Source: a virus (taxonomy: Duplodnaviria; Caudoviricetes). From it: a stretch of DNA of 61,268 nt. The stretch is taken from IMG/VR virus record IMGVR_UViG_3300024323_000002, positions 1 through 61,268 of that record; one strand, written 5' to 3'. The translations under genes were made by a program, and so were the position numbers. A model generated the notes under the pieces. It did no database searches and was not told where the DNA came from. It worked only from the letters and a program-made list of their open reading frames with translations. Of the stretch, positions 1 through 61,268 are shown one piece after another (position 1 is the first letter of the stretch; each line of letters opens with the position of its first letter).

Positions 1-127
1 GTTAGCGGCACGCCATTCGCCGCTGTTGAGCTCTTTGAAGCCATCGCGCACCAGTTTCGCCATCAGCGGTTTGTCATCGGCGCCGAATTGCCGATGGTTC
101 TTCACGACGATGCCTTCGATCTCGACT
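1..127. repeat. Terminal direct repeat (assembly overlap), copy 1; genome is circular or circularly permuted, 61,141 bp
   Basis: 1-127 identical to 61142-61268 (gttagcggca...atctcgact). The ligase ORF runs through the junction in frame. Confidence 0.97.
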
Positions 128-612
128 CCCCCCAACACAGACTTCTGGCCCATGAACTGCGCGAGTTGACCGAAGTGCTCGAGCTCGCCTTCGAAGTAGC
201 ATGGAACGGTTTCTAGACCGAGATGCATCGCCTCGCTAGCTAGATAGCTTCTATCCGCATAGTCGTTGTGATCGATCTCGATGTCATAAAGCATGATGTT
301 CTTCGCCGGGATACGGTCATAGGGCAAAGTGTTGTGCTTCGGTCGATTCAAGTACTCGCCGCGGTAGATGGTGCCCGGCCGCAGCCGCTCGCGCAGCGCG
401 TGGATCGTGGCGACTCCCGCGGCGAATAGCTTGTCTGGCGAGTCGACGTCGATCATGACGCTCTTCGAGCGAACTTGAAGCTCGCCGTCAATCACGGCGA
501 AGCTGATCTGACTCCCGTCGACTTTCTCTTCGACGACAATGGGGCCTTTGAACAACTGCTTTAGCTCGCGATGGCCTTCGTGATGGATCTTTGGATATGC
601 GTGAATGGTCAT
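1..612 (-). CDS. RNA ligase (Rnl2-like nucleotidyltransferase), N-terminal part; continues across the junction to 60833
   Basis: Manual translation from ATG 612: MTIHAYPKIHHEG...IVVEEKVDGSQISF (motif I KxDG)...YRGEY (III)...MLYDI (IIIa)...IEGIVVK (IV)...MAKLV (V). Absent from the ORF track because it crosses the edge. Confidence 0.85.
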   Translation of the reverse strand, partial: MTIHAYPKIHHEGHRELKQLFKGPIVVEEKVDGSQISFAVIDGELQVRSKSVMIDVDSPDKLFAAGVATIHALRERLRPGTIYRGEYLNRPKHNTLPYDRIPAKNIMLYDIEIDHNDYADRSYLASEAMHLGLETVPCYFEGELEHFGQLAQFMGQKSVLGGVEIEGIVVKNHRQFGADDKPLMAKLVRDGFKELNSGEWRAAN

Positions 613-960
613 AAACTTTGCGCGTCTGCATGGGCAGGCTCCACCGTTGATGTGCTTGGCCACGTTGCAGTTTGCGCAGAGCACCGCCAACCGACCTTGC
701 GGCCAGCCTGCTCTGCGCAGTGCGCGGTAAAAGTTGGTGCCGCGTGGGGATTTGCCGGCCCGCTCCGCGGCACCATCGTTGAAAATGTGATCAAGCTGCA
801 GAAAGTCGAGGTATTCCTCGCCGCAGCATTGGCAGACCTCGCCGTAGGCGGCGATGGCCTGCACCTTCAGTCGTCGATTCGCAAGGGCCGCCGATTGGCG
901 GCATACTTCGCAAACTCTTCGGCCGTGCTCGGGAATGCGCCGGCATCGGGTGCAGTGCTG
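613..960 (-). CDS. HNH endonuclease-like domain, in frame with the RNA ligase (start codon uncertain: CTG 870, GTG 864 or upstream)
   Basis: Manual translation: HCTRCRRIPEHGRRVCEVC...KVQAIAAYGEVCQCCGEEYLDFLQLDHIFNDGAAER...FYRALRRAGWPQGRLAVLCANCNVAKHINGGACPCRRAKF, then directly MTIH of the ligase with no stop. Confidence 0.75.
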
Positions 961-1364
961 TCTGGGCGGTCCATGAATGTCTGCGGCGAGGCCACGGCGA
1001 TGTCGCGAGTTGTCGCCACCTGCTGTCCAAGCCCCAGGCTGGTCGAGCTCGGGATCGGCTGCGTCGCCACGATCTTGTAGGTCGCTATCTGCTGGCCCAT
1101 CTGCGCTCCGAGCGCTTGGAAGAAGTTCTGAGTGCGCGCCCGTGCCTCCTCGAGTGTCTCCGAACGCATCGCTATCATGCGTTCCTCGGCTGCTGTCAGC
1201 TCCGGGTCTCCCGTCAGCAGCTGTTCGAACTGGGTGGATAGGGGCTCTAGAGATGCCTTCATCTTAGCAGCCGCGTATCGGCACACGTGAAAACCACAGC
1301 ACAGACACGTGCTGTCGCGCTGCAGTCGACGCAGTCCGAGCTCATTCAGCTCATGGAGCCGCAC
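867..1364 (-). CDS. Hypothetical protein
   Basis: ORF 867..1463; likely GTG start at 1364 just after the nucleotidase stop. The 3' end overlaps the Cys-rich HNH leader frame. Confidence 0.55.
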   Translation of the reverse strand: MRLHELNELGLRRLQRDSTCLCCGFHVCRYAAAKMKASLEPLSTQFEQLLTGDPELTAAEERMIAMRSETLEEARARTQNFFQALGAQMGQQIATYKIVATQPIPSSTSLGLGQQVATTRDIAVASPQTFMDRPDSTAPDAGAFPSTAEEFAKYAANRRPLRIDD

Positions 1365-1368
1365 ACCG

Positions 1369-2010
1369 CTACCGATGTCCCCCGGCTCTTTTCGTGGTCT
1401 TGGCAGGGGTCGGTTCGCTGCTGATCGAGCAGCATCCCAGCTCTGTGATCTCCGTGTCTTCATTCATCTCTCCGTATGTCATCCGCTTGAAAGCGTGCTC
1501 GTAGTCGTAAACTCGACGGTAGCCTTTGGCGTCACGGTTCCACGGTCGGTCGAACAACAGGCCGCGCGCGGGGTCCTGTCTGATGTGGTCGACACAATCA
1601 TCGAGCAGGAAGTGTCCAATGATGCGTCTCTTGTGACCGGTGAACATGATCTCTTGCTGAGGAAAATGCTCTTTTAGCTGATGCTCCCGGTCTCGCTGCC
1701 AGCTCGCGATGCCGGCCCATGGCTTGGTGACAAAACACACGTCATAACCATGGTCGATCAACTTGCGGACAAACTCGACGGCGCCGGGATACCACTTGGC
1801 CTGCGCTGCCAGGTTGTCTCGCTTGCGCAGCATGTTATACATCCGAGTGGCCTGCGATGGAGACAACCCCATTGCCTTGTCGAAGTCGTAGGTCACCCAC
1901 TCACGCGGCGGGGGCAGCGGCTTGTCGAGGATCTCTTGCGCCGCGAGCCACACCTGCGTCGATAGGTCGACGAGCACGCCGTCTACGTCGAGCAGCGCGG
2001 TTACGATCAT
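1369..2010 (-). CDS. HAD-family 5'(3')-deoxyribonucleotidase (NT5C-like)
   Basis: LLDVDGVL (DxDG motif I), FVTKP, K, LLDD motif, LFDRPWNR typical of NT5C. Confidence 0.85.
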   Translation of the reverse strand: MIVTALLDVDGVLVDLSTQVWLAAQEILDKPLPPPREWVTYDFDKAMGLSPSQATRMYNMLRKRDNLAAQAKWYPGAVEFVRKLIDHGYDVCFVTKPWAGIASWQRDREHQLKEHFPQQEIMFTGHKRRIIGHFLLDDCVDHIRQDPARGLLFDRPWNRDAKGYRRVYDYEHAFKRMTYGEMNEDTEITELGCCSISSEPTPAKTTKRAGGHR

Positions 2011-2342
2011 CGCACCCGCCAGTCGGTCGCGTAGAAATCCTCGCCGCGAAACGCGCGCTGACTCCAGTCGTTCGGCGTGTTCAAGGGCACGAAAAGCCGA
2101 GCATCTGCGCCAGCACGGGCCACGGTTCGACCAGCTGCATATTCAGTGCCAGCCCATTGAAACGTGCCGCGCACGAACGGGTTGGCTGGTGCAGCCTGCA
2201 TGTCGACGAGCCTGACCTGCACGGCCGAGTGCGCCGCCGTGACGAAAGCGTCGACGTCGGTAAAACGTAAGCGCAGCAAGCCGTTGCGCGCTTCGATGAG
2301 CAGCCCCGCCTCGATACTTTCGAGCAGTTCAGCTTTGGTCAT
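2007..2342 (-). CDS. Hypothetical protein (C-terminal EDFYATDW weakly resembles DUF2829/Tad2)
   Basis: ORF in operon; only the DxxATDW tail is suggestive. Confidence 0.55.
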   Translation of the reverse strand: MTKAELLESIEAGLLIEARNGLLRLRFTDVDAFVTAAHSAVQVRLVDMQAAPANPFVRGTFQWAGTEYAAGRTVARAGADARLFVPLNTPNDWSQRAFRGEDFYATDWRVR

Positions 2343-2372
2343 GGGTCAGTGAATATGTGGCACGTCGAGTCA

Positions 2373-3428
2373 TTAGTAAATGCCTTTTATTACAACGCGG
2401 GCTAACGGTACCAAAGTAGTCAGACAGGCTCGGCCTTCGGTGCTGCGCGACTCCCAACTGAGGTATTTCACCGGTGACTCCTCGAGCAACGCCTTCACCT
2501 CGCACGCGATCATCGCTGGGCCTTTGCCGTAATCGACTAGCAGAGCGTGATGTACACCCCTGTCATCGGCGACCACGCGATTAGCCTGCGCAAGCAGGTC
2601 CCACGAGCTCGTCAGCGGCGCATCGAGCTCCTTCAGCGGCATGCAGTCGACGAACAACATGTCAATGAGGTAGGTGGGCTGCGGAGGTGTAGGTTCGAGT
2701 AGTGGTGTTACAGTTCGAAGGCTGTCAGATATAGCTAAGAGCATGCCCGTCTCCTCGGGAAAACAGTCGGCTTGAAAGGGGCAACCTTTCGGCGGGAAAA
2801 CCTTGCACTCGCTCAGCGTGGGTGGCAGCGAGAGCGGATCAACGTCTGCTGCGACGGAAAGCATCTCTTCGGCAGGCGCGAGTACGTGTAACTTGAAGCG
2901 CTCGCGGTCGGCTTTGCGGTCGATGCGCTCGTGCACAGCCTTGGCAGTGAGGCTTGACCATATGCCTGTTGTCCACTGCGAGAATTCGGCTTCTGGTTCT
3001 GACTCTGTATATATGAGTCGCTGTACATCTGTTGTTAGCTGCTTGGCAGTCTTTGCGTAGGCGGGCTTCGACGTCGTCTTGTGATCGTAAACGGTGGTCG
3101 TCGTCAGGAGGTCTTTGATGCCATGGAACTCGACCCCATCGATCGTCGCGGTGAACTCTTTCTCGACTCCGAGAATGCCGTTGTCGTTTGCCGCGGGGAG
3201 CATGACGGACATTACTTTGGCTAGTTTGCCAATAGAGTAATCTTTCCATGTGGCTTCCGTGGCTAGCTCATCGCCGCGGTACCAGGCCTCGATCACCGCA
3301 TGAACACGCTTGCCGGCCTCTGCCGAGTCACCGGCGACCTCCCGTCTGCCTTGGCGGTAGGTGAACGCCTCTCGGCGCTTGCAGCGCTTCCAGAGACCGA
3401 GGTGCGACGCGCTGATGGGGTCGGCCAT
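2373..3428 (-). CDS. PD-(D/E)XK (Cas4/RecB-like) exonuclease
   Basis: Start MADPISASH at 3428 (TGATG coupling); CKRR, GKRVH, E, GIKD, VYDHKT, Q..IY and C..C motifs. Confidence 0.8.
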   Translation of the reverse strand: MADPISASHLGLWKRCKRREAFTYRQGRREVAGDSAEAGKRVHAVIEAWYRGDELATEATWKDYSIGKLAKVMSVMLPAANDNGILGVEKEFTATIDGVEFHGIKDLLTTTTVYDHKTTSKPAYAKTAKQLTTDVQRLIYTESEPEAEFSQWTTGIWSSLTAKAVHERIDRKADRERFKLHVLAPAEEMLSVAADVDPLSLPPTLSECKVFPPKGCPFQADCFPEETGMLLAISDSLRTVTPLLEPTPPQPTYLIDMLFVDCMPLKELDAPLTSSWDLLAQANRVVADDRGVHHALLVDYGKGPAMIACEVKALLEESPVKYLSWESRSTEGRACLTTLVPLARVVIKGIY

Positions 3429-3958
3429 CAGTGCTCCTGCAGCGGGCCTGTGATGAGGTTGGCGAGGTTGGCGCGCGTGATCTCCTGCTTGAAGGCCGGC
3501 ACGCAGACGCCCGTGTAGGCGAGGACTAGCGCTTCTGGGTAGCTGGTGAGGTAACCCACAAACTTGACCCGCTTGAGCCACGCAATGCAGGTCGGGATGT
3601 CGTGCATGTAGTCGCACCACCACCTGCTGCGGGGGCGGACCGGAACCAAGAGACACTGCTCACGAACGCCGGCCTGCTTCTCTGCGGCCGACTTGGCTAG
3701 CCACTTCTGCAGGTCTTCGAACGGTGGATTGCAGTAGGTGCCGTTGACCCAGTCGGACTTGAGACCGTCCATGTCTGGGTAGTGATAGGTCGTCTCGGCC
3801 CCCGTTGGGTGCAGCCGCGAGCCGCAGGGGTCGAGCACAATGCAGCCCATCGCTTCGGACACCGCCGACAAGATGTTGAGCGGCGTGCCAACGTCTTGCG
3901 GTCGGTTTTGGCGCTTGCCTGTAGCAAAGCCGGTCAGGGCGTTAGTAGTCGAAGTCAT
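3428..3958 (-). CDS. Phage DNA N6-adenine methyltransferase (Dam-like)
   Basis: LDPC, DGLKSDW, YCNPPF catalytic motif, LLVPVRP..WW. ATG at 3958 with GGGAG RBS. Confidence 0.85.
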   Translation of the reverse strand: MTSTTNALTGFATGKRQNRPQDVGTPLNILSAVSEAMGCIVLDPCGSRLHPTGAETTYHYPDMDGLKSDWVNGTYCNPPFEDLQKWLAKSAAEKQAGVREQCLLVPVRPRSRWWCDYMHDIPTCIAWLKRVKFVGYLTSYPEALVLAYTGVCVPAFKQEITRANLANLITGPLQEH

Positions 3959-4547
3959 CGTCGACTCCCACCGTTGTAATCTTGTCGTCGTACCAATCAA
4001 CTAGACTTGGCAGCCGGTCATCGCGGATCACTGGCAAGTCGAGCGCGATCCACAGATTCCACAGCGCATGCGCGAGGTGATGACATGCGCTCTCGCGGTC
4101 GTTCGTCTCCCCAGCGCCATATGCCAGTAAGTGCCGCAGCGCGCTGTCGAGGTAGCTCGTGAGCGGCGCGCCTTTGCGGTAGTTCCCCCGCGCGTATTTC
4201 TTCTCGCCATACTCGTACACACGGCAGAGCTCGCGGAACGACTGCGGGAACTGAGCCAAGAGCGCGACGACGTTGCGGCTCTCAGGAACCTCGGGCTTGA
4301 ACAGCGGCGCGATGTCCTTCTCGAGCTCGAGCAGCACGGCCAGGATCGCATATTGCAGCGAGGCAGTCGGCCCGCGGTCGAGGTAGCGCGCAATCTCGGT
4401 GGCTGCGCATGTGAGCCAGTGCTGCTCGGAGACGTGCTCGTAATCGGTGCCGTCTAACTCGGCGAAGCCGTCGAGAGCGCGTGACGATGCGAAGACCTGG
4501 CTGAGACGAGGCTTGTCTTCGTTGTAGCGCAGTTGGTCTTCACTCAT
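3942..4547 (-). CDS. dATP/dGTP diphosphohydrolase domain protein (DUF5664-like)
   Basis: RYNEDKPRL; VYEYGEKKYARGNYRKG...YLDSALRHL...DRESACHHLAHALWN; DDR. Confidence 0.85.
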   Translation of the reverse strand: MSEDQLRYNEDKPRLSQVFASSRALDGFAELDGTDYEHVSEQHWLTCAATEIARYLDRGPTASLQYAILAVLLELEKDIAPLFKPEVPESRNVVALLAQFPQSFRELCRVYEYGEKKYARGNYRKGAPLTSYLDSALRHLLAYGAGETNDRESACHHLAHALWNLWIALDLPVIRDDRLPSLVDWYDDKITTVGVDDDFDY

Positions 4548-4725
4548 ACATGCGCCCCTCGAGCTCTTCGATCTCTTCGTTCGCCTCGCTCAGCTGCAGC
4601 TCGAGGTCCTCGAGCCAATCTAAGACAGTCTTGACTGCCTCTTCGTATTCGGGCACGTCGTCATTCGAGACGACCTCCTCGAGCGATGTGCGGTTTAGGT
4701 ATCTGCGTGCGTGTTCGCGTAACAT
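4540..4725 (-). CDS. Small acidic hypothetical protein
   Basis: ORF track; tight operon spacing. Confidence 0.6.
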   Translation of the reverse strand: MLREHARRYLNRTSLEEVVSNDDVPEYEEAVKTVLDWLEDLELQLSEANEEIEELEGRMYE

Positions 4726-4726
4726 G

Positions 4727-4903
4727 TCATTTCTCGGTAAACATCATGGCCGCTGTGCCTGGCCAGAAGATGCCGGCCACGAAGGCCGCTGGCACAGCGA
4801 CGAAGAAAGGGATCTTGAGGCCCATCATGCGTCGCAGCTGGTAGGTCGTAATCACCATGCCGCAGCCGTAATAAAACGCTAATGAGAGGGGTATTACGTC
4901 CAT
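4727..4903 (-). CDS. Small membrane protein (58 aa, not in ORF track)
   Basis: MDVIPLSLAFYYGCGMVITTYQLRRMMGLKIPFFVAVPAAFVAGIFWPGTAAMMFTEK fills the gap exactly. Confidence 0.6.
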   Translation of the reverse strand: MDVIPLSLAFYYGCGMVITTYQLRRMMGLKIPFFVAVPAAFVAGIFWPGTAAMMFTEK

Positions 4904-4909
4904 AATTCT

Positions 4910-5242
4910 TTATGACAAACTAGTCACAAAACTAATCGCTTCTAAGGCACCGTAACAAACAGAGAAGAACGCGCCGGACCGGACTAAGGCCTCACCCCAC
5001 TCGAGCTGTTCAGGTGAAACGCGGCCACCATGGCGACGTTTCAGCTCCACGAACACAACGCGTCCCGGCAAGAGAATCAGATAGTCAGGCACACCCTTCG
5101 AGACGCCCATGGCCTTGTTCTTCGCCTTCGCGGCGTGGCTCGGCGTATACGTGCTGTTCGGAATGTGCGAGAAAGTAAGGCCTCTGGCACGCAGCCAGTT
5201 GGCGAAGATCACTGACTCGGCATACTCGCTCGCTACATCCAC
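4910..5242 (-). CDS. VRR-NUC domain nuclease (Holliday junction resolvase-like)
   Basis: HIPN, GVSKGVPD, FVELKR, GRVSPEQ. Confidence 0.9.
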   Translation of the reverse strand: MDVASEYAESVIFANWLRARGLTFSHIPNSTYTPSHAAKAKNKAMGVSKGVPDYLILLPGRVVFVELKRRHGGRVSPEQLEWGEALVRSGAFFSVCYGALEAISFVTSLS

Positions 5243-7149
5243 GGCACTAGGCGTCCATTCTCGAAGCGGGGTTCAGCCTTCTTGAACCACGCCGTCATCA
5301 GTGCTGGCTCGGCGCGCACTGGCACGTCGGGCGTGTACCGGTTGAAAGCAGTCAGCATCACATCTGTCATCGCGTAGGCCGCCTCGTGTGCGCGGCGGAT
5401 CGGCAGCTCGGCGATGACCTCGTCATGAACATATAACACAGGGTGGCAGTCGAAGAGGTCATCTCCGGGCGCGGATACATCGCAGCGCAGAGCTAAATCG
5501 AAGAGCGCCGCTTTGACTGCGTCGGTCGCGAGGCCGCTAAAGATCCCGTTCGCGACATCAGGAAAGAACGCCTGGCCGCGCACTCGGCCGCTGATGAACT
5601 GGCTGTATGTGGCTGTCTCTTCGTAGTCGCGGGCGCCATCAGGGAACATGGCTCGGATCGCGGCGAAGTAGTTCTCAGGCTCCCAGCGCTCGCGCCACGC
5701 GCGCATGATGCGAGCCGCCTCCTCGAGCGAGACTTTGGGCTCCCACTCGGCCCGCTTCTTGTTCATCTGGCGCCAGAGTCGGTCCGCCGACATGACTCCC
5801 CAGCCGCCGAAATTCACCTCTTTCGATTGCTGCCGAGCCAGCGCCCACTTGCCTTCTTTTCGTTTTGAAAAGGCCTCTTCGTAGCTGCACTTGAGCAGGA
5901 TCGAGGCGACCTCGCAGTGCACATCGCGCTTCTCGTTCAGCGCCACGGCCAGCTTTGACTTGCCAGTCAACCAGAGCTCGCACTGGCTCACCGTGTGGAG
6001 CTCGGCCATGCTGTAATCGACCGAGCAGTACCAGTAGCCGGGCCTAGGCACGAAACATTCGCGCATACGCCCCGCTCTTGGTACGTTTTGAAAGTTCGAT
6101 CCAACCAGCGGCAGCTTCGGCTCGCGTGAGCTTGTTCTACCGTTGTTGTTGATAATGACATATTCCGTCTGTAGCGGCAGCCCCGATGCACCTTCGCGCA
6201 GTTGTGTCACGCGCTCGCGCACGCTCGCAGCTGACGTGTACAGCGCATAGGCCTGCATGACCGGGTCGGCGCTGTCTCGGCACGCTTCGGCGTCGAGGCT
6301 GATGTCACCACCGTCTGTTTTCTTCGCAGAAATGCTGAGCTCCGCGCATGCCTCGACCATGCGTGCTTTAGCAGCCTTCAAGTCACGCGTACCGACCTTC
6401 GAGGCAGGCCAGATCTTGCCGTTTGCGCGGTGGGTGCCGCGGATGAGCCCGTGTTCAACACAGAGGGCTTTGGCGCGCGATATGTCGAACTCCACCTCTT
6501 CGAGGTAGGCTTCGATTGTTCGCGCGTCGGTGATCATGCCGCGTATCGACTGCCGATGCAAAGCAAGAGCCGCGCGAGCTTGAGCCGGACCATCAACGAT
6601 GAACTCGGCGAAGGCTTGCTGTAATCTGTCTACTTTGAGAGTGGCGAGAGCATCGAGCTTGGCATACTCGATTGCTGCGTCGGGCCAGTCTCGCAGATCC
6701 ACTCCGATGAGCTCGGCGTAACGAAGTCTCCAAGTGTCTTGTGACTTGTCGAGCTGTCCGCAGCCATAGCGCTCGTACAACGCAGCGAGGTTGTAAAAGT
6801 AAGGGTGAGACACCCCAGTAGAAAGCCGATAACCATTGAGGCTACCGTGAGCAAGATCAATAAGTCTTTGGTTGTGTTGGATGTCACGAATACGACCACT
6901 CGCATAGGCTTCATAGATGAGCTTTGTAAGCCGGGGGTAAGCGCGCATGAGTACGCACGCGTCGAAGGCGAAGTTGGCGCCGGTGATGTTGTTCTCTGCG
7001 AATAGCCAGGCGCAAAGCTCCTCGCCATGGCGCCCATGAACGATCTCTGGCTTCATCGAGTGGGAGCACCACGTGATGCAAGCCAGAGCCGGCGCTAAGT
7101 CGACTCCCCTGCCGATTAGCGCCGTCTCTGTGTCTACGGCTATGAGCAT
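5233..7149 (-). CDS. polA: DNA polymerase family A with 3'-5' exonuclease domain
   Basis: AVDTET (ExoI), NFAFD, YAKLD, GRTSS, NFQNVPR, DYSMAEL (motif A), RQQSKEVNFG (B), VHDEV (C). Confidence 0.95.
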   Translation of the reverse strand: MLIAVDTETALIGRGVDLAPALACITWCSHSMKPEIVHGRHGEELCAWLFAENNITGANFAFDACVLMRAYPRLTKLIYEAYASGRIRDIQHNQRLIDLAHGSLNGYRLSTGVSHPYFYNLAALYERYGCGQLDKSQDTWRLRYAELIGVDLRDWPDAAIEYAKLDALATLKVDRLQQAFAEFIVDGPAQARAALALHRQSIRGMITDARTIEAYLEEVEFDISRAKALCVEHGLIRGTHRANGKIWPASKVGTRDLKAAKARMVEACAELSISAKKTDGGDISLDAEACRDSADPVMQAYALYTSAASVRERVTQLREGASGLPLQTEYVIINNNGRTSSREPKLPLVGSNFQNVPRAGRMRECFVPRPGYWYCSVDYSMAELHTVSQCELWLTGKSKLAVALNEKRDVHCEVASILLKCSYEEAFSKRKEGKWALARQQSKEVNFGGWGVMSADRLWRQMNKKRAEWEPKVSLEEAARIMRAWRERWEPENYFAAIRAMFPDGARDYEETATYSQFISGRVRGQAFFPDVANGIFSGLATDAVKAALFDLALRCDVSAPGDDLFDCHPVLYVHDEVIAELPIRRAHEAAYAMTDVMLTAFNRYTPDVPVRAEPALMTAWFKKAEPRFENGRLVPWM

Positions 7150-7155
7150 TTGCTT

Positions 7156-7653
7156 TCAGTCAGGCAGACGTGGAAGTGGCATGTGCCACCAGTCGCCGCG
7201 CCACGTAGAGACCACGCCGGGCGGTAGAAACTCGCGCGAGGTCACATCTCGAAGGCGGCCGTTTACGACCTTGATTTCTCGGTAACTTTGGTGTCCCGCC
7301 ATGTCACGAACGGCGTAGTAGCCGGGTGCTTTGGGCGGGGTAGCTAGCCAGCAGCCGCGAACATAGGCCGCGTACTGCTTTATATGGTCTGTACACTTTA
7401 CTCGCTCGAGCGACTCGAATAAGCTCCAGTTGTCACCCGCCACAAGCACCGCGTAACCTGTGACTAGGTGATAAACGGTGCAGTCGGCGCGGTAGATGGG
7501 CAGGTACACGTCGTGCGTGGCAAGAACCACATCATTGAGACCCGCGACTTCATCGCGAAACCGGCGCAGGAAGCAGGCTTGAGTAAGATCACGCCAGCGC
7601 CGCTCATCCACACACCTGTAGAGCAGGTCGTGTTGAATCTGTTCGACGAGCAT
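7156..7653 (-). CDS. Hypothetical protein
   Basis: ORF in operon. Confidence 0.6.
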   Translation of the reverse strand: MLVEQIQHDLLYRCVDERRWRDLTQACFLRRFRDEVAGLNDVVLATHDVYLPIYRADCTVYHLVTGYAVLVAGDNWSLFESLERVKCTDHIKQYAAYVRGCWLATPPKAPGYYAVRDMAGHQSYREIKVVNGRLRDVTSREFLPPGVVSTWRGDWWHMPLPRLPD

Positions 7654-7656
7654 GTG

Positions 7657-7848
7657 TCAGTTGGGACGAGCCCCCGTTGGCGCGATCGGCGGCGTCTCGG
7701 CAGGGACGGCTATCTCGTCGCACATTTGGTGCAGGTCCGTGAACATCTCGAGGGCATCGTCGAGGTGAGCTATGTCGGCCTCCTCTTCGAAGCGGATGAG
7801 GGCAAACCGAACCTCGCGCAAGAGGCTCCGCACGTCGTTATTGAGCAT
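7657..7848 (-). CDS. Hypothetical protein
   Basis: ORF in operon. Confidence 0.55.
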   Translation of the reverse strand: MLNNDVRSLLREVRFALIRFEEEADIAHLDDALEMFTDLHQMCDEIAVPAETPPIAPTGARPN

Positions 7849-8365
7849 TGTCGTTAGCCGCTTTCTGCTTTGCGTAAGGCGTGAAGTGGAGATCGAGGTA
7901 GTAAGCTGTCGCGGCGAAGTCCGGATCGTCGAGCAATTCGGGCTTTCGCTGCGCTAGCTTCTTCGGTTCTGCCTTCAGCTGCTTGGTCGCGTTGCAGCTG
8001 ACTCGCTTGCCGATGATGGCCTTCGGCTGAGCGAGACTGGTGCGGAAGAGCTTATTCCAGTCTTCTTTGGCGATCTTGTCTGCGTCTGCCGAGGGGTGCA
8101 GCCCCAAGAGCGCAATCAAAAGCCGCTTGATCTTGCCAGCGGCCATGTCGTTCGACGCCGGGATGTAGAGGTTGCGGACCGTGCCAGGTTCGTGTGTCGT
8201 CGAGTTGAGAACCTTGAAGTCAACGATAAACGCATCGCCCTTCTTGCGTGTTTCGATGCACTTCCAGTCTGTGACTTCGAGCTCATGATTACCGGCTTCT
8301 AGATAGACGCCTTTACCACCACCATCTACCTTCTCGCTATTCAGGTCGAGAGCATGCATACCCAT
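7838..8365 (-). CDS. Putative single-stranded DNA-binding protein (OB-fold)
   Basis: YLEAGNHELEV...FIVDFKV pattern; lies between helicase and polymerase. Confidence 0.6.
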   Translation of the reverse strand: MGMHALDLNSEKVDGGGKGVYLEAGNHELEVTDWKCIETRKKGDAFIVDFKVLNSTTHEPGTVRNLYIPASNDMAAGKIKRLLIALLGLHPSADADKIAKEDWNKLFRTSLAQPKAIIGKRVSCNATKQLKAEPKKLAQRKPELLDDPDFAATAYYLDLHFTPYAKQKAANDNAQ

Positions 8366-8371
8366 AAACGA

Positions 8372-10078
8372 TTACGATCTCCATAGAGGCCCTTTAGGCC
8401 GAGTTGTGTCCACTAACCAGTCGCAGGCCAAGAGCTTGTTCCCTTGGTTCCCACCGAGACTGGCATCAAATTTGGCGCGTTCTAGCGCGCGGTCTATCGC
8501 GTCGATGTGTTGTCCGCAGCTAAAACAAAACGTGACGCTTACGTGCTCGGCGCTCTGGCCCGTGCGGTGGGTGCGACCGATCAGCTGGTTCAATACGTCT
8601 GACTTGGCTGGTGGTGCGACGACGAGGGAGCTGGACCACCTTTGCAAGTTGCGGCCCGTCGAGTTCGACTGAATCGAGAGGACTGCCCCCGTGGGCGAGC
8701 CATACGATTCGATGGAGCCATAGCGTGAGCAGACGCCCAAGCGATGAAAGAACGGAACGCCAGCCATGTGACTGACCGTCTCGCCGAAGTCTGGGTATGG
8801 CGTCCATAGAAGTCCCTTCGTGCTCTGCAGCCAATCGCTGCACCACCTAACAACAACGTCATCGTACCATAGGACCCGATGCGTCGGTCTGAAACTTGGC
8901 TCGATTGCGCGCCACGCAGACAGTTCTTTATTGAGCTCGTGTGATGGATCGGACGCAGCCCGCTCGAGGCTATAAACACTTGGATAAAGTGTGCCCACAT
9001 AAGCATTACAGATCGATGCCCACAGGCGTCTCGCCAGCGCCCACTCGGCGGGTGGGCGTGGATCGATAACCTTCGCGTAACCCAGCCCGAGCTGCCGCAT
9101 GAGCCGCCAGCGCTCCGCGGGCAGTTCCGCGAACTCGTAGTCGCCCAGGTGGCCATGCAGACGAGTGGATTCATATGCGCGCTCGAGTGCGCGAGAAATA
9201 GCCGCCCGGCGCAGTGTGTGTGAGCCGAGGTAAAGGCTGCACGAGACTGACTGCGCGGGGCGATAAACTAGGTGGCCTGGTGTTCTAGCAGCATGCTCTG
9301 CGACCGCCAGGCGAACGTCGTCGAGGCTGACGTCATTGGCAGGGGCGGGACCGACAAATTCGGTTAGGCACCCGGCCTCCAGACGTTGTTCGACGCGCTC
9401 AGATAACGCGCGATGCCATTGATCGAGAGAGTGCCAGCGAGTCGGATAGGGGCTGTTGCTTGGCCCGTGAGCTAGCTTGGCCAAGAACGCGACGTCTCGA
9501 ATGTCGTCATCTCCGGGGGTGCCCGTAAGCAAGACGACTGCCGTGTTCGGGTTGCGCTTCAAGTAGGCCTCGAAGGCCTTGGAGCGCTGCGAGCCAGGCC
9601 GGAACAGATGGGCCTCATCGACGACCACGAGCTCCCACGCGACGTCCAGGTGGCCAGATCGCACTAGGCGCTCGGCGGAGACGTAGGTGAAGTCGTCGAC
9701 TCGGCAGGCCCAATGGGCCGAGGCCTCGGCTATCTCGCGCTTGGTCTTGTCGAGGAGCTGGGCGTAAGTGATGAAGAGGTTGCGTTTAGTGCCCAGAACC
9801 CGGGGCGACAGGGCTCCCACGAGCAGCTTGCCTGCGCCGACGTTCGCGAGCATGCAGAGACGGCGATTAGCTGCCAGGTCAGCCAGCGCGGCTCGCTGGA
9901 CGTCGAACAGGGGCCGACTGCCCAGTGCACATGATAGATCGGTTGACCAAGCACGACGTGGCAGAGCTCGTATGCGTAGAAACTCGGCATCGGGGATGAC
10001 TGCCCTGCCCCAAGGGGCAGCGTCAATGGGCTCGCAGCCTGACTCGGCGCAGAGCTGCTCGAGGAGAGAGCCGGACAT
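8372..10078 (-). CDS. SF2 (SNF2-like) DNA helicase
   Basis: NVGAGK (Walker A), VVVDEAH, LTGTP, STGRNLQ, QLIGRTHRTGQ. Confidence 0.9.
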   Translation of the reverse strand: MSGSLLEQLCAESGCEPIDAAPWGRAVIPDAEFLRIRALPRRAWSTDLSCALGSRPLFDVQRAALADLAANRRLCMLANVGAGKLLVGALSPRVLGTKRNLFITYAQLLDKTKREIAEASAHWACRVDDFTYVSAERLVRSGHLDVAWELVVVDEAHLFRPGSQRSKAFEAYLKRNPNTAVVLLTGTPGDDDIRDVAFLAKLAHGPSNSPYPTRWHSLDQWHRALSERVEQRLEAGCLTEFVGPAPANDVSLDDVRLAVAEHAARTPGHLVYRPAQSVSCSLYLGSHTLRRAAISRALERAYESTRLHGHLGDYEFAELPAERWRLMRQLGLGYAKVIDPRPPAEWALARRLWASICNAYVGTLYPSVYSLERAASDPSHELNKELSAWRAIEPSFRPTHRVLWYDDVVVRWCSDWLQSTKGLLWTPYPDFGETVSHMAGVPFFHRLGVCSRYGSIESYGSPTGAVLSIQSNSTGRNLQRWSSSLVVAPPAKSDVLNQLIGRTHRTGQSAEHVSVTFCFSCGQHIDAIDRALERAKFDASLGGNQGNKLLACDWLVDTTRPKGPLWRS

Positions 10079-10086
10079 CCGGCCCG

Positions 10087-10341
10087 CTAGACCTTAGCAC
10101 GCAAACCCGCGCTGACGTACTTCTCTCGGAGCGTCTTCTTGTCGGCCTCGGTGCACGTGATCAGCTCGACGACGCTGGCGAGGAACGTCTTGGTGATGGC
10201 GTCTTGCCGCTCGCTGTAGGCCTGCAGAGCATCGGCCACCGTAGTCACGTCTTTGCGAGCCAGGTACCGGCACCCGAGGTCCCAAACGACTGCCAAGAGA
10301 AAGACAGCGATGACCATGCACATGATGCCAAGCTCAAGCAT
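10087..10341 (-). CDS. Small protein with N-terminal transmembrane helix
   Basis: LGIMCMVIAVFLLAVVW hydrophobic segment. Confidence 0.6.
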   Translation of the reverse strand: MLELGIMCMVIAVFLLAVVWDLGCRYLARKDVTTVADALQAYSERQDAITKTFLASVVELITCTEADKKTLREKYVSAGLRAKV

Positions 10342-10567
10342 CGTCGCCCTCGCCTAGCTTGATGATGTTGCGGCTGATCTCGAGGCTGATCATGTCGAGG
10401 TCCAGCGCGGCCTCACGCACGGCCGATGGCTTGGACCGGCCGTTGGTGAGCTCGCGCTGGTGCTCGAACTTGCCGTCTATCACGGCGATGCGATGGGCGC
10501 CGTAGCGGCCTGTTTTGTCTTTGGTGACGATGACGCCAACCGCGTCGGTGATGCTAGGGGTTGCCAT
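10334..10567 (-). CDS. Hypothetical protein
   Basis: ORF in operon; overlaps the recombinase 3' end. Confidence 0.55.
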   Translation of the reverse strand: MATPSITDAVGVIVTKDKTGRYGAHRIAVIDGKFEHQRELTNGRSKPSAVREAALDLDMISLEISRNIIKLGEGDDA

Positions 10568-11322
10568 ATGTATGTTCTGAAGTAGGGCCGGAGCCAGTGC
10601 CGGATCTCCTGGAAACTGTGCTTGCTGACGCGGTGAACGCGGGTCTGCTTCTCGCGCCGGTGGTAGTAAAACGTCACCGTTGTCTCGTCGATCTTGGGGA
10701 AGCCCTGTTCGGCGAGGTACTGGTAAATCTGCGGGGACGTCTGCCCATACGAGCGCAGGTACTCAACAACATAATGTAGCACCGCGGCTTGAGCTGCCTT
10801 GTGCTTTGGGGGGCGCCCCAACGTCGCGCCGTGTTTTCTCAAGACGGCGAGTGCTTGGCGGGTGCGCCAGCCGATGAGCTCGCGTTCGTATTGAGCTATA
10901 GTCTTGAGTATGTTGCGCAACAGCGACCGCTGCGGGCTGTCTGGCTCGTCGGGGTCCTCGCCACAGGAGTAGACCGCCGCCCCAGATTTGCTGATGAAAT
11001 ACTCACAAAAGCCGTCGATCTTCGTGTCGCGCGAGAAGCGATCTCGCAGAGCGATCACGACATAGTCAACGGCCCGACTGCCGACAAACTGAAGGCACTC
11101 ACGTAGGCCCGGTCTTTCGATAGGGTCAGTGTCACCGTGCACGCCTTCATCAATGAACCACTTCTTGACCTCGACTTTGTACAGCTTCGCCCACTTTTCG
11201 ATCAGGTCTCTCTGCGCTTCGATAGACAGAGCCTGTTCGCCGGTGCTGGTACGCAGATAGGCACAAGCCCACCGTGTTTTACGACCCGAGGTGTTGTCTT
11301 GGTTGCGGCCTACTCGTCCCAT
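10480..11322 (-). CDS. Serine recombinase (resolvase/invertase type)
   Basis: AYLRTST (catalytic Ser), Q, DEGVHG, RPGL, RDRFSR, AQYERELIGWRT..LGRPP. No large-integrase zinc-ribbon region. Confidence 0.9.
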   Translation of the reverse strand: MGRVGRNQDNTSGRKTRWACAYLRTSTGEQALSIEAQRDLIEKWAKLYKVEVKKWFIDEGVHGDTDPIERPGLRECLQFVGSRAVDYVVIALRDRFSRDTKIDGFCEYFISKSGAAVYSCGEDPDEPDSPQRSLLRNILKTIAQYERELIGWRTRQALAVLRKHGATLGRPPKHKAAQAAVLHYVVEYLRSYGQTSPQIYQYLAEQGFPKIDETTVTFYYHRREKQTRVHRVSKHSFQEIRHWLRPYFRTYIWQPLASPTRLASSSPKTKQAATAPIASP

Positions 11323-11359
11323 TGCTCAGTTAGCTCCTATCTAGAAAGAAACGATCAAC

Positions 11360-13513
11360 ATGCTCGATATTACCACGTTTCAGCAAAAGAACTACGCTCA
11401 CGGACAGAAAACCACCTTAGATTTCGCCGCTTTCTCCAGACTTTTCGCGCCGGATTCACTGACATGGCTCGAGGGCGAGCCGACGAAGGAGGCGATCGAG
11501 GAGGCAAAGGACCGCTCGCCGTTGTGGTGCCCCAGCGTCTTCGAGGGGGACAAGCGCTCAGCCAAGACCGTCGTCGGGTCGTCTGCCCTGGTGTTCGATC
11601 TCGATCGAGAGGGCGAGGCTGACGGCGTGCGGCTCGAGGGCGTGCTCGGCTGCCTCGAAGGAGTCGATTGCTGGTGCGTGCACTCGACGGCCAAGGGCGC
11701 CCTGCTCTCCCCGGGCCGGACCAAGCTACGCGTGATCCTGCCTTTGGCGCGGGCCGTCGATGCCCAGATGTACAGAAAACTGTGGCACTCGGTCAGAGAT
11801 GAGTTGGGCCTGCCGGCTGACGAGACGAAGGTTGGGCCAGAGTCGTGCTTCTTTCTGCCGAGCGTCTTTTCGGCGCATAGAGACCGGTACGTATACGTCT
11901 GCCGAGACGGCGCCCCACTAGAAGTCGGTAACGGGATAGTCTCACTCGACCTGAATGGCGCCGGGCTGGGTAGCCAGATTGAACGGCACATCGAGCGCAT
12001 CAGGACCGTACGCGTCAATAAGGCTAACGCCCTGGTGGAATCTGGAACGGGGTTGGGGGCTATCTGGGTGCGGTCGGGCCAGTCGACATTCGGCAAGGAA
12101 GACAGCTGGCTAGCGGTCGAACAGGCGCTGCGTAGCAACAAGGTTATGGTCTCGGGCGTTGACGACTGGCTTGAAGCTAGGGGCCATTTCGAACGCGGTT
12201 GGGACTACGGCGTCAAGGTACAGCAGGAGGAGAACGCTACAGTCGTAGCGAATGACAACGGTCGGGTTGCCAACACCGACCGTAACCTGATTCTGATTCT
12301 GCAGGGGCTAGACTGCATGGGTGTTGATAGGCGCAAGCAGGTCGCCGTCTACACCGCTAGGTGCCCATGGGCTATCTCGGCGAAGCCTGGTGACGAGATA
12401 CCCGAGACAGACGCTGCAGAGCTGGTCAAATGGCTGGGGTCTGAGTACCGACTAAATGTAACTGTGTCGAAAGCCGTAGACCTGATGTTCAGGATAGCTG
12501 AACAAAAGAAGGTCGACTGCCTACATGATTACATCATGCGCATGACGGGACCAACTGACCTGACGCTAGCTAGACAGCTTCTATCTACCTTGCTCATTGA
12601 GCTGATGGAAGCTGATGATACGCCGATCAACCGAGCGATTAGTCTCCGTTGGCATATAGGTCTGGTAGCTAGACAGATGAAGCCTGGTGTCAAGTTTGAC
12701 AATGCTATCGTGCTGGTCGGGAAACAAGGTGTGGGCAAAAGTAGCTATCTGCGCGAGCTGTTTCCCGAAGAACTGCAGCTTTGTTGCTTTTCCGACAGTG
12801 TCAGTGTCGATGGTCGCGATGCAGCGCTCGCCTATTCGCGCTTCGCCATAGTTGAATATGGCGAGCTAGCTCACATGACGCGTAAAGGCATCGAGGCGAT
12901 CAAGCAGGAGCTGTCTGCCAGGGAAGCGACGGTCCGGCCAGCTTACGCTAGGGTAGCTAGGACATTGCTACGAACCGCCGCGATTGCTGGTACCACGAAC
13001 GAAGGTGAGTTTCTCGTCGATGTCGAGAATCGCCGGTTCTGGCCCGTCGTCGTTGGTCGACTCGACTTGAATCGACTCCGACAGTTGAGGGGGATGATCT
13101 GGGCGGCGGGTAGGGCGCTCTTCGAGGCTGGCGAGCCGTGGTGGCTCTCTGATGAGGAGTCTGGGTGGCTGCTCGGCGCGCATGAAAACCACGAGTTCGG
13201 CGACCCATGGACAGACATGGTGGCGCGGTGGCTCTCGCTGCCTGTCTCGGCGAAGGTCTGGGGGGAGGACTCGCTCGAGGCTGGCCAAGTCGTAGACGGC
13301 AAGTGGGTGGCTGTTCGTATGGCTGATTTAGGTGTCGCGGTCGGTCTAACGGGCGCAATGTCGATGGCCGACTCGAGGCGTCTCGGGGGGGTTATGCGCA
13401 AGCTTGGGTGGGAGAAAAGTCGGGGTGCGAGGCAGGGAAACTTGGATCGCCGTACGATGGTCTGGAAGAGGCGCGACGGTGATCCAGCGCGCGACGGTGA
13501 TCCAAAACCGTGA
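11360..13513 (+). CDS. Primase-helicase: AEP-like N-terminus plus VirE/VapE-type P-loop domain
   Basis: LVFDLD, VHST, KLRVILPL; PGVKFD..VLVGKQGVGKS, RPAYAR, GTTNE, NRRFWPV. Confidence 0.9.
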   Translation: MLDITTFQQKNYAHGQKTTLDFAAFSRLFAPDSLTWLEGEPTKEAIEEAKDRSPLWCPSVFEGDKRSAKTVVGSSALVFDLDREGEADGVRLEGVLGCLEGVDCWCVHSTAKGALLSPGRTKLRVILPLARAVDAQMYRKLWHSVRDELGLPADETKVGPESCFFLPSVFSAHRDRYVYVCRDGAPLEVGNGIVSLDLNGAGLGSQIERHIERIRTVRVNKANALVESGTGLGAIWVRSGQSTFGKEDSWLAVEQALRSNKVMVSGVDDWLEARGHFERGWDYGVKVQQEENATVVANDNGRVANTDRNLILILQGLDCMGVDRRKQVAVYTARCPWAISAKPGDEIPETDAAELVKWLGSEYRLNVTVSKAVDLMFRIAEQKKVDCLHDYIMRMTGPTDLTLARQLLSTLLIELMEADDTPINRAISLRWHIGLVARQMKPGVKFDNAIVLVGKQGVGKSSYLRELFPEELQLCCFSDSVSVDGRDAALAYSRFAIVEYGELAHMTRKGIEAIKQELSAREATVRPAYARVARTLLRTAAIAGTTNEGEFLVDVENRRFWPVVVGRLDLNRLRQLRGMIWAAGRALFEAGEPWWLSDEESGWLLGAHENHEFGDPWTDMVARWLSLPVSAKVWGEDSLEAGQVVDGKWVAVRMADLGVAVGLTGAMSMADSRRLGGVMRKLGWEKSRGARQGNLDRRTMVWKRRDGDPARDGDPKP

Positions 13514-13768
13514 AAAGTGGATCACCGTGGATCACCCTAGGATCACCGTTGTCGACTCGGACGGTGATCCAACAAATTGTCAACGAAAGCAGAGGGTTAT
13601 AGTAGTGGATCACTGTGGATCACTGTATATCTATAAACATTCTAGCTATAAGCGTAATAGGGGTATATATAGCCCAATATAGCTATAGATAGCCATGCCA
13701 AGACACCATACCCACTCCCACGCGCTAAGTGGGTGATCTACGGTGATCCACGGTGATCCAGTGATCCA
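13474..13768. repeat. Putative lytic replication origin: ~12 GGTGATCCA/TGGATCAC iterons around an AT-rich core
   Basis: Copies near 13476, 13494, 13517, 13527, 13539, 13561, 13605, 13615, 13732, 13742, 13752 and 13761 in both orientations. AT-rich 13597-13692, directly downstream of the primase-helicase. Confidence 0.8.
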
Positions 13769-13769
13769 A

Positions 13770-13841
13770 CCGCCGTTCTGCTGGTTGCAGACGTCTGCCT
13801 TATATGCAGGGTTCGCTGGTTCGATCCCAGCACGGCGGACC
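13770..13841 (+). tRNA. tRNA-Ile, anticodon UAU (short D-arm)
   Basis: Acceptor CCGCCGT/ACGGCGG plus discriminator A then CC; anticodon stem TCTGC/GCAGG with loop CT-TAT-AT (TAT at 13801-13803); T arm GCTGG-TTCGATC-CCAGC. Confidence 0.75.
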
Positions 13842-14240
13842 TCAGTTTTGACCGCCAAGTTTGTCGGGGCGGGAGTCGGTCCCCCCGAACGGCGGATCGA
13901 CCAAAGAGTCGCCCATCTGCTCCTTGATCTGCTTGTGCAGTCGGCCGAAGAAGCTGGACCAGTCGCCACAGATTGACCGGATGCTCGAGATCATGTGGAT
14001 GGTCGACTCGGTGGCTCGGCGCCCCGACTCGGTCGAGCCGCGGACCTGCAAGACGAACCCGTCAGGGTGGGGCGCCAGCATGGCCCATTTCGGCAGCACG
14101 AAGCGCCAGGCGGCGCTTTCCTTCGAGACGAGCACGACCACGCCCCCCAGGTCGTACTTCTTGAGTATACGCTCGACTTCGTCGGCGATAGTGGTTCGGA
14201 GCTTATGTTGATCTGCGTCGTCGAGATTGCGTTTAGGCAT
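13842..14240 (-). CDS. Hypothetical protein
   Basis: ORF track; protein-like composition. Confidence 0.65.
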   Translation of the reverse strand: MPKRNLDDADQHKLRTTIADEVERILKKYDLGGVVVLVSKESAAWRFVLPKWAMLAPHPDGFVLQVRGSTESGRRATESTIHMISSIRSICGDWSSFFGRLHKQIKEQMGDSLVDPPFGGTDSRPDKLGGQN

Positions 14241-14255
14241 GGTCTATTGTGCCGC

Positions 14256-14528
14256 ATGCCGAAGACGATGACCGCCAACGAAACGATGAAAGTGGCCCTC
14301 AAGTTCGTGGCGAAGATCGTCGCGACGATCGGCGAGCATGATCTAGGCCCTGCAGGCTCAGATCGACTCGCGGTTACGATCGGGTGCCTGCTGCTTTCGG
14401 CTGCGGCCGACTTGCAGAAGTTCAAGACACGCGAGCAGTTCATGGCAGACGTCATCGAGCATCTGAAGGGCGCCCCTAGGATCAACGTGGAGATGTGGAT
14501 AGAAGAGCGCGAGACGACGCAACACTAG
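14256..14528 (+). CDS. Hypothetical protein
   Basis: MPKTMTANET start, divergent from the previous gene with only a 15-bp gap. Confidence 0.6.
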   Translation: MPKTMTANETMKVALKFVAKIVATIGEHDLGPAGSDRLAVTIGCLLLSAAADLQKFKTREQFMADVIEHLKGAPRINVEMWIEERETTQH

Positions 14529-14543
14529 CTAGATAGCGTCTAG
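14529..14543. promoter_or_regulatory. Palindromic operator-like site CTAGA-N5-TCTAG
   Basis: CTAGATAGCGTCTAG, identical to 25353-25367; upstream of extended -10 TGCTATGAT (14558-14566). Confidence 0.7.
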
Positions 14544-14576
14544 CTATAAGTGCGGCGTGCTATGATCTAAGCGGGA

Positions 14577-15179
14577 ATGTCCGCTTCGTTCGAGCTCTTG
14601 CCTGCTATCTCGCCGCCCCTGTTCGACAACGTCGTGCGCTCTGACGTAGACACCGCGGACAAGTTGCTTCCGTTGCCGCCAGGCATCACGTATTTCGAGG
14701 CCGACCAGCTCGTTTACCTCAATGTGGTGCCATTGAACGAGGTCGAGTCGTTTTGGGGCCAGATGCCGATAGAGGCCCAGACGCCATATCTGATCGGCGT
14801 GGCGGCGAAGTCGCAGATCGACATGTTCGCGGCTACGACCGCAACGGTGCGGACTTACTCAGTCGTCGGAGACAAGAACAAGGTCGAATGGGTGCCGATG
14901 CAGGCGCCCGAATACGTCGTGACGTACACTGCCACCTCGACACCAACGATCTTTGATCTTGGCATCACGACACGCGCCGAGATTTATATCTCTCCGGCGG
15001 TGAAGGTATACGTCGCGTTTGACCGGCTAGGCGGTAGCGCCTTTGCAACGAACCCCATCCCTGTTTATCCTGCTTCGCCGATGCGCTTCACGCTCGGACC
15101 GCAGTCGAGGCGCATGAGTTTGCATACGGATGTAGGCCCAACTGATGTGACGATAAGCTACATTGGGAAAGCTAGATAG
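14577..15179 (+). CDS. Putative minor virion protein (beta-rich)
   Basis: First gene of the operon leading to the large fiber gene. Confidence 0.55.
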   Translation: MSASFELLPAISPPLFDNVVRSDVDTADKLLPLPPGITYFEADQLVYLNVVPLNEVESFWGQMPIEAQTPYLIGVAAKSQIDMFAATTATVRTYSVVGDKNKVEWVPMQAPEYVVTYTATSTPTIFDLGITTRAEIYISPAVKVYVAFDRLGGSAFATNPIPVYPASPMRFTLGPQSRRMSLHTDVGPTDVTISYIGKAR

Positions 15180-15476
15180 ATGCTATATAGCAAGATTATA
15201 CAAGGGCAGAAGCGGGTGTATGGCGGGCAGCTAAGTGGCGAGCATGTGATCGATTTCGAGCTTATCGGGGCGAATGACGTGCTGCTCTATTTCAGCAAGC
15301 CAGGCGTATGCTTGTTTGGTCCGACTGCGGCTGACGTGACAGGCGCTCCAACGGAAAACTGCTTCGTGATAAATGATTTGGGGAACTATCGCTTTACGGT
15401 CAATCGCGATTCGCGATTCTTGCTCGTTCGGCCCATCCCTTCTGTGACCTGGTCCGTGTTCATGAGCCTCGTATGA
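15180..15476 (+). CDS. Putative minor virion protein
   Basis: Beta-rich; resembles the C-terminal halves of its neighbours (YFS..FG..YRFTV..SR). Confidence 0.55.
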   Translation: MLYSKIIQGQKRVYGGQLSGEHVIDFELIGANDVLLYFSKPGVCLFGPTAADVTGAPTENCFVINDLGNYRFTVNRDSRFLLVRPIPSVTWSVFMSLV

Positions 15477-16114
15477 TTGCCTTTTCTCCGCTCATCGATC
15501 CGCCGACCAATGTCAGCGAGTTCACGTTCACAGCGACGAAGTCTGTGGTCGGGCCGATCAGCCCAGGCGTGAAACTCGTGGCCGCCTCGGCGCCGGTGCA
15601 GCTGGCGTGGGGGAGTCAAGAGTCGGCCCCGCTCAACGTGCCGTTCTATTTCAACGCCAAGCCGCAGGTGTTCAAAGTGGGCAGTGCTGCGCCCTACCTG
15701 GCCGGCACAGGCGACTCGGTGGTGAGTCTCTATGACATCGGAACTGTGTGGAGCTGCGAGCCGCCTCGAGTCCCGAGGCACGCGTTCACGCTTTTCGATG
15801 CCGACTACTACTACGAGCTGAGCATCCATACGGCGACCGAGGTTCTCTTCCAGGTAGACACCAACACGTCGATAGCGTTTGCCGATACTTTCGTGAAGCT
15901 GCTCACGGCGAAGTACTTTCCGATCAAGTCGAAGGTGATATACCGCTGGCGCCTAGATAACGCGCATCGGTTCGTGCACTTCGACTTCGCGACGGCCAAC
16001 ATTGCCTCAGACCGCGAGTTCACAGCTGTACGCCGATTCGAGGGCTTCACCGCTGCTCGTAAGAAAGCACTCAGAGCAAATGCCAAAAGCAAGAAGTCAG
16101 GCGCAGGCGCGTAA
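15473..16114 (+). CDS. Putative minor virion protein
   Basis: ATGA-coupled; beta-rich. Confidence 0.55.
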   Translation: MIAFSPLIDPPTNVSEFTFTATKSVVGPISPGVKLVAASAPVQLAWGSQESAPLNVPFYFNAKPQVFKVGSAAPYLAGTGDSVVSLYDIGTVWSCEPPRVPRHAFTLFDADYYYELSIHTATEVLFQVDTNTSIAFADTFVKLLTAKYFPIKSKVIYRWRLDNAHRFVHFDFATANIASDREFTAVRRFEGFTAARKKALRANAKSKKSGAGA

Positions 16115-16223
16115 GTTCGGCGCGCTCTTTTCAGAGGGCAAGATATCTAGACCAGAGCTCGAAGCACGAGTGAAGGGCGTCAAGGTGTCGAAGCTACCTA
16201 TGCGTGTAAAGAAGAAGAAGTGA
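16080..16223 (+). CDS. Small basic protein
   Basis: MPKARSQAQARKFG...LPMRVKKKK, a common type of small phage protein. Confidence 0.6.
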   Translation: MPKARSQAQARKFGALFSEGKISRPELEARVKGVKVSKLPMRVKKKK

Positions 16224-16229
16224 GTCATG

Positions 16230-16244
16230 CTAGAATCTATCTAG
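16230..16244. promoter_or_regulatory. Palindromic operator-like site overlapping extended -10 (TGCTAGAAT)
   Basis: CTAGAATCTATCTAG abuts ATG 16245. Confidence 0.65.
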
Positions 16245-19200
16245 ATGACGCTCAAGTCTCCGCGCGTAAAGACCACTCGACTATCGCTACCCGTAGGTGA
16301 GTCAGGCCAAGAGCCTGAGAACGCCGAGCCAGGGACCTTGGGGTTTGCGACCGACACCGACCAAGTTCGAGTTCAGACGTCGGGAGGGTGGGTAGACGTC
16401 TGCGATTGCGAAACGCCGCTGTCGCGCCCCCCAACATCACCCGCGCCGAACTTCTCTGACGACTTCGACTCGCTCGAGTCGCTCAATAACTACACGCTGT
16501 GGAACCGCACAGCGGGCGTGAATATGACGCGTGTCGGCGATGTGATCTTCACATCGAACACGCTTACGTCGAGTCAGTTCCGCGCATCGATGTACGGGGG
16601 CCGGTTCTATCTACAGCTTCCGCTGGGCGTGTACATTATCTTTCTCTACCGGGCTGTGACACCAGGCGATCAAATGTACACAGCACATATCGCGCCTCAA
16701 GTGGCAGGTGTGCAGCCCGCGGGCGCGACGGGCGTAGCTTGTTCTGCCATCGTAACGGCGGACGCAACCGGTAGACCCGACCAGTTCAACTTCGCCCTCC
16801 TCGGAAACAATCAGGCCGACGCGAAGTGGCACTCGATCACGCGCATTGCGAGCACGATCGTGAACGATACCGCGCGCGATTACGACATACCCGTGGCCGT
16901 CGCCACAGCCGATCAGTTCATCGGAACCACGCGCACGAGCTGGGTCTACAACCTCGACGACGGGCGCGCAATGCGCTTCGAGACTGGCGTTGCGTTTACG
17001 CCTGTGAGGAAATGGTTCGGGTTCACGTTCACGACCACGGCGGCAGTCGACGACTCTGTCTACAGCCTCTATTTCTTGCGCGAGCTCCCAGCGCCTACGA
17101 GCTGGTGGGTGTCCACTGCGCCGGGTTCTAGCAGCTCCACGGGCGGCTCTGGGGGCGGAGGAGGTGGAGGCGGAGGAGGTGGAGGCGGCACGCTTGCGGG
17201 CGACGCAAACGGCCCAGCGCTGTCGAACGAGGTGAATGCTATCCACGAGACCTCGGGACCGACGAAGCTCACGATCGGGAACATCAACAACTTCCAACTG
17301 CTGCAGCGCGTTGGTAGTACAGTTGTAGGCACTGCGTACCCGCCGACGACCTTGGCTGGTGACGTCAATGGGCCGATGACCTCGAACCAGGTGAACGCGA
17401 TCCACGAGACGTCGGGGCCTACGACTTTGACGCTGGGCGCGATCAGCGACGGGCAGATCTTGCAACGGGTTGGGACCACTGTCGTTGGAAGCGCGGGCTC
17501 GCTGTCTACGGGCAACCCGTACCTAGACCCGCCTGCTGTGCCGAATGCGTTTGATGACGAGTTCGACTCGGGCTCGGCAGACTTGGCCGTGAGAGGTTGG
17601 CAGATCTGGGATTCCGTGGTTGGCGGCGTTCTCACGCGCGCAGGCGACATCGACATCTGGAGTTCGACGGCTCTCGAGAATCCGCCCGTATCTGGTACCT
17701 ATCGATCGTCTATTGTGGGTTCGTACTTGCTGTTGCAGCTGCCGGTAGGCAGTCGAAGCGTCTCGATAACGCGAGCGTTTACGCCTGGAACATCGGGCAC
17801 TGTTTACGGCCGGATACAAGGGCACTTCGAACGTGGCATCGCGGTCGCCGATATCACGAACGCGGGTATCTTCGTAGAAGACAACAATACAGCTGCGAAT
17901 CGCGTCAACGTCGGCGTCACGCAGAATGTGACACCTATACCAGTGCGCGTTGTTGGCGCGATCAAAGCAGGTGTCTACAACACGCTAACCTTTGCCAATT
18001 TGTCGAGTAACACGACGAACGATGTAGACATCGTTGGTCTTCGCTACTGCGGCACCGCTACCTATTACGACGTCGGCTTATCGACGGGTGGGTTCCCTGT
18101 GACCATGGCGCCGGTCGGTGGGTTCGTCACAAACACGCCGAACGTGAACCTCATGACGCGAGCTGGCGCCGTGTTCGATCGTGGCGCCACGACGACGAAT
18201 TCGCTAAACATACTTGCGATTGACTTCCTCCGCTTCGTGCCCGGAGACGACTGGATCGCTCACGCACCAAAGCCCGTGCTCTGGAACGTCAACGCGAGCA
18301 TCCCCGTCGCGGCAGACATCACGACCAAGCTGGCGCCGCTTCATTGGTGGCGAGCGGATAACACCGTCCAGACGGGTGGGCTCGTGGATACCATCGTTGA
18401 CAATGGCTCTGTCGCGAAAGACTTCACTCAGACCGGCGCCGCTCGTTGTCCGACTGCTGTCGATGGGAACGGGAACACGTATCTGGCGTTCGACGGCGTT
18501 ACGGACTTTTATCAAGCAGGGGCTGTCGCGGATTGGATAAACTACAATGACGGGACACCGTTCACGCTGGCGATGGTCGTCGGGCGAGCTGCTCTGGCTA
18601 CGGCGATCGAAGAAGTGATAGGCACGGGCGGCGCTAACTCAAACAACACAGGTTTCGCCGCTTGGCTGCGTTACGCATCTTCTGCTGATCAGGGTTTTGC
18701 TTTCACTGTGGCTCGCGCTACGGGTGGTCAGTATGTGTGTTATGTGACCGACATTGATACGAGCCTCGGCACAAAGCTAGTCGTATTCAGAATGGCGGGA
18801 AATCTAACGATTGCTGCTCTAGGCGGTGTTAGTCCAGCGCCAGATCAAACGGAGATGCGGAACGGGGGTGTCTTACGGGCCATTTCAGCCAGAAATGCCA
18901 CGAACTCATTCAACGGCGTGAATCCAGGCAGCACGCTTACACTTGCGCGCGCGGCTAACGCATCTATTGAGTTCTCGTCGACGCGCATTTACGAGATAGT
19001 TCTAACCACTGGCTCTTGGACCGACAACCAGGTGCGGTTCTACGAGCAGTATGCTGGTTCCAAGTACGCGATACCAAGCCTAGTCCCGACCGCCACGAAC
19101 GTGTCCGCCGCCCCCTACGTCTCGGCTCTCATAAACACGTACTCGCCCAAGTCCGCGCCAGTTGCAGCCGACCAGATCTATATCGCGGACTCGGGGGCGA

Positions 19201-19928
19201 GTAATGCGATAAAGAGAACGACGATATCAAGCTTCGTTCCGCTAAGTCCCTATGAGACCGCGCCCGCCTCGCCTAACGCATTCAATGACGAGTTCAACGA
19301 CGGGAACGCGGATCTCGCAGTGCGTGGCTGGACAGTGATCAACGCGGGTACGGGCGCAACCATGACTCGCGCGGGCGACATCAACGCATATACAGCGCCG
19401 ACACTCACAGCAACAACCTATCTAAGTACGCTTCGCAATGGTCGGATGTGGGTGCAATGCAGTGTAAACTTGTATATGTATAAGGCGGTCAGTGGCTCGT
19501 TCAACATAACAGCGAACTGTATGGTGAGCAGAGCTCAAGCTAACCAAGTAGCTGTTATTGACATCTACTCAATAGTACCGCCCATAACAAACTCGACTCG
19601 GCGCTTATATTGCGGAATGAACAGCGCAAACGTTGAGGGCTTCAAGATGGACGTGAACCAGGTCTATACCAGCATCGCGACGGCAACGACGATCGGCTCA
19701 GCTTCGTTGGATGCCCATGTTGTAGATTTCAATAGCTCGGGGACTGCAATCAACATGCAGTGCTACGGCATAGGCGGACGACTACTCACAGTTGGTAGCA
19801 GTACGTTGGCTGGTTTCGTGCCTATCGTAGCGGGGTTTTCGTTGCAAGCGGGCAGCGCGTCTCTGACTCAATGGGCTGAGCTAGATTATATTAGGCTCTA
19901 CCCGCAAGGCACGTTCTTCCCTGCCTGA
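16245..19928 (+). CDS. Large modular tail fiber / receptor-binding protein (repeated lectin-like domains, LamG-like domain)
   Basis: Poly-Gly linker; 53-aa tandem repeat TLAGD.NGP..SN.VNAIHETSGPT; three PN.F.D.F modules; WWRADN...FDGVTD LamG-like segment. Confidence 0.75.
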   Translation: MTLKSPRVKTTRLSLPVGESGQEPENAEPGTLGFATDTDQVRVQTSGGWVDVCDCETPLSRPPTSPAPNFSDDFDSLESLNNYTLWNRTAGVNMTRVGDVIFTSNTLTSSQFRASMYGGRFYLQLPLGVYIIFLYRAVTPGDQMYTAHIAPQVAGVQPAGATGVACSAIVTADATGRPDQFNFALLGNNQADAKWHSITRIASTIVNDTARDYDIPVAVATADQFIGTTRTSWVYNLDDGRAMRFETGVAFTPVRKWFGFTFTTTAAVDDSVYSLYFLRELPAPTSWWVSTAPGSSSSTGGSGGGGGGGGGGGGGTLAGDANGPALSNEVNAIHETSGPTKLTIGNINNFQLLQRVGSTVVGTAYPPTTLAGDVNGPMTSNQVNAIHETSGPTTLTLGAISDGQILQRVGTTVVGSAGSLSTGNPYLDPPAVPNAFDDEFDSGSADLAVRGWQIWDSVVGGVLTRAGDIDIWSSTALENPPVSGTYRSSIVGSYLLLQLPVGSRSVSITRAFTPGTSGTVYGRIQGHFERGIAVADITNAGIFVEDNNTAANRVNVGVTQNVTPIPVRVVGAIKAGVYNTLTFANLSSNTTNDVDIVGLRYCGTATYYDVGLSTGGFPVTMAPVGGFVTNTPNVNLMTRAGAVFDRGATTTNSLNILAIDFLRFVPGDDWIAHAPKPVLWNVNASIPVAADITTKLAPLHWWRADNTVQTGGLVDTIVDNGSVAKDFTQTGAARCPTAVDGNGNTYLAFDGVTDFYQAGAVADWINYNDGTPFTLAMVVGRAALATAIEEVIGTGGANSNNTGFAAWLRYASSADQGFAFTVARATGGQYVCYVTDIDTSLGTKLVVFRMAGNLTIAALGGVSPAPDQTEMRNGGVLRAISARNATNSFNGVNPGSTLTLARAANASIEFSSTRIYEIVLTTGSWTDNQVRFYEQYAGSKYAIPSLVPTATNVSAAPYVSALINTYSPKSAPVAADQIYIADSGASNAIKRTTISSFVPLSPYETAPASPNAFNDEFNDGNADLAVRGWTVINAGTGATMTRAGDINAYTAPTLTATTYLSTLRNGRMWVQCSVNLYMYKAVSGSFNITANCMVSRAQANQVAVIDIYSIVPPITNSTRRLYCGMNSANVEGFKMDVNQVYTSIATATTIGSASLDAHVVDFNSSGTAINMQCYGIGGRLLTVGSSTLAGFVPIVAGFSLQAGSASLTQWAELDYIRLYPQGTFFPA

Positions 19929-20007
19929 GCTAACAGCCCAAGTTCTCTTTCGTCCGCCCCGTTTTCTTAGCTAGCTTTGGGGCCAGCCTCTCGGCCAGCC
20001 CCTTCGT

Positions 20008-20559
20008 TCAGACGATAAACAGGTCCTTCACCAAGAGCTCTCTGTCGAGCTCGGGTAACGGCACTTGGTCGTGTTGCCGGTACTTTGCCGCTCTGGTGTA
20101 GTGTCTTTCCTGCTTGTTGGGATGGGTGTAGACATCAAGTTTGCGCTCGGAGATGTTCAGGATCCAATAGGCCGGGACAACCCCAAACGCATAATGCGTG
20201 ACTTTCTCGTAGTCTCGTGCAAGTGATGCGCCCGCGCCCGCGATCTCAACCACGAGTATCGCCTCCGTACTGTTTGGATGCCGCTCGTAATACTGGCTGG
20301 CAGGACCGCGTATGACGGCAATGTCGGGTTCTGGCACGGTGTGGTTGCTGATGAACAGCGGTTTAGTCGTGCGCACCATCTCCTTGAGATAGAGACCTCG
20401 CAAGAGCGCTGCAATATGATCTGCAGTGCTAGCGTGCCGTGGGCTTTCCGCCCGCTTCTCTACGATGGCTCCTTTTATGAGCTCAACGCGCGAGCCCTCG
20501 GGGAGAATTTCATGCTCGACCATCTTGACGACTTGGTCGTAGGTGAATGCGTAGGTCAT
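20008..20559 (-). CDS. Uma2-family (DUF820) putative restriction endonuclease #1
   Basis: RVELIKG, SPRH, PEPDIAV, LVVEIA, D.EK..Y....V..YWILN. Confidence 0.9.
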   Translation of the reverse strand: MTYAFTYDQVVKMVEHEILPEGSRVELIKGAIVEKRAESPRHASTADHIAALLRGLYLKEMVRTTKPLFISNHTVPEPDIAVIRGPASQYYERHPNSTEAILVVEIAGAGASLARDYEKVTHYAFGVVPAYWILNISERKLDVYTHPNKQERHYTRAAKYRQHDQVPLPELDRELLVKDLFIV

Positions 20560-20798
20560 GCCTTGTTCTTCGGCTCGAGGACACTGTCCACTTCGCGCGT
20601 CAGCATCGCGGCGATGTCCCCGAGGATGTCAGCGAGGACTATGGCAATCTTCTGCGCCTCCTCCTTTGTGGCCACCGCAATCTGCTGCGAGACACCATTG
20701 CCTTTGTTGCCCTGAACCACGACCAAGAGGATAGCCTTGGCGTCGAGCTTCTCTCGCAGAATAGTCACGACTTCGTCGTACTTGCCCGGTCCGATCAT
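20556..20798 (-). CDS. Hypothetical protein
   Basis: MIGPGKYD...; coupled within the par operon. Confidence 0.65.
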   Translation of the reverse strand: MIGPGKYDEVVTILREKLDAKAILLVVVQGNKGNGVSQQIAVATKEEAQKIAIVLADILGDIAAMLTREVDSVLEPKNKA

Positions 20799-21097
20799 GG
20801 CTCTCCTTCGATGTGGCGCTCGTAGACGTCGACCATCTGCTCGAGGAGCTCGACGATGCGTATGCGCTGCTTGATCGCAAGCGTGTTGATGCGTCTCGCG
20901 GTCGAGGGCTTGACCTTGGTAGCAAAGGCGATGGTTCGCTGGCTGCGGTTCATCATGCGCATGTCGGGCAGCCCGTGCTCGTCGTCCTCACCCGCAGGTG
21001 CAACCTCGGGGGCAGACAGATTGGCGCTTGGGTTGCGGGGTGGGGCGCCGAGGGACTTGCTCTTCTTCTTCTTCACGCTGGTCATGTCCGTAGCCAT
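20795..21097 (-). CDS. Putative partition adaptor (ParG/RHH-like centromere-binding protein)
   Basis: Directly follows parA (TAATG). Disordered N-terminus plus RSQRTIAFATKV..A......ELLEQM..YE ribbon-helix-helix-like tail. Confidence 0.7.
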   Translation of the reverse strand: MATDMTSVKKKKSKSLGAPPRNPSANLSAPEVAPAGEDDEHGLPDMRMMNRSQRTIAFATKVKPSTARRINTLAIKQRIRIVELLEQMVDVYERHIEGEP

Positions 21098-21729
21098 TAT
21101 CGTTTGCCTCCAATGATGTCGACGACGTTTTGGAGCAGTCGCTCCGCTTGCTGGTTCAGTGACTCGTAAGGCGTCTCGGTGAGAGCGCGGCCCATATTCT
21201 GCGCCACGCGGTAGGCGGCTCGCTCGGGCACATAGCTCCCGAGCACGGTTATGCCAGCCTCGGTGAGGTAGTCGCGCGCCGCCTCGGCTTCATGGTCAGT
21301 CGAAATGCGGCTCAGCGCTACGACAAGCTTCTTTGCCTTGATGCCGGCCTTCTGCAGCGCGAGGAACTCACGCACGCAGGGGCGTAGGTCGTCGAGGCTC
21401 GCGCCACTTGGTTGGATGACGAGGTCTGCACTGCGCGCTATCTCGAGGGTGCCGGCAGACGTTCGTGCGGGTGCGTCAATGACCAGCAGGTCACAGCGCG
21501 CCTTCGAAAGGGCATGCTTTGCCGAGCCGAACGCCTCGACGGCTACCGTGGGCTCGAGCTCGCTCTCGAGCCTCGAGCGCGACCACTCGATTGATGTACC
21601 TTGTTGTGTGTCTAGGTCTGCTATGCGGACATCCAGCCCAGCTGCAGCTGACTCTCGAGCAAACGCCCGAGCTAGAGATGACTTACCAACGCCTCCCTTC
21701 TGAGAGACGAATGCTACGATGGTATGCAC
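21097..21729 (-). CDS. parA: ParA-family partition ATPase (type Ib)
   Basis: SQKGGVGKS deviant Walker A, DLDTQQ, VIDAP; 210 aa without N-terminal HTH. Confidence 0.95.
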   Translation of the reverse strand: MHTIVAFVSQKGGVGKSSLARAFARESAAAGLDVRIADLDTQQGTSIEWSRSRLESELEPTVAVEAFGSAKHALSKARCDLLVIDAPARTSAGTLEIARSADLVIQPSGASLDDLRPCVREFLALQKAGIKAKKLVVALSRISTDHEAEAARDYLTEAGITVLGSYVPERAAYRVAQNMGRALTETPYESLNQQAERLLQNVVDIIGGKR

Positions 21730-21738
21730 AGGTGCAAG

Positions 21739-21753
21739 CTAGATGGTATCTAG
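21739..21753. promoter_or_regulatory. Palindromic operator-like site 10 bp upstream of parA
   Basis: CTAGATGGTATCTAG. Confidence 0.7.
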
Positions 21754-21781
21754 ACGGGTGTCAACAGTGCGATTGAGCAAG

Positions 21782-21973
21782 ATGAAGACCGAGCATGCAG
21801 GTGCGAAGAACGGCGGCGGCTGGTGGGGCCATCGAGAGGAGGCCAAGGCCCTGAGCCGCTACAAGCGGCGCCTCGATGACGGCGCGGCTGTTGCTGAGCA
21901 GCTCGACGAGGTGGCCTGCGAGCCGCCGAGATGGTGGGAGCGGGAGGCACCGCCCGCGATCGCGGACAAGTAG
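21782..21973 (+). CDS. Small hypothetical protein
   Basis: MKTEHAGAKNGGGWWGHREEAK..SR..RR. Confidence 0.6.
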   Translation: MKTEHAGAKNGGGWWGHREEAKALSRYKRRLDDGAAVAEQLDEVACEPPRWWEREAPPAIADK

Positions 21974-22104
21974 CTGCTAGGTGTGAGGCGGCTTACGCGA
22001 TCGGCTGATCTCCGCAGAAAACGACCTAGCCACCGCCGATTACGCTTGTGTGCAGCGTTAGCGTGCAGGTATGGAGATCTACACCTCAAACATACCGGCT
22101 GTGC

Positions 22105-22165
22105 AAAAGAAAACCCCCTGACATTTCTGTGCAGGGGGTTGGAAAAGCAGGCCCGAAGTGTATCA
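22105..22165 (-). ncRNA. Putative counter-transcribed (antisense) RNA in the rep leader, with intrinsic terminator
   Basis: Minus-strand extended -10 TGATACACT (22165-22157). Hairpin AACCCCCTG/CAGGGGGTT (22112-22140) followed by TTTTCTTTT on the minus strand. Confidence 0.5.
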
Positions 22166-22203
22166 CCACTTCGTGCCCAAGCCCGACGTGCCGCTAGCAC
22201 ATC

Positions 22204-23109
22204 GTGCCCACGAACCAAGAACTACCTCAGCTCACAGACGAACGCAAGACTCTCGAGAGAGGTCTTGACCGTCGAGCCTGGCGGCGTAGTTGGCCGGAAC
22301 GTCCCGAGCGTCAGCTGGAGAAGGCGTATGAGTATCTGCGCTCGTTTCAGCCTACGGACGCTGGCCTGCGGAAGCTACGTAAGTTATTGGCTTATCAGGA
22401 GCCTTTGACTAAACGGCAAGAGCGTCTAGCGCGGCTGAACGCCTTTAGCGATGGCCTGATGCGCCCTTTCGAGATGTATGAGGCGGATCTCGCCCACATG
22501 CTTCGGGGTGACTATCGGCTGCTGGCGTTTTTCTATTGCACGCTAGAGATAGACCGAGAGTGGCTTGCCGCGCTGGTCGCCAAGGTCATGTACACCGAAA
22601 AGGGCTATCCGCGGGATCTCGGAGATAGACCGTTTTGGCATCGGATGCGCCTTATCGCGCTGTTATGTCTGCTGCAAAAGCAAGGGGTTGTGCGGGGCAT
22701 CCCCGCTGGGCTGCTTTGTGAGTGGCTTGGTGACTGGCACGACTTTTCACGTGGCTATGTGTACGAGCCGTTACACCGCAATACAGTTCTCGGGTATCGC
22801 CGCGAGCTCCGAGAGACGGGTTATCTGGCCTTCGTACAGTTGCCGGTCTCGCAGGTTCCGGCTTGGTGTCGAGGGCACGAGTGGACGGGGCGAGACGGTC
22901 ATACAGAGCAGTGGGCGTATAACGAGTACCGACTGCTTGGTGCTTGGCAGCGTTCACGGCCTGAGATACCCCGCGACGAGAGCGAGGCTGCCTATGTCGA
23001 ATGGGTACACGATCTCAAGCTCTGGGCATTGCTGCCCAATGAGTACACCTCACCGCTCTCAGGTGACTTTCCGATGTTCAAGTGCGGCAGGCCCCCACCT
23101 GATGACTAG
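22204..23109 (+). CDS. Putative plasmid replication initiator (wHTH-containing)
   Basis: 301 aa, GTG start; GIPAGLLCEWL...HRNTVLGYRRELRETGYL winged-helix-like segment; next to par and followed by a 450-bp structured intergenic region. Confidence 0.5.
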   Translation: MPTNQELPQLTDERKTLERGLDRRAWRRSWPERPERQLEKAYEYLRSFQPTDAGLRKLRKLLAYQEPLTKRQERLARLNAFSDGLMRPFEMYEADLAHMLRGDYRLLAFFYCTLEIDREWLAALVAKVMYTEKGYPRDLGDRPFWHRMRLIALLCLLQKQGVVRGIPAGLLCEWLGDWHDFSRGYVYEPLHRNTVLGYRRELRETGYLAFVQLPVSQVPAWCRGHEWTGRDGHTEQWAYNEYRLLGAWQRSRPEIPRDESEAAYVEWVHDLKLWALLPNEYTSPLSGDFPMFKCGRPPPDD

Positions 23110-23560
23110 GAACGCCACCTAGCGCCTCCCAGGCACCTCTAAAGGGCATCTAGCTCGATGGGGGTGCCGAGGTGCGTCCAAAACAGCCTCGAGAAGGCCT
23201 CTAGCAGCCTCCAGGTGCCCCGAGCCCGCCCTCGAGGCCCTCTGGGTGCTTGCCACCACGACTAGGCGCCCTACTCTAGTGTCGTTTATGCAGCTGATGG
23301 CGGCAGTCTCGGCCTAAAAGCTCAATATGAGTGCACATAGTTCCTGTTCTCGCCTCAGACACTAAAGTGTCTGGGTATGAAGAGGGCTAAGAGGAGGGGT
23401 TGTCTCGAGAACGAGACAGCTCTGCACTCCTCACCGCGGAGTCGTCCGGGTCGGCTGGCGCCGCAGATGCTTGCACTGGGGCTTCGCCCCAGCCCCCGAA
23501 ACCTAGAGAGCTAGTGATCATCGACACGTTGCATCTCGAGAGGAGGTGAGGCTGGTGCAA
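23110..23560. other. Hairpin-rich non-coding region, candidate plasmid oriV/sso
   Basis: Inverted repeats CAGACAC-TAAA-GTGTCTG (23356-23373), TGTCTCG-AGAA-CGAGACA (~23401-23418), GGGGCTTCGCCCC (23478-23490); near-match operator at 23139-23153. Confidence 0.45.
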
Positions 23561-23612
23561 GAGATCAATGCAAAACCCTGACGCCCGCGTCCATTTCTCG
23601 TATTATCGGCGC

Positions 23613-23864
23613 ATGTCGGAGCACGTCGACCCACCCCTGTTCGAAGAGCACGGCTCGCTGTACGAGCAGCTCTGCACCGTGACCAAGTGGCTAGCCGATC
23701 ACGGCGTGCCCGCCGAGCTGCATCTCTGGGTTGCGCCTAGCCCGAGCACGCTTGAGATCTTCACGAAGCTGTTTGTCAGTCGGCTCAAGGTGAACGAGAA
23801 GGGCACGTACTTCCGCACGCCCCATGGCCTAGTTCGCATTCGCGATAAGAAGCGCAAGAAATGA
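23613..23864 (+). CDS. Hypothetical protein
   Basis: ATG 6 nt after TATTAT (leaderless-type start). Confidence 0.6.
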   Translation: MSEHVDPPLFEEHGSLYEQLCTVTKWLADHGVPAELHLWVAPSPSTLEIFTKLFVSRLKVNEKGTYFRTPHGLVRIRDKKRKK

Positions 23865-24130
23865 ACGAGACGATGTATTGCTGGCGACGCGACGCTCACC
23901 AAGACGAGCTTATGCTTGTGGTGCTTTACGACAAGCCGCTTGACGCACCAACGCAAGCTGTCTTACGCGCGCAATACAGTTCGAAGCGAGGTGTAAGACC
24001 GCATGCGGTTGGTCTCTCGTTTGACAGCCTCGAACAGGCTTACGAGTTCATGGGCATCAACGCTAGTGATCTGGTTCTGATGCCCCGAGCCGAGGCCGAT
24101 GAGCCTCAGATTGTGTGCTCATGGCTATAA
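23861..24130 (+). CDS. Hypothetical protein
   Basis: ATGA-coupled; VLYDKPLDAP...R...DEPQIVCSW. Confidence 0.65.
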   Translation: MNETMYCWRRDAHQDELMLVVLYDKPLDAPTQAVLRAQYSSKRGVRPHAVGLSFDSLEQAYEFMGINASDLVLMPRAEADEPQIVCSWL

Positions 24131-24303
24131 TCAAACCGCGCCAGCTGCTGCACCAGGACAGCGAATACGACCGCTGGGACGGCTCGCCCCAAGAGTTCTG
24201 GGAGGCCGTCGATGGGAGTCGTCGAGGCTTCCTTGGCGACAACGAGGTCTTGCGCGAGGTCTTGCGCATGGCACGGCTGGCGAGAGAGCGAGGCCTGAAG
24301 TGA
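24121..24303 (+). CDS. Hypothetical protein
   Basis: ORF in operon. Confidence 0.5.
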   Translation: MAIIKPRQLLHQDSEYDRWDGSPQEFWEAVDGSRRGFLGDNEVLREVLRMARLARERGLK

Positions 24304-24662
24304 CTATCCGCGACACCCTCTGCGAGAAGCACCAAGAGCTCCGCGACACCATCGACAACCCGCCGCTCTACTTCGACCGCCAGGGCAAGCCGATGAGCCT
24401 CAAGGCATGGGTCGATGCATGGGGGCAGCCAGACTATCGCAAGGTCGCCGAGACCCGCATCGACGGCTCGATTGTCCTCACAATGTGGATGGGCACGGAC
24501 CACTCATTCGGTCGGACGTCTCCGCCCGTGATCTTTGGCTCGGCTATCTTTCGCGACGGCAAGATGCAGATCGAGCGCGAGGCCTCGACCGAGGTCGAGG
24601 CACTGGTCCATCATGCCGAGCTCTGCGCGCGTGCGAAGCTCGAGGCACAGCAGAGGAGCTGA
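24300..24662 (+). CDS. Hypothetical protein, paralog of 34767..35144
   Basis: YFDRQGKP..W..RKVA...TMWMGTDHSFG..PPVIFGSAIF. Confidence 0.7.
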   Translation: MTIRDTLCEKHQELRDTIDNPPLYFDRQGKPMSLKAWVDAWGQPDYRKVAETRIDGSIVLTMWMGTDHSFGRTSPPVIFGSAIFRDGKMQIEREASTEVEALVHHAELCARAKLEAQQRS

Positions 24663-24985
24663 TGACATACCCCGAGCTAGGCCCCGAGTGTCCACGCCCC
24701 GAGGCGATCTACTACCGCGCACTGCCAGACGGTCTCGAGATCTGCGTCTATCGCATGCTCTTCAGTTGGCGCGTGTGCTTCGGCGAGCAGGGCGAATGGG
24801 GCGGCATCATCGACGCCTACTGCTACTCGAGCCCAGACAAGGCCATTGCCGCCGCGAGCCAGTGGGACGGTACGGGCGACGCGCCTGACGGCTGGCACAA
24901 GCATGTCCATAGTTACCGAGCTCGGCGCGACGGCGACCCCGCGCGCGAGTACGACCAACGCAGCCCGGAGCCGCACTGGCCATGA
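24662..24985 (+). CDS. Hypothetical protein
   Basis: TGATG coupling; YCY...A..AA..WDG.G..P.GWHKH. Confidence 0.7.
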   Translation: MTYPELGPECPRPEAIYYRALPDGLEICVYRMLFSWRVCFGEQGEWGGIIDAYCYSSPDKAIAAASQWDGTGDAPDGWHKHVHSYRARRDGDPAREYDQRSPEPHWP

Positions 24986-25356
24986 CTATCGAGATCCATG
25001 AGCACACCCACGTATTCAAGATCTGGTACGTCGAGATGCTGCCCAACGTCGGCAACTTGCTCGCCATTGTGTTTCGAGACCCGCCCAACGAATGGCGCGC
25101 GAAGTATCGTTTTCGCTACTACCGAGACAACAAGGCCCACCACTCGAAAGACGAGCGCAGCTGGTATGACGTCACGCCCAAAGACGGCGGTACGGCCACG
25201 CGCGATAAGCTTGTCGACATGTTCGAGTTGCTCATGGCCGGGTCTGCGGAGTTCGGGCCGTCGCGCATCTCTCGAGTGCACGTCGATGCAGTGGGAGCCG
25301 AGGCGATCAAGGTGCTAACCGAGCAGCCATGGTCAAACCACAAGGTGCTCGACTAG
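24982..25356 (+). CDS. Hypothetical protein
   Basis: ATGA-coupled; YRFRYY.D.....S.D.RSWY. Confidence 0.7.
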   Translation: MTIEIHEHTHVFKIWYVEMLPNVGNLLAIVFRDPPNEWRAKYRFRYYRDNKAHHSKDERSWYDVTPKDGGTATRDKLVDMFELLMAGSAEFGPSRISRVHVDAVGAEAIKVLTEQPWSNHKVLD

Positions 25357-25367
25357 ATAGCGTCTAG
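25353..25367. promoter_or_regulatory. Palindromic operator-like site
   Basis: CTAGATAGCGTCTAG at a convergent gene junction. Confidence 0.65.
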
Positions 25368-25398
25368 ATAGAACATTGCCGAGTAGACATAATGTTTG

Positions 25399-25602
25399 TT
25401 ATCGGATCTCGTTGCACAGTGCCATGGCGATGCGCTTTACCTCGTCAAAGCTCTCATCGCTGCCGTCAGGTTCAGGTCCCTCGAAGGCTTCGAAGGAATC
25501 TTCAGCAAAGATCGCGGGGTTACGCAAGAAGAAGTCCTCACGGCAGAATCCGGTGAACCAGCCCTCAGGAGACTTTGTCACGACATAGCGCATAAACGCC
25601 AA
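25399..25602 (-). CDS. Hypothetical protein
   Basis: ORF track. Confidence 0.45.
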   Translation of the reverse strand: MAFMRYVVTKSPEGWFTGFCREDFFLRNPAIFAEDSFEAFEGPEPDGSDESFDEVKRIAMALCNEIR

Positions 25603-25619
25603 AAGCCCCGACGTTGCCG

Positions 25620-25808
25620 TCAGAGCTTGTTCACGTGGAGCAGTGCGAGCTGAAGAACCTCGTCGAGCGTGTTCCAGTCCGCCTCGAGCTCCTCACGCCT
25701 GATGTAGCGATCGATGATTGCCCAGAACTCTCTGGCTTCGCCGCTCCAGAGCTTGAGCTCAGGTGCATTGCACTCGGGGCAAGTTGCGTCGCAGCCAGGT
25801 AGGGTCAT
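25620..25808 (-). CDS. Small Cys-containing protein
   Basis: MTLPGCDATCPEC... Confidence 0.5.
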   Translation of the reverse strand: MTLPGCDATCPECNAPELKLWSGEAREFWAIIDRYIRREELEADWNTLDEVLQLALLHVNKL

Positions 25809-25851
25809 AGGCCAAATTGCCGCGTAGCATGGGCCGTGGTAGGCTGCAAGG

Positions 25852-26460
25852 ATGGAAACAGCCAGGGCGTTGCGGTTCACTTACGAAGAATACCAGCAAA
25901 TGTACGAGCAGGATGCGCTCGGCAACATCAAGCTCGAGTTCATCGATGGCGAGATCTACGCGATGTCTCGCGGCACGCCCACGCACGCAGAGCTGACGTT
26001 GAGTGTCGCTGCTCTGCTTCGCGACGCTTTGCGAGGAACCTGCAAGGTCTTCTCTCCTGACCTGAGCATTTACATCGCGTCGGCCAACGTAGCGACACAT
26101 CCAGACGTATCGGTCGTGTGCGGCAGGCCTGAGACAAAGCCAGGCGACCCTAAGGCGTTGATCAATCCGTCGCTGCTTGTCGAGGTCCTGAGCCCAAAGA
26201 CTGAGGCCTACGACCGTGGAGCCAAGCTCAACTATTACAAGCTGATCCCGAGCCTACGCGCTGTGCTCTTGGTCTCGCAGCATAGGCCCGAGATCATGCT
26301 GATCGAGCGTATGGCCGGTGGCCCGAGCTCGATCACAGGCACGCGCGACGGCTGGCAACCGACGCTTGCGCATGCAGGTTCCACGATCATGCTCGAGGCG
26401 CCACATGTGCAGCTGCGAGTCGACGACATCTACGCCGGCATCGAGCTCACGCCCCCATGA
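25852..26460 (+). CDS. Uma2-family putative restriction endonuclease #2
   Basis: LEFIDGEIYAMSRGTPTH, HPDVSVVCG, NPSLLVEVLSPKTEAYDRGAK..Y..IPSL. Confidence 0.92.
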   Translation: METARALRFTYEEYQQMYEQDALGNIKLEFIDGEIYAMSRGTPTHAELTLSVAALLRDALRGTCKVFSPDLSIYIASANVATHPDVSVVCGRPETKPGDPKALINPSLLVEVLSPKTEAYDRGAKLNYYKLIPSLRAVLLVSQHRPEIMLIERMAGGPSSITGTRDGWQPTLAHAGSTIMLEAPHVQLRVDDIYAGIELTPP

Positions 26461-26795
26461 ACACGTACCTCTTCATCGTGCAAGACCCCGAGCTCCAGGG
26501 CTTCTACACCGGTATCACGATCACGGCGGCCATCTCGCTCGTGTGCATGGGCTTGTTCTACGCCGAGGTGCCGTACAACCGCGCGATCAGCCTAATCGTT
26601 TGCTGCGTCGTGCCGCTCGCGTTCATCGCCGCGCATGCGTTTCTGCACATCCCGTTTGCGAAGCTGGCCTACGCTAGCCTGGCTTGGTTCTTCGCGACTC
26701 TCTGGTTCAACAAGCTCATGGTGAGGCGCCAAGACCGAGCCTTCGAGGCCAAGCGCGAGAAGTACCGCCGAGAGTTCGAGAACGAGTTTCGCTAG
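26457..26795 (+). CDS. Membrane protein (about 3 TM helices)
   Basis: Three hydrophobic stretches and a charged C-terminus. Confidence 0.7.
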   Translation: MNTYLFIVQDPELQGFYTGITITAAISLVCMGLFYAEVPYNRAISLIVCCVVPLAFIAAHAFLHIPFAKLAYASLAWFFATLWFNKLMVRRQDRAFEAKREKYRREFENEFR

Positions 26796-27370
26796 CTGAT
26801 ACCATCGAGCAGCGCGGCAAAGTCGAGGCGCTGGTTTATCGTGCGTGGCAAGCCAGCCCAGGTAGTCGGTGTGAGCTCGATGCGTTGTGTCAGCGCGTAG
26901 CGGCTGCTGAGCGGATCACGGTGGAGCTCGAGGAGTCGGCCAGGCACGTCGAGCAGCCAGTATTCGGGCACGCCGGCAGCCGCGTAGCGCGCAATCTTCT
27001 CGTGGTCGCGATTGTGGCTGGTCTGACAGACCTCGACCACGAGCACAGACTCGTCGCCACGCGGATGTCGCTCCAGATAGTTGCTGTCGGCGGCATGGAT
27101 CACCGAGACGTCAGGCTCCGGCCAGCTGTCGTCAGCGAGCACAATAGGTGCACCCACGCGCACCCAGAAGCCCCAGTTGAGGTAGGCTGTGCGCAGCTGG
27201 TCGGCGATGCGATGCGCGAGCACGAGGTGTGTAGGTCCTTCTGCGGGCATGGCAAACAGCTCCCCGTCAATGAGTTCACATCTCGCAGGTTCGGGTAGGA
27301 TGCCAGCCTCGATCATGCGCAAAACGTCGGCGCCTGTGAACTTGTATCGTGGTTCGTTGTTTAGGGACAT
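26792..27370 (-). CDS. Uma2-family putative restriction endonuclease #3
   Basis: ELIDGEL..MP.EGPTH, PEPDVSV, LVVEV, D.EK..RYAAAGVPEYWLLD. Confidence 0.92.
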   Translation of the reverse strand: MSLNNEPRYKFTGADVLRMIEAGILPEPARCELIDGELFAMPAEGPTHLVLAHRIADQLRTAYLNWGFWVRVGAPIVLADDSWPEPDVSVIHAADSNYLERHPRGDESVLVVEVCQTSHNRDHEKIARYAAAGVPEYWLLDVPGRLLELHRDPLSSRYALTQRIELTPTTWAGLPRTINQRLDFAALLDGIS

Positions 27371-27645
27371 TACTGCAACCTCTTCTCGATTGTATCAGCC
27401 AGCTCGCGCAAGTGCTTGACCACCTCGGGCTCGGGGATAGTCGAGGAGAACATCGGCAGCTCATCGCGCGTGCGGATGAGCAGCACGAGCCCTACGACGC
27501 CCTTGGGCAGCACGGTCAGTAGCGCGCTGTTGGCGTCGCGCAGGGTCTCGGCAGCCTCGGCGAGCGGCTGGCCGACCACCTCCTGCAGACGAGTGAAGAC
27601 CCGCTTCGGGTCGGGTGGGAGCGCGGGGATCTTATGCCAGGTCAT
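27370..27645 (-). CDS. Hypothetical protein
   Basis: Coupled operon. Confidence 0.6.
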   Translation of the reverse strand: MTWHKIPALPPDPKRVFTRLQEVVGQPLAEAAETLRDANSALLTVLPKGVVGLVLLIRTRDELPMFSSTIPEPEVVKHLRELADTIEKRLQ

Positions 27646-27866
27646 GGTTGCTCCGCGAGCATGAATCTGGCGTCATCGCAGCCTCGGCCCGAGGTGATCG
27701 CGAGTAGCTTCATGCCGCTGAGCACCCCGAGCGCGAAGTAAATGTTGCCGGGGTCGTACTCGCTGAGCTCCGCGACCACGGACTCCATGTAGAAGGACCG
27801 CTCTGGATAGGCACGAAAGACCGCCAAGACGGCCTTCTGCGTTGCTGTTAGTTCCTCTTCTGTCAT
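27642..27866 (-). CDS. Small winged-helix-like protein
   Basis: LTATQKAVLAVF...SVVAEL...NIYFALGVL. Confidence 0.55.
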   Translation of the reverse strand: MTEEELTATQKAVLAVFRAYPERSFYMESVVAELSEYDPGNIYFALGVLSGMKLLAITSGRGCDDARFMLAEQP

Positions 27867-27881
27867 CTAGATACCTTCTAG
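27867..27881. promoter_or_regulatory. Palindromic operator-like site forming the entire intergenic spacer
   Basis: CTAGATACCTTCTAG between the stop at 27882 and the start at 27866. Confidence 0.7.
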
Positions 27882-28295
27882 CTACACAGACATAAAGTAA
27901 TGCTTTACGATCATGTAGGTGCAGTTGCCGATATAACACAGCGAGACACCTAGTAGTAAGCCGCCGCCTATGCCCGCGTCGAAGACCCCCAGGCGCCGAG
28001 GCGTGACCTCGATGCCCAGGTCGGTCTCGACGTCGATGAGCAACGCGCGCAGCCGTAGGTACTCGGCATAGTGCGGGCGCACAAGGTAGACGACGATGGC
28101 GCAGTTCGATAGGCAGAATGCGTTGACGACCCACCAGGCGCTCGGCTGCTGGCCCGTGAGCAGCGCGAGTAGGAACAGCTGCGTGTTCACGATGAGCGTA
28201 GCCACCTGCAGCCATAGCGACCGACGTGCGGCGAAGTACTGGTCGCCCTTGACCGCCGTAGCGGTCGTCACGAACTCGGTCTTGGCGTCGGTCAT
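27882..28295 (-). CDS. Membrane protein
   Basis: 2-3 hydrophobic segments. Confidence 0.65.
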   Translation of the reverse strand: MTDAKTEFVTTATAVKGDQYFAARRSLWLQVATLIVNTQLFLLALLTGQQPSAWWVVNAFCLSNCAIVVYLVRPHYAEYLRLRALLIDVETDLGIEVTPRRLGVFDAGIGGGLLLGVSLCYIGNCTYMIVKHYFMSV

Positions 28296-28319
28296 GGGGC
28301 GAGGATATCGCCCATGGCC

Positions 28320-28592
28320 CTACTCTGTCACGCCCCTATGCACACGCAGCGGTTTCGCCCTCTGCAGCACCTCGATAGCGGCGTCGTATGCGCCCTGCTG
28401 CTCGAGGCGCAGGGCCTCGACGGGAAGCACGTAACACTCATGTGCAACAGGCTTGCCATCCTCGAGTCGATGCCCATGATTGCAGAATGTCGTTGTGTAG
28501 ACGGTCATTTCGACAACCACTTGGCCACCGTCGCCACGAACGAGGCGAACAGGCTCATAATGATCAAGGGCACGATGCCCGAGAAGGTCCAC
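28320..28592 (-). CDS. Hypothetical protein
   Basis: ORF track; FCNHGH..HEC. Confidence 0.45.
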   Translation of the reverse strand: MDLLGHRALDHYEPVRLVRGDGGQVVVEMTVYTTTFCNHGHRLEDGKPVAHECYVLPVEALRLEQQGAYDAAIEVLQRAKPLRVHRGVTE

Positions 28593-28601
28593 TGCGCTAG
28601 C

Positions 28602-28973
28602 TCATTTCCGTGATCCATTTACTGCCTCTTTCCTAGCCTCGATCACTTCGCGTGCGAGGTCATCCATCGTTGCGTCTGACTGAGCCCACTCGATAACCAT
28701 GTCGAGGTCCCCAGTGCCATAGTCACCGACCCTCGCCGCGAGCTCGACGCGCCAAGCTTTGCGCTTCGCGGCGTCGGCGATCTCCTCTTGCACCCACTCG
28801 TGCAGCTGCGCGACGATGGCCGCGCGTTGCTCGAGGTCGTCGAGCTGCGCCAAGGCATCCTCGCATGAGCGATGCACATAGCGCGGGCCGGTGCGCGGGT
28901 CTCGGCAGCACGCAACCTCGTATTCCGAGATAGTCTTCAGCAGCCGCTGCATGAACAGCTCTTTGGGTTTCAT
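28602..28973 (-). CDS. Hypothetical protein
   Basis: GGAGG RBS before MKPKELF. Confidence 0.65.
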   Translation of the reverse strand: MKPKELFMQRLLKTISEYEVACCRDPRTGPRYVHRSCEDALAQLDDLEQRAAIVAQLHEWVQEEIADAAKRKAWRVELAARVGDYGTGDLDMVIEWAQSDATMDDLAREVIEARKEAVNGSRK

Positions 28974-29170
28974 AGCCTCCTCAACACTCGCTTGAGTACC
29001 TCGTTCACGCGCTCGCACTCGTGCGGCGCACCTTGGAGCTCGGTCACCTGGACGTCGCGCTCGTGCCTGCGCTGAACTTCGATGTCAGCGAGCACGGCTT
29101 CGACGACCGCGGCAACACGCTCGAAGTCCTCGTCGCCAATGTCCCTGCCCAGCAGGAGTCGGCAAGTCAT
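28970..29170 (-). CDS. Hypothetical protein
   Basis: ATGA-coupled. Confidence 0.55.
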   Translation of the reverse strand: MTCRLLLGRDIGDEDFERVAAVVEAVLADIEVQRRHERDVQVTELQGAPHECERVNEVLKRVLRRL

Positions 29171-29637
29171 GGCTTATCCACCGGCTTGTAGCGTCGCGCG
29201 AAGTCTTTCACATCGAAGTAGGCCGTGCTGTCGAGGCCATTCTTGACCGGGCGCTTGCGAATGAGCGGCCAGCATGTGACCTCGTCGCCAGCAGACGCGA
29301 TGAAGGTCTCAGGCTTGCCCACGCGGTAATTGCTCATCTTGTCGCCAAAGAATCTCATTGTGTCCGGCGAGAAGAAATGCGGCGATCGTTCTGTCACCTT
29401 TTCGACCAGTTCCTCGAGCGTCATTGTTGGCAGCTCCTTTTCTAGCAGTTTTGCGAGCCTAGCCTGACATGTAACACATGTCGGCTCACCTGTCTCGACC
29501 AAGTCGCAAATGTGCTTGACACGCTTGCACAAAGTTGTGTCGCCCTCGTCGAGGCTCACGTGCGTGAGCAGAGCGCGCTCGTCGAGATCCTTGCCCTTGT
29601 AGGCTGCAGCCAGAACACCGTGAACTGTGAACTTCAT
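29167..29637 (-). CDS. Two-domain hypothetical protein (HFFSPDTMRFFG motif)
   Basis: GGAGG RBS; Cys-rich N-domain plus a conserved-looking C-domain. Confidence 0.7.
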   Translation of the reverse strand: MKFTVHGVLAAAYKGKDLDERALLTHVSLDEGDTTLCKRVKHICDLVETGEPTCVTCQARLAKLLEKELPTMTLEELVEKVTERSPHFFSPDTMRFFGDKMSNYRVGKPETFIASAGDEVTCWPLIRKRPVKNGLDSTAYFDVKDFARRYKPVDKP

Positions 29638-29686
29638 TCGAGCCTCCTCACCTAGGCGCGTGCTGGCAGAACGCGCCGCGGTCAGT

Positions 29687-30187
29687 CTACTCGTCCCAAT
29701 TCGTGTTCAGGAAGTCGTCATAGGCGACCTGCAACAAGGCCTTCAGATCTTTGCCTACTTTCAAGCAGGCTTGATGCGTGCGCTCTGCTTTGCGCGAGTC
29801 GTGGTCGTATCCGAACTCGTCGCAGAACTCTTCGAAGTCGTCGGGCACGTTTGCGTCGCTCTGCAGCGAGTACAAAACATCCTCGACTGTAGGCGCTTTC
29901 GCGTAGAGGTTTGTGCCGTCGTCATAACCGGCATCCTCGACAAAAGCGTCGCGAGTGTCGGCCCGATGCGGCGCTATGTAGCTATGAGCCTTGCCCATAG
30001 AGAAAAGCGTAGTCATCTCGCGCGTGTCGTAGCGCAGAATGATCCGCCAGTGGTAGCCGTCGAAACCCTCGCGACCGGCCGAGTCGGGACCCTTGCCCAC
30101 GAGCTCCGCATCCATCCGAATGAACTTTAGAAGTCCATTCTTGACTGCTAGGGCCTCTAGTTCGCTTCTAGTTTTCTCTTCGTCCAT
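29687..30187 (-). CDS. Conserved phage hypothetical protein
   Basis: GGAGGT RBS; PTVEDVLYSLQSD...FEEFCDEFGYDHDSRKAE. Confidence 0.75.
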   Translation of the reverse strand: MDEEKTRSELEALAVKNGLLKFIRMDAELVGKGPDSAGREGFDGYHWRIILRYDTREMTTLFSMGKAHSYIAPHRADTRDAFVEDAGYDDGTNLYAKAPTVEDVLYSLQSDANVPDDFEEFCDEFGYDHDSRKAERTHQACLKVGKDLKALLQVAYDDFLNTNWDE

Positions 30188-30246
30188 ACAACTAACCTCC
30201 CACGTTAGGGAGCGCGCCAGCCTAGCGCGCGCCCTAAGGTCGAGTG

Positions 30247-30453
30247 TCAGCGTTTCCAGATGATTAGGTCCAAGCGCGCGAGCTCAGCCGCGCACATCTG
30301 TTGCTGGTTTAGGCGCGTTTCGCGATGCAGTCGTGCGGCAGCTCGACACTTGCGGCCATCCGGCCGATCGTGTTCGAGCATGAACGCGCGATAATCGCGC
30401 TGCCACGTGCGGATGCCGCAACATGGACACTTGTGTCGCATGTCGATAGTCAT
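30247..30453 (-). CDS. Small zinc-finger-like protein
   Basis: CPCC...H....C; ATGA-coupled. Confidence 0.6.
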   Translation of the reverse strand: MTIDMRHKCPCCGIRTWQRDYRAFMLEHDRPDGRKCRAAARLHRETRLNQQQMCAAELARLDLIIWKR

Positions 30454-30659
30454 GCTAGCTCGACACGGCCCATTATGAGCGCGATCTCCGCGCCGAATAC
30501 GGCCATGCGTTCGCACGACGTGCACTTGTAACCGCTCGCGTCTGGTTCTACGCCGCCACAAGTCCATGCGTGGCAGTGCAGGCAGACGCCGTCGCTAGCC
30601 TCGATATGAGCGGCCAAGTCGCCCTCGCTAACCTCGAGCACAGGTTTAGGTAGTGTCAT
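30450..30659 (-). CDS. Small zinc-ribbon protein
   Basis: GVCLHC...VEPDA..YKCTSC...VFGAE. Confidence 0.7.
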   Translation of the reverse strand: MTLPKPVLEVSEGDLAAHIEASDGVCLHCHAWTCGGVEPDASGYKCTSCERMAVFGAEIALIMGRVELA

Positions 30660-30841
30660 GTGTCCTCACTTTCGATGCCTTGTTCGTACCACTTGCGCGA
30701 TCGCGCGTACCACTCATAGGCGGTCTCTTGAATCTCGATCGCGATCTCATAGTGCCCGCGTGCGTGTTGCTTGCGCGCAGCGCGTGCAGCGCGCCAAGCG
30801 TCTTGCTGCGATATTGCGGCGGCGATTAGGTGGCGGTTTAT
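30656..30841 (-). CDS. Hypothetical protein with apparent ATA start, paralog of 30838..31026 (not in ORF track)
   Basis: (I)NRHLIAAAISQQDAWRAARAARKQHARGHYEIAIEIQETAYEWYARSRKWYEQGIESEDT; stop overlaps the next ATG. Confidence 0.65.
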   Translation of the reverse strand: MNRHLIAAAISQQDAWRAARAARKQHARGHYEIAIEIQETAYEWYARSRKWYEQGIESEDT

Positions 30842-31026
30842 GGGCGCACCGTGCCTTGATCATACCAACTACGTGCAACTGCATAGTGCAGTTCAGCTTG
30901 ACGTTGTTCTACTATGGCAAGCTCACGCTCGCCGCCGTCATGCTGCTGTCGCGCGGCGAAAGCATCCCATCTAGCTCTAGCTTGCCAATAGCTCGCGGCC
31001 CTTAGTTGCAAGGCTTGAATACTCAT
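30838..31026 (-). CDS. Hypothetical protein
   Basis: MSIQALQ...AARQQH..ELAI..Q..A..Y..RSWYDQG; ATGA-coupled. Confidence 0.65.
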   Translation of the reverse strand: MSIQALQLRAASYWQARARWDAFAARQQHDGGERELAIVEQRQAELHYAVARSWYDQGTVRP

Positions 31027-31250
31027 TCTCCGCACCTAGGCCAGCCATGCGTGTCGAGAAACGTGTATGTGCGAGCGTCGCAAGGCAACGCGCCGCAAGC
31101 CAGATAGAAGCGGGAGTCGTGCAAGAGATCCCGCACATGCCATCCGAAGTGACGGAACGAAGGATCGTCCGTTTCCCAATTGTTACCAAGTATGTACAGA
31201 CAATGATTGTACCAACTGCGTTCAATAGTCAGAATCTGCCATCCGCTCAT
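31023..31250 (-). CDS. Hypothetical protein
   Basis: GGAGGT RBS. Confidence 0.6.
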   Translation of the reverse strand: MSGWQILTIERSWYNHCLYILGNNWETDDPSFRHFGWHVRDLLHDSRFYLACGALPCDARTYTFLDTHGWPRCGE

Positions 31251-31303
31251 ACTAACCTCCGAACCCAGGGCAGGCTGTCACACTGCCCTAGCCTCGACTG
31301 TCA

Positions 31304-31594
31304 CTATGGAATCAGCACGCGAAACGGCTCGCCGTGATCGATGCTCGTGCGCAAGGAATCGATCTTGTCGGCATCGGCGCCGACTTGCGCGAGCTTGAGC
31401 TTCATGCATGCGAGTGCATCGGCATTGCCCGACCACACGAGCACACGCGGCGGCGTGCCAGCGACTTTCCACAAGTCACTGCCCAAGACTTCTCGCGCAT
31501 GCGCTGCCTCCTCGGGAGTCTTGAACCCGAGCAGCACGGTCGCCCAATAGTGCCCGTGGAAGTGATGCCTCAGTATCCCGTTGCCTCGAATCAT
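31304..31594 (-). CDS. Hypothetical protein, paralog of 31662..31952
   Basis: GGAGGT RBS; LG..W...VLVW.G...G.PF.V.I. Confidence 0.7.
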   Translation of the reverse strand: MIRGNGILRHHFHGHYWATVLLGFKTPEEAAHAREVLGSDLWKVAGTPPRVLVWSGNADALACMKLKLAQVGADADKIDSLRTSIDHGEPFRVLIP

Positions 31595-31661
31595 GGTTAC
31601 CTCCAAAACGTTCCCTAGCGACGTCTCGCCTCACAAGCGAGACGTGCCAGGCAACGCGCGA

Positions 31662-31952
31662 TCAGGACAGTTTGATCGCTACCTCGAAAACCGGACCGAG
31701 TGCCGCGGTGTGCCGCGCGGGTTCTATGCGCTCGCTAGGCACACCTAAGGCTTGTGAGATCCGCTCCTGCAGACCGTCATAGTCGCCGTGCCAAACAAGC
31801 ACGGCATTCGAGCGATCCCATTCATCGCCAAGCATGCGCTTAGCGACGCGTGCGTCAGTTGCGTTGTCAAACTGCAGAGTGACCGCGATCGGCTGATCGG
31901 CTGACGCGAAAACCTTGTGCAACTGACCCTTGCCTGTGACTAGTCGTGCCAT
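31662..31952 (-). CDS. Hypothetical protein, paralog of 31304..31594
   Basis: GGAGGT RBS. Confidence 0.7.
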   Translation of the reverse strand: MARLVTGKGQLHKVFASADQPIAVTLQFDNATDARVAKRMLGDEWDRSNAVLVWHGDYDGLQERISQALGVPSERIEPARHTAALGPVFEVAIKLS

Positions 31953-32016
31953 GTTACTACCTCCACACATAGTGCCACTACAGCACAGCAACCTAGGCTG
32001 CTGTGCTCTTATGGTC

Positions 32017-32304
32017 CTATTTGTGGCGTCTCACGATCCAATCAGCCTCATCGTCTAGTTCTGCAAACGAGCTAACATTGTCGCCGTGCTCAAATGAACC
32101 GAACGATAATGCAGCGCGAGCCACACGATCGTAGGCTTCAGGGCAGTCTGCAGACATTGTTGATTCATCATGCGGCGATCGTCGCAACCCAGCTACACGC
32201 GCTATGCGTTCGCCGTTGCGGCATATGTTCACCGAATAGTGAATGCTGTCTTCAGCAAGATTGATATTGAGCTTTAGTTCACCGCAATATCTAGACACTG
32301 ACAT
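32017..32304 (-). CDS. Hypothetical protein (first gene of the leftward early operon)
   Basis: GGAGGT RBS; D.PEAYD..ARAALSF. Confidence 0.7.
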   Translation of the reverse strand: MSVSRYCGELKLNINLAEDSIHYSVNICRNGERIARVAGLRRSPHDESTMSADCPEAYDRVARAALSFGSFEHGDNVSSFAELDDEADWIVRRHK

Positions 32305-32316
32305 TGTTACCTCCAC

Positions 32317-32522
32317 ACAGATCGGCGGCACTGTGCCGCTAATCTGGCATGTACGTAGGCGCCACACGTCTCTCACTCGTGTTACGCCTACGCGTTGCCA
32401 GACTGCGACCCTCTCAAGGTCGCAACCCGTGCCATCGCACGACAGCGCGCGGGAAACCCGCCGCTAATGGTGCGTTGCTATTCAATTGTCAAGGAGCGCT
32501 GGCCACACGCGAGAGTGGCCGG
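32317..32522 (-). promoter_or_regulatory. Structured leader with boxB-like hairpin followed by boxA antitermination signal
   Basis: Minus strand: GGCCAC-tctcgcgt-GTGGCC hairpin (32520-32501), then GCTCCTTGACAATTGAATAG (32497-32478), then five hairpins (32444-32465, 32428-32441, 32404-32424, 32343-32402, 32317-32345). Confidence 0.65.
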
Positions 32523-32666
32523 TTAGGGGTGCGTGACTTGCGGCTTATCGCCGCGACGAACGTTGCTGCTTACCTCCGAAGCACACAATCAGGTGACTTG
32601 CGAACATGTATCGCAGTGCTTTGCGGCTGTCTAGCGGCATCGGTCGAGAAAACGTCAAGACGCTAG

Positions 32667-32692
32667 CTAGAACGCGTCTAGATGCGTTCTAA
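32667..32692. promoter_or_regulatory. Tandem palindromic operator-like sites next to a leftward TTGACG -35
   Basis: CTAGAACGCGTCTAG (32667-32681) overlapping CTAGATGCGTTCTAA (32678-32692). Confidence 0.65.
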
Positions 32693-32810
32693 CCGCGATG
32701 ATTCCGAGGGTTTAGGCGGCGCAAAGAATCTTCGCGCGTAGTGCCGCGAGTCACGCAAGCACCGCGCGCAAGCCTGGAAAACATAGAATAGTTGGTAGCA
32801 CCAACCGTTT

Positions 32811-33262
32811 TTGATATGACCATACGTTGCCATATGTGACCATATGTGACCATATGTTTTGGTGGGTTGAGCGAACGTCCGATCGGCGACCGAAACGCGT
32901 CATATAGCCCAAAACGGGGACATTCGGTCGAGTCTCGATGTCGCCTCGGCAGCGGAATATTCCGCCGCTATCGCATAACGATCGGTTCTAGCGGTATCAA
33001 GTAGCTAAATCCAACTAGGCTGTAACGCCGCCACGTCAGTGCGGCGCGACCTCGGCGCCGAGTGCCTGTTGCTCGCGCTAGGCGTCGCTAGGCGGCGCGC
33101 CCTCGACCTCGGCGCGCCCTCGACCTCGGCGCGGTCTCGGTGGCGCCATAGCGCCGCCTAGGCGGCATGGTCTCGAGACGCACGTCTCGCGAGTCATGCC
33201 ATCCCCTCGGCATCCCCTCAGCTCGCGTAGCATCCCCTCAGCTCGCGAAGCGATCAGCTCGC
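32811..33262. repeat. Non-coding strand-switch region with short tandem repeats (candidate packaging/terminus region)
   Basis: CATATGTGAC x2 plus partial copies (32811-32856); CCCTCGACCTCGGCGCG x2 (33100-33133); CATCCCCTC x3 with CAGCTCGCG repeats (33200-33262). Confidence 0.7.
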
Positions 33263-33484
33263 GTGGCTCGTGCGCGTACGCGCGAGGCGGCGGGGCGACC
33301 GGGGTACACTTGGTTGAGCCGGATCCTGTTTTCGCGTCGGCCTACAGGTGGCCAGACGCAAGCGCCTAGCGCCTCGTGCAAAGCGCAAGGCAGATGCCCC
33401 CGGCGTCGCGCGCTTCGGCCATCTGCCAGAGCAAAGCGCGTTTCTGTTGACGCCGGGCATGGGCTAGGCCCATGTGTGCATAGC

Positions 33485-33637
33485 ATGGGCAAAGCCGAAT
33501 TGTTCCAGAAGCTAGGCGCTCAGCCGTTCAAAGAGCCGGCGCGACTGCCGGCTAAGTTCGAGCTCACGCTGCCGGAGACAAACAGGCAACTCCGACGCAC
33601 GATGAAGGCTATTCGCCGCCGCAAGAAGCGGCGGTAA
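33485..33637 (+). CDS. Small basic protein
   Basis: MGKAELFQKLG...RRRKKRR. Confidence 0.45.
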   Translation: MGKAELFQKLGAQPFKEPARLPAKFELTLPETNRQLRRTMKAIRRRKKRR

Positions 33638-33701
33638 AGACCCCTATACCTTGGATTTAGAAGCTATTTCCCTTCGGATCGGCCTGTTTTACTCTGCCCC
33701 G

Positions 33702-33893
33702 ATGCGATACCGTTTCGACCGCGTGCCGCCAGTGATTGCTGAAGAAGAGCGCATCTACCTGCAGGAGTCGGCGCGTTCTGAGCTCTGGCACCAGACCTAT
33801 AACGCGGCGCTGAACGCCTTTATCGTGCGCGGTGCTGCCGAATGCCACGAGCAGGCAGTCATCGCCGCTAACCTAGCTCACGGAGAGCTATGA
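33702..33893 (+). CDS. Hypothetical protein, tandem paralog of the next gene
   Basis: YLQE..R..LWHQTYNAA...A.LAHGEL. Confidence 0.7.
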   Translation: MRYRFDRVPPVIAEEERIYLQESARSELWHQTYNAALNAFIVRGAAECHEQAVIAANLAHGEL

Positions 33894-34093
33894 AATACCA
33901 GATCGACGTGCCGGCTCCCGAGAGCGGAGGCAACATGACCGCGTACCTGCGCGAGAACGAGCGCATAAACCGCTGGCACCAGACCTACAACGCCGCAGTG
34001 ACAGGCGTCTTCGCGCGTGGCAGTGAAGATAGTGTTGCAGCGATACATCTGCTGGCAGTCACCCTCGCGAGCCTAGCTCATGGGCCGCTATGA
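33890..34093 (+). CDS. Hypothetical protein, tandem paralog
   Basis: YLRE..R..RWHQTYNAA...A.LAHGPL. Confidence 0.7.
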   Translation: MKYQIDVPAPESGGNMTAYLRENERINRWHQTYNAAVTGVFARGSEDSVAAIHLLAVTLASLAHGPL

Positions 34094-34313
34094 CCCTGGC
34101 ATCGTGAGTGCGCTGCTCGACCTCATCGAGGCGGGTGGCACGCATGCAATCTGGGATCAGCCCGAGATCGACGCCCTGGCTGACGAGCTGCGCGCGGGCG
34201 AGCACAAGCCAGACGCCGTCGACAAGTTGCTCGCCGAGCTCGAGGACCAGCCCTACGCTGATCTGTCGTATGCGCTCAGAGACCTAATCAAGGCGGTAAG
34301 GGACTCAAGATGA
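34080..34313 (+). CDS. Hypothetical protein
   Basis: ORF in operon. Confidence 0.55.
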   Translation: MGRYDPGIVSALLDLIEAGGTHAIWDQPEIDALADELRAGEHKPDAVDKLLAELEDQPYADLSYALRDLIKAVRDSR

Positions 34314-34516
34314 CATCTGTCTTACGAGTGTGCTTCATTCATAAGTACGACGAGACCTGGCACCTCAAGTTCCACGAGGTCTACGAGCACAGCGTCACCA
34401 TCGACGAGGTAAACGAGAAGTTCTACTCGCTGGCCGAAGCGCGTAAGGCCCTCGTCGGGCTCAAGCCAGACGTCGTGAAGCTGATCGAGCAGGATGCAGG
34501 GGAGCTATGGGGCTGA
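34310..34516 (+). CDS. Hypothetical protein
   Basis: ATGA-coupled. Confidence 0.55.
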   Translation: MTSVLRVCFIHKYDETWHLKFHEVYEHSVTIDEVNEKFYSLAEARKALVGLKPDVVKLIEQDAGELWG

Positions 34517-34774
34517 CCGCGCAGCCTCGAGCGCCGCTTTGTCCGCTCTAGCGAGCTCCAAAGCCTCATCGGCCCCCGAGACATGCTGAGACAGCGACTG
34601 CGAGAGAACGTCGGCCAGAAGGGCACGCACGAGCTGTTCTGTGGGCAGGGTAGACGTCACAGCGCCTCGCAGCTGCTTCGTATGCACGATGAATGTAACG
34701 CCGAGGTCCGTGCCCTCGAGCAACCGATCGGTCAAATGCTTGAGCACGAGCGCGAGCTTGCCGGCGTCACTCAT
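34505..34774 (-). CDS. Hypothetical protein
   Basis: ORF track. Confidence 0.55.
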   Translation of the reverse strand: MSDAGKLALVLKHLTDRLLEGTDLGVTFIVHTKQLRGAVTSTLPTEQLVRALLADVLSQSLSQHVSGADEALELARADKAALEAARSAP

Positions 34775-35144
34775 CGCCCGACCCCAGCAGCAGAGTCATG
34801 TCTCGTGGCAGCGCCGGGTTAGCTAAGGCACGTTTGATCGCCGCCCACACGCGCTTGTGCCCGTCGATGGCCTCCTCAATGGTCGAGTAGCGCACCATGT
34901 AGCCCTCTGCCCATGGGTGCTCGCTCTTTCTGTCGAAAACCATCGTCTCGAAAATGAGGGGCGGACCTCGGCGGCTGTACTGATGGTTGAGGCAGAGCCA
35001 GACGGTCGAGCAGAAGATCCCGTCCTTCTCGTCAGCCATCACCCGGCGCATGTCCTGGTAGCCAGGCGACCGCATGAGTGCCAACCACTCGTCGCTCGTC
35101 AGCGGCTTGCCGTTTCGGTCGTAGTACATGCCGAAGTCGTCCAT
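34767..35144 (-). CDS. Hypothetical protein, paralog of 24300..24662
   Basis: YYDRNGKP..W..RRV...STVWLCLNHQY..GPPLIFETMVF...RYST.EEA..GH. Confidence 0.7.
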   Translation of the reverse strand: MDDFGMYYDRNGKPLTSDEWLALMRSPGYQDMRRVMADEKDGIFCSTVWLCLNHQYSRRGPPLIFETMVFDRKSEHPWAEGYMVRYSTIEEAIDGHKRVWAAIKRALANPALPRDMTLLLGSGDE

Positions 35145-35166
35145 GCCCCTATGCTACCCTACTCTG

Positions 35167-35400
35167 GTGCGCGACGACACTATCACGGCCAATTTGCGGG
35201 CCATTTCAGAGCAAATCAACGCGGCCATAAGGCATTTCGAAGACGACGACGGCAACGCCTATGCAAGGTATGTCGCATCGGTCTGCGCTTTACTCGTCTC
35301 GACCCTGCCCAGCGTCACTAGATACGATCTCTATGAGATGATGGACCTAGGCGTTGCGATAGCTAGGGAAATGCCAAAAGACAATCAGCTCGTGTGCTAA
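35167..35400 (+). CDS. Hypothetical protein
   Basis: GTG just after TGCTACCCT. Confidence 0.5.
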   Translation: MRDDTITANLRAISEQINAAIRHFEDDDGNAYARYVASVCALLVSTLPSVTRYDLYEMMDLGVAIAREMPKDNQLVC

Positions 35401-35412
35401 TCTTCTAGCTAG

Positions 35413-35913
35413 ATGGCTTCTAACAAGCTAGCGCTGTTGAAAGGCGGCAAGGGGATCTTGCCTCCTACCCCGAGGCAGATCGATTCGCTGCGGCTGCACC
35501 TCAAGAACGCGCTCTTTATCGAGATGGCGGCGGTTTTGAGCCAGATCAGCCCCAACGACTTGCTCGAGTGGTTCCGCCGCGCCCTCGCTGGCGACCCGGA
35601 CTTCACGCCGGTCTTAGACATGTACCTTGAGGAGACGGCTCTGCTCGCGAAGGCAGTCATGGCGCCGATCTTCAAGAAGGCCTTCGAAGACAAAGACATG
35701 GAGGCGCTCAAATTCATCTACAACAACCGGATCAAGCGCCACGAGTCACGATTCCTCGACAAACTCGAGCGGCAGGAAGACGAGCGTGCGGCGGCCCTGG
35801 CCGAAGGCGCTCACGGCTTCGCTCTGACGGCAGAGCAGGTCACGGAGGCGGAGAAACGGCAGTTGTCTCGTCGTCCGGGTGATCCACTGCTTCCCAAAGA
35901 CCGTCTCTCTTAG
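35413..35913 (+). CDS. Putative terminase small subunit
   Basis: HTH-like FIEMAAVLSQISPNDLLEWFRR followed by helical segments; upstream of TerL. Confidence 0.5.
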   Translation: MASNKLALLKGGKGILPPTPRQIDSLRLHLKNALFIEMAAVLSQISPNDLLEWFRRALAGDPDFTPVLDMYLEETALLAKAVMAPIFKKAFEDKDMEALKFIYNNRIKRHESRFLDKLERQEDERAAALAEGAHGFALTAEQVTEAEKRQLSRRPGDPLLPKDRLS

Positions 35914-36058
35914 TCTTTGAGCAATGAATCGCATTCATCATGCAGCTTACGTCCCAGCCCTTCTCTGACAGGCCGGGGCCGCCGTAGCGAGTGCTCGATG
36001 TCTTGCCGCAAGCTCCACATACCCAGATGCAGTCGGGTAGCGCTTTAGAATCAGCCAT
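35840..36058 (-). CDS. Small Cys-rich protein
   Basis: WVCGACGK...GWDVSCMMNA. Confidence 0.5.
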   Translation of the reverse strand: MADSKALPDCIWVCGACGKTSSTRYGGPGLSEKGWDVSCMMNAIHCSKTKRDGLWEAVDHPDDETTAVSPPP

Positions 36059-36074
36059 ACCCGCAAACTAACAA

Positions 36075-36560
36075 ATGCCAAAAGACACATCAACAGCCAC
36101 GCCCATTGAGGCGGGGAAAGTTTTCTCACATCCAGGCGTACCCGTGTTCGTGCTCGTGCCAGTCAACGAGAAGGACGCCGAAGCTTGTAAGCAAGCGCTA
36201 GCCGACGCGCACTTCAGCTTTATGGAAACGCCGCCAGAAGTGGTGAGCGAGATCAAGCCGCTTCTCCTGCGCCAGGACTCGATCATCTATGTCGTGCACC
36301 CGACTCGGGTGAGACGGCCAAACAAGGCTGGACGCTACGAGTTCCTCACCGAGCCGCATATCTCGGCGCCCTTCGACATGGCGTCCCTCGTGCAAGGCAA
36401 AAGCCGTGTGCAGCTCGACCTCAACGCGATTACCGGCGAACTCAGCAAAAGATGCAAGAACGACCCAAACGATCGAGGCGGAAGGTTCTTCCGAGCGCAG
36501 CTGTCGAGCATCGACAAGAAGGCGCCGAACGAGGCGATGATACGCCTGACAGATCTCTGA
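36075..36560 (+). CDS. Hypothetical protein
   Basis: ORF track. Confidence 0.65.
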   Translation: MPKDTSTATPIEAGKVFSHPGVPVFVLVPVNEKDAEACKQALADAHFSFMETPPEVVSEIKPLLLRQDSIIYVVHPTRVRRPNKAGRYEFLTEPHISAPFDMASLVQGKSRVQLDLNAITGELSKRCKNDPNDRGGRFFRAQLSSIDKKAPNEAMIRLTDL

Positions 36561-36727
36561 ACGAGTACCGGCGTCTGCGCCGACTCATGATCACGCTCCT
36601 AACAGAAGAGCTCAGCCGGCGCCCGGCAGTCGTCTCACTGGTTGACTGCAGACACTCATTGGCCCTCGCTAAGGAACTCTTAGAGCTAGAGCAGTCAGAG
36701 TTGTTAGACGCCGTGTTATAATACAGC

Positions 36728-38605
36728 GTGGCGCTACCTACGCGGCTATTCAACGGCGGCATCAAAGTCTATCAGGATCCACCTTGGGCTCCTGGTGCCT
36801 TCTCTACGCCGTTGCCGCCCTCGCCGACTGCTGGCTTCTCGCTGCACATCGACCCGGACACGGGCAAGATGACGGCCTCCGGGCCGCAGGGCGTGCAAAC
36901 GAGCGCAGGTCCGAGAGAGTGGGACGTGTCCTCGGATACGAGCCACTATACAGAGCCGGTCTATGATCTAAAGACGCTGATGGACTTCAGCCGCTATAAG
37001 GAGGGCACTCCTGAAGAGCGTCTGGCAGCTTGGCGCAAGGACATCGACGCCTACGTCAAGTCAAAGAAAGAAGACCTCCATGCGCGTCTGTTCACGGCCA
37101 GCGACGACCTAGCCCGCCTCAAGCCTATCTACGAGCAGCAGGCGGCGATGAATGCCGAGGATCATAAGAATTATGATGCCTTCATCAAGTCGACGATAGC
37201 TGCGCGGCTGAATGCGGCGCACGGCGACCCCACGCTGATGTCGGGGGCAGACCCCGCGAGCGTGATGAAGGAGTTCCCGTTTGACTCGTGGGCGCGTGTG
37301 CCTGACGCAAGCCTCGCTCGGCTGGGACAGGACATTGCCACCACCCAGACGAACTTCGATACTTGGTTCAAGACATACAAAGATGACGAGGGGGCTATCG
37401 ATGACGGTCTGTATGACATCGTCGATAACTATACTTCCGAGCTCGGCACTTATCGCGAATGGGAAAAGAAGTACACTGGCGCCCAGAGCGGCAACTCGAT
37501 CGCCGAGCAGAACTACAAGAAGGATGTCGAGAAGTACACTCAGCTCGCTGGTGAATGGCAGAAGTACGCGGACGCAGACGCACAATGGAAAGCACAAAAG
37601 GCCCAGTTAGATGCCGATATTGCGGCGGGGAAATTCAGGGTTCAGAACGCCTGGAAGGCGATTCTGTCTGGCAAGCTGACTCCGGCGCAGCAACAGCAGC
37701 TGATGGCCCAGCTCGAGGCCGGCGAGTACAACCCAAACATCGGCGTGCCAGATCTACCGCCCCCACCGGTGGCGCCAATCGAGCCGATGCCGAAGGAACC
37801 GCCGGTACCACCGGCGCAGGCGGACCTACCGCCGCTGAGCATCGATCCAAGCGTGGCAGCCGCGCTGGGCATACCAGCGACGCACGCGGGTGGCACACCG
37901 ACTGCGATCAGTGCGGCTACAGCAATAACCCCCGTGGCCGGCGCAGTCGCCCCACCCCCGGCAGCTTCGGCGACGCCATGGTCAGCTCCGACCTCGACGG
38001 TAGCGACACCTCCAGCGACATCTTCGACCGGAGCGAGCGGGTCTACGCCACCAGCGGCGACTGGCTCGACGCAGACGACTCCGACTGGCTCGACCCCCGC
38101 ACCGACGCCCCAGACGACGACGCCACCGGCCCCACTCGCTAAGAGCGAGGTGCCGCCGCCAGCGGCTGCGCCGAGTGAGACGGCTACGCCCCCAGCTGCC
38201 GACCCAAACGCAACGCCCCCAGCAGAAGAGACGCCACCGCCCGCAGGCACAGGCTCCGAGTCGACTGGAACTGCCGATGCGAAGCCCAAGGCACCCACGC
38301 AGCAGGAGATAGGGTCAGGGGTCAACACGAACCCGCAAGGCTCGACGACGCAGACGCTCGATCAAGCCACGCCGGGCCAGGCCCCCGCCGCGCCGCAAAC
38401 GACTCCCTCGGCTCTCTCGAGCCTCACGTCGGGCGCGGCCATCGAGAGCCAGACGCAAGACACTGGGCAGACGGATGGGACCGCCGGCCAAGATAAAACG
38501 ACCGACGACAAGAAACCACAGACAACTCCGGCAACGATCTTAGCGCCGTTCGAAAAGCAGAAGGACATCGATAAGACGCCAGACCAACAGGACGCTTGGG
38601 CATGA
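36728..38605 (+). CDS. Large protein: coiled-coil N-half, Pro/Thr/Ala-rich disordered C-half (probable virion protein)
   Basis: GTG 6 nt after TGTTATAAT; composition. Confidence 0.75.
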   Translation: MALPTRLFNGGIKVYQDPPWAPGAFSTPLPPSPTAGFSLHIDPDTGKMTASGPQGVQTSAGPREWDVSSDTSHYTEPVYDLKTLMDFSRYKEGTPEERLAAWRKDIDAYVKSKKEDLHARLFTASDDLARLKPIYEQQAAMNAEDHKNYDAFIKSTIAARLNAAHGDPTLMSGADPASVMKEFPFDSWARVPDASLARLGQDIATTQTNFDTWFKTYKDDEGAIDDGLYDIVDNYTSELGTYREWEKKYTGAQSGNSIAEQNYKKDVEKYTQLAGEWQKYADADAQWKAQKAQLDADIAAGKFRVQNAWKAILSGKLTPAQQQQLMAQLEAGEYNPNIGVPDLPPPPVAPIEPMPKEPPVPPAQADLPPLSIDPSVAAALGIPATHAGGTPTAISAATAITPVAGAVAPPPAASATPWSAPTSTVATPPATSSTGASGSTPPAATGSTQTTPTGSTPAPTPQTTTPPAPLAKSEVPPPAAAPSETATPPAADPNATPPAEETPPPAGTGSESTGTADAKPKAPTQQEIGSGVNTNPQGSTTQTLDQATPGQAPAAPQTTPSALSSLTSGAAIESQTQDTGQTDGTAGQDKTTDDKKPQTTPATILAPFEKQKDIDKTPDQQDAWA

Positions 38606-39456
38606 GTGCATTAGATGACCTATTAGAAGGTGTGAAGCGTAAGGCGAGTCTCGGTGACTTCGGCGAGAGCGCAGCTGACTATCTCGGCGGCGATAAGAAC
38701 ACCTTCGGCCGCAAAGACGCGTTCGACGGCACGCCAGCCCATTACGTCGACAGCGACAAAGAAGGCAACACCTACGCCGGCAAGACAGTTGGTCAGTCAG
38801 CCTCGCGCGATCCCTATGAGGAGGCGAAGAAAGACTCCCCAGTCGCCACGGGCATAGGCGACATGCTCGGCAGCGCCGTAGCTGAGATCCCGGCCTTTGC
38901 CGCTACACAAGGCATGTCAGTGCCAGCGCGGCTCATGCGCAACTTCGCCGTGCCAGCCGTCGAGCACTTTATCAGCGACGAGCAAGGCACGCTCGGCGAC
39001 AAGTTCAAGGGCACGGCTAACTGGATCAAAGAGCACCCTGGCCAGCAAGCCATAAACACGCTCCTGCCCGAGGCCCTGCCGCACGTGATCAAGGGCATCA
39101 AGGCGAACGTCGGCAAGCTGTTGGGGCGTACGCCCGGCGAAGCTCCAACCGGTGGCGCGAAGATGGACCCCGGCGAGATGGACGACATCATGCGAGACAT
39201 TGCCGAATATGAAGCCACGCACGGTGAGCAGACGACTCCCGAGGCGAAGGCGAAACTCGTGCGCGCGATCATGCAGCGACGGCGCCCAGACCTCGTTCCG
39301 GTCGGCGAGCCGCTGTCAAAAGAGGCACCCGCTAACACTAACGCAACTACCGTTGTAAATGACAACGCGCAGGTGCGAGGGAAGCCACGCTTTCGTGGTC
39401 GCGTCGAGCCATCGGCCGACGAAGACAAGAACCTTCTCGACGAGGACGACCAATGA
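38602..39456 (+). CDS. Hypothetical (ejection/internal-type) protein
   Basis: ATGA-coupled. Confidence 0.7.
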   Translation: MSALDDLLEGVKRKASLGDFGESAADYLGGDKNTFGRKDAFDGTPAHYVDSDKEGNTYAGKTVGQSASRDPYEEAKKDSPVATGIGDMLGSAVAEIPAFAATQGMSVPARLMRNFAVPAVEHFISDEQGTLGDKFKGTANWIKEHPGQQAINTLLPEALPHVIKGIKANVGKLLGRTPGEAPTGGAKMDPGEMDDIMRDIAEYEATHGEQTTPEAKAKLVRAIMQRRRPDLVPVGEPLSKEAPANTNATTVVNDNAQVRGKPRFRGRVEPSADEDKNLLDEDDQ

Positions 39457-39620
39457 TCCGCCCTGACCTGATGAAGCTGCTGATGGAGGCGCTGCAGCTC
39501 GGCCCTGGCAAGAAGTCCACGCCCGAGCAGCGCCGTGAATACGAGCTCGAGATCGGGCCTGTAGAAGTCGAACGCAAAGACGACGACGAAGACGACGACA
39601 ACAAGGACCTAATTTCCTGA
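39453..39620 (+). CDS. Small acidic protein (55 aa, not in ORF track)
   Basis: MIRPDLMKLL...KDDDEDDDNKDLIS, coupled at both ends. Confidence 0.6.
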   Translation: MIRPDLMKLLMEALQLGPGKKSTPEQRREYELEIGPVEVERKDDDEDDDNKDLIS

Positions 39621-40186
39621 TGTCCGCACCTTACGAAGATATCAACTATCTAGACATCATAAAGAAGCTCAAGGGCTACTTTACCAAGCCTGAAGGCTCT
39701 GTCGAGATAGGTAAGCCAGAAGTGCTCAAGTATGGCGCCACGGAAGCGCCTACCATCGACCTGGCCAACCGGCCCGAGCATCGCATGCCAGATGGTAGCA
39801 CTGCGACAGTGCGGTCGATGGGAGTCGAGTCAGACGGCAAGCACGTGCTGCTACCGACCATCAGCAAAGAAGGCAAGCTCTGGTCAGACGACGAGGCCTT
39901 CAATAACTACCAAAAGACTAATGAGCATATGGGTGTCTATCCCGACGATGAAACGTCGGACAGAGCCGGCGAGAAGATCCACGAGGATCAGGCCAAGATG
40001 CTCGAAGACAAGCGCAACAACCGGTTCATGGACAACTACAACTGGCTGATGAATGACTCGCGCAAGCGTCTCGGTGGCGCTGCAAAGCCCGAGGATATCC
40101 AGAAGGACATGAACCAGCGCGAGGATGTGAGGCTCCTGCTAGGCAGGACGCCAGAAGACGTTGATGACACAAACCGGACTGAGTGA
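39620..40186 (+). CDS. Hypothetical protein
   Basis: IDLANRP...DGSTATVRSM...VLLPTI...SDDEA..Y.KT.EHMG. Confidence 0.7.
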   Translation: MSAPYEDINYLDIIKKLKGYFTKPEGSVEIGKPEVLKYGATEAPTIDLANRPEHRMPDGSTATVRSMGVESDGKHVLLPTISKEGKLWSDDEAFNNYQKTNEHMGVYPDDETSDRAGEKIHEDQAKMLEDKRNNRFMDNYNWLMNDSRKRLGGAAKPEDIQKDMNQREDVRLLLGRTPEDVDDTNRTE

Positions 40187-41693
40187 CGCATCGCTACTTT
40201 GGCGTGCAGGCAGAATCCGTTACAAGCTCCACCCCGGCCAACTCGAACTCTACGAGAAATATAGGGCCTGGGAGCTAGCGACGTATGAAGCCCGCCTGCG
40301 CGGCGACGTTGTGCATGGCGACTGCGACTGGCCGCGCGTGTATGTCGCGAACTGCGCCAGACGCTTCGGCAAAGACTTTCTGGGGCTCTTGATTCGCATT
40401 GAAGACGCTCTGCGCAAGCCGAAGCAGATCCTAACATATGCGACGGCGCTGCAAAAGGACATTGCGTCGATTGTCATGCCGCTCATGGAGCAGATCTGCG
40501 ACGACTGCCCCAGCTCGCTTCAGCCCTACTACCGCCAGTCTTACCAGGGAGTCGAGTCAGGCTTCTACTTTCAAAACGGCTCTGTGCTGCGCCTCATCGG
40601 CCTCGACAGCAATCCAGACGGTCTGCGCGGTCGCTGGTCAAACGGCGTGACCATCTCCGAGGCCTGCTACGTCGACAAGCTCAAGTACGTCGTGCAGTCG
40701 ATCATCATGCCTCAGTTTCAGGGGCATCTCGACGCCACGCTGATGATGAACTCGACCCCTGCGCGCGATCCGGGGCATCCCTACAAAACCGAGTTCGTTC
40801 CAGATGCCATCAAGCGAGACGCCTATTCGAAGTACACAATCTTCGATAACCCTCGCATCACCAAGGCAGAGCGAGACGAGCAGATCCGAGCCCTCGGCGG
40901 CATCGAGTCTGAGGAGTGCCGGCGCGAGTGCCTCTGCGAAGATGTCCGCAGCGAGTCACTGACTGTCTTGCCCGAGTTCAACATCGGCGTGCACGTCGTC
41001 GAGCAGACCCCGCCGCCCTACGCGCTCGGCTACACGGTCGTAGACCCTGGCACCCGCGACCTCTGCGCCGTCATAGCCTGCTACTACGACTTTGCGCGCG
41101 CCAAGATGGTTGTCACGCACGACTGGGCTCAGCGCGGCGCCCCCACGAACCTCGTGGCGCGGGCTATTCGAGACGTCGAGGCGGAGGCCTTCAAGGATCT
41201 GACCTATTGGAACGATAAGATGTTCAAGAAGAACCCCGTCTATCGCTACAGCGACATCGACGCGCGCATGATCTTGGACCTCAATGTGCAGCACAAGATC
41301 AAGATCGGCGCGGCGGACAAAGACGGCGCCGAAGCCGCCCTCAATCAGCTGCGCAACGCGTTCCAAAACCAGCGTATCGAGATAAATCCGCGCTGCAGGC
41401 AGACGGTTCAGCAGTGCGAGCAGCTGATCTGGAACAAATCACGAACGTCTTACGAGCGTAGTGACGCTTTGGGCCATGGCGACTTGGTCGACTGCCTGAA
41501 ATACGCGTGGAGGCACATCAATCGGCAGCAGTCACCCATGCCGCCCTACGGAATTGTGCTGTCTCGCGAGGTCCCGCTCGAGGACATCTTCCTTCACAAA
41601 GGCGATCTGCGCTCTCCGAGCCGCATGACCAAGGCCGCCAACGACATTATGCCTCGCGGCGTCAGCACGCGCGGGCGGAGATCCCATGTTTGA
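40161..41693 (+). CDS. terL: Terminase large subunit
   Basis: LHPGQ, ARRFGKD (Walker A), GLRG, STP, DNPRI, RNase H domain VDPG, GHGDLVDCLKY. Confidence 0.9.
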   Translation: MMTQTGLSDASLLWRAGRIRYKLHPGQLELYEKYRAWELATYEARLRGDVVHGDCDWPRVYVANCARRFGKDFLGLLIRIEDALRKPKQILTYATALQKDIASIVMPLMEQICDDCPSSLQPYYRQSYQGVESGFYFQNGSVLRLIGLDSNPDGLRGRWSNGVTISEACYVDKLKYVVQSIIMPQFQGHLDATLMMNSTPARDPGHPYKTEFVPDAIKRDAYSKYTIFDNPRITKAERDEQIRALGGIESEECRRECLCEDVRSESLTVLPEFNIGVHVVEQTPPPYALGYTVVDPGTRDLCAVIACYYDFARAKMVVTHDWAQRGAPTNLVARAIRDVEAEAFKDLTYWNDKMFKKNPVYRYSDIDARMILDLNVQHKIKIGAADKDGAEAALNQLRNAFQNQRIEINPRCRQTVQQCEQLIWNKSRTSYERSDALGHGDLVDCLKYAWRHINRQQSPMPPYGIVLSREVPLEDIFLHKGDLRSPSRMTKAANDIMPRGVSTRGRRSHV

Positions 41694-43917
41694 GCCGCAA
41701 GACAAGCACGTAGCTAACGATAACGAGCCCAAAGAGCGCGAAACCTCGACAAAAGAAGAGGCGTTACGGCTCATCGATGAATATTGGGCAAATGAACAGG
41801 ACCCAGACGAGCTCTGGTCGTGCCTTTCGGACAAAGAGGTCGAGTTCTACAGCGCGCTCGAGCGGCGGAACATGTTCAACATGTACCGCTTCAGCTTTTC
41901 GCACTATTTCGGCCTGCACGGAGCCTCGGGCGCCTCGAGCCGTTGGGCGACGCAGTCGATCCAGTTCTGCGGCGAGGACAACGAGCTCATAGACTTCTCG
42001 CTGAATGAATATCGATCGTTTTGCGACCAGATATTCAACATGCAGACGAAGAACAGGCCGTCTTTCGAGGCGCAGGCACTCAATACTGACTACAGGTCGC
42101 TAGCTCAGGTGCAGTCATGCGACACGATGGTCAAGTATTACTTCGAAGAGGTCTACGGCGAGCGCAAAGAGAAAGAAGTCGTCAAGATAGAAGGTCTCTA
42201 CGGCAAGGCCTACACGCATCTCGAGTGGGACGCGGACGGCGGCCCTACGATCCAGTTCGAAGAGGAGATTCCGTCTGACCGAGGCCCCATTCCGGTCAAG
42301 AAGCGCGGGAAAAGAGGCGTTTTGCGTCTCGCCAGGGTCTTCCCTTGGGAAGTCGTCTGCGAGCCCTATCGATCCGAGCTCGACGACCACATGTGGCGCA
42401 TGGTCATCGGCGCGAAGCGCACAAAAGTCGAGATGATCGCGCGCTACCCGCTTTTCGCGACGCAAATCGACGAGTCAGACTACGTTGCCAACGTTTACGA
42501 GTACCAGTTCCCCGGCGCTGACCCCTTGGCGAAGGAACCCGAGGGAACGTGCGGCTATCGCATCTTTTATCACGCCGTAACGGCCGCTATGCCCGAGGGA
42601 CGGCGCGCAATCTTCGTGAACAACGTCATGGTCGATGATGGCCCGCTGCCCATCGACGAGATCCCGGTTTACCCGCTTTGCACGAGCGAGCTCCACGGCA
42701 CCAGCTTCGGCATCTCGGCTCTCTGGAACATGCTGCCTGCCGAGCAGATGAGCAACCAGGTGCTTTCCGATATGGCCACGAATATCGAGGCTTTTGGTCG
42801 CCCGCCCCTGGCACTGGTCGAAGGCAGCGACATCGACCTCGACAGTTTGGCGAACGGGCAGAAGGTCATCTTCATCCCGCCGAACACCGAGCCACCGAAG
42901 CCGATTCAGTTTCCGCACTTGCCCGAATACACCTTCAAAGTGCTCGATTTGCTCAAGTCGGCGAAGCAGTCGATCAGTGGCTTGAACGCTATCGCCCGCG
43001 GCGATACCTCGACGAACATCACATCTGGCGCACACGCAGCGCTCTACAGCCAGATCGCCGTCGAGGCCCAGTCGGACGAAGCGCTGAACCTCGACCTGCA
43101 CCGAGAGTCTGTGGCTAACGGCATGGTGAGCTTTCTGAAGTACCACGCCAAGCATCCGCAGCTCGTGGCTATCGTGGGAGTCGACGAGCGCGCCTACCTC
43201 GAAGAGTTCACTGAAAAGGACTGGACCGGCATCGCGCGCGTTCGCATCAAGACAGCGAACCCTGCTCTCAAGACGTCTGCCGGCAAGATGCAACTCGCCG
43301 AATTGCTGCGCCAGTGGCCAGGGATGCCCATCAAGGATCCGCAGCAGATAATCGAGCTCGTTGTGTCAGGTCAGTTCAAGCCTGCCTACCAGCCGACTCG
43401 CTCGGCAGAGCTCAGGATCCGTCGCGAGAACGAGAAGCTGCTCAAGGCCCCGCCCACGCAGCAGAAGCCGGGCAAGCCCGGACCTGACGGGCAACCGGGA
43501 CCGATGATGCAGACGGTGCCCAGCTGCAAGGTGCTCATGACCGACAACGTCACGAGCCACCTGTTCGGCCACCTCGAAGTGCTCACGAGCCCCGCCGCCG
43601 AGAAGGACCCCAGGATCATGGAGGCGACTCTGGCGCACATGCTCGAGCACGTCGACATCGCGCGTAACGGCGATCCCTACCTCGCCGGCGTGCTCGGCAA
43701 CCCTCCGCCGCAGCAGCCAGGCGGAGTCGGCCCAGGCGGACCCCCAGGCGGACAGAACGGCGCCACGGGCAGCCAGCCCTCTGACAAGACGCAGGGCCAG
43801 GCGCAGAAGGTCTTGGGGCCAGGCCCCGGCGCCGACAACACAGATGACTCAATGGGTGGCTCTATCCCTAAGCCGGCTAAGCCAGCGCAGCCCCCACCGA
43901 CTGCAAACGCAGCCTAA
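41686..43917 (+). CDS. Portal protein
   Basis: Follows TerL; 743 aa; RP.FE, G.AY...WD, SGAH, Pro/Gln-rich tail typical of podovirus-type portals. Confidence 0.85.
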   Translation: MFEPQDKHVANDNEPKERETSTKEEALRLIDEYWANEQDPDELWSCLSDKEVEFYSALERRNMFNMYRFSFSHYFGLHGASGASSRWATQSIQFCGEDNELIDFSLNEYRSFCDQIFNMQTKNRPSFEAQALNTDYRSLAQVQSCDTMVKYYFEEVYGERKEKEVVKIEGLYGKAYTHLEWDADGGPTIQFEEEIPSDRGPIPVKKRGKRGVLRLARVFPWEVVCEPYRSELDDHMWRMVIGAKRTKVEMIARYPLFATQIDESDYVANVYEYQFPGADPLAKEPEGTCGYRIFYHAVTAAMPEGRRAIFVNNVMVDDGPLPIDEIPVYPLCTSELHGTSFGISALWNMLPAEQMSNQVLSDMATNIEAFGRPPLALVEGSDIDLDSLANGQKVIFIPPNTEPPKPIQFPHLPEYTFKVLDLLKSAKQSISGLNAIARGDTSTNITSGAHAALYSQIAVEAQSDEALNLDLHRESVANGMVSFLKYHAKHPQLVAIVGVDERAYLEEFTEKDWTGIARVRIKTANPALKTSAGKMQLAELLRQWPGMPIKDPQQIIELVVSGQFKPAYQPTRSAELRIRRENEKLLKAPPTQQKPGKPGPDGQPGPMMQTVPSCKVLMTDNVTSHLFGHLEVLTSPAAEKDPRIMEATLAHMLEHVDIARNGDPYLAGVLGNPPPQQPGGVGPGGPPGGQNGATGSQPSDKTQGQAQKVLGPGPGADNTDDSMGGSIPKPAKPAQPPPTANAA

Positions 43918-43947
43918 CCACATCACCAACAATCGAAACAGGACAAC

Positions 43948-45081
43948 GTGTCAGAACCATCTGCCGCGCCCGCGTCGACTGGTGCCGCCTCTACTCCGGC
44001 ACCCTCGAGCTCGGGCTCTACATCCACAACCCCCTCGCCTTCTTCGCATGGCTCGGCGCCCAGCTCGTCTGGCTCGCTATCCTCGCGAGAATTCGCCCGA
44101 CAACTTCGAAGCAAGCCATCTGGTGAGTTTCTAACTAGCCAGAAACCAGCTAACGACCAACTCGGTCAGACCAAGGAACTCGGAGAGGCCCAGGAAGCCA
44201 CCCCAGAGCCTCTCAGTGACGACGCACCGTGGCATGAACGGTATGCACAGGGAATCCACGGCGTGCCCGCCAAGGACCTGCTAGAGGCCTTAGAACAGGG
44301 GCGTGTGCCAGACGCCCTCATGAGCAAGCTCCGGCTGGCCATTGGAGACGACGGGTTCGAGGGCTCCCTCGATGAGCTCAAGAGCGGCGCCATGATGCGC
44401 CGCACGTTCACGCAGAAGAGCCAGGAGCTCGCCGAGCAGCGCCGAGCCTTCGAAGCCGAGCAGGGCGAGCTCGTGACTTACCTGTCCAACTGGAAGTCTG
44501 ACCCGCAACAGCTGCTCTATGGCATGCGCCGTCTCGGCATGCCCATTCAAGAGGTTGCCCAGATGCTCATCAACGAGGCTGTCACGGCAGACAAGCTGAA
44601 TGAAGCTGTGCCTGGCTCGGGCGATGAGTGGATCCAAGCGCAAATCATGAAGGCCGAGCACGCCGACCTGCTGAGACAGCATCAGCAGGCCGAAGAGCAG
44701 CGGCAGATGGCGGCGCAGAAGCAGAAGCAGGAGGCCATCTCTAACAACCTGCGCAGCATCGCAGTCAAAGAATTCGAGCTCGCCGGCCTCGATCACAAGC
44801 CGACTGCCTGGAACTTGTTCCGCGAACACTGCGCAGCGATCTACGAGGAAACCGGCAAGCTGTCACGTGCTGACGTGCGCCGCGCTGTGATCGACACCAA
44901 GGGCCAGATTGAAGACTATATAAAGAAGTACAACGTGCAGGTCGAGCGACCCACGCTCGGCGGCCCGCGGCTCGACGGCGGTGCGCCTCGAGCGACGAAT
45001 CCGTCTGCGCCGAGTCGGCCAGGCTCGCGCCAGCTCTCGTCTCGTGAGTTTGAGCGCCAGATTCGGTCGGGCAAACTTTGA
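43948..45081 (+). CDS. Scaffolding protein
   Basis: Between portal and MCP; SLDELKSG..M..FTQKSQELAEQRR; coiled coil. Confidence 0.8.
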   Translation: MSEPSAAPASTGAASTPAPSSSGSTSTTPSPSSHGSAPSSSGSLSSREFARQLRSKPSGEFLTSQKPANDQLGQTKELGEAQEATPEPLSDDAPWHERYAQGIHGVPAKDLLEALEQGRVPDALMSKLRLAIGDDGFEGSLDELKSGAMMRRTFTQKSQELAEQRRAFEAEQGELVTYLSNWKSDPQQLLYGMRRLGMPIQEVAQMLINEAVTADKLNEAVPGSGDEWIQAQIMKAEHADLLRQHQQAEEQRQMAAQKQKQEAISNNLRSIAVKEFELAGLDHKPTAWNLFREHCAAIYEETGKLSRADVRRAVIDTKGQIEDYIKKYNVQVERPTLGGPRLDGGAPRATNPSAPSRPGSRQLSSREFERQIRSGKL

Positions 45082-45085
45082 TACA

Positions 45086-45240
45086 TGTTATAATTCAGTA
45101 AGCACTAACTAACCAGTTCGCAAGAGGCCCGCGCGCATAAGAGTCCCCGAGAGGACAAGACTCTAACCATAAGTGGACAACCTCAGACTCGGTCGAGTGC
45201 GAAACCACCGTTTCCACACATCAGTTTGAGGTTTTCTAAC
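45086..45240 (+). ncRNA. Promoter (TGTTATAAT) and structured 5' leader of the capsid gene
   Basis: AGAGTC...GACTCT stem (45141-45164); AACCTCAGAC...GTTTGAGGTT long stem (45179-45233) enclosing GAAAC-CACC-GTTTC. Confidence 0.5.
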
Positions 45241-45242
45241 AT

Positions 45243-46550
45243 ATGGCATCCGCTAATACGGGCGCCCTTCTAAAAGAGGTTTACGGCGGGATGTCCAATC
45301 CCGTTGCTCCTGAGGGCTCCTTTGCAAAAGATATTGAGTTCGTTCCGCCTAAGGAACGAACAGGTCGAGATTACTACTTCCCCGTCCGCCTCGGCCTCGA
45401 GCAGGGCGCGAAGTACTCAGTCTCTCACGATGCGTTTACCCTGGCAACGCCAGTAGACGGCATCTACGAAGACGCCCAGCTCCAGGGCGCCGAGATCGCG
45501 ATGAAGGCGTCTCTCTCGTATGGCGAGATGAGTCGACTCAGCGCAGCCAAGGGCGAGAGCGCGAAAGCGTACGACCAGGGCGTTGCGATCAAGATCTTGA
45601 ATTTGACTCAAGGTATGGAGCAGCACCGGGAGATGAGTCTTTGGTACGGCCCAGGCGCTAATACCGCCGCCGCGCCTTTGGCTAACATCGGTGTTGTTGC
45701 AGCCGTTGGTGCTGCAGCCGCTGCAGACGGCATCCGTATCTTCACTATCACCCGCGCTTCGTTTATCCCAGGGTTCTGGCAGGACGCTCAGAATATCCTC
45801 TTGGAGTTCGTAGCAGCGGGCGCATTCGTTCCGTTCACAGTTACGACCCCTTGTAAGGTCATCGCAGTCGATATCAAGAACTGCAAGATCACTGTGCAGG
45901 GGCTCCAGGCTGAGGTGAATAACGTGGCTATGGCACCTCTTGCCACGGTTCACATTTACTCGTCTGTCGGTAACTCGATGATTGGCGCGCAGGCAATCTG
46001 TGAGAACGCAGGTGTCATGTTCGGCATTTCCGGCGCTCAGTTTCCCCAGTGGAAGGCCCAAACCTACCCGGTCAACGGCGCTTTGTCCTTCGACAAGTTG
46101 ATCGAGGGCATCACTCTCGCAGCTGACTCCGGCCTCGACGGCGGGTGCACTTGTTACGTGAATAACCGCTCTTGGTCGACTCTCCTGACCGATGAGGTTG
46201 CGATGCGTCGCTACCTCGGCTCGGACCTCGGGGGTAAGGCAAAGCCCGGTTTCCGCGAGATCGAGTTCATCACAAATTGCGGCGTAATCAAGATCAAACC
46301 GTATCGCTACATGAAGCAGTCGCTGGCGTTCGCCATCCCGACTGACGAGTGGAAGCGAGTCGGTTCGAGCGACATCACTGCAACGTTGCCCGGCAACCCA
46401 GACGAGTTCTTCTATCAGCAACTCGACAACGCTGCTGGTGCTCAGCTGCGCATGTACATGGATCAGGCAATCGTCTCCGAGATGCCGTTCCACAGCGTCA
46501 TCTTCTCCGCGATCGACAACCCCAACGACAGCATCCCATCGCTGACCTGA
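45243..46550 (+). CDS. Major capsid protein
   Basis: LKEVY, G..Y.FPV.L, size and position after the scaffold. Confidence 0.85.
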   Translation: MASANTGALLKEVYGGMSNPVAPEGSFAKDIEFVPPKERTGRDYYFPVRLGLEQGAKYSVSHDAFTLATPVDGIYEDAQLQGAEIAMKASLSYGEMSRLSAAKGESAKAYDQGVAIKILNLTQGMEQHREMSLWYGPGANTAAAPLANIGVVAAVGAAAAADGIRIFTITRASFIPGFWQDAQNILLEFVAAGAFVPFTVTTPCKVIAVDIKNCKITVQGLQAEVNNVAMAPLATVHIYSSVGNSMIGAQAICENAGVMFGISGAQFPQWKAQTYPVNGALSFDKLIEGITLAADSGLDGGCTCYVNNRSWSTLLTDEVAMRRYLGSDLGGKAKPGFREIEFITNCGVIKIKPYRYMKQSLAFAIPTDEWKRVGSSDITATLPGNPDEFFYQQLDNAAGAQLRMYMDQAIVSEMPFHSVIFSAIDNPNDSIPSLT

Positions 46551-46570
46551 TGCTTATATAGCCACCCCTT

Positions 46571-46619
46571 AGCCTCGGGGCTTACTCGCTTGAAACGAGG
46601 GGTCTCGAGGCTGTTGTTT
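46571..46619 (+). terminator. Putative terminator/hairpin after MCP
   Basis: AGCCTCG...CGAGGCT followed by GTTGTTT. Confidence 0.45.
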
Positions 46620-46641
46620 ATCTACAGAAAGATCTGACTAT

Positions 46642-47064
46642 ATGTTCCCGATCATGGCCGCCGTTCAGGCGGGTGCCGATATTCTCGGTGCAAAGAAGAA
46701 ACAGCAAGAGGCTCAGCGCACCAACGCAGCTCGAGCAGCCCTTGGCGAGGCCCCAACGGCCGACCCAGGCGACGGAGGTATGGGCGCGCTTCTAAAGGGC
46801 GCTGGCGGGCTCATGGGAGGCATGGGCGGGCAAGGAGCGGGAGGCACGCCGCCTGCCGAGGCGAAGGCCAATATCGCTAACGCGATGAACGCGTCGGCGA
46901 AGCCGTTCACCGGCCCGATTCCACAGCCCGGCGTGAAGCTACCGCCGCCACCCCCCGCGCCACCGAACCCGGCTCTAGGCGGACCGTCAGGCCCACCGAT
47001 GTCGGATCCCAACTCGTTCGCGCCAAACCTCTACGGCGACGACGACAACCTGATCCCGCGATAA
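46642..47064 (+). CDS. Gly/Pro-rich hypothetical virion protein
   Basis: ORF track. Confidence 0.6.
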   Translation: MFPIMAAVQAGADILGAKKKQQEAQRTNAARAALGEAPTADPGDGGMGALLKGAGGLMGGMGGQGAGGTPPAEAKANIANAMNASAKPFTGPIPQPGVKLPPPPPAPPNPALGGPSGPPMSDPNSFAPNLYGDDDNLIPR

Positions 47065-47067
47065 TCT

Positions 47068-48099
47068 ATGTTCACCGACGAGTTCGTATATCGCGTCAGG
47101 CAGATGTGCCAGCTGCCTAACAACGATCAGGACTGGGGAGACAGTGACATTCTCACTGAGGGCACGCTTGCGCTCAGAGAGCGGTTCACGCAGGTCGTCG
47201 CGAACATTCGTCAGGGTTACTGGCTCAAAGAGTACCAGATCCCGCTTGTGGCTGGCACGACGCAATATCGCATTCCCTACCGCTTCAGCGTGCAGGGGCT
47301 CGAGCTCGTCGAGGTCCAAAAGGCGAATAACTCGGGTCTGTGGCGCCAGCTGCAGATCGCGACGACATCGCAGACGACTGCCTACTCGACCCCGAGTCTC
47401 TACGAGCCAAGCCACTTCGAGATCCGCGGCGACAACCTCGTTCTTTACCCGACTCCGCAGCAAGACGGCTGGATGCGTATCCGCGGGTATCTGCGGCCGA
47501 GCGACTTGGTGCTGCAGCAAACGACTCCGTCGACCGAAGAAGGCCCTGGCTTCTCGAATGTCGGGTTTATCGAGTCGTGCGGGCTCGAAGACGATGGGCT
47601 CGGGAACCAGCTCTTCGTTGTCACCCTCGCTGAAGATGACTTCGATTTCACTAACTCAGTGGGCTTCGGCTTCGACGTCGTGCAAACAACGGGCTGCGCC
47701 GAGGTCACGCTGCCTAACATGTTTTGCTACACCTACGTAGCGCCGCGAACGCTGGCCTTTCGCATCGACTACCCTGGCCAGTTCGCCGCCTCGGACACTG
47801 TCGTGACCACGCAAGATGAGGACAGCCGGCGCGCTGCCTATCTCATCCACGCAGACGAGTCGATCACTATCCCGCTGCCGCAAGAGCTCCACTCGGCCCT
47901 CGTGGCCTGGACCAGCGCCGTCATACTAACCGAGCGCGGCGACCTGGAGAAGGCAGCCGCATGCGCCAAGAAAGCTGAGGCTGCGATTACGCGTGCCATC
48001 GACGTCATGACGCCGCGCATCAAAGCGCAGCCTTACACCTTCAAGACGCGCAACAGCTATTTGCGGAGACGTCAGGCGTGGGGATGGGGGCGGTGGTAA
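47068..48099 (+). CDS. Head-tail adaptor protein
   Basis: D.DIL, Y.IP.R, LYPTP, LPQELH pattern; position. Confidence 0.7.
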   Translation: MFTDEFVYRVRQMCQLPNNDQDWGDSDILTEGTLALRERFTQVVANIRQGYWLKEYQIPLVAGTTQYRIPYRFSVQGLELVEVQKANNSGLWRQLQIATTSQTTAYSTPSLYEPSHFEIRGDNLVLYPTPQQDGWMRIRGYLRPSDLVLQQTTPSTEEGPGFSNVGFIESCGLEDDGLGNQLFVVTLAEDDFDFTNSVGFGFDVVQTTGCAEVTLPNMFCYTYVAPRTLAFRIDYPGQFAASDTVVTTQDEDSRRAAYLIHADESITIPLPQELHSALVAWTSAVILTERGDLEKAAACAKKAEAAITRAIDVMTPRIKAQPYTFKTRNSYLRRRQAWGWGRW

Positions 48100-50910
48100 A
48101 TGCCAAAGCTCAAGACCACGCAAGTCAAGGTCTCTGCGCTCGCCACTAACCCCAACAAGTACGCACTGCCAGCTGGCTCGTGTGCCGTTGCTGAAAACGT
48201 AGTTATGCGCCAGCCTGGTGTGCTTACTCCGCTAGACGCAGATGTCACAGTTTATTCAACGGATACAGCCGGCATATACAAGCCAGTAAAGCTGTACAAC
48301 AGCCCGCTCTATGGGGGTCGCGTGGGCGTAGTCCAGGCGGACGCCGCGCAGTCGGCGATATGGAAATCGACGGAGCCAGAAACGCAGACGGGGCGCGTAG
48401 ATATGTACGCGTTTACAAATCAGTATACGGTTCCGCCATCGACACCAGCACCATCGCGAGACACTACGCAGCTATGCGTAGGTTGGAAGTTTATCACTGG
48501 TACGTCTGGCAACATCGAGCCCGTGAACCGCGCACCAGGATTTATCCCTGGCATGACGCACGATGCCTATAACACTTTCCGCAGTTTTCTTACCGAAAAG
48601 TGGGGAGTCATCGCGAGCAACGAGCGATACGCAGGGCTCTATGCGCCGATGCTGCAGCTTGCGCTGACGCAGATTGCGGCTGTGCCAGCAACGATCAACC
48701 AGGATAACTGGTTGGTGCCAGGTGGTACGGTTTCCTACCGCGCCGTTCTAAGCCTAGAAGTAGCGCAGCCCCCAGACGACCCGGAAGGGCTGTTTACGCC
48801 GGTTCCGAAGGCCTATATCGTCGTAGGACCGCCGTCGCAGGTGTTTTCAATAAAGAATGAAGACTATGGCGACAACTGCTGTGTGCAGATAATCCCGCGA
48901 CTGAATATGCACGATGCAATCGTGCCGGTGACCTATTACGCGGGCTGGAAGTATTACGTTTCGATTTATAGATGCCCGCAAGATGAGGTGCGTGATCCAA
49001 CGCGGCTCACCGACGACTACCGGCTGGTAGCGAAGCTGCTGGTGCCAGAACCTAGTGCTACGCAATTCCCAAGCATAGGCGCTGGCGCGTTCAACTGGAC
49101 AGACACTATTACAGAAGATTCGCGCAACGGCGGCGAGGCACTCTACACGAACACTGGCCAGCAGGGGGAACAGGGCGCGAACTATTGCCCGCCGAGCGCG
49201 GCAGACATCTGCGTCTTCAAAGACACCACGTTCTACGCAAACCGCGCGAGCTTCCCGACTAACGCCTTCGAAATGCGCGGTGCCTTCGGCGACTTGCTCA
49301 CGGACAGGGAGGTGACCTATGGAATAGGCCATCGCGCCGTGCAAGGCACTGCGACGGCAAGCTCGTTTCAGATACTAACTACGGCGCCAGAGCTTGTCGG
49401 AATGGAAATTGGACAGGTAATCGTGGGCGCTACGTTCGCCGCCCCGCCCCAGGCAAATGTTTGGCCAGCGGGTACGTACGTCACAATTACCTCGGTAAGT
49501 GTTGGCACGAACAGGTTCAGTGTGTCTGTAGCTGTGCCGCCTGGCACCTCGGGTGCAGTGAATATGGTCACAGCAGACCGAATCGACGTGCGGCTTGACT
49601 ACGCAGATGGCACGGCCTCACCTGTTATTCATTTCGACCCTACAGACCCAGTTGGATCTGCGACCGCCTGGAACGGCACGGCTGCAATGCCTGCGCTCTA
49701 CGCATGGCCAGCAGGTTTACGCTTCCAAACGCTCTTCGGCCATGTGATCGACTCCTACCCGCCGCAGGAGGGCTACAGATTCGCAATTACGCACACGACA
49801 CCCTGGCATAAGCGCGTGACCAAGCTGCGGGTCAGTATGACCAACCGGCAGAACTACTCGCCGCAAGGGGCGCCGATAGACGTTGGTACAGGTGTCGAGG
49901 GTACCTACGAGCTGCGACGCAACATCGTCTATCTGTCGAAGACGTCAGAGCCAGAGCACGTACCGCTCGGCAACTTCCAGATCATAGGCGCTGGCGTGAT
50001 CCTAAAGATGTGGTCGACGACGTCTGCCATCTTCTTTTTCTGCACCGATGGGGTTTGGCGGCTCACTGGCGACGGCACGACTTGGACCGTCGATCAGATT
50101 GACCCGACAGCCGTACTTATACACCCAGACCTCGTAACGTCGCTCAACAACAAGATCTACGCGATATTTCAAAGTGGTCTGGCTGTCGTAACCGATGCTG
50201 GCGTGCAAGTTGTTAGCGACGACGCTATTGGTTCTATGTTGCGGGATCAGGTTTCAGAGATGCGGGCTGAGCTTGGGTTCCCTGGTAAACGCCAGCAGTT
50301 GCCGTATGTATTTGGGCCGACGATGGAGGCGGACCATCACTTCAATGAGGTGTGGTGGGTACTAACCGTGTCCTTCGGCGGCGAATCGTATATGACTTCA
50401 TCGTATATCTTCAACGATGAGACCCAGGCCTTCACAACACAGACCAGCGCGTATAAGGGTATAACGTATTACGCCAGGAACGATAGGCTGGTGTATGTAA
50501 AGGGGTTGACCGAGTGGGACCTCGCAGTCAAAAGTGACTTCTACACGCCAGGCAGCGGTTTGGGGACCGGTAACCGCATGCCAGCAACGATCAGGTTCAA
50601 TCCGCTTGTATCCGAAGATATGGGGGACCTGAAAGAGTGGATCGACATGTCGTTCTTTATGGAGCTGTATGGAGAGATACGGTTGCTGTGGAATAACGAA
50701 GCAAGAGAATACGTCGCGAGCGTTGGGCCAGAGCAACGAAAGTTTCCAGCGGCGCACTTTTGGGTGCCGCGTGAATATTCGCTGCGACCGATTCTCGAGG
50801 ATTGCGGATTCACTACAAACATAGATGGGCTCCTGTTTCCAGCGCAGTTCACGCTATACGGCTTCACTGTCAGGTACCGCGTCGCCTCTGACACGCTCAA
50901 ACGCGCATGA
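48100..50910 (+). CDS. Tail nozzle / tubular protein (beta-propeller type)
   Basis: 936 aa; NVV...G, YLSK..EPEHVP, FFCTDGVWRLTG; position after the adaptor. Confidence 0.7.
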   Translation: MPKLKTTQVKVSALATNPNKYALPAGSCAVAENVVMRQPGVLTPLDADVTVYSTDTAGIYKPVKLYNSPLYGGRVGVVQADAAQSAIWKSTEPETQTGRVDMYAFTNQYTVPPSTPAPSRDTTQLCVGWKFITGTSGNIEPVNRAPGFIPGMTHDAYNTFRSFLTEKWGVIASNERYAGLYAPMLQLALTQIAAVPATINQDNWLVPGGTVSYRAVLSLEVAQPPDDPEGLFTPVPKAYIVVGPPSQVFSIKNEDYGDNCCVQIIPRLNMHDAIVPVTYYAGWKYYVSIYRCPQDEVRDPTRLTDDYRLVAKLLVPEPSATQFPSIGAGAFNWTDTITEDSRNGGEALYTNTGQQGEQGANYCPPSAADICVFKDTTFYANRASFPTNAFEMRGAFGDLLTDREVTYGIGHRAVQGTATASSFQILTTAPELVGMEIGQVIVGATFAAPPQANVWPAGTYVTITSVSVGTNRFSVSVAVPPGTSGAVNMVTADRIDVRLDYADGTASPVIHFDPTDPVGSATAWNGTAAMPALYAWPAGLRFQTLFGHVIDSYPPQEGYRFAITHTTPWHKRVTKLRVSMTNRQNYSPQGAPIDVGTGVEGTYELRRNIVYLSKTSEPEHVPLGNFQIIGAGVILKMWSTTSAIFFFCTDGVWRLTGDGTTWTVDQIDPTAVLIHPDLVTSLNNKIYAIFQSGLAVVTDAGVQVVSDDAIGSMLRDQVSEMRAELGFPGKRQQLPYVFGPTMEADHHFNEVWWVLTVSFGGESYMTSSYIFNDETQAFTTQTSAYKGITYYARNDRLVYVKGLTEWDLAVKSDFYTPGSGLGTGNRMPATIRFNPLVSEDMGDLKEWIDMSFFMELYGEIRLLWNNEAREYVASVGPEQRKFPAAHFWVPREYSLRPILEDCGFTTNIDGLLFPAQFTLYGFTVRYRVASDTLKRA

Positions 50911-51260
50911 GAAACACGCCTAACCTGCCGGTCACTATTGCCGATCAGAGTCTCAACAGATTCCTCACGGGGGTGCAAGCGTGTCTCCTCAGTGTGGTAG
51001 ACTTGATCATCTACGAGGACACGGTCGTGTGGCACCCGCCCTATCGTTTCTTCGTGCCGCTACGCAACGCAAAGCTGCGGCTCGAGCAGCCAAAGATCAT
51101 CGAGCTTGGACGAGCCGTAATCGTCAACGAGCCGGAAACACCGGTCCACTTCGGCGCGACGACTTGGAAGTGGCAGTCGAACAACCAAGTCACAGTTATT
51201 GATCAGGCAGGCCTTGTAGAAGGCGTTAGATATTCCCTTGTATATAAGGTCATTGGATAA
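50907..51260 (+). CDS. Hypothetical virion protein
   Basis: ATGA-coupled. Confidence 0.6.
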   Translation: MRNTPNLPVTIADQSLNRFLTGVQACLLSVVDLIIYEDTVVWHPPYRFFVPLRNAKLRLEQPKIIELGRAVIVNEPETPVHFGATTWKWQSNNQVTVIDQAGLVEGVRYSLVYKVIG

Positions 51261-52352
51261 ATGGTAACCCGCAAGACATACGCGCAGCCGAAGATGGACA
51301 AGGCTGCGGAGACCTACGGCAAGTTCGACCTCGGCGGGAACCTGCTCTTTGCGCCCGGCGCGGCCGACTACAACCGGCAAATCGACGATAGCGTCCGAGA
51401 CATCCAAGGCACGCAGGCGGACATCGCTTGGGAGAACTACAACGGCGCCAACGATGTAGCCAACGAGAATAAGGGCATCTGGGGCGACTACGCCTCGGGC
51501 ATCTCTGGCAAGATAGACCCTTTCTTTTCAGGCGTAGGCGCGAAAGACCAAGCGACGACTGACCAGTTCGTCGGCGCGATGGGTCAGTGGCAGAACCCCG
51601 CCGACCTGTTCAAGGACCCCAAGTTCATGAGCTATGTCGGCGATGCGCAGAACCATGCGTTTCGATCCGGCCAGGCGAAGGATGCGCAGACCTCGGCCCT
51701 CGGGCAGCTGTCGGCGCTGACGGGCACGAAGGAGACGGCGCAAGAGCGTTTGCTGCGCGAGATGGCCCGGCGCAAGCAGGAACAGAACGAGCGCGGCAAC
51801 AGAGAGGCGCTCAACTCGAGCTTGAAGGCGCGCGGAGCTTACGGTTCCGGCGCAGAGATCCTCGGCAACGCCATGAGTCAGCAAGGCACTGGGGAGCAGC
51901 GCAGCCTCGAGAACATGCAGGCGAACGCAGGCGCGCAGCAGCGAGCCATGCAGGCGCTGGGGCAGTACACAGCGGCGGGCCAGGCCATGGGCGCGCAGGA
52001 CCTCCAAGAGGGCGCCTACGCCAACGCCATGGATCAGTTCAATAACAACCTGCAGCAGCAATATAACAACTTCAAGGGCCAGCAGCAGATCGGCGCCGTG
52101 AACTCTGGCAACACAGAGCAGCGAACGCGGGCGACTGGCGTGGCCAATGCGCAGCTCGGCAACACAGGCCGACAACGCGCTGACTTTGGCACTGCGGACA
52201 CGATGAAACAGAATCTCGCGACCGGGGGCATGGGCGTGAACACGGCTGGTCAGTCGCTCAAGAGCGGCGCAGGCGGCGATCTGAGCAAGCAGCTTGGAAC
52301 TGAGGCCTCGACTCTCGAGTCGAAGAAGAAAGACGAAGGGTTCTTCGGATGA
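51261..52352 (+). CDS. Putative DNA ejection/pilot protein
   Basis: Gln/Ala/Gly/Asn-rich; ARG..GSG.E motif. Confidence 0.65.
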   Translation: MVTRKTYAQPKMDKAAETYGKFDLGGNLLFAPGAADYNRQIDDSVRDIQGTQADIAWENYNGANDVANENKGIWGDYASGISGKIDPFFSGVGAKDQATTDQFVGAMGQWQNPADLFKDPKFMSYVGDAQNHAFRSGQAKDAQTSALGQLSALTGTKETAQERLLREMARRKQEQNERGNREALNSSLKARGAYGSGAEILGNAMSQQGTGEQRSLENMQANAGAQQRAMQALGQYTAAGQAMGAQDLQEGAYANAMDQFNNNLQQQYNNFKGQQQIGAVNSGNTEQRTRATGVANAQLGNTGRQRADFGTADTMKQNLATGGMGVNTAGQSLKSGAGGDLSKQLGTEASTLESKKKDEGFFG

Positions 52353-54736
52353 GCAGGCAAGATCTACTTGACGAGCAGGAGATGGCTGGCCTCACGGGCA
52401 CGGGTATGCTCGTGCCGCCAGGCGAGAACCTGCGCTCTGTAATCCCAGAGGCCATTGCCACCGCTACGCCGGATCCAAACGCCGCAGTAGCGACTGCCAC
52501 GGGTGCAGCGCCTACGGTCGGGACCAATGCGGCGGGCCAGCCAGAGCTGAAGACCGATGCCATCGACACGAGTCTGCATGACAAGCGCACTGGTTATGAC
52601 GCTGCATCTGGCTATCGGCACAGCGATACGAACGATCTCTTGAAAGACCAGCAGAAGGTAGCAGCAGCCAATGCGCTGTATAGCTATGGCATGGGCACCG
52701 ACGAGCCAGCCGGCGCCGCAGACGCTAGCGGCGTCTCGCGCACGGGTCTGCCGACTTGGTATCATAACGCAAAGCTGCGCGGTGATAGGATCCCTGGCTC
52801 GAAGAACTCTCACTATGTGCTTGATGAAGCCACGTGGGAGCCACCCAAAGAGCAGCGCATCGGCAAGGGCATCGCGAACATGATCGCGAACATGTCGACT
52901 GCCGGGTCTCGGCTGGCGATGGGCGAGAAGGAAAGGCCCTTGGGCTTGCGCATGAAAGACGCCAAGCGCGTAGCGCTCGGCGAAGGCGCAGCGTCACTCG
53001 CTGACATGTTCATCGACCGCAAGAATCTGCGCTACCAAGACCTGCTCAAGACGGCCAAAGAAGAGTCGGAGATCGAGAAGAACAGAGCAGCGGGCACAAA
53101 GGGTGCGAAGGGCAGCGGCAGTCAGGCATCGCGCATGGCTGCCTTGACAGGTGTGCTCGGCGCCAACGCCACGCAGAACACCGGCGAACGACTGGAAAAG
53201 TCGAAGGAAGCTGAGGCTGCGCAGGCAATGATCGATACAGACCCGAGGCACCCGAAGGCAGAAGAGTTTCGGCGACACATTCTCGAGTCGACTGGCGGCT
53301 GGCTGAACGAGAACGATGTGCCTCACGCCTCGTATGCAGAGCTCGTGCGGCTGGAGACACGATTCGGCGAAGAGGCAGCGCGACGATCAGCCGCAGACGT
53401 AAAGCGCATCGAGCGCGACTGGCAGGTCTATATGGAACGCCATGGCAAGAACGAAGCTGCACAGAATGCGTTCAAAGCACAGCAGGAAGAGATAGCAAAG
53501 CAGCGTCGCGACAACTGGCTCGAAGCCGGCGAGTTTTGGCGAAGTGGCTCACCGCCGAAAGATGAGAAGATCTATCAGAAGGTGCGTGAATACCACGCAA
53601 TCTCGAACGGCATGATGGAAGGCCTCGACAAGCTCAGCGAGATCCAACAAGCGCTGACGAAGATGGGTCCGTTGTATGGCGCTGGCGGTGAGGTTATCAA
53701 ATTGCTCGGAGAAAAGCTGGGTATGAAGGATGCGCAGTATCTGACAAACCTCGGCTTCCAGCTGGCAGCGAGTTTGCGCAACCTGATCCGTAAGAAGGAA
53801 AACTTCGGTGTGCCGCAGCAGTGGGAGCAAGATCTCCTGCGCACTCAAGTGCTGGAGCCAGGTACGTTCATGTCGTGGCTACAAGGCACGAGTAGCTTTG
53901 ATTCTCTGTATGCGCTGACTAAGATGCAAGCGCGGCAGTGGCTGCGAGATGAAGGCGGCATCGGCTTCACGGACACGGACAAAGAGCCGCCCAAGTACAC
54001 AGGCGTAGCGCCAGTGCGAATCTCGGAGCCAATCGTGCGAGATCGACATGGCCAGCCGCTAAAAGACTGGGCCGAGATCGCCGACCAGGGGCGCGACCAG
54101 CTTGAGCAGATGGAGCAGTTCAGCCGTAGGCTGACTGATGAAGAAGTAAAGGCGACAGGTTGGAAACCAGGCCCACGCGGCGTGGCGGCACAGACCCCTG
54201 CGCGTGCACCCGCCGAGAGAGACCCAGCGACTGATGCCGCTGCAGCAGCTGCAGTGCCAGCGTTCAAGGCTGTCGCTGATCACATGACCAAAGGCACTCG
54301 GGAGCTCTACGAAGAGATCAAGCATCTAAAGGCGGAAGATTGGACGCCAGAGTTGGCGAAGGCGTGGAAAGAGCGCGCCATCGAGCTCAAGGACAAGATG
54401 CTGCAGGCTTTCACGAACATGCCGTTTGAAAAGCAGCTGAAGGACTTCTTCGGAGCCGAGGCACCTGCGCCACCGCACATGGGCACGATCGAGGTCTCAG
54501 GCCCCGAGGTTCGAGATAAGCCCAAGCCGAATGCGCTGCCCAACAAGCCAGCTGAGCCAGAGTCAGGCGACAAGAAGCCAACTAGATGGCGTATAACTAT
54601 GAACGGTAGGCCTTTTGCGACCAAGGAAAAGATTCCAGATGGCGCATCTCCGAAAGACGCTAACGCGGCATTCCAAAAGGGCCTATTGAATGTGCCAGAA
54701 GATAAACGCGGTGACTTCGGGCTAGAGGCATACTGA
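52349..54736 (+). CDS. Putative internal virion/ejection protein
   Basis: 795 aa, helical; position. Confidence 0.65.
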   Translation: MSRQDLLDEQEMAGLTGTGMLVPPGENLRSVIPEAIATATPDPNAAVATATGAAPTVGTNAAGQPELKTDAIDTSLHDKRTGYDAASGYRHSDTNDLLKDQQKVAAANALYSYGMGTDEPAGAADASGVSRTGLPTWYHNAKLRGDRIPGSKNSHYVLDEATWEPPKEQRIGKGIANMIANMSTAGSRLAMGEKERPLGLRMKDAKRVALGEGAASLADMFIDRKNLRYQDLLKTAKEESEIEKNRAAGTKGAKGSGSQASRMAALTGVLGANATQNTGERLEKSKEAEAAQAMIDTDPRHPKAEEFRRHILESTGGWLNENDVPHASYAELVRLETRFGEEAARRSAADVKRIERDWQVYMERHGKNEAAQNAFKAQQEEIAKQRRDNWLEAGEFWRSGSPPKDEKIYQKVREYHAISNGMMEGLDKLSEIQQALTKMGPLYGAGGEVIKLLGEKLGMKDAQYLTNLGFQLAASLRNLIRKKENFGVPQQWEQDLLRTQVLEPGTFMSWLQGTSSFDSLYALTKMQARQWLRDEGGIGFTDTDKEPPKYTGVAPVRISEPIVRDRHGQPLKDWAEIADQGRDQLEQMEQFSRRLTDEEVKATGWKPGPRGVAAQTPARAPAERDPATDAAAAAAVPAFKAVADHMTKGTRELYEEIKHLKAEDWTPELAKAWKERAIELKDKMLQAFTNMPFEKQLKDFFGAEAPAPPHMGTIEVSGPEVRDKPKPNALPNKPAEPESGDKKPTRWRITMNGRPFATKEKIPDGASPKDANAAFQKGLLNVPEDKRGDFGLEAY

Positions 54737-57700
54737 TGGCACCTCCACTAAAGAAAACACCAGTCGGTGAGACGCAACCGAGCGATAACCCGTTCGACAA
54801 TGCTATAGCCGAGCATTTTCGCGACGCCGGTGTGCCCGACGACGAAGTCGACGCTGGCATGGACGCCTACAAGAAAGCTGGCGACGCTGGCGTAGAGTCA
54901 AAGCCGACTCCCAGCGTTGCGACGCCCGATTCTGAGGACCCCGTCATCAAGAAGACGCGCGCGCTGCTCGCCGGAGAAGTGCCCCCGGAGGTGCGCCCGC
55001 TCGACCCCGACAAGCCCAAAGAGGGCGGCTATGCCGACTGGCTGACGGGCGCGAAGCACACGCTCGGCGGCGGAACATATACGCTCGGACTCAACGACGC
55101 GATCACGAGCGGCATGAACACGACTGCGCATGCGTTGAGCAACGCACTCGGCGTCAAGATTCCATATGCCGATCACACGATCGACGGCAAAGAGCCGACA
55201 TACGCAGGCGCTACACCCTCGCACACAGTGCGTGAAAAGCCTGTAGAAGAGGCTCGCGAACGTCACCCTGAGCATACCGCTGCTGGCGAGGGTCAGGCGC
55301 TCATGGCTCTGACCTATGGGGCCGGCAAGTTCCTTCCAGCCGTGGCGAAGTACGTCGGAGCGCCTGCGACGAAAGGCCCGCGCTTTGTCGACGGCGTGAT
55401 CCCTCCCGAGCCGGGGAGGTATACACGGGCCTATCGCGGCGCAGTGAAAACCGGCAAGCAATATGTGGCTGATGCCGCGGAGGCGTTGCCTAAGACGACT
55501 GCGGCAGCCAAGGGTGTAGGTCGTTCTGCGGCGGGCCTCGGTGCTGCCGCTGTGGCTCGTGGCGGCCAGCTCGAGGGCGACCGTGCGAGTCAGGTCATTG
55601 ACGAGTTCAAAGAGCACCCCTATCAGACCGCACTGACTGCGGCTGCGCCCGTTGTGCTCGGCAGCGCCGCTGGCGCTGGGCTGAATGAGGCTGGCAAGTA
55701 TTTCAAAGACAAAGCGAACGTCAAGGTCGCTGCAGCGGTGGCAGACGGCCCACTCGTCAAGAAGCTCGAGAGGCAGGGCGGGTCAGAGGCCTACAAGAAG
55801 CTGGGCAAGCAGATTCGCGATATGGGCCTGCTTGAGACGAGCCTAGACTCTGACGATCATTCGTGGAAACGAACGACTGCGGCGCGTGTGTCGAACAATG
55901 TGCAGAGGCAGAAGGAAGCGCGAGGTGCAGAGGTAGCCCGTGCGTCAGATAAGCTTTTCAATAGCTCGACGGGTCGCAGGCGCAAACTGCCAGATGGCCG
56001 CATGGTGCCCGAGACTGTTGGCGACGTTGCGCTGCCGACTCAGAGCATCAGAAACCAGGTCGAGAAAGCAGCTCGTGGGCAAGAGTATGCGAATACGCCC
56101 GCGTCAGAAGTCAGAGAGATTCGCCGACACCTGAATCGACTCACGCCGCGCCAGCCGGAGGCGCAGACGGTCAACCGCGCGCCGCTACTGCCTAACAGTT
56201 TGCCTCTGGATCCTATGGATGCATCTGTGCGAGCAGGGGTCGTAGGACAGCCCCCGCCTCCTCCCCCGCCGCAAACGCGGCCCGCGATCAAGCTCGATTT
56301 GCCGAGCACCGGTGTTACGACTCCGCTGGGCGGACCCGCTCGCGGTAACGCGAAGTACCGCGGCAGCACATACAAAGGTCAGCCGCCCGCGGCGCCAGCA
56401 GCCGGAGCTTACCCCGAGCGCGAGCCGCCAGACGTCCTGCCGCCCGCTACAGAGCCCGAAACGCCAGCGGGGCACATGCCCCTTGGCGGTACGGGCGTCG
56501 GGTCACCTGGAGGCCCACAGCGCAACGCTCCGAAGCCTACAGAGCCCGTGCATGCGGGGCTCCGGCCCGAAGTAGCGCCGGCCGAAGTGCCAGGCGCTGT
56601 GGTGCCTCATGACGCCGCACTGCGTCAGTGGGAGCAGGAGCAGGAGCTCGGCCACTGGAACCTCGGCGAGCAACCACCTAAGCACCTCGGAACGCAGCCG
56701 CAGCCCTACGTCGCACCGGTCCCGCGGTTCAATCGGCAGACGCGTGCGCGCGAGCCGAGTTCAATTCCCAATGCTGCGGCGCCGCTTGCGCCAGGTGAGA
56801 GGCGAAGTCCGACTGCCAAGCCTGAGCCACGTCCAGCTGGCGCCAAGCCGACATACACGTCGAAGCTGAAGGCTGATCCGAGCAAGACCAAGAGCTCGGT
56901 GCGTAACTACGGCAAGCCAAAGAAGCCGGCGCCAGAGCCCAACCTCGAAGAAGAGATCAAAGACTTCCAGCTCGAGAAGCCGCAGCTGTTAGGCCCCGCG
57001 AACCCGCCGGAATGGCCACAGGTCGTGGAGCCTAACCAGATGAAGCTCGACAGGCCCAAGCTCGAGCTCGGCGGGCCAGCCTTTCAAGAGATGGCGCCCA
57101 CAGCGCCGCGGATCAACCTATCGCCACACGAGCAGCGCAACGAGGCAAAACCGCCGCGCTTGAATTTCGCGACGCCTCCACCGACTGTCGGCATTCCGCA
57201 GCCGATGCAACTAACGCCGCCCTTCCAAGCGCCGCTGGGAGTCGGACAAGCACAACCGCAGAATCGCAACGTGCCTTTCCAAGCGCCTAGCTTGCTGCGC
57301 CCGCCGACCCCCGAGGTCTTGCCCCATAACACTACGCCTGACCCGCAGCCACGACCGCGGATCAACCTCATGCCGACTGAGCAGCGCACCGGCCCTCGGC
57401 TCGACGTGTCGAGGCTGCAGCTCAAGCCGCCGCCGGGGTTCGCTTCAATGCAAGCGCCAATCGTGACACCTGGCGGCCCAGCGCCGCAGCTGAAGCTCAC
57501 GCAACCATCGCTGCGGGCGCCAGGCGTCGCTTTGAACCCAGCGCCGCAGCCTGCGCTTCGCACGAGCGCAAATCTCCCGGTTCAGGCGCCCACAGAGCTT
57601 CCGTTCAAGCCGGATCCATCGCTCTCGGGTGGCTACTCGTCGATGTACCAGCCGAAGAGCAACGCTCTTGTCCCGCCGCTCAGCTTGTTGCCTGAAAACA

Positions 57701-58293
57701 GGCAGCTGCCGAACTCGACAGGGGTGGCGCGCGCCCCGACAGCTTCGCCAGTGCCAGGCCCAGAGCATTTCACGCTGCGCCAGGGTAACAAAGTGCAGCA
57801 AAAGCTGATGGATGATCTCACAAGCCATGTGAAGCAACCTAACAAGCGAGTAAGGCCGGGCGAAGACGAAGGCAAGCGGCCGATCGCCTACGGATTGAAC
57901 AGAGAAAAGCTCAATCTGTTAGAGAGTATGAAAGGCGAAGGCCGGCTGATCCCGGAGATATATAAAGAATATCGAGACGCTAACCGCGCGCATTCGACTC
58001 TCAAGGATATCGAGAATAGTGCTGCTACCAAAGCAGGCTCAGAGCGTCGAGGTGGAAATAGTATGACGAACTCTGTCTTGCACCGCTTGTTCGGCGAACA
58101 GCGCTCTTTGCACAGGTACGGCAGCATTGCCGACTCGATTGGCAATGCGATCAAAAGCCCCGCGGGGGCCATGGGCATCAGCGCCGGTGTGTCAGGATAT
58201 AGAGGTTCGAAACAATCAGGCAGCGACTACCGCGATGCCAACGAACAGATGAAGAAAGAACTAGAAGAGGATTTGAATGGGACTAACAAATGA
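54736..58293 (+). CDS. Large putative internal virion protein with a long Pro-rich central insert
   Basis: 1185 aa; roughly aa 470-1010 Pro-rich and low-complexity. Confidence 0.65.
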   Translation: MAPPLKKTPVGETQPSDNPFDNAIAEHFRDAGVPDDEVDAGMDAYKKAGDAGVESKPTPSVATPDSEDPVIKKTRALLAGEVPPEVRPLDPDKPKEGGYADWLTGAKHTLGGGTYTLGLNDAITSGMNTTAHALSNALGVKIPYADHTIDGKEPTYAGATPSHTVREKPVEEARERHPEHTAAGEGQALMALTYGAGKFLPAVAKYVGAPATKGPRFVDGVIPPEPGRYTRAYRGAVKTGKQYVADAAEALPKTTAAAKGVGRSAAGLGAAAVARGGQLEGDRASQVIDEFKEHPYQTALTAAAPVVLGSAAGAGLNEAGKYFKDKANVKVAAAVADGPLVKKLERQGGSEAYKKLGKQIRDMGLLETSLDSDDHSWKRTTAARVSNNVQRQKEARGAEVARASDKLFNSSTGRRRKLPDGRMVPETVGDVALPTQSIRNQVEKAARGQEYANTPASEVREIRRHLNRLTPRQPEAQTVNRAPLLPNSLPLDPMDASVRAGVVGQPPPPPPPQTRPAIKLDLPSTGVTTPLGGPARGNAKYRGSTYKGQPPAAPAAGAYPEREPPDVLPPATEPETPAGHMPLGGTGVGSPGGPQRNAPKPTEPVHAGLRPEVAPAEVPGAVVPHDAALRQWEQEQELGHWNLGEQPPKHLGTQPQPYVAPVPRFNRQTRAREPSSIPNAAAPLAPGERRSPTAKPEPRPAGAKPTYTSKLKADPSKTKSSVRNYGKPKKPAPEPNLEEEIKDFQLEKPQLLGPANPPEWPQVVEPNQMKLDRPKLELGGPAFQEMAPTAPRINLSPHEQRNEAKPPRLNFATPPPTVGIPQPMQLTPPFQAPLGVGQAQPQNRNVPFQAPSLLRPPTPEVLPHNTTPDPQPRPRINLMPTEQRTGPRLDVSRLQLKPPPGFASMQAPIVTPGGPAPQLKLTQPSLRAPGVALNPAPQPALRTSANLPVQAPTELPFKPDPSLSGGYSSMYQPKSNALVPPLSLLPENRQLPNSTGVARAPTASPVPGPEHFTLRQGNKVQQKLMDDLTSHVKQPNKRVRPGEDEGKRPIAYGLNREKLNLLESMKGEGRLIPEIYKEYRDANRAHSTLKDIENSAATKAGSERRGGNSMTNSVLHRLFGEQRSLHRYGSIADSIGNAIKSPAGAMGISAGVSGYRGSKQSGSDYRDANEQMKKELEEDLNGTNK

Positions 58294-58906
58294 TCAGAGA
58301 TATTCAGCGCATCGCGGCGGCCTAGCTTCCGGCGCAGCGCTACGGGCATACAGCCAGCCAGCGGTGACGCCGCTGAATCAGAACACGCAGCTCAAGAGCA
58401 CGAGTCTGTTGCAGACGACTGCCTCGTTCTCACCGGGATCGGGTGTTGCTTACTTCGAGTACCTCGGCCAGGTGGCGCGCACGGCGACGTTCAACAAGGT
58501 GTACTTTGTGACGTCGGGCGCCGCGGCGGGCACTCTGGTGCAAGAACTCGGCGTTGCGACCACGCCCAACGCGCCTGACGGCACGCTGCAGACGCTCACG
58601 GTTCGTGCGCTCGATAGCACCGCTGGTGCATATACCGGTGCAACGGGTCGCTATTCGAACAGCGCTAACCTCGCGTACACGCCGCCAGTCGGCGAGCACA
58701 TCTGGGTATTCGCACGCTGGCAGCCGAGCGGCACGCAGGTGACCATCTCGACTGGCCTGGCACTCGACCTCGGGCAGTATTCAGTCTTCACCTTCTCGTC
58801 GGTCGGCACAGCGCTGACTCTCGGCCAGGCGATCACTGTTCCAGTCGCGGTCTCGGCCACATCGACGACTGGCATCGCGCCGGTGCTCATCTTGGCAACC
58901 GCATGA
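58277..58906 (+). CDS. Putative structural protein (Thr/Ala/Gly, beta-rich)
   Basis: ORF track; composition. Confidence 0.6.
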   Translation: MGLTNDQRYSAHRGGLASGAALRAYSQPAVTPLNQNTQLKSTSLLQTTASFSPGSGVAYFEYLGQVARTATFNKVYFVTSGAAAGTLVQELGVATTPNAPDGTLQTLTVRALDSTAGAYTGATGRYSNSANLAYTPPVGEHIWVFARWQPSGTQVTISTGLALDLGQYSVFTFSSVGTALTLGQAITVPVAVSATSTTGIAPVLILATA

Positions 58907-59130
58907 GTCTGCTAGACGATGGCAGCTTCGACCTGCTCCGAGCCGAGCACCTGGCTCGGTTGCAGGCGCAGCCGCGCACGGACCTATCGCCTGAAATACG
59001 CGAGAAGTACATGCGTATGCTCGCTGTAAAGTACAGCTCTGTTCTGGCTAGCTATGAAGCCAAGCGCGCTGCGGTCGAGGCTGAAGCTCTAGCGAACCCC
59101 AGCCCCGACCCAGCTCCTACTCCCCAATGA
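58903..59130 (+). CDS. Hypothetical protein
   Basis: ATGA-coupled. Confidence 0.55.
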   Translation: MSLLDDGSFDLLRAEHLARLQAQPRTDLSPEIREKYMRMLAVKYSSVLASYEAKRAAVEAEALANPSPDPAPTPQ

Positions 59131-59707
59131 TCTCGTCAAGCGCGCGCCGCAGCGCGTCTCGCTCAGTTCGCAGGGCGATTATCGTGCGGCGCAGCGCGTG
59201 GACGTCTTCGCTGGTTGGGACCGACTGAGCCTTGGAAGCCCGAGCGGCGAGCATTTGTTCTGCCGGAGACAGCGGCAGAGCAAGGTTCGTTTGCTCGGCC
59301 TCCGCTTTCTTGGGGATCCGATTCGGCGGTGTATTGATGTAGGGATTCAAGCCCGCCCTCCGAATGACGTCTCCCACCGCCCCCGCGCTCCTGATGTTGA
59401 GCTGCTTGCGGATTACGTTAGGCGTGAGTCCCTGCTCGAACATCGTCAGAATGAGCTTGTTACGAGCTTCTCGACTCAGTGACTCGCCCGGCTTCGGCCC
59501 CGGCTTTTGCTTACCGTCGCCAGGCGATGCTCGAGGTTCGTGCACACCCGCGTTCTTCGCCCAGACGTACACAGAGGCAGAGCTGCAGCTGAGCTCTTTG
59601 GCTATGTCTTCGGCCTTCTGCCCGGCCTTGAACATCTCGACAGCTTTGTTCCGAAGCTCTTCGCTGTATTTGAACAAGCCGACCGGGTTTGTGCCGTTCG
59701 CGTTCAC
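59117..59707 (-). CDS. Double helix-turn-helix DNA-binding protein
   Basis: KYSEELRNKAV..GQKAEDIAKELSCSSASVYVW; GLTPNVIRKQLNI..GAVGDVIRR; C-terminal coiled coil. Confidence 0.8.
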   Translation of the reverse strand: MNANGTNPVGLFKYSEELRNKAVEMFKAGQKAEDIAKELSCSSASVYVWAKNAGVHEPRASPGDGKQKPGPKPGESLSREARNKLILTMFEQGLTPNVIRKQLNIRSAGAVGDVIRRAGLNPYINTPPNRIPKKAEAEQTNLALPLSPAEQMLAARASKAQSVPTSEDVHALRRTIIALRTERDALRRALDEIIGE

Positions 59708-60003
59708 TTATTCTCGGGTCCAAGAGCGAAGAACTTGCGGATGGCATGCTGCGACTTCGGACGGCAGTTGCCAATGAACCCGGAGCAGACGCGTAGCAGG
59801 GTCAACTCGGAGATACCGATTGCTTTGGCTATGTCTTGCAAGCCGTCGTAGCTGATCAGCTGGCACAGCATCTCGACCTCCTTGTCGCCGATGGTCGTGC
59901 CCATGAACCGCTCGCGCTTCGCCACTGCCAAGGGGATCCGAAGTTTCTCGACAATTGGTTGTGGGCGCCGAATGACAGTTGCTGCCGCTGATGACTGAGC
60001 CAT
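59704..60003 (-). CDS. HTH (Cro/XRE-like) protein
   Basis: GLQDIAKAIGISELTLLRV. Confidence 0.6.
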   Translation of the reverse strand: MAQSSAAATVIRRPQPIVEKLRIPLAVAKRERFMGTTIGDKEVEMLCQLISYDGLQDIAKAIGISELTLLRVCSGFIGNCRPKSQHAIRKFFALGPENK

Positions 60004-60607
60004 GTATACTCTCCAGATGATAGATTCGCCGAATCGCGGCGGAGCGCTCGTCGCCCCGACGCTTATCTTGTTATGTAACACGGCGTCCCAGTCATTTGCG
60101 ACTGCCAAGGCCTGGTACTTGAACAGGAAGTCCAGCGCATCTGTTCACTACCTCATCGGCCGAGACGGTCAAGTGCTGGCTATCCTCCCGACTGACCGCG
60201 TGGCCTGGTGCGCTGGTCGATCCGAGTTCGGAGGTCGCACGGGCGTCAACGCGTTTTCCGTTTCAGTCGCCCTCGTCAATGTCGGTGCGGTCATGTCAGA
60301 TGGCACGGCGGTCTCCACCGGAGAGCGGCTGCCAGAACGTGACATCATCGCTGCGCGCCACCGACTCGGGCACTGCAGTTTCGGGTTTTGGCAGCGCTAT
60401 CCTGAGGAACAACTCTACGCTTGCGAGCGCCTGATTCAGCAGCTCAGCGTACAGATACCCACACTAAAGGAGGTAGTCGACTTGGCGATGGTGGCGGCAT
60501 TCCGAGGCATGCTCGACTGCGGCCCCGCCCTGCCCCTCGAGCGGCTTCAGTCAGCGCTGGTGCCGCCCATGGCTGCAGACTTGAGCGACTCTATGAGCTC
60601 GATGTAG
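60002..60607 (+). CDS. N-acetylmuramoyl-L-alanine amidase (Amidase_2) fold, apparently catalytically degenerate
   Basis: SPN, ASVHYLIGRDG, AW.AG.S, GR..VN.FS, WQRYPEEQ are conserved, but Zn and catalytic residues are substituted. Confidence 0.8.
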   Translation: MYTLQMIDSPNRGGALVAPTLILLCNTASQSFATAKAWYLNRKSSASVHYLIGRDGQVLAILPTDRVAWCAGRSEFGGRTGVNAFSVSVALVNVGAVMSDGTAVSTGERLPERDIIAARHRLGHCSFGFWQRYPEEQLYACERLIQQLSVQIPTLKEVVDLAMVAAFRGMLDCGPALPLERLQSALVPPMAADLSDSMSSM

Positions 60608-60867
60608 ATGAGTCGGACTCTTAGCGCGAACGCATCGAGGCTACTGCAGAGCGGACTGATAGCCAGGTGTGTGATCGCCATGCGGTCGTGAAACGGATCC
60701 CACACCTGCAGACAAAGCACTAACGCGGCGTTCGGCCCGAAGAGTGCCAGGATGCTGTGATCGTCTACCCACTCCGGCTCGAGAACCTTCAGCTGCGTCT
60801 GACCAGATTCGAGCAGCTCGACCTGGCCGAACTCATTCGCCAGTGCCCGCCAGTGGTAGCTCAGCAT
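60547..60867 (-). CDS. Hypothetical protein
   Basis: 3' part of ORF 60547..61185, from MLSYHW. Confidence 0.45.
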   Translation of the reverse strand: MLSYHWRALANEFGQVELLESGQTQLKVLEPEWVDDHSILALFGPNAALVLCLQVWDPFHDRMAITHLAISPLCSSLDAFALRVRLIYIELIESLKSAAMGGTSAD

Positions 60868-61141
60868 TGTCGTTGGCTGCCAGTCGAGCTTTGTACCAGT
60901 CAGGAAAGCCGCCGACCGCGCGGCGACGAATCGTTGGTAGAGCCCAGTCAAGAAGTCTCGCGGTGATGAGCTCGAGGCACTCGGCTTCGATGTCACCCTG
61001 CAGCTCCTTGATCGCCGGGCCGATATCCGCGACCGTCTCTGTGAGTTTGCCGGCGTCGCGCAGGTGCTGAACCGCCTTCTCCCAGCGAGCCGGTGTGGAG
61101 ACCAAACGGCCAAGCGCCTCACGTATGTCCGTAGGCGTCGG
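60833..61141 (-). CDS. RNA ligase C-terminal part (continuation of 612..1)
   Basis: ARWEKAVQHL.D.G.L...DIG..IKE...DI..E...GFPDWYK, in frame across the junction. Confidence 0.8.
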   Translation of the reverse strand, partial: PTPTDIREALGRLVSTPARWEKAVQHLRDAGKLTETVADIGPAIKELQGDIEAECLELITARLLDWALPTIRRRAVGGFPDWYKARLAANDNAELPLAGTGE

Positions 61142-61268
61142 GTTAGCGGCACGCCATTCGCCGCTGTTGAGCTCTTTGAAGCCATCGCGCACCAGTTTCG
61201 CCATCAGCGGTTTGTCATCGGCGCCGAATTGCCGATGGTTCTTCACGACGATGCCTTCGATCTCGACT
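61142..61268. repeat. Terminal direct repeat (assembly overlap), copy 2
   Basis: Identical to 1-127. Confidence 0.97.

What the first reader, a model, noticed from the sequence alone, without database searches (positions are those of the whole stretch)
20795..23560. Probable phage-plasmid: a Par/Rep/ori cassette in a PolA-encoding podovirus-like genome
Seen: parA plus partner, a divergent 301-aa wHTH-like gene and a hairpin-rich 450-bp gap. The genome also has a complete PolA/helicase/primase set with its own origin, a resolvase, no integrase and circular closure. Inference: two replicons (lytic and low-copy plasmid) in a short-tailed phage. That combination is unlike the P1, N15 and SSU5 prototypes and may involve an unclassified initiator family.
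Basis: partly seen in the sequence, partly recalled or inferred. Interest (0 to 1): 0.75.

Follow-up and report, generated by a model that had tools for sequence, protein, structure and literature searches.

The report
Plasmid-type partition module in soil phage
An uncultured 61-kb soil phage with no recognisable integrase carries an ordinary plasmid-type partition operon, so it may persist as a plasmid, but the neighbouring gene and gap proposed as a second replication system show no features of one.

Summary
The observed features are real. ParA (21097-21729, -) is about 62% identical to ParAs of proteobacterial plasmids. Its 100-aa partner is homologous to the gene that follows parA in a Bordetella plasmid and in a predicted-temperate Pseudomonas phage. 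The operon is tightly coupled, has a palindrome 10 nt upstream, and is kept in all four genome-length relatives examined. None of the three complete records searched has a tyrosine integrase. Each has one small serine recombinase. Two relatives carry ParE-type addiction modules nearby. A phage-plasmid lifestyle is plausible but unproven.

The "Rep/ori" half is not supported. The 301-aa gene is real, always lies divergent to parA, and evolves fast (32-41% identity against 69-89% for ParA). Its family has five known members. It matches no Rep family, and its only recognisable fold is a generic CRP-like winged helix (Z about 5.5). The 458-bp gap has no iterons, no AT-rich stretch and no DnaA box. 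It holds conserved plus-strand RNA hairpins with compensatory changes. The only classical origin lies at 13479-13768, beside the primase-helicase, and could serve both lifestyles.

PolA-encoding par phages and short-tailed phage-plasmids are already in print. Verdict: a new member of a known kind, of moderate interest.

The parts
21097..21729 (-). parA: a small (210 aa) deviant Walker A partition ATPase with no N-terminal HTH (type Ib-like).
   Evidence: The KGGVGKS motif is visible in the translation. Matches: Pfam CbiA 2.3e-11, PHROG 164 5.2e-32, NCBIfam ParA_partition 9.2e-25 at 87 bits, below that model's 180-bit cut-off. It is 60-62% identical to plasmid ParAs, with 1142 plasmid records matching.
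20795..21097 (-). 100-aa ParA partner, the candidate centromere-binding protein. It has a Lys-rich N-terminal tail. The C-terminal part looks like a strand-helix-helix (ribbon-helix-helix) unit, judged by eye only.
   Evidence: It overlaps parA by 1 nt. tblastn places it on the ORF after parA in plasmid BPP5P1 (38%, 3.5e-14) and in phage Touem01 (45%, 1e-15). It is 61-85% identical in three relatives. No Pfam or PDB sequence match was found.
20556..20798 (-). 80-aa third gene of the operon, function unknown. It stands where plasmids of this type have parC, but it is not detectably ParC.
   Evidence: It overlaps both neighbours by 4 nt. It is conserved in L002, L006 and G001. No family was found, and tblastn against the BPP5P1 parC region gave E 9.5.
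20008..20559 (-). Uma2/DUF820 endonuclease-like gene, the last gene of the coupled operon.
   Evidence: Pfam Uma2 at 6.9e-18. It overlaps the 80-aa gene by 4 nt. G001 has the same arrangement.
21739..21753 (.). Perfect CTAGA-N5-TCTAG palindrome 10 nt upstream of the parA start. It is a candidate operator and/or centromere site and belongs to a genome-wide set.
   Evidence: There are 14 matches at up to 1 mismatch, against 1.24 expected, and 0 of 100 shuffles reached 14. A perfect copy lies at the same place in L002 and L006, and a 1-mismatch copy in G001.
21743..21973 (+). Small variable ORF (76 aa from the first start) between parA and the 301-aa gene.
   Evidence: Its N-terminal part is conserved in L002. 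Unrelated small ORFs take its place in L006 and G001. No family was found.
22113..22139 (+). GC-rich hairpin within a 190-nt non-coding block that is conserved with L006.
   Evidence: The sequence is. Window 21954-22143 aligns to L006 at 80.5% nucleotide identity. The whole 21730-22203 stretch folds with z -4.35.
22204..23109 (+). 301-aa gene of a rare, fast-evolving family. It has a helical N-terminal half, a CRP-like winged-helix domain at about residues 140-250, and a conserved C-terminal R-x-P-P tail. Its function is unknown.
   Evidence: Five family members are known. The AF2 model built on a 4-sequence alignment has pLDDT 69.4 and pTM 0.69. The best structural matches are winged-helix regulators at Z 5.2-5.5. 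No family was found in Pfam, PHROGs or NCBIfam.
23110..23567 (+). Conserved non-coding gap holding plus-strand RNA-type hairpins. Hairpin 1 is 23122-23175 and hairpin 2 is 23186-23238, with further stems at about 23355-23500.
   Evidence: The gap is 78% identical to L006 over 23081-23498 and 81% identical to L004 over 23081-23241, while the gene body is not alignable as DNA. Fold z is -3.5 on the plus strand and -0.66 on the minus strand. Hairpin 1 has 21 pairs in 4 sequences, 4 with compensatory changes, and G-U pairs only on the plus strand. GC is 0.603, with no AT-rich window and no DnaA box.
13479..13768 (.). Classical origin-like region: GTGATCCA iterons in both orientations flanking the most AT-rich 60-bp windows of the genome. 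It starts within the last 35 bases of the primase-helicase gene.
   Evidence: 10 of the genome's 14 exact GTGATCCA copies lie here, against 1.47 expected genome-wide. The core at 13620-13700 has GC 0.35, and the lowest 60-bp GC in the genome (0.30) lies at 13570-13714.
11360..13513 (+). 717-aa primase/VapE-type helicase, the candidate initiator for the adjacent iteron origin.
   Evidence: Pfam VapE-like_dom at 9e-50. PHROG helicase and primase families reach 6.2e-67.
10480..11322 (-). 280-aa small serine recombinase. It is a candidate multimer resolvase, and an integrase role is not excluded.
   Evidence: Pfam Resolvase at 2.8e-25 over residues 20-166. NCBIfam hits are all far below their cut-offs. 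One copy is present in each of G000, G001 and G005.
5233..7149 (-). Family A DNA polymerase (PolA).
   Evidence: Pfam DNA_pol_A at 1e-18 and PHROG 17 at 4.4e-37.

Best explanation
The region is the maintenance block of a probably extrachromosomal (plasmid-state) prophage.

The partition operon. A four-gene, translationally coupled operon encodes a type Ib-like ParA ATPase, a small basic-tailed DNA-binding partner, an 80-aa protein of unknown role and a Uma2 nuclease. It is read from a promoter region that carries a CTAGA-N5-TCTAG palindrome. By analogy with plasmid type Ib systems, the partner would bind CTAG-containing sites, repress the operon and load ParA. ParA would then segregate low-copy circular phage genomes at cell division. 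These steps are inferred.

The 301-aa gene. It is a lineage-specific winged-helix DNA-binding protein. I read it as a regulator of the maintenance or early region. It is not a demonstrated replication initiator.

The gap. It encodes conserved plus-strand RNA hairpins. They could form a 3' end or processing structure of the 301-aa gene's mRNA, a leader of the next operon, or a small RNA. It is not a theta-type origin.

Plasmid-state replication. The most economical source is the only classical origin in the genome, the iterons plus AT-rich core at 13479-13768. It would be fired by the adjacent primase-helicase. This matches what I recall of P4 alpha and N15 RepA, where one primase-helicase replicon serves both lifestyles.

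What is shown: gene identities, homologies, conservation, sequence motifs and RNA covariation. What is inferred: the plasmid state, who binds which site, and which origin is used.
For: The par module is of plasmid type.
- ParA is 60-62% identical to ParAs of Xanthomonas, Bordetella, Azotobacter and Sphingomonas plasmids.
- The partner is homologous to the gene following parA in BPP5P1. That plasmid's order is recombinase, ParA, hypothetical protein, ParC, replication protein.
- Partner and ParA also match the same gene pair in Pseudomonas phage Touem01. Its authors predict Touem01 to be temperate (PMC11256456, passages).

The module is conserved in the phage group.
- ParA, the partner, orf80 and the divergent 301-family gene are present in all four genome-length records examined: the window, G005 (which holds L002), the 61,910-bp contig of L006, and G001.
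- Of the 21 TerL-related viral contigs, I searched 5. ParA and the family gene were found in 2 of 5. Those two are the only ones at least 90% complete. The three negatives are fragments of 38-60% completeness.

There is no recognisable integrase.
- PF00589 matched in 0 of 3 records by six-frame search, while it rang in all 14 control genomes.
- Each record has one small serine recombinase.

Relatives carry addiction and regulator genes.
- L002 has a ParE toxin (6.1e-7) with a small upstream ORF, and a PadR regulator.
- L006 has a ParD/ParE-like pair, judged by eye only.

The operator is conserved: the palindrome lies 10 nt upstream of parA in all lineages.

The contigs of the relatives begin at different points of the same gene circle. 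This fits a circular or circularly permuted genome.

Evidence against a second theta origin in the block: no iterons, no AT-rich stretch or DnaA box, a strand-specific fold, and compensatory changes.

A classical origin lies at 13.5 kb.
Against: - No plasmid state has been observed. All runs that hold the sequence are soil metagenome contigs with no raw reads, so copy number, ends and host junctions cannot be read.
- No repressor or other lysogeny regulator was recognised among the roughly 40 window proteins scanned, so temperance itself is unproven.
- Partition homologues occur in phages described as strictly virulent. This is the BigBertha caveat in PMC7969092 (passages).
- Touem01 has an integrase as well as ParA, so par genes do not exclude integration.
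- The small serine recombinase could be an integrase.
- ParA scores below NCBIfam's equivalog cut-off (87 against 180 bits).
- No repeat array typical of a type Ib centromere was found. There is a single palindrome upstream, plus three CTAGC-N9-GYRCC motifs at 23119-23219. That pattern is not clearly above chance genome-wide (3 found, 0.79 expected, 3 of 100 shuffles as many).
- The regulator reading of the 301-aa protein rests only on a generic fold at Z about 5.5 from a medium-confidence model. The five AF2 models had pLDDT 69, 64, 48, 47 and 40.
- Weak structural rows also include plasmid and phage initiators.
Confidence: 0.5

Rival explanations
1. One reading: two replicons. The 301-aa winged-helix protein founds an unclassified family of plasmid-mode replication initiators. 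It acts on an origin within or beside its own gene, or the par-proximal structured non-coding DNA is an RNA-primed origin of the kind shown for non-RepA mycobacteriophages. The PolA, helicase and primase set with the 13.5-kb iterons would serve lytic growth only.
For: - The gene is divergent to parA in all four genome-length relatives. This is the arrangement of repA in phages Miko, Rachaly and Jeeves. Their RepAs are 320-350 aa with an HTH, no iterons were found near them, and the origin was inferred to lie upstream of or inside the gene (PMC7157519, passages).
- In IncP-6 and BPP5P1-type plasmids, rep adjoins parABC.
- Fast divergence (32-41% identity against 69-89% for ParA) with an invariant HRNT...R helix would suit an incompatibility determinant.
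- Both flanking non-coding blocks are conserved and strongly structured, as in the about 600-bp RNA origins upstream of parA described.
- Weak structural rows include RepA_N-type initiators: 4pql_B at Z 4.4 (rmsd 4.5, 103 aligned) and 4pt7_B at Z 4.2, and 4pta_D at Z 4.0.
- BFVD entries named replicon initiation, replisome organizer and protein O appear at E 0.08-0.2.
Against: - No Rep family matched. Pfam found 0 families at E up to 10 for the window protein, and only HTH_Crp_2 in 1 of 5 members at 0.13.
- The initiator rows are tied with dozens of transcription regulators and lie below CRP/NtcA and Fur.
- There are no iterons, AT-rich unwinding element or DnaA boxes.
- The N-terminal half is all-helical, which does not fit a first winged-helix domain.
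- A complete classical origin exists elsewhere in the genome.
- No RNA data are available.
Confidence: 0.2
2. The phage is virulent, or persists only as a transient carrier state, and has no stable plasmid prophage. The parA-partner pair would then be an acquired plasmid module. It might serve another purpose, such as positioning replicating phage DNA or interfering with resident plasmids, or it might be a passenger.
For: - No repressor, antirepressor or other lysogeny gene was recognised.
- The genome carries a full replication set plus nucleotide-metabolism genes (a dATP/dGTP diphosphohydrolase domain and NT5C), which is typical of virulent phages.
- ParA homologues occur in 41 phage records, many of them large phages of Rhizobium, Aeromonas and Yersinia whose lifestyle I did not check.
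- Pfeifer et al. doubt that SPO1-like phages with partition genes are phage-plasmids.
Against: - The whole coupled operon and its operator are conserved at 61-89% protein identity across lineages whose other genes are mosaic. This argues for selection on partition function.
- ParE-type addiction modules and PadR regulators lie beside it in relatives.
- The nearest phage homologue is in a phage predicted to be temperate.
Confidence: 0.2
3. The phage is an integrating temperate phage. The 280-aa serine recombinase is its integrase, and the par module only stabilises a transient or alternating episomal phase.
For: - The recombinase is conserved in 3 of 3 complete records.
- It has about 115 residues of unassigned C-terminal sequence beyond the catalytic domain.
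- PHROG 95 'integrase' matches at 3.4e-27.
- Touem01 carries both an integrase and ParA.
- Some elements alternate between integrated and plasmid states, as noted in PMC7969092.
Against: - At 280 aa it is far shorter than large serine integrases, and no recombinase or zinc-ribbon domain was found.
- The best NCBIfam rows are invertase and resolvase types, all well below their cut-offs.
- No relative of ParA or of the 301-aa family was found in one genome each of 185,579 species. Those scans use a few exact peptide patterns and would miss diverged prophages.
- A plasmid with a homologous parA has a serine recombinase directly beside it. I read that one as a resolvase. The record itself says only 'recombinase family protein'.
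Confidence: 0.1

Closest known systems
Plasmid par-rep clusters of the IncP-6 / Bordetella BPP5P1 type (parA, small parB, parC, then rep)
   Same: ParA is about 62% identical, and the small downstream partner is homologous (38%, 3.5e-14). A small third gene follows, and a serine recombinase is present in the element. IncP-6 plasmids are defined by consecutive parABC-repA genes (PMC4785139, passages).
   Different: The third gene (80 aa) is not detectably ParC. The neighbouring 301-aa gene is divergent rather than downstream, and it has no similarity to the plasmid replication protein. The host element is a 61-kb phage.
Cluster A mycobacteriophages with parABS (Miko, Rachaly and Jeeves with repA; RedRock, Alma and others with RNA-based origins)
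   Same: They are phages with a DNA Pol I gene and a par cassette where an integrase would be. They have either a 320-350-aa HTH protein gene divergent to par or a structured non-coding par-proximal region, and the prophage is extrachromosomal (PMC7157519, abstract and passages).
   Different: Those are actinobacterial siphoviruses with a larger ParB and mapped parS repeats. Their RepAs have recognisable plasmid relatives, and replication was shown experimentally. Here none of this has been tested, and the 301-aa protein has no recognisable relatives.
Type Ib partition systems such as TP228 ParF-ParG-parH (recalled from memory, not from a call)
   Same: A small ParA without an N-terminal DNA-binding domain, and a roughly 80-100-aa partner with a flexible basic tail. 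The partner is expected to be both centromere binder and operon repressor, with its site upstream of parA.
   Different: The ribbon-helix-helix fold of the partner was not tested here. No repeat array was found, only one palindrome plus dispersed copies across the genome.
Pseudomonas phage Touem01 (Toucanavirus emiw)
   Same: It is the closest phage parA (58%) and partner (45%) pair. Its authors predict it to be temperate.
   Different: It is a 91.6-kb myovirus that has an integrase. There is no homologue of the 301-aa gene in the 10.6-kb stretch around its parA or anywhere in the phage collection. The rest of the genome is unrelated.
Single-replicon phage-plasmids P4 (alpha protein) and N15 (RepA) (recalled from memory, not from a call)
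   Same: A primase-helicase fusion beside or around its own origin that could drive both plasmid and lytic replication. This matches the 717-aa primase/VapE protein next to the iteron origin.
   Different: Origin binding by the 717-aa protein is untested. This phage also has its own PolA.

Membership tests
Type Ib ParA partition system | Small (about 200 aa) ParA with a deviant Walker A (KGGxxK[ST]) and no N-terminal HTH domain | tested here: met
   The protein is 210 aa, and the KGGVGKS motif starts at residue 11. Matches: CbiA, ParA and MipZ families, PHROG 164 at 5.2e-32, and 60-62% identity to plasmid ParAs. The NCBIfam equivalog ParA_partition is matched at 9.2e-25 but at 87 bits, below its 180-bit cut-off.
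Type Ib ParA partition system | Small centromere-binding partner encoded directly downstream and co-inherited with parA | tested here: met
   The two genes overlap by 1 nt. The partner is homologous to the post-parA ORF in BPP5P1 (3.5e-14) and in Touem01 (1e-15). It is conserved at 61-85% in three relatives.
Type Ib ParA partition system | Ribbon-helix-helix fold of the partner | not tested
Sequence searches found nothing. The strand-helix-helix pattern was read by eye only.
Type Ib ParA partition system | Centromere made of repeats close to the operon | tested here: inconclusive
   One perfect palindrome lies 10 nt upstream of parA and is conserved in relatives. No repeat array was found. Three CTAGC-N9-GYRCC motifs at 23119-23219 are weakly above chance.
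Phage-plasmid (as screened by Pfeifer et al. 2021) | Phage core genes together with plasmid partition or replication genes | tested here: met
   TerL, portal, scaffold, PolA and primase are present, together with the plasmid-type parA and partner. The criterion is taken from passages of PMC7969092.
Phage-plasmid (as screened by Pfeifer et al. 2021) | Plasmid-type replication initiator | tested here: not met
   No Rep family matched any protein scanned in Pfam, PHROGs or NCBIfam. This feature is not obligatory in that screen, where partition genes alone suffice.
Phage-plasmid (as screened by Pfeifer et al. 2021) | Maintained extrachromosomally, not integrated | not testable with these tools
   No tyrosine integrase was found in 3 of 3 records, and no prophage copy was found in the genome collection. 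Only assembled contigs of soil runs were available.
Iteron-type plasmid initiators (Rep_3, RepA, pi, RepE) for the 301-aa protein | Sequence membership in a Rep family | tested here: not met
   Pfam found 0 families at E up to 10 for the window protein, and HTH_Crp_2 in 1 of 5 members at 0.13. The PDB profile search had a best E of 0.61.
Iteron-type plasmid initiators (Rep_3, RepA, pi, RepE) for the 301-aa protein | Two tandem winged-helix domains | tested here: inconclusive
   One winged-helix domain lies at about residues 140-250. The N-terminal half is modelled as six helices without a wing. The model has only medium confidence, and the domains were not folded separately.
Iteron-type plasmid initiators (Rep_3, RepA, pi, RepE) for the 301-aa protein | Iterons, an AT-rich unwinding element and DnaA boxes next to the gene | tested here: not met
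   There is no direct-repeat array in or beside the gene in the window, L006 or L004. The gap has GC 0.603 with a minimum 60-bp GC of 0.43, and there is no DnaA box within 1 mismatch between 21.7 and 23.6 kb.
RNA-based prophage origin (Wetzel et al. 2020) | Par-proximal non-coding region that expresses a structured RNA and replicates autonomously | not testable with these tools
   Both flanks of the 301-aa gene are conserved, non-coding and structured.

The most novel reading that the evidence does not exclude
The 301-aa winged-helix protein, with its conserved C-terminal R-x-P-P tail, founds a new family of plasmid-mode replication initiators confined to a soil phage lineage. It would work together with the conserved, structured RNA elements that flank its gene. 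The phage would then run two mechanistically different replicons: an iteron and primase-helicase origin for lytic growth, and a protein-plus-RNA origin for low-copy plasmid maintenance. The rapidly diverging initiator would set incompatibility groups.
Probability: 0.2. Interest if true: 0.7.

Novelty: new member of a known kind. Interest (0 to 1): 0.45.

Why it matters
Phage-plasmids are increasingly seen as major vehicles of gene flow. Almost all well-studied groups come from cultured enterobacteria, vibrios, firmicutes and mycobacteria. This lineage includes 21 related viral contigs and at least four genome-length records, and the runs that hold the window sequence are soil metagenomes. It has no cultured relative: its TerL has a single match in the phage collection, at 26% identity. 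It would extend the phage-plasmid lifestyle to a deeply divergent PolA-encoding soil phage whose partition genes were clearly borrowed from proteobacterial plasmids.

The lineage also offers a compact, testable case for one question: does a phage that already has a complete replicon need a second one for the plasmid state? The fast-evolving winged-helix gene and its conserved RNA hairpins are a well-defined unknown beside a well-understood module.

Tried and rejected
Homology searches for the 301-aa protein
- The word-indexed search of 5.8 billion proteins found only the query itself (1 of 3987 candidates).
- The profile of five members found only itself and P0003 (2 of 8000 scored).
- The full HMMER scan of 1.84 billion representatives gave 4 hits. 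I dropped one, P0004. It is a 901-aa repeat protein matched only at query residues 232-282, in seven stretches, at E 4.7e-4, and it looks like a tape-measure protein.
- Also negative: tblastn against the phage and plasmid collections, the PDB profile search, Pfam, PHROGs and NCBIfam, and the Atlas, where all scores were under 0.9 and so are leads only.

Structure of the 301-aa protein
- The single-sequence AF2 model was useless (pLDDT 36).
- The alignment-based model gave no Foldseek hit at E <= 0.001 in the PDB or BFVD.
- VIA-align gave no Z >= 8.
- RepE-, pi- and RepA-type dual winged-helix initiators were not among the rows shown. This does not exclude them.

Motifs
- TCTAGC is not enriched (36 found, 31 expected). 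This idea came from earlier notes on plasmid centromeres.
- CTAGC-N9-GYRCC is only marginally enriched.
- CTAG overall is under-represented (152 found, 222 expected), with only modest local clusters.
- The sigma-70 and terminator scans of 19.8-24.2 kb gave nothing useful.
- Rfam found only the tRNA.

Context of relatives
- The genome-collection scans with the family profile and with ParA found no relatives.
- TerL has no match in the plasmid collection.
- An exact-pattern scan for the conserved gap element found only the two contigs already known.
- The context of P0003 could not be obtained.

Sequencing runs
- No RNA holder was listed.
- The four runs I laid are assembled contigs. No host junction, molecule end or copy number can be read from them, and parts without cover mean nothing.

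Other points
- The cumulative GC skew peaks at about 22-28 kb. I draw nothing from this, because the skew does not track either the gene strand or the iteron origin.
- I did not send a complex-prediction job, because no claim here rests on a specific protein-protein contact.
- Supplementary tables of PMC7969092 (the list of phage-plasmid groups) and of PMC7157519 were not seen. They could list a closer precedent.

Full report
WHAT THE WINDOW IS

The window is a complete IMG/VR virus record of 61,268 bp. It ends in a 127-bp direct terminal repeat. GC content is 59%.

Family searches identify the following genes:
- a PD-(D/E)XK exonuclease (2373-3656, -)
- PolA (5233-7149, -)
- an SF2 helicase (8372-10078, -)
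- a 280-aa serine recombinase (10480-11322, -)
- a 717-aa primase/VapE helicase (11360-13513, +)
- the large terminase subunit (40161-41693, +)
- a portal protein (41686-43917, +)
- a scaffold protein (43948-45081, +)
- an amidase (60002-60607, +)

Most other proteins match nothing.

The tail type cannot be told. The P22 and SU10 portal matches fall below Pfam's cut-offs. None of the ten structural-region proteins scanned hit a tail family.

The phage is remote from anything cultured. PolA is at most 26% identical to any record in the phage collection. TerL has a single match there, at 26%.

CHECKING THE OBSERVATION

All the listed features are present.

The operon on the minus strand runs in this order:
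- parA, 21097-21729
- a 100-aa gene, 20795-21097
- an 80-aa gene, 20556-20798
- a Uma2 nuclease gene, 20008-20559

The junctions overlap by 1, 4 and 4 nt, so this is one translationally coupled operon.

ParA has the deviant Walker A motif near its N-terminus and no extra N-terminal domain. It matches CbiA, ParA and MipZ in Pfam, and PHROG 164 at 5.2e-32.

The 301-aa ORF (22204-23109, +) is divergent to parA. Its codon-position GC pattern matches that of neighbouring genes.

The 458-bp gap that follows it is more structured than chance, but only on the plus strand. The fold z-score is -3.5 on the plus strand and -0.66 on the minus strand.

THE PARTITION MODULE IS OF PLASMID TYPE AND IS CONSERVED

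ParA is 60-62% identical to ParA proteins of Xanthomonas, Bordetella, Azotobacter, Sphingomonas and other proteobacterial plasmids. In all, 1142 plasmid records match, and 33 of them lie in the 60-80% identity band.

Its best phage match is Pseudomonas phage Touem01, at 58%.

The 100-aa partner finds the ORF directly after parA in two places:
- Bordetella plasmid BPP5P1: 38% over 108 residues, E 3.5e-14
- Touem01: 45% over 89 residues, E 1e-15

The two genes therefore travel together as a module.

BPP5P1 reads recombinase, ParA, hypothetical protein, ParC, replication protein. IncP-6 plasmids are defined by a consecutive parABC-repA cluster (PMC4785139, passages). The 80-aa third gene stands where parC would be, but it is not detectably ParC.

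Touem01's authors predict it to be temperate. They note that it has both an integrase and the ParA-like gene, and they say experimental proof is lacking (PMC11256456, passages).

Within the phage's own lineage, TerL finds 21 related viral contigs at 89% identity or more. I searched five of them for ParA and for the 301-aa family. Two were positive. These are the only two that are at least 90% complete (G001 at 100%, G005 at 98%). The three negatives are fragments of 38-60% completeness.

Adding the window and a 61,910-bp metagenome contig (L006), all four genome-length records carry the same block in the same order. The block is orf80, the partner and parA, read divergently from the 301-family gene.

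| Protein | Identity to the window in relatives |
|---|---|
| ParA | 89% (L002), 69% (G001) |
| Partner | 83%, 85%, 61% |
| 301-aa family | 38%, 41%, 32%, 34% |

LIFESTYLE CLUES

A six-frame search for the tyrosine-recombinase family found nothing in G000, G001 or G005. The same search rang in all 14 control genomes.

Each of the three genomes has one small serine recombinase.

Relatives carry further maintenance-type genes in the same neighbourhood:
- L002 has a ParE-family toxin with a small upstream ORF, and a PadR regulator.
- L006 has a ParD/ParE-like pair, which I judged by eye only.

At the corresponding place the window has a second Uma2 gene.

The relatives' contigs start at different points of the same gene circle. 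The genome is therefore circular or circularly permuted, and the 127-bp repeat is best read as assembly closure.

None of this shows a plasmid state. Runs holding the sequence are soil metagenomes kept only as assembled contigs, and no RNA run was listed.

No repressor was recognised among the proteins scanned.

THE 301-AA PROTEIN

It is a real gene of a very small family. The full scan of 1.84 billion representatives gave three true members (the query itself, P0002 and P0003) and one spurious repeat protein, which I dropped. Two more members came from relatives' DNA.

It matched nothing in the following:
- Pfam, PHROGs and NCBIfam
- PDB sequences
- the plasmid and phage collections

When all five members were scanned at E up to 10, the only Pfam row was HTH_Crp_2, in one member, at 0.13.

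An AF2 model built on four sequences reached pLDDT 69.4 and pTM 0.69. The other four models scored lower.

Foldseek found nothing at E <= 0.001 in the PDB or BFVD.

VIA-align's best rows are as follows:
- Fur: Z 5.5, rmsd 3.1, 93 aligned
- NtcA: Z 5.5, rmsd 2.3, 77 aligned
- other CRP/FNR, PerR, TFE, ORC and MarR winged helices

All of these cover about residues 114-250. Staphylococcal RepA_N-type initiators appear at Z 4.0-4.4, tied with many regulators.

The five-member alignment shows an invariant H-R-N-T...R...G helix, an E-x-W-A-x-N block and a C-terminal R-x-P-P tail.

My conclusion is that this is a winged-helix DNA-binding protein of unknown role. 'wHTH-like' is fair. 'Rep' is not shown.

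MOSAIC PATTERN AROUND THE GENE

DNA alignment with L006 and L004 gives the following:
- The par operon is conserved at 80-85%.
- A 190-nt block upstream of the gene (21954-22143) is conserved at 80%.
- The first 48 nt of the gene are conserved.
- The stretch from the last 29 nt of the gene through the gap is conserved (23081-23498 at 78% with L006, 23081-23241 at 81% with L004).
- The gene body itself does not align as DNA.

In one further soil run, contigs carry a nearly identical allele of the 301-aa gene, with 0-2 differences over 22216-23122. A contig over the partner gene in the same run differs at 24 of about 205 positions. The two parts therefore seem to assort independently.

THE GAP IS NOT ORIGIN-LIKE

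Repeat searches found no iteron arrays in or beside the gene in any of three genomes.

The gap has 60.3% GC, which is above the genome mean. Its lowest 60-bp window has 43% GC. No DnaA box within one mismatch lies between 21.7 and 23.6 kb.

What the gap does contain is conserved hairpins. For hairpin 1 (23122-23175), an alignment of four lineages gives these counts over 21 pairs:
- 4 pairs have compensatory double changes.
- 5 pairs have compatible single changes.
- 4 cells do not form a standard pair.

Several G-U pairs exist only on the plus strand. Hairpin 2 (23186-23238) and downstream stems show the same behaviour in three sequences. This points to RNA structure on the strand of the 301-aa gene. 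With three or four sequences the covariation evidence is suggestive and no stronger.

By contrast, 10 of the genome's 14 exact GTGATCCA copies lie between 13479 and 13768, in both orientations. Only 1.47 copies are expected genome-wide. They flank the most AT-rich 60-bp windows of the genome, where GC is 0.30-0.35. The cluster starts within the last 35 bases of the primase-helicase gene. This is the one classical origin in the genome.

THE PALINDROME

CTAGA-N5-TCTAG occurs 14 times at up to one mismatch, 6 of them perfect. The expectation is 1.24, and 0 of 100 shuffles reached 14.

One perfect copy lies 10 nt upstream of the parA start. It sits at the same place in L002 and L006, and G001 has a one-mismatch copy there.

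One-mismatch copies lie at 23139 and 23190, inside the conserved gap element.

The other copies sit at gene junctions across the genome. The site therefore belongs to a wider regulon or to a set of dispersed partner-binding sites. I cannot say which protein binds it.

MOST LIKELY MECHANISM

I favour the following, at about 0.5 confidence:
- The region is the maintenance block of an extrachromosomal prophage.
- It consists of a borrowed type Ib-like partition operon under palindrome control, beside a lineage-specific winged-helix regulator with RNA-structured flanks.
- The 13.5-kb iteron origin and its primase-helicase supply replication in both states.

The single-replicon idea rests on my recollection of P4 alpha and N15 RepA, not on a call.

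The rivals are:
- a virulent phage in which the par genes serve another purpose (0.2)
- an integrating phage that uses the serine recombinase (0.1)

COMPARISON WITH WHAT IS KNOWN

The idea is not new in kind.
- About 20% of cluster A mycobacteriophages replace the integration cassette with parABS. The genome maps in that paper also label a DNA Pol I gene. A few carry a 320-350-aa HTH RepA gene divergent to par. The rest use a par-proximal region of about 600 bp that expresses a non-coding RNA. Both types were shown to replicate autonomously (PMC7157519, abstract and passages).
- Pfeifer et al. screened phages with plasmid replication and partition profiles. They list a podovirus-predicted F116 community and crAssphage. 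They warn that partition genes in SPO1-like phages may not mean a plasmid state (PMC7969092, passages).
- CrAssphage has been argued to be a phage-plasmid (PMC10983915, preprint, passages).

I saw no supplements.

What is new here is the lineage, which comes from soil and has no cultured relatives, and the unexplained gene-plus-RNA unit beside par.

VERDICT

This is a new member of a known kind, and I score its interest at 0.45.

Noticed in passing
13479-13768: A dense cluster of GTGATCCA iterons (10 of the genome's 14 copies) lies in both orientations around the most AT-rich core of the genome. It starts within the last 35 bases of the primase-helicase gene and ends just before the tRNA. It looks like a textbook origin.
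   Followed up: partly
240, 12570, 13631, 14529, 16230, 21739, 23139, 23190, 25353, 27867, 30157, 32667, 32678, 35409: A genome-wide CTAGA-N5-TCTAG palindrome, often extended to GCTAGA...TCTAGC, lies mostly at gene junctions. There are 14 copies against 1.24 expected. It is also present in relatives G001 and G005. The protein that binds it is unknown.
   Followed up: partly
3942-4547 (-) and 1369-2010 (-): A protein with the N-terminal domain of dATP/dGTP diphosphohydrolases (5.4e-23) and a deoxynucleotide 5'-nucleotidase (NT5C, 5.4e-16) lie in the replication module. They hint at manipulation of the dNTP pool and perhaps at a modified base in the phage DNA.
   Followed up: no
20008-20559, 25852-26460, 26792-27370: Three diverged Uma2/DUF820 nuclease-like genes lie within 7.4 kb. 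One is the last gene of the par operon. Relatives have ParE-type toxin-antitoxin pairs where the second Uma2 gene sits in the window.
   Followed up: partly
L002:2757-3250, L002:3513-3866, L006:5016-5572: Relatives carry a ParE-family toxin with a small upstream ORF and a PadR-family regulator between the 301-family gene and the conserved downstream genes. The window lacks them.
   Followed up: partly
22204-23109, last 10 residues: All five family members end in a conserved R-x-P-P tail that follows a poorly conserved, low-confidence linker. It may be a short docking motif for a partner protein.
   Followed up: no
20819-21023 versus 22216-23122 in run X4: One independent soil run holds a near-identical allele of the 301-aa gene but a partner-gene segment that differs by about 12%. 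This suggests recombination between the two halves of the block.
   Followed up: no
13770-13841: A tRNA-Ile with anticodon TAT lies directly after the iteron cluster. It was found by both ARAGORN and Rfam.
   Followed up: no
40161-41693: The only record in the phage collection with a similar large terminase (26% identity) is a 43-kb element deposited under a bacterial genome-project accession, with Silvanigrella aquatica given as host.
   Followed up: no
23568-23864; L002:3882-4184; L006:2963-3340; L036:7125-7361: The first gene after the gap differs in sequence between lineages but always ends in a Lys/Arg-rich tail (KKRKK-like).
   Followed up: no
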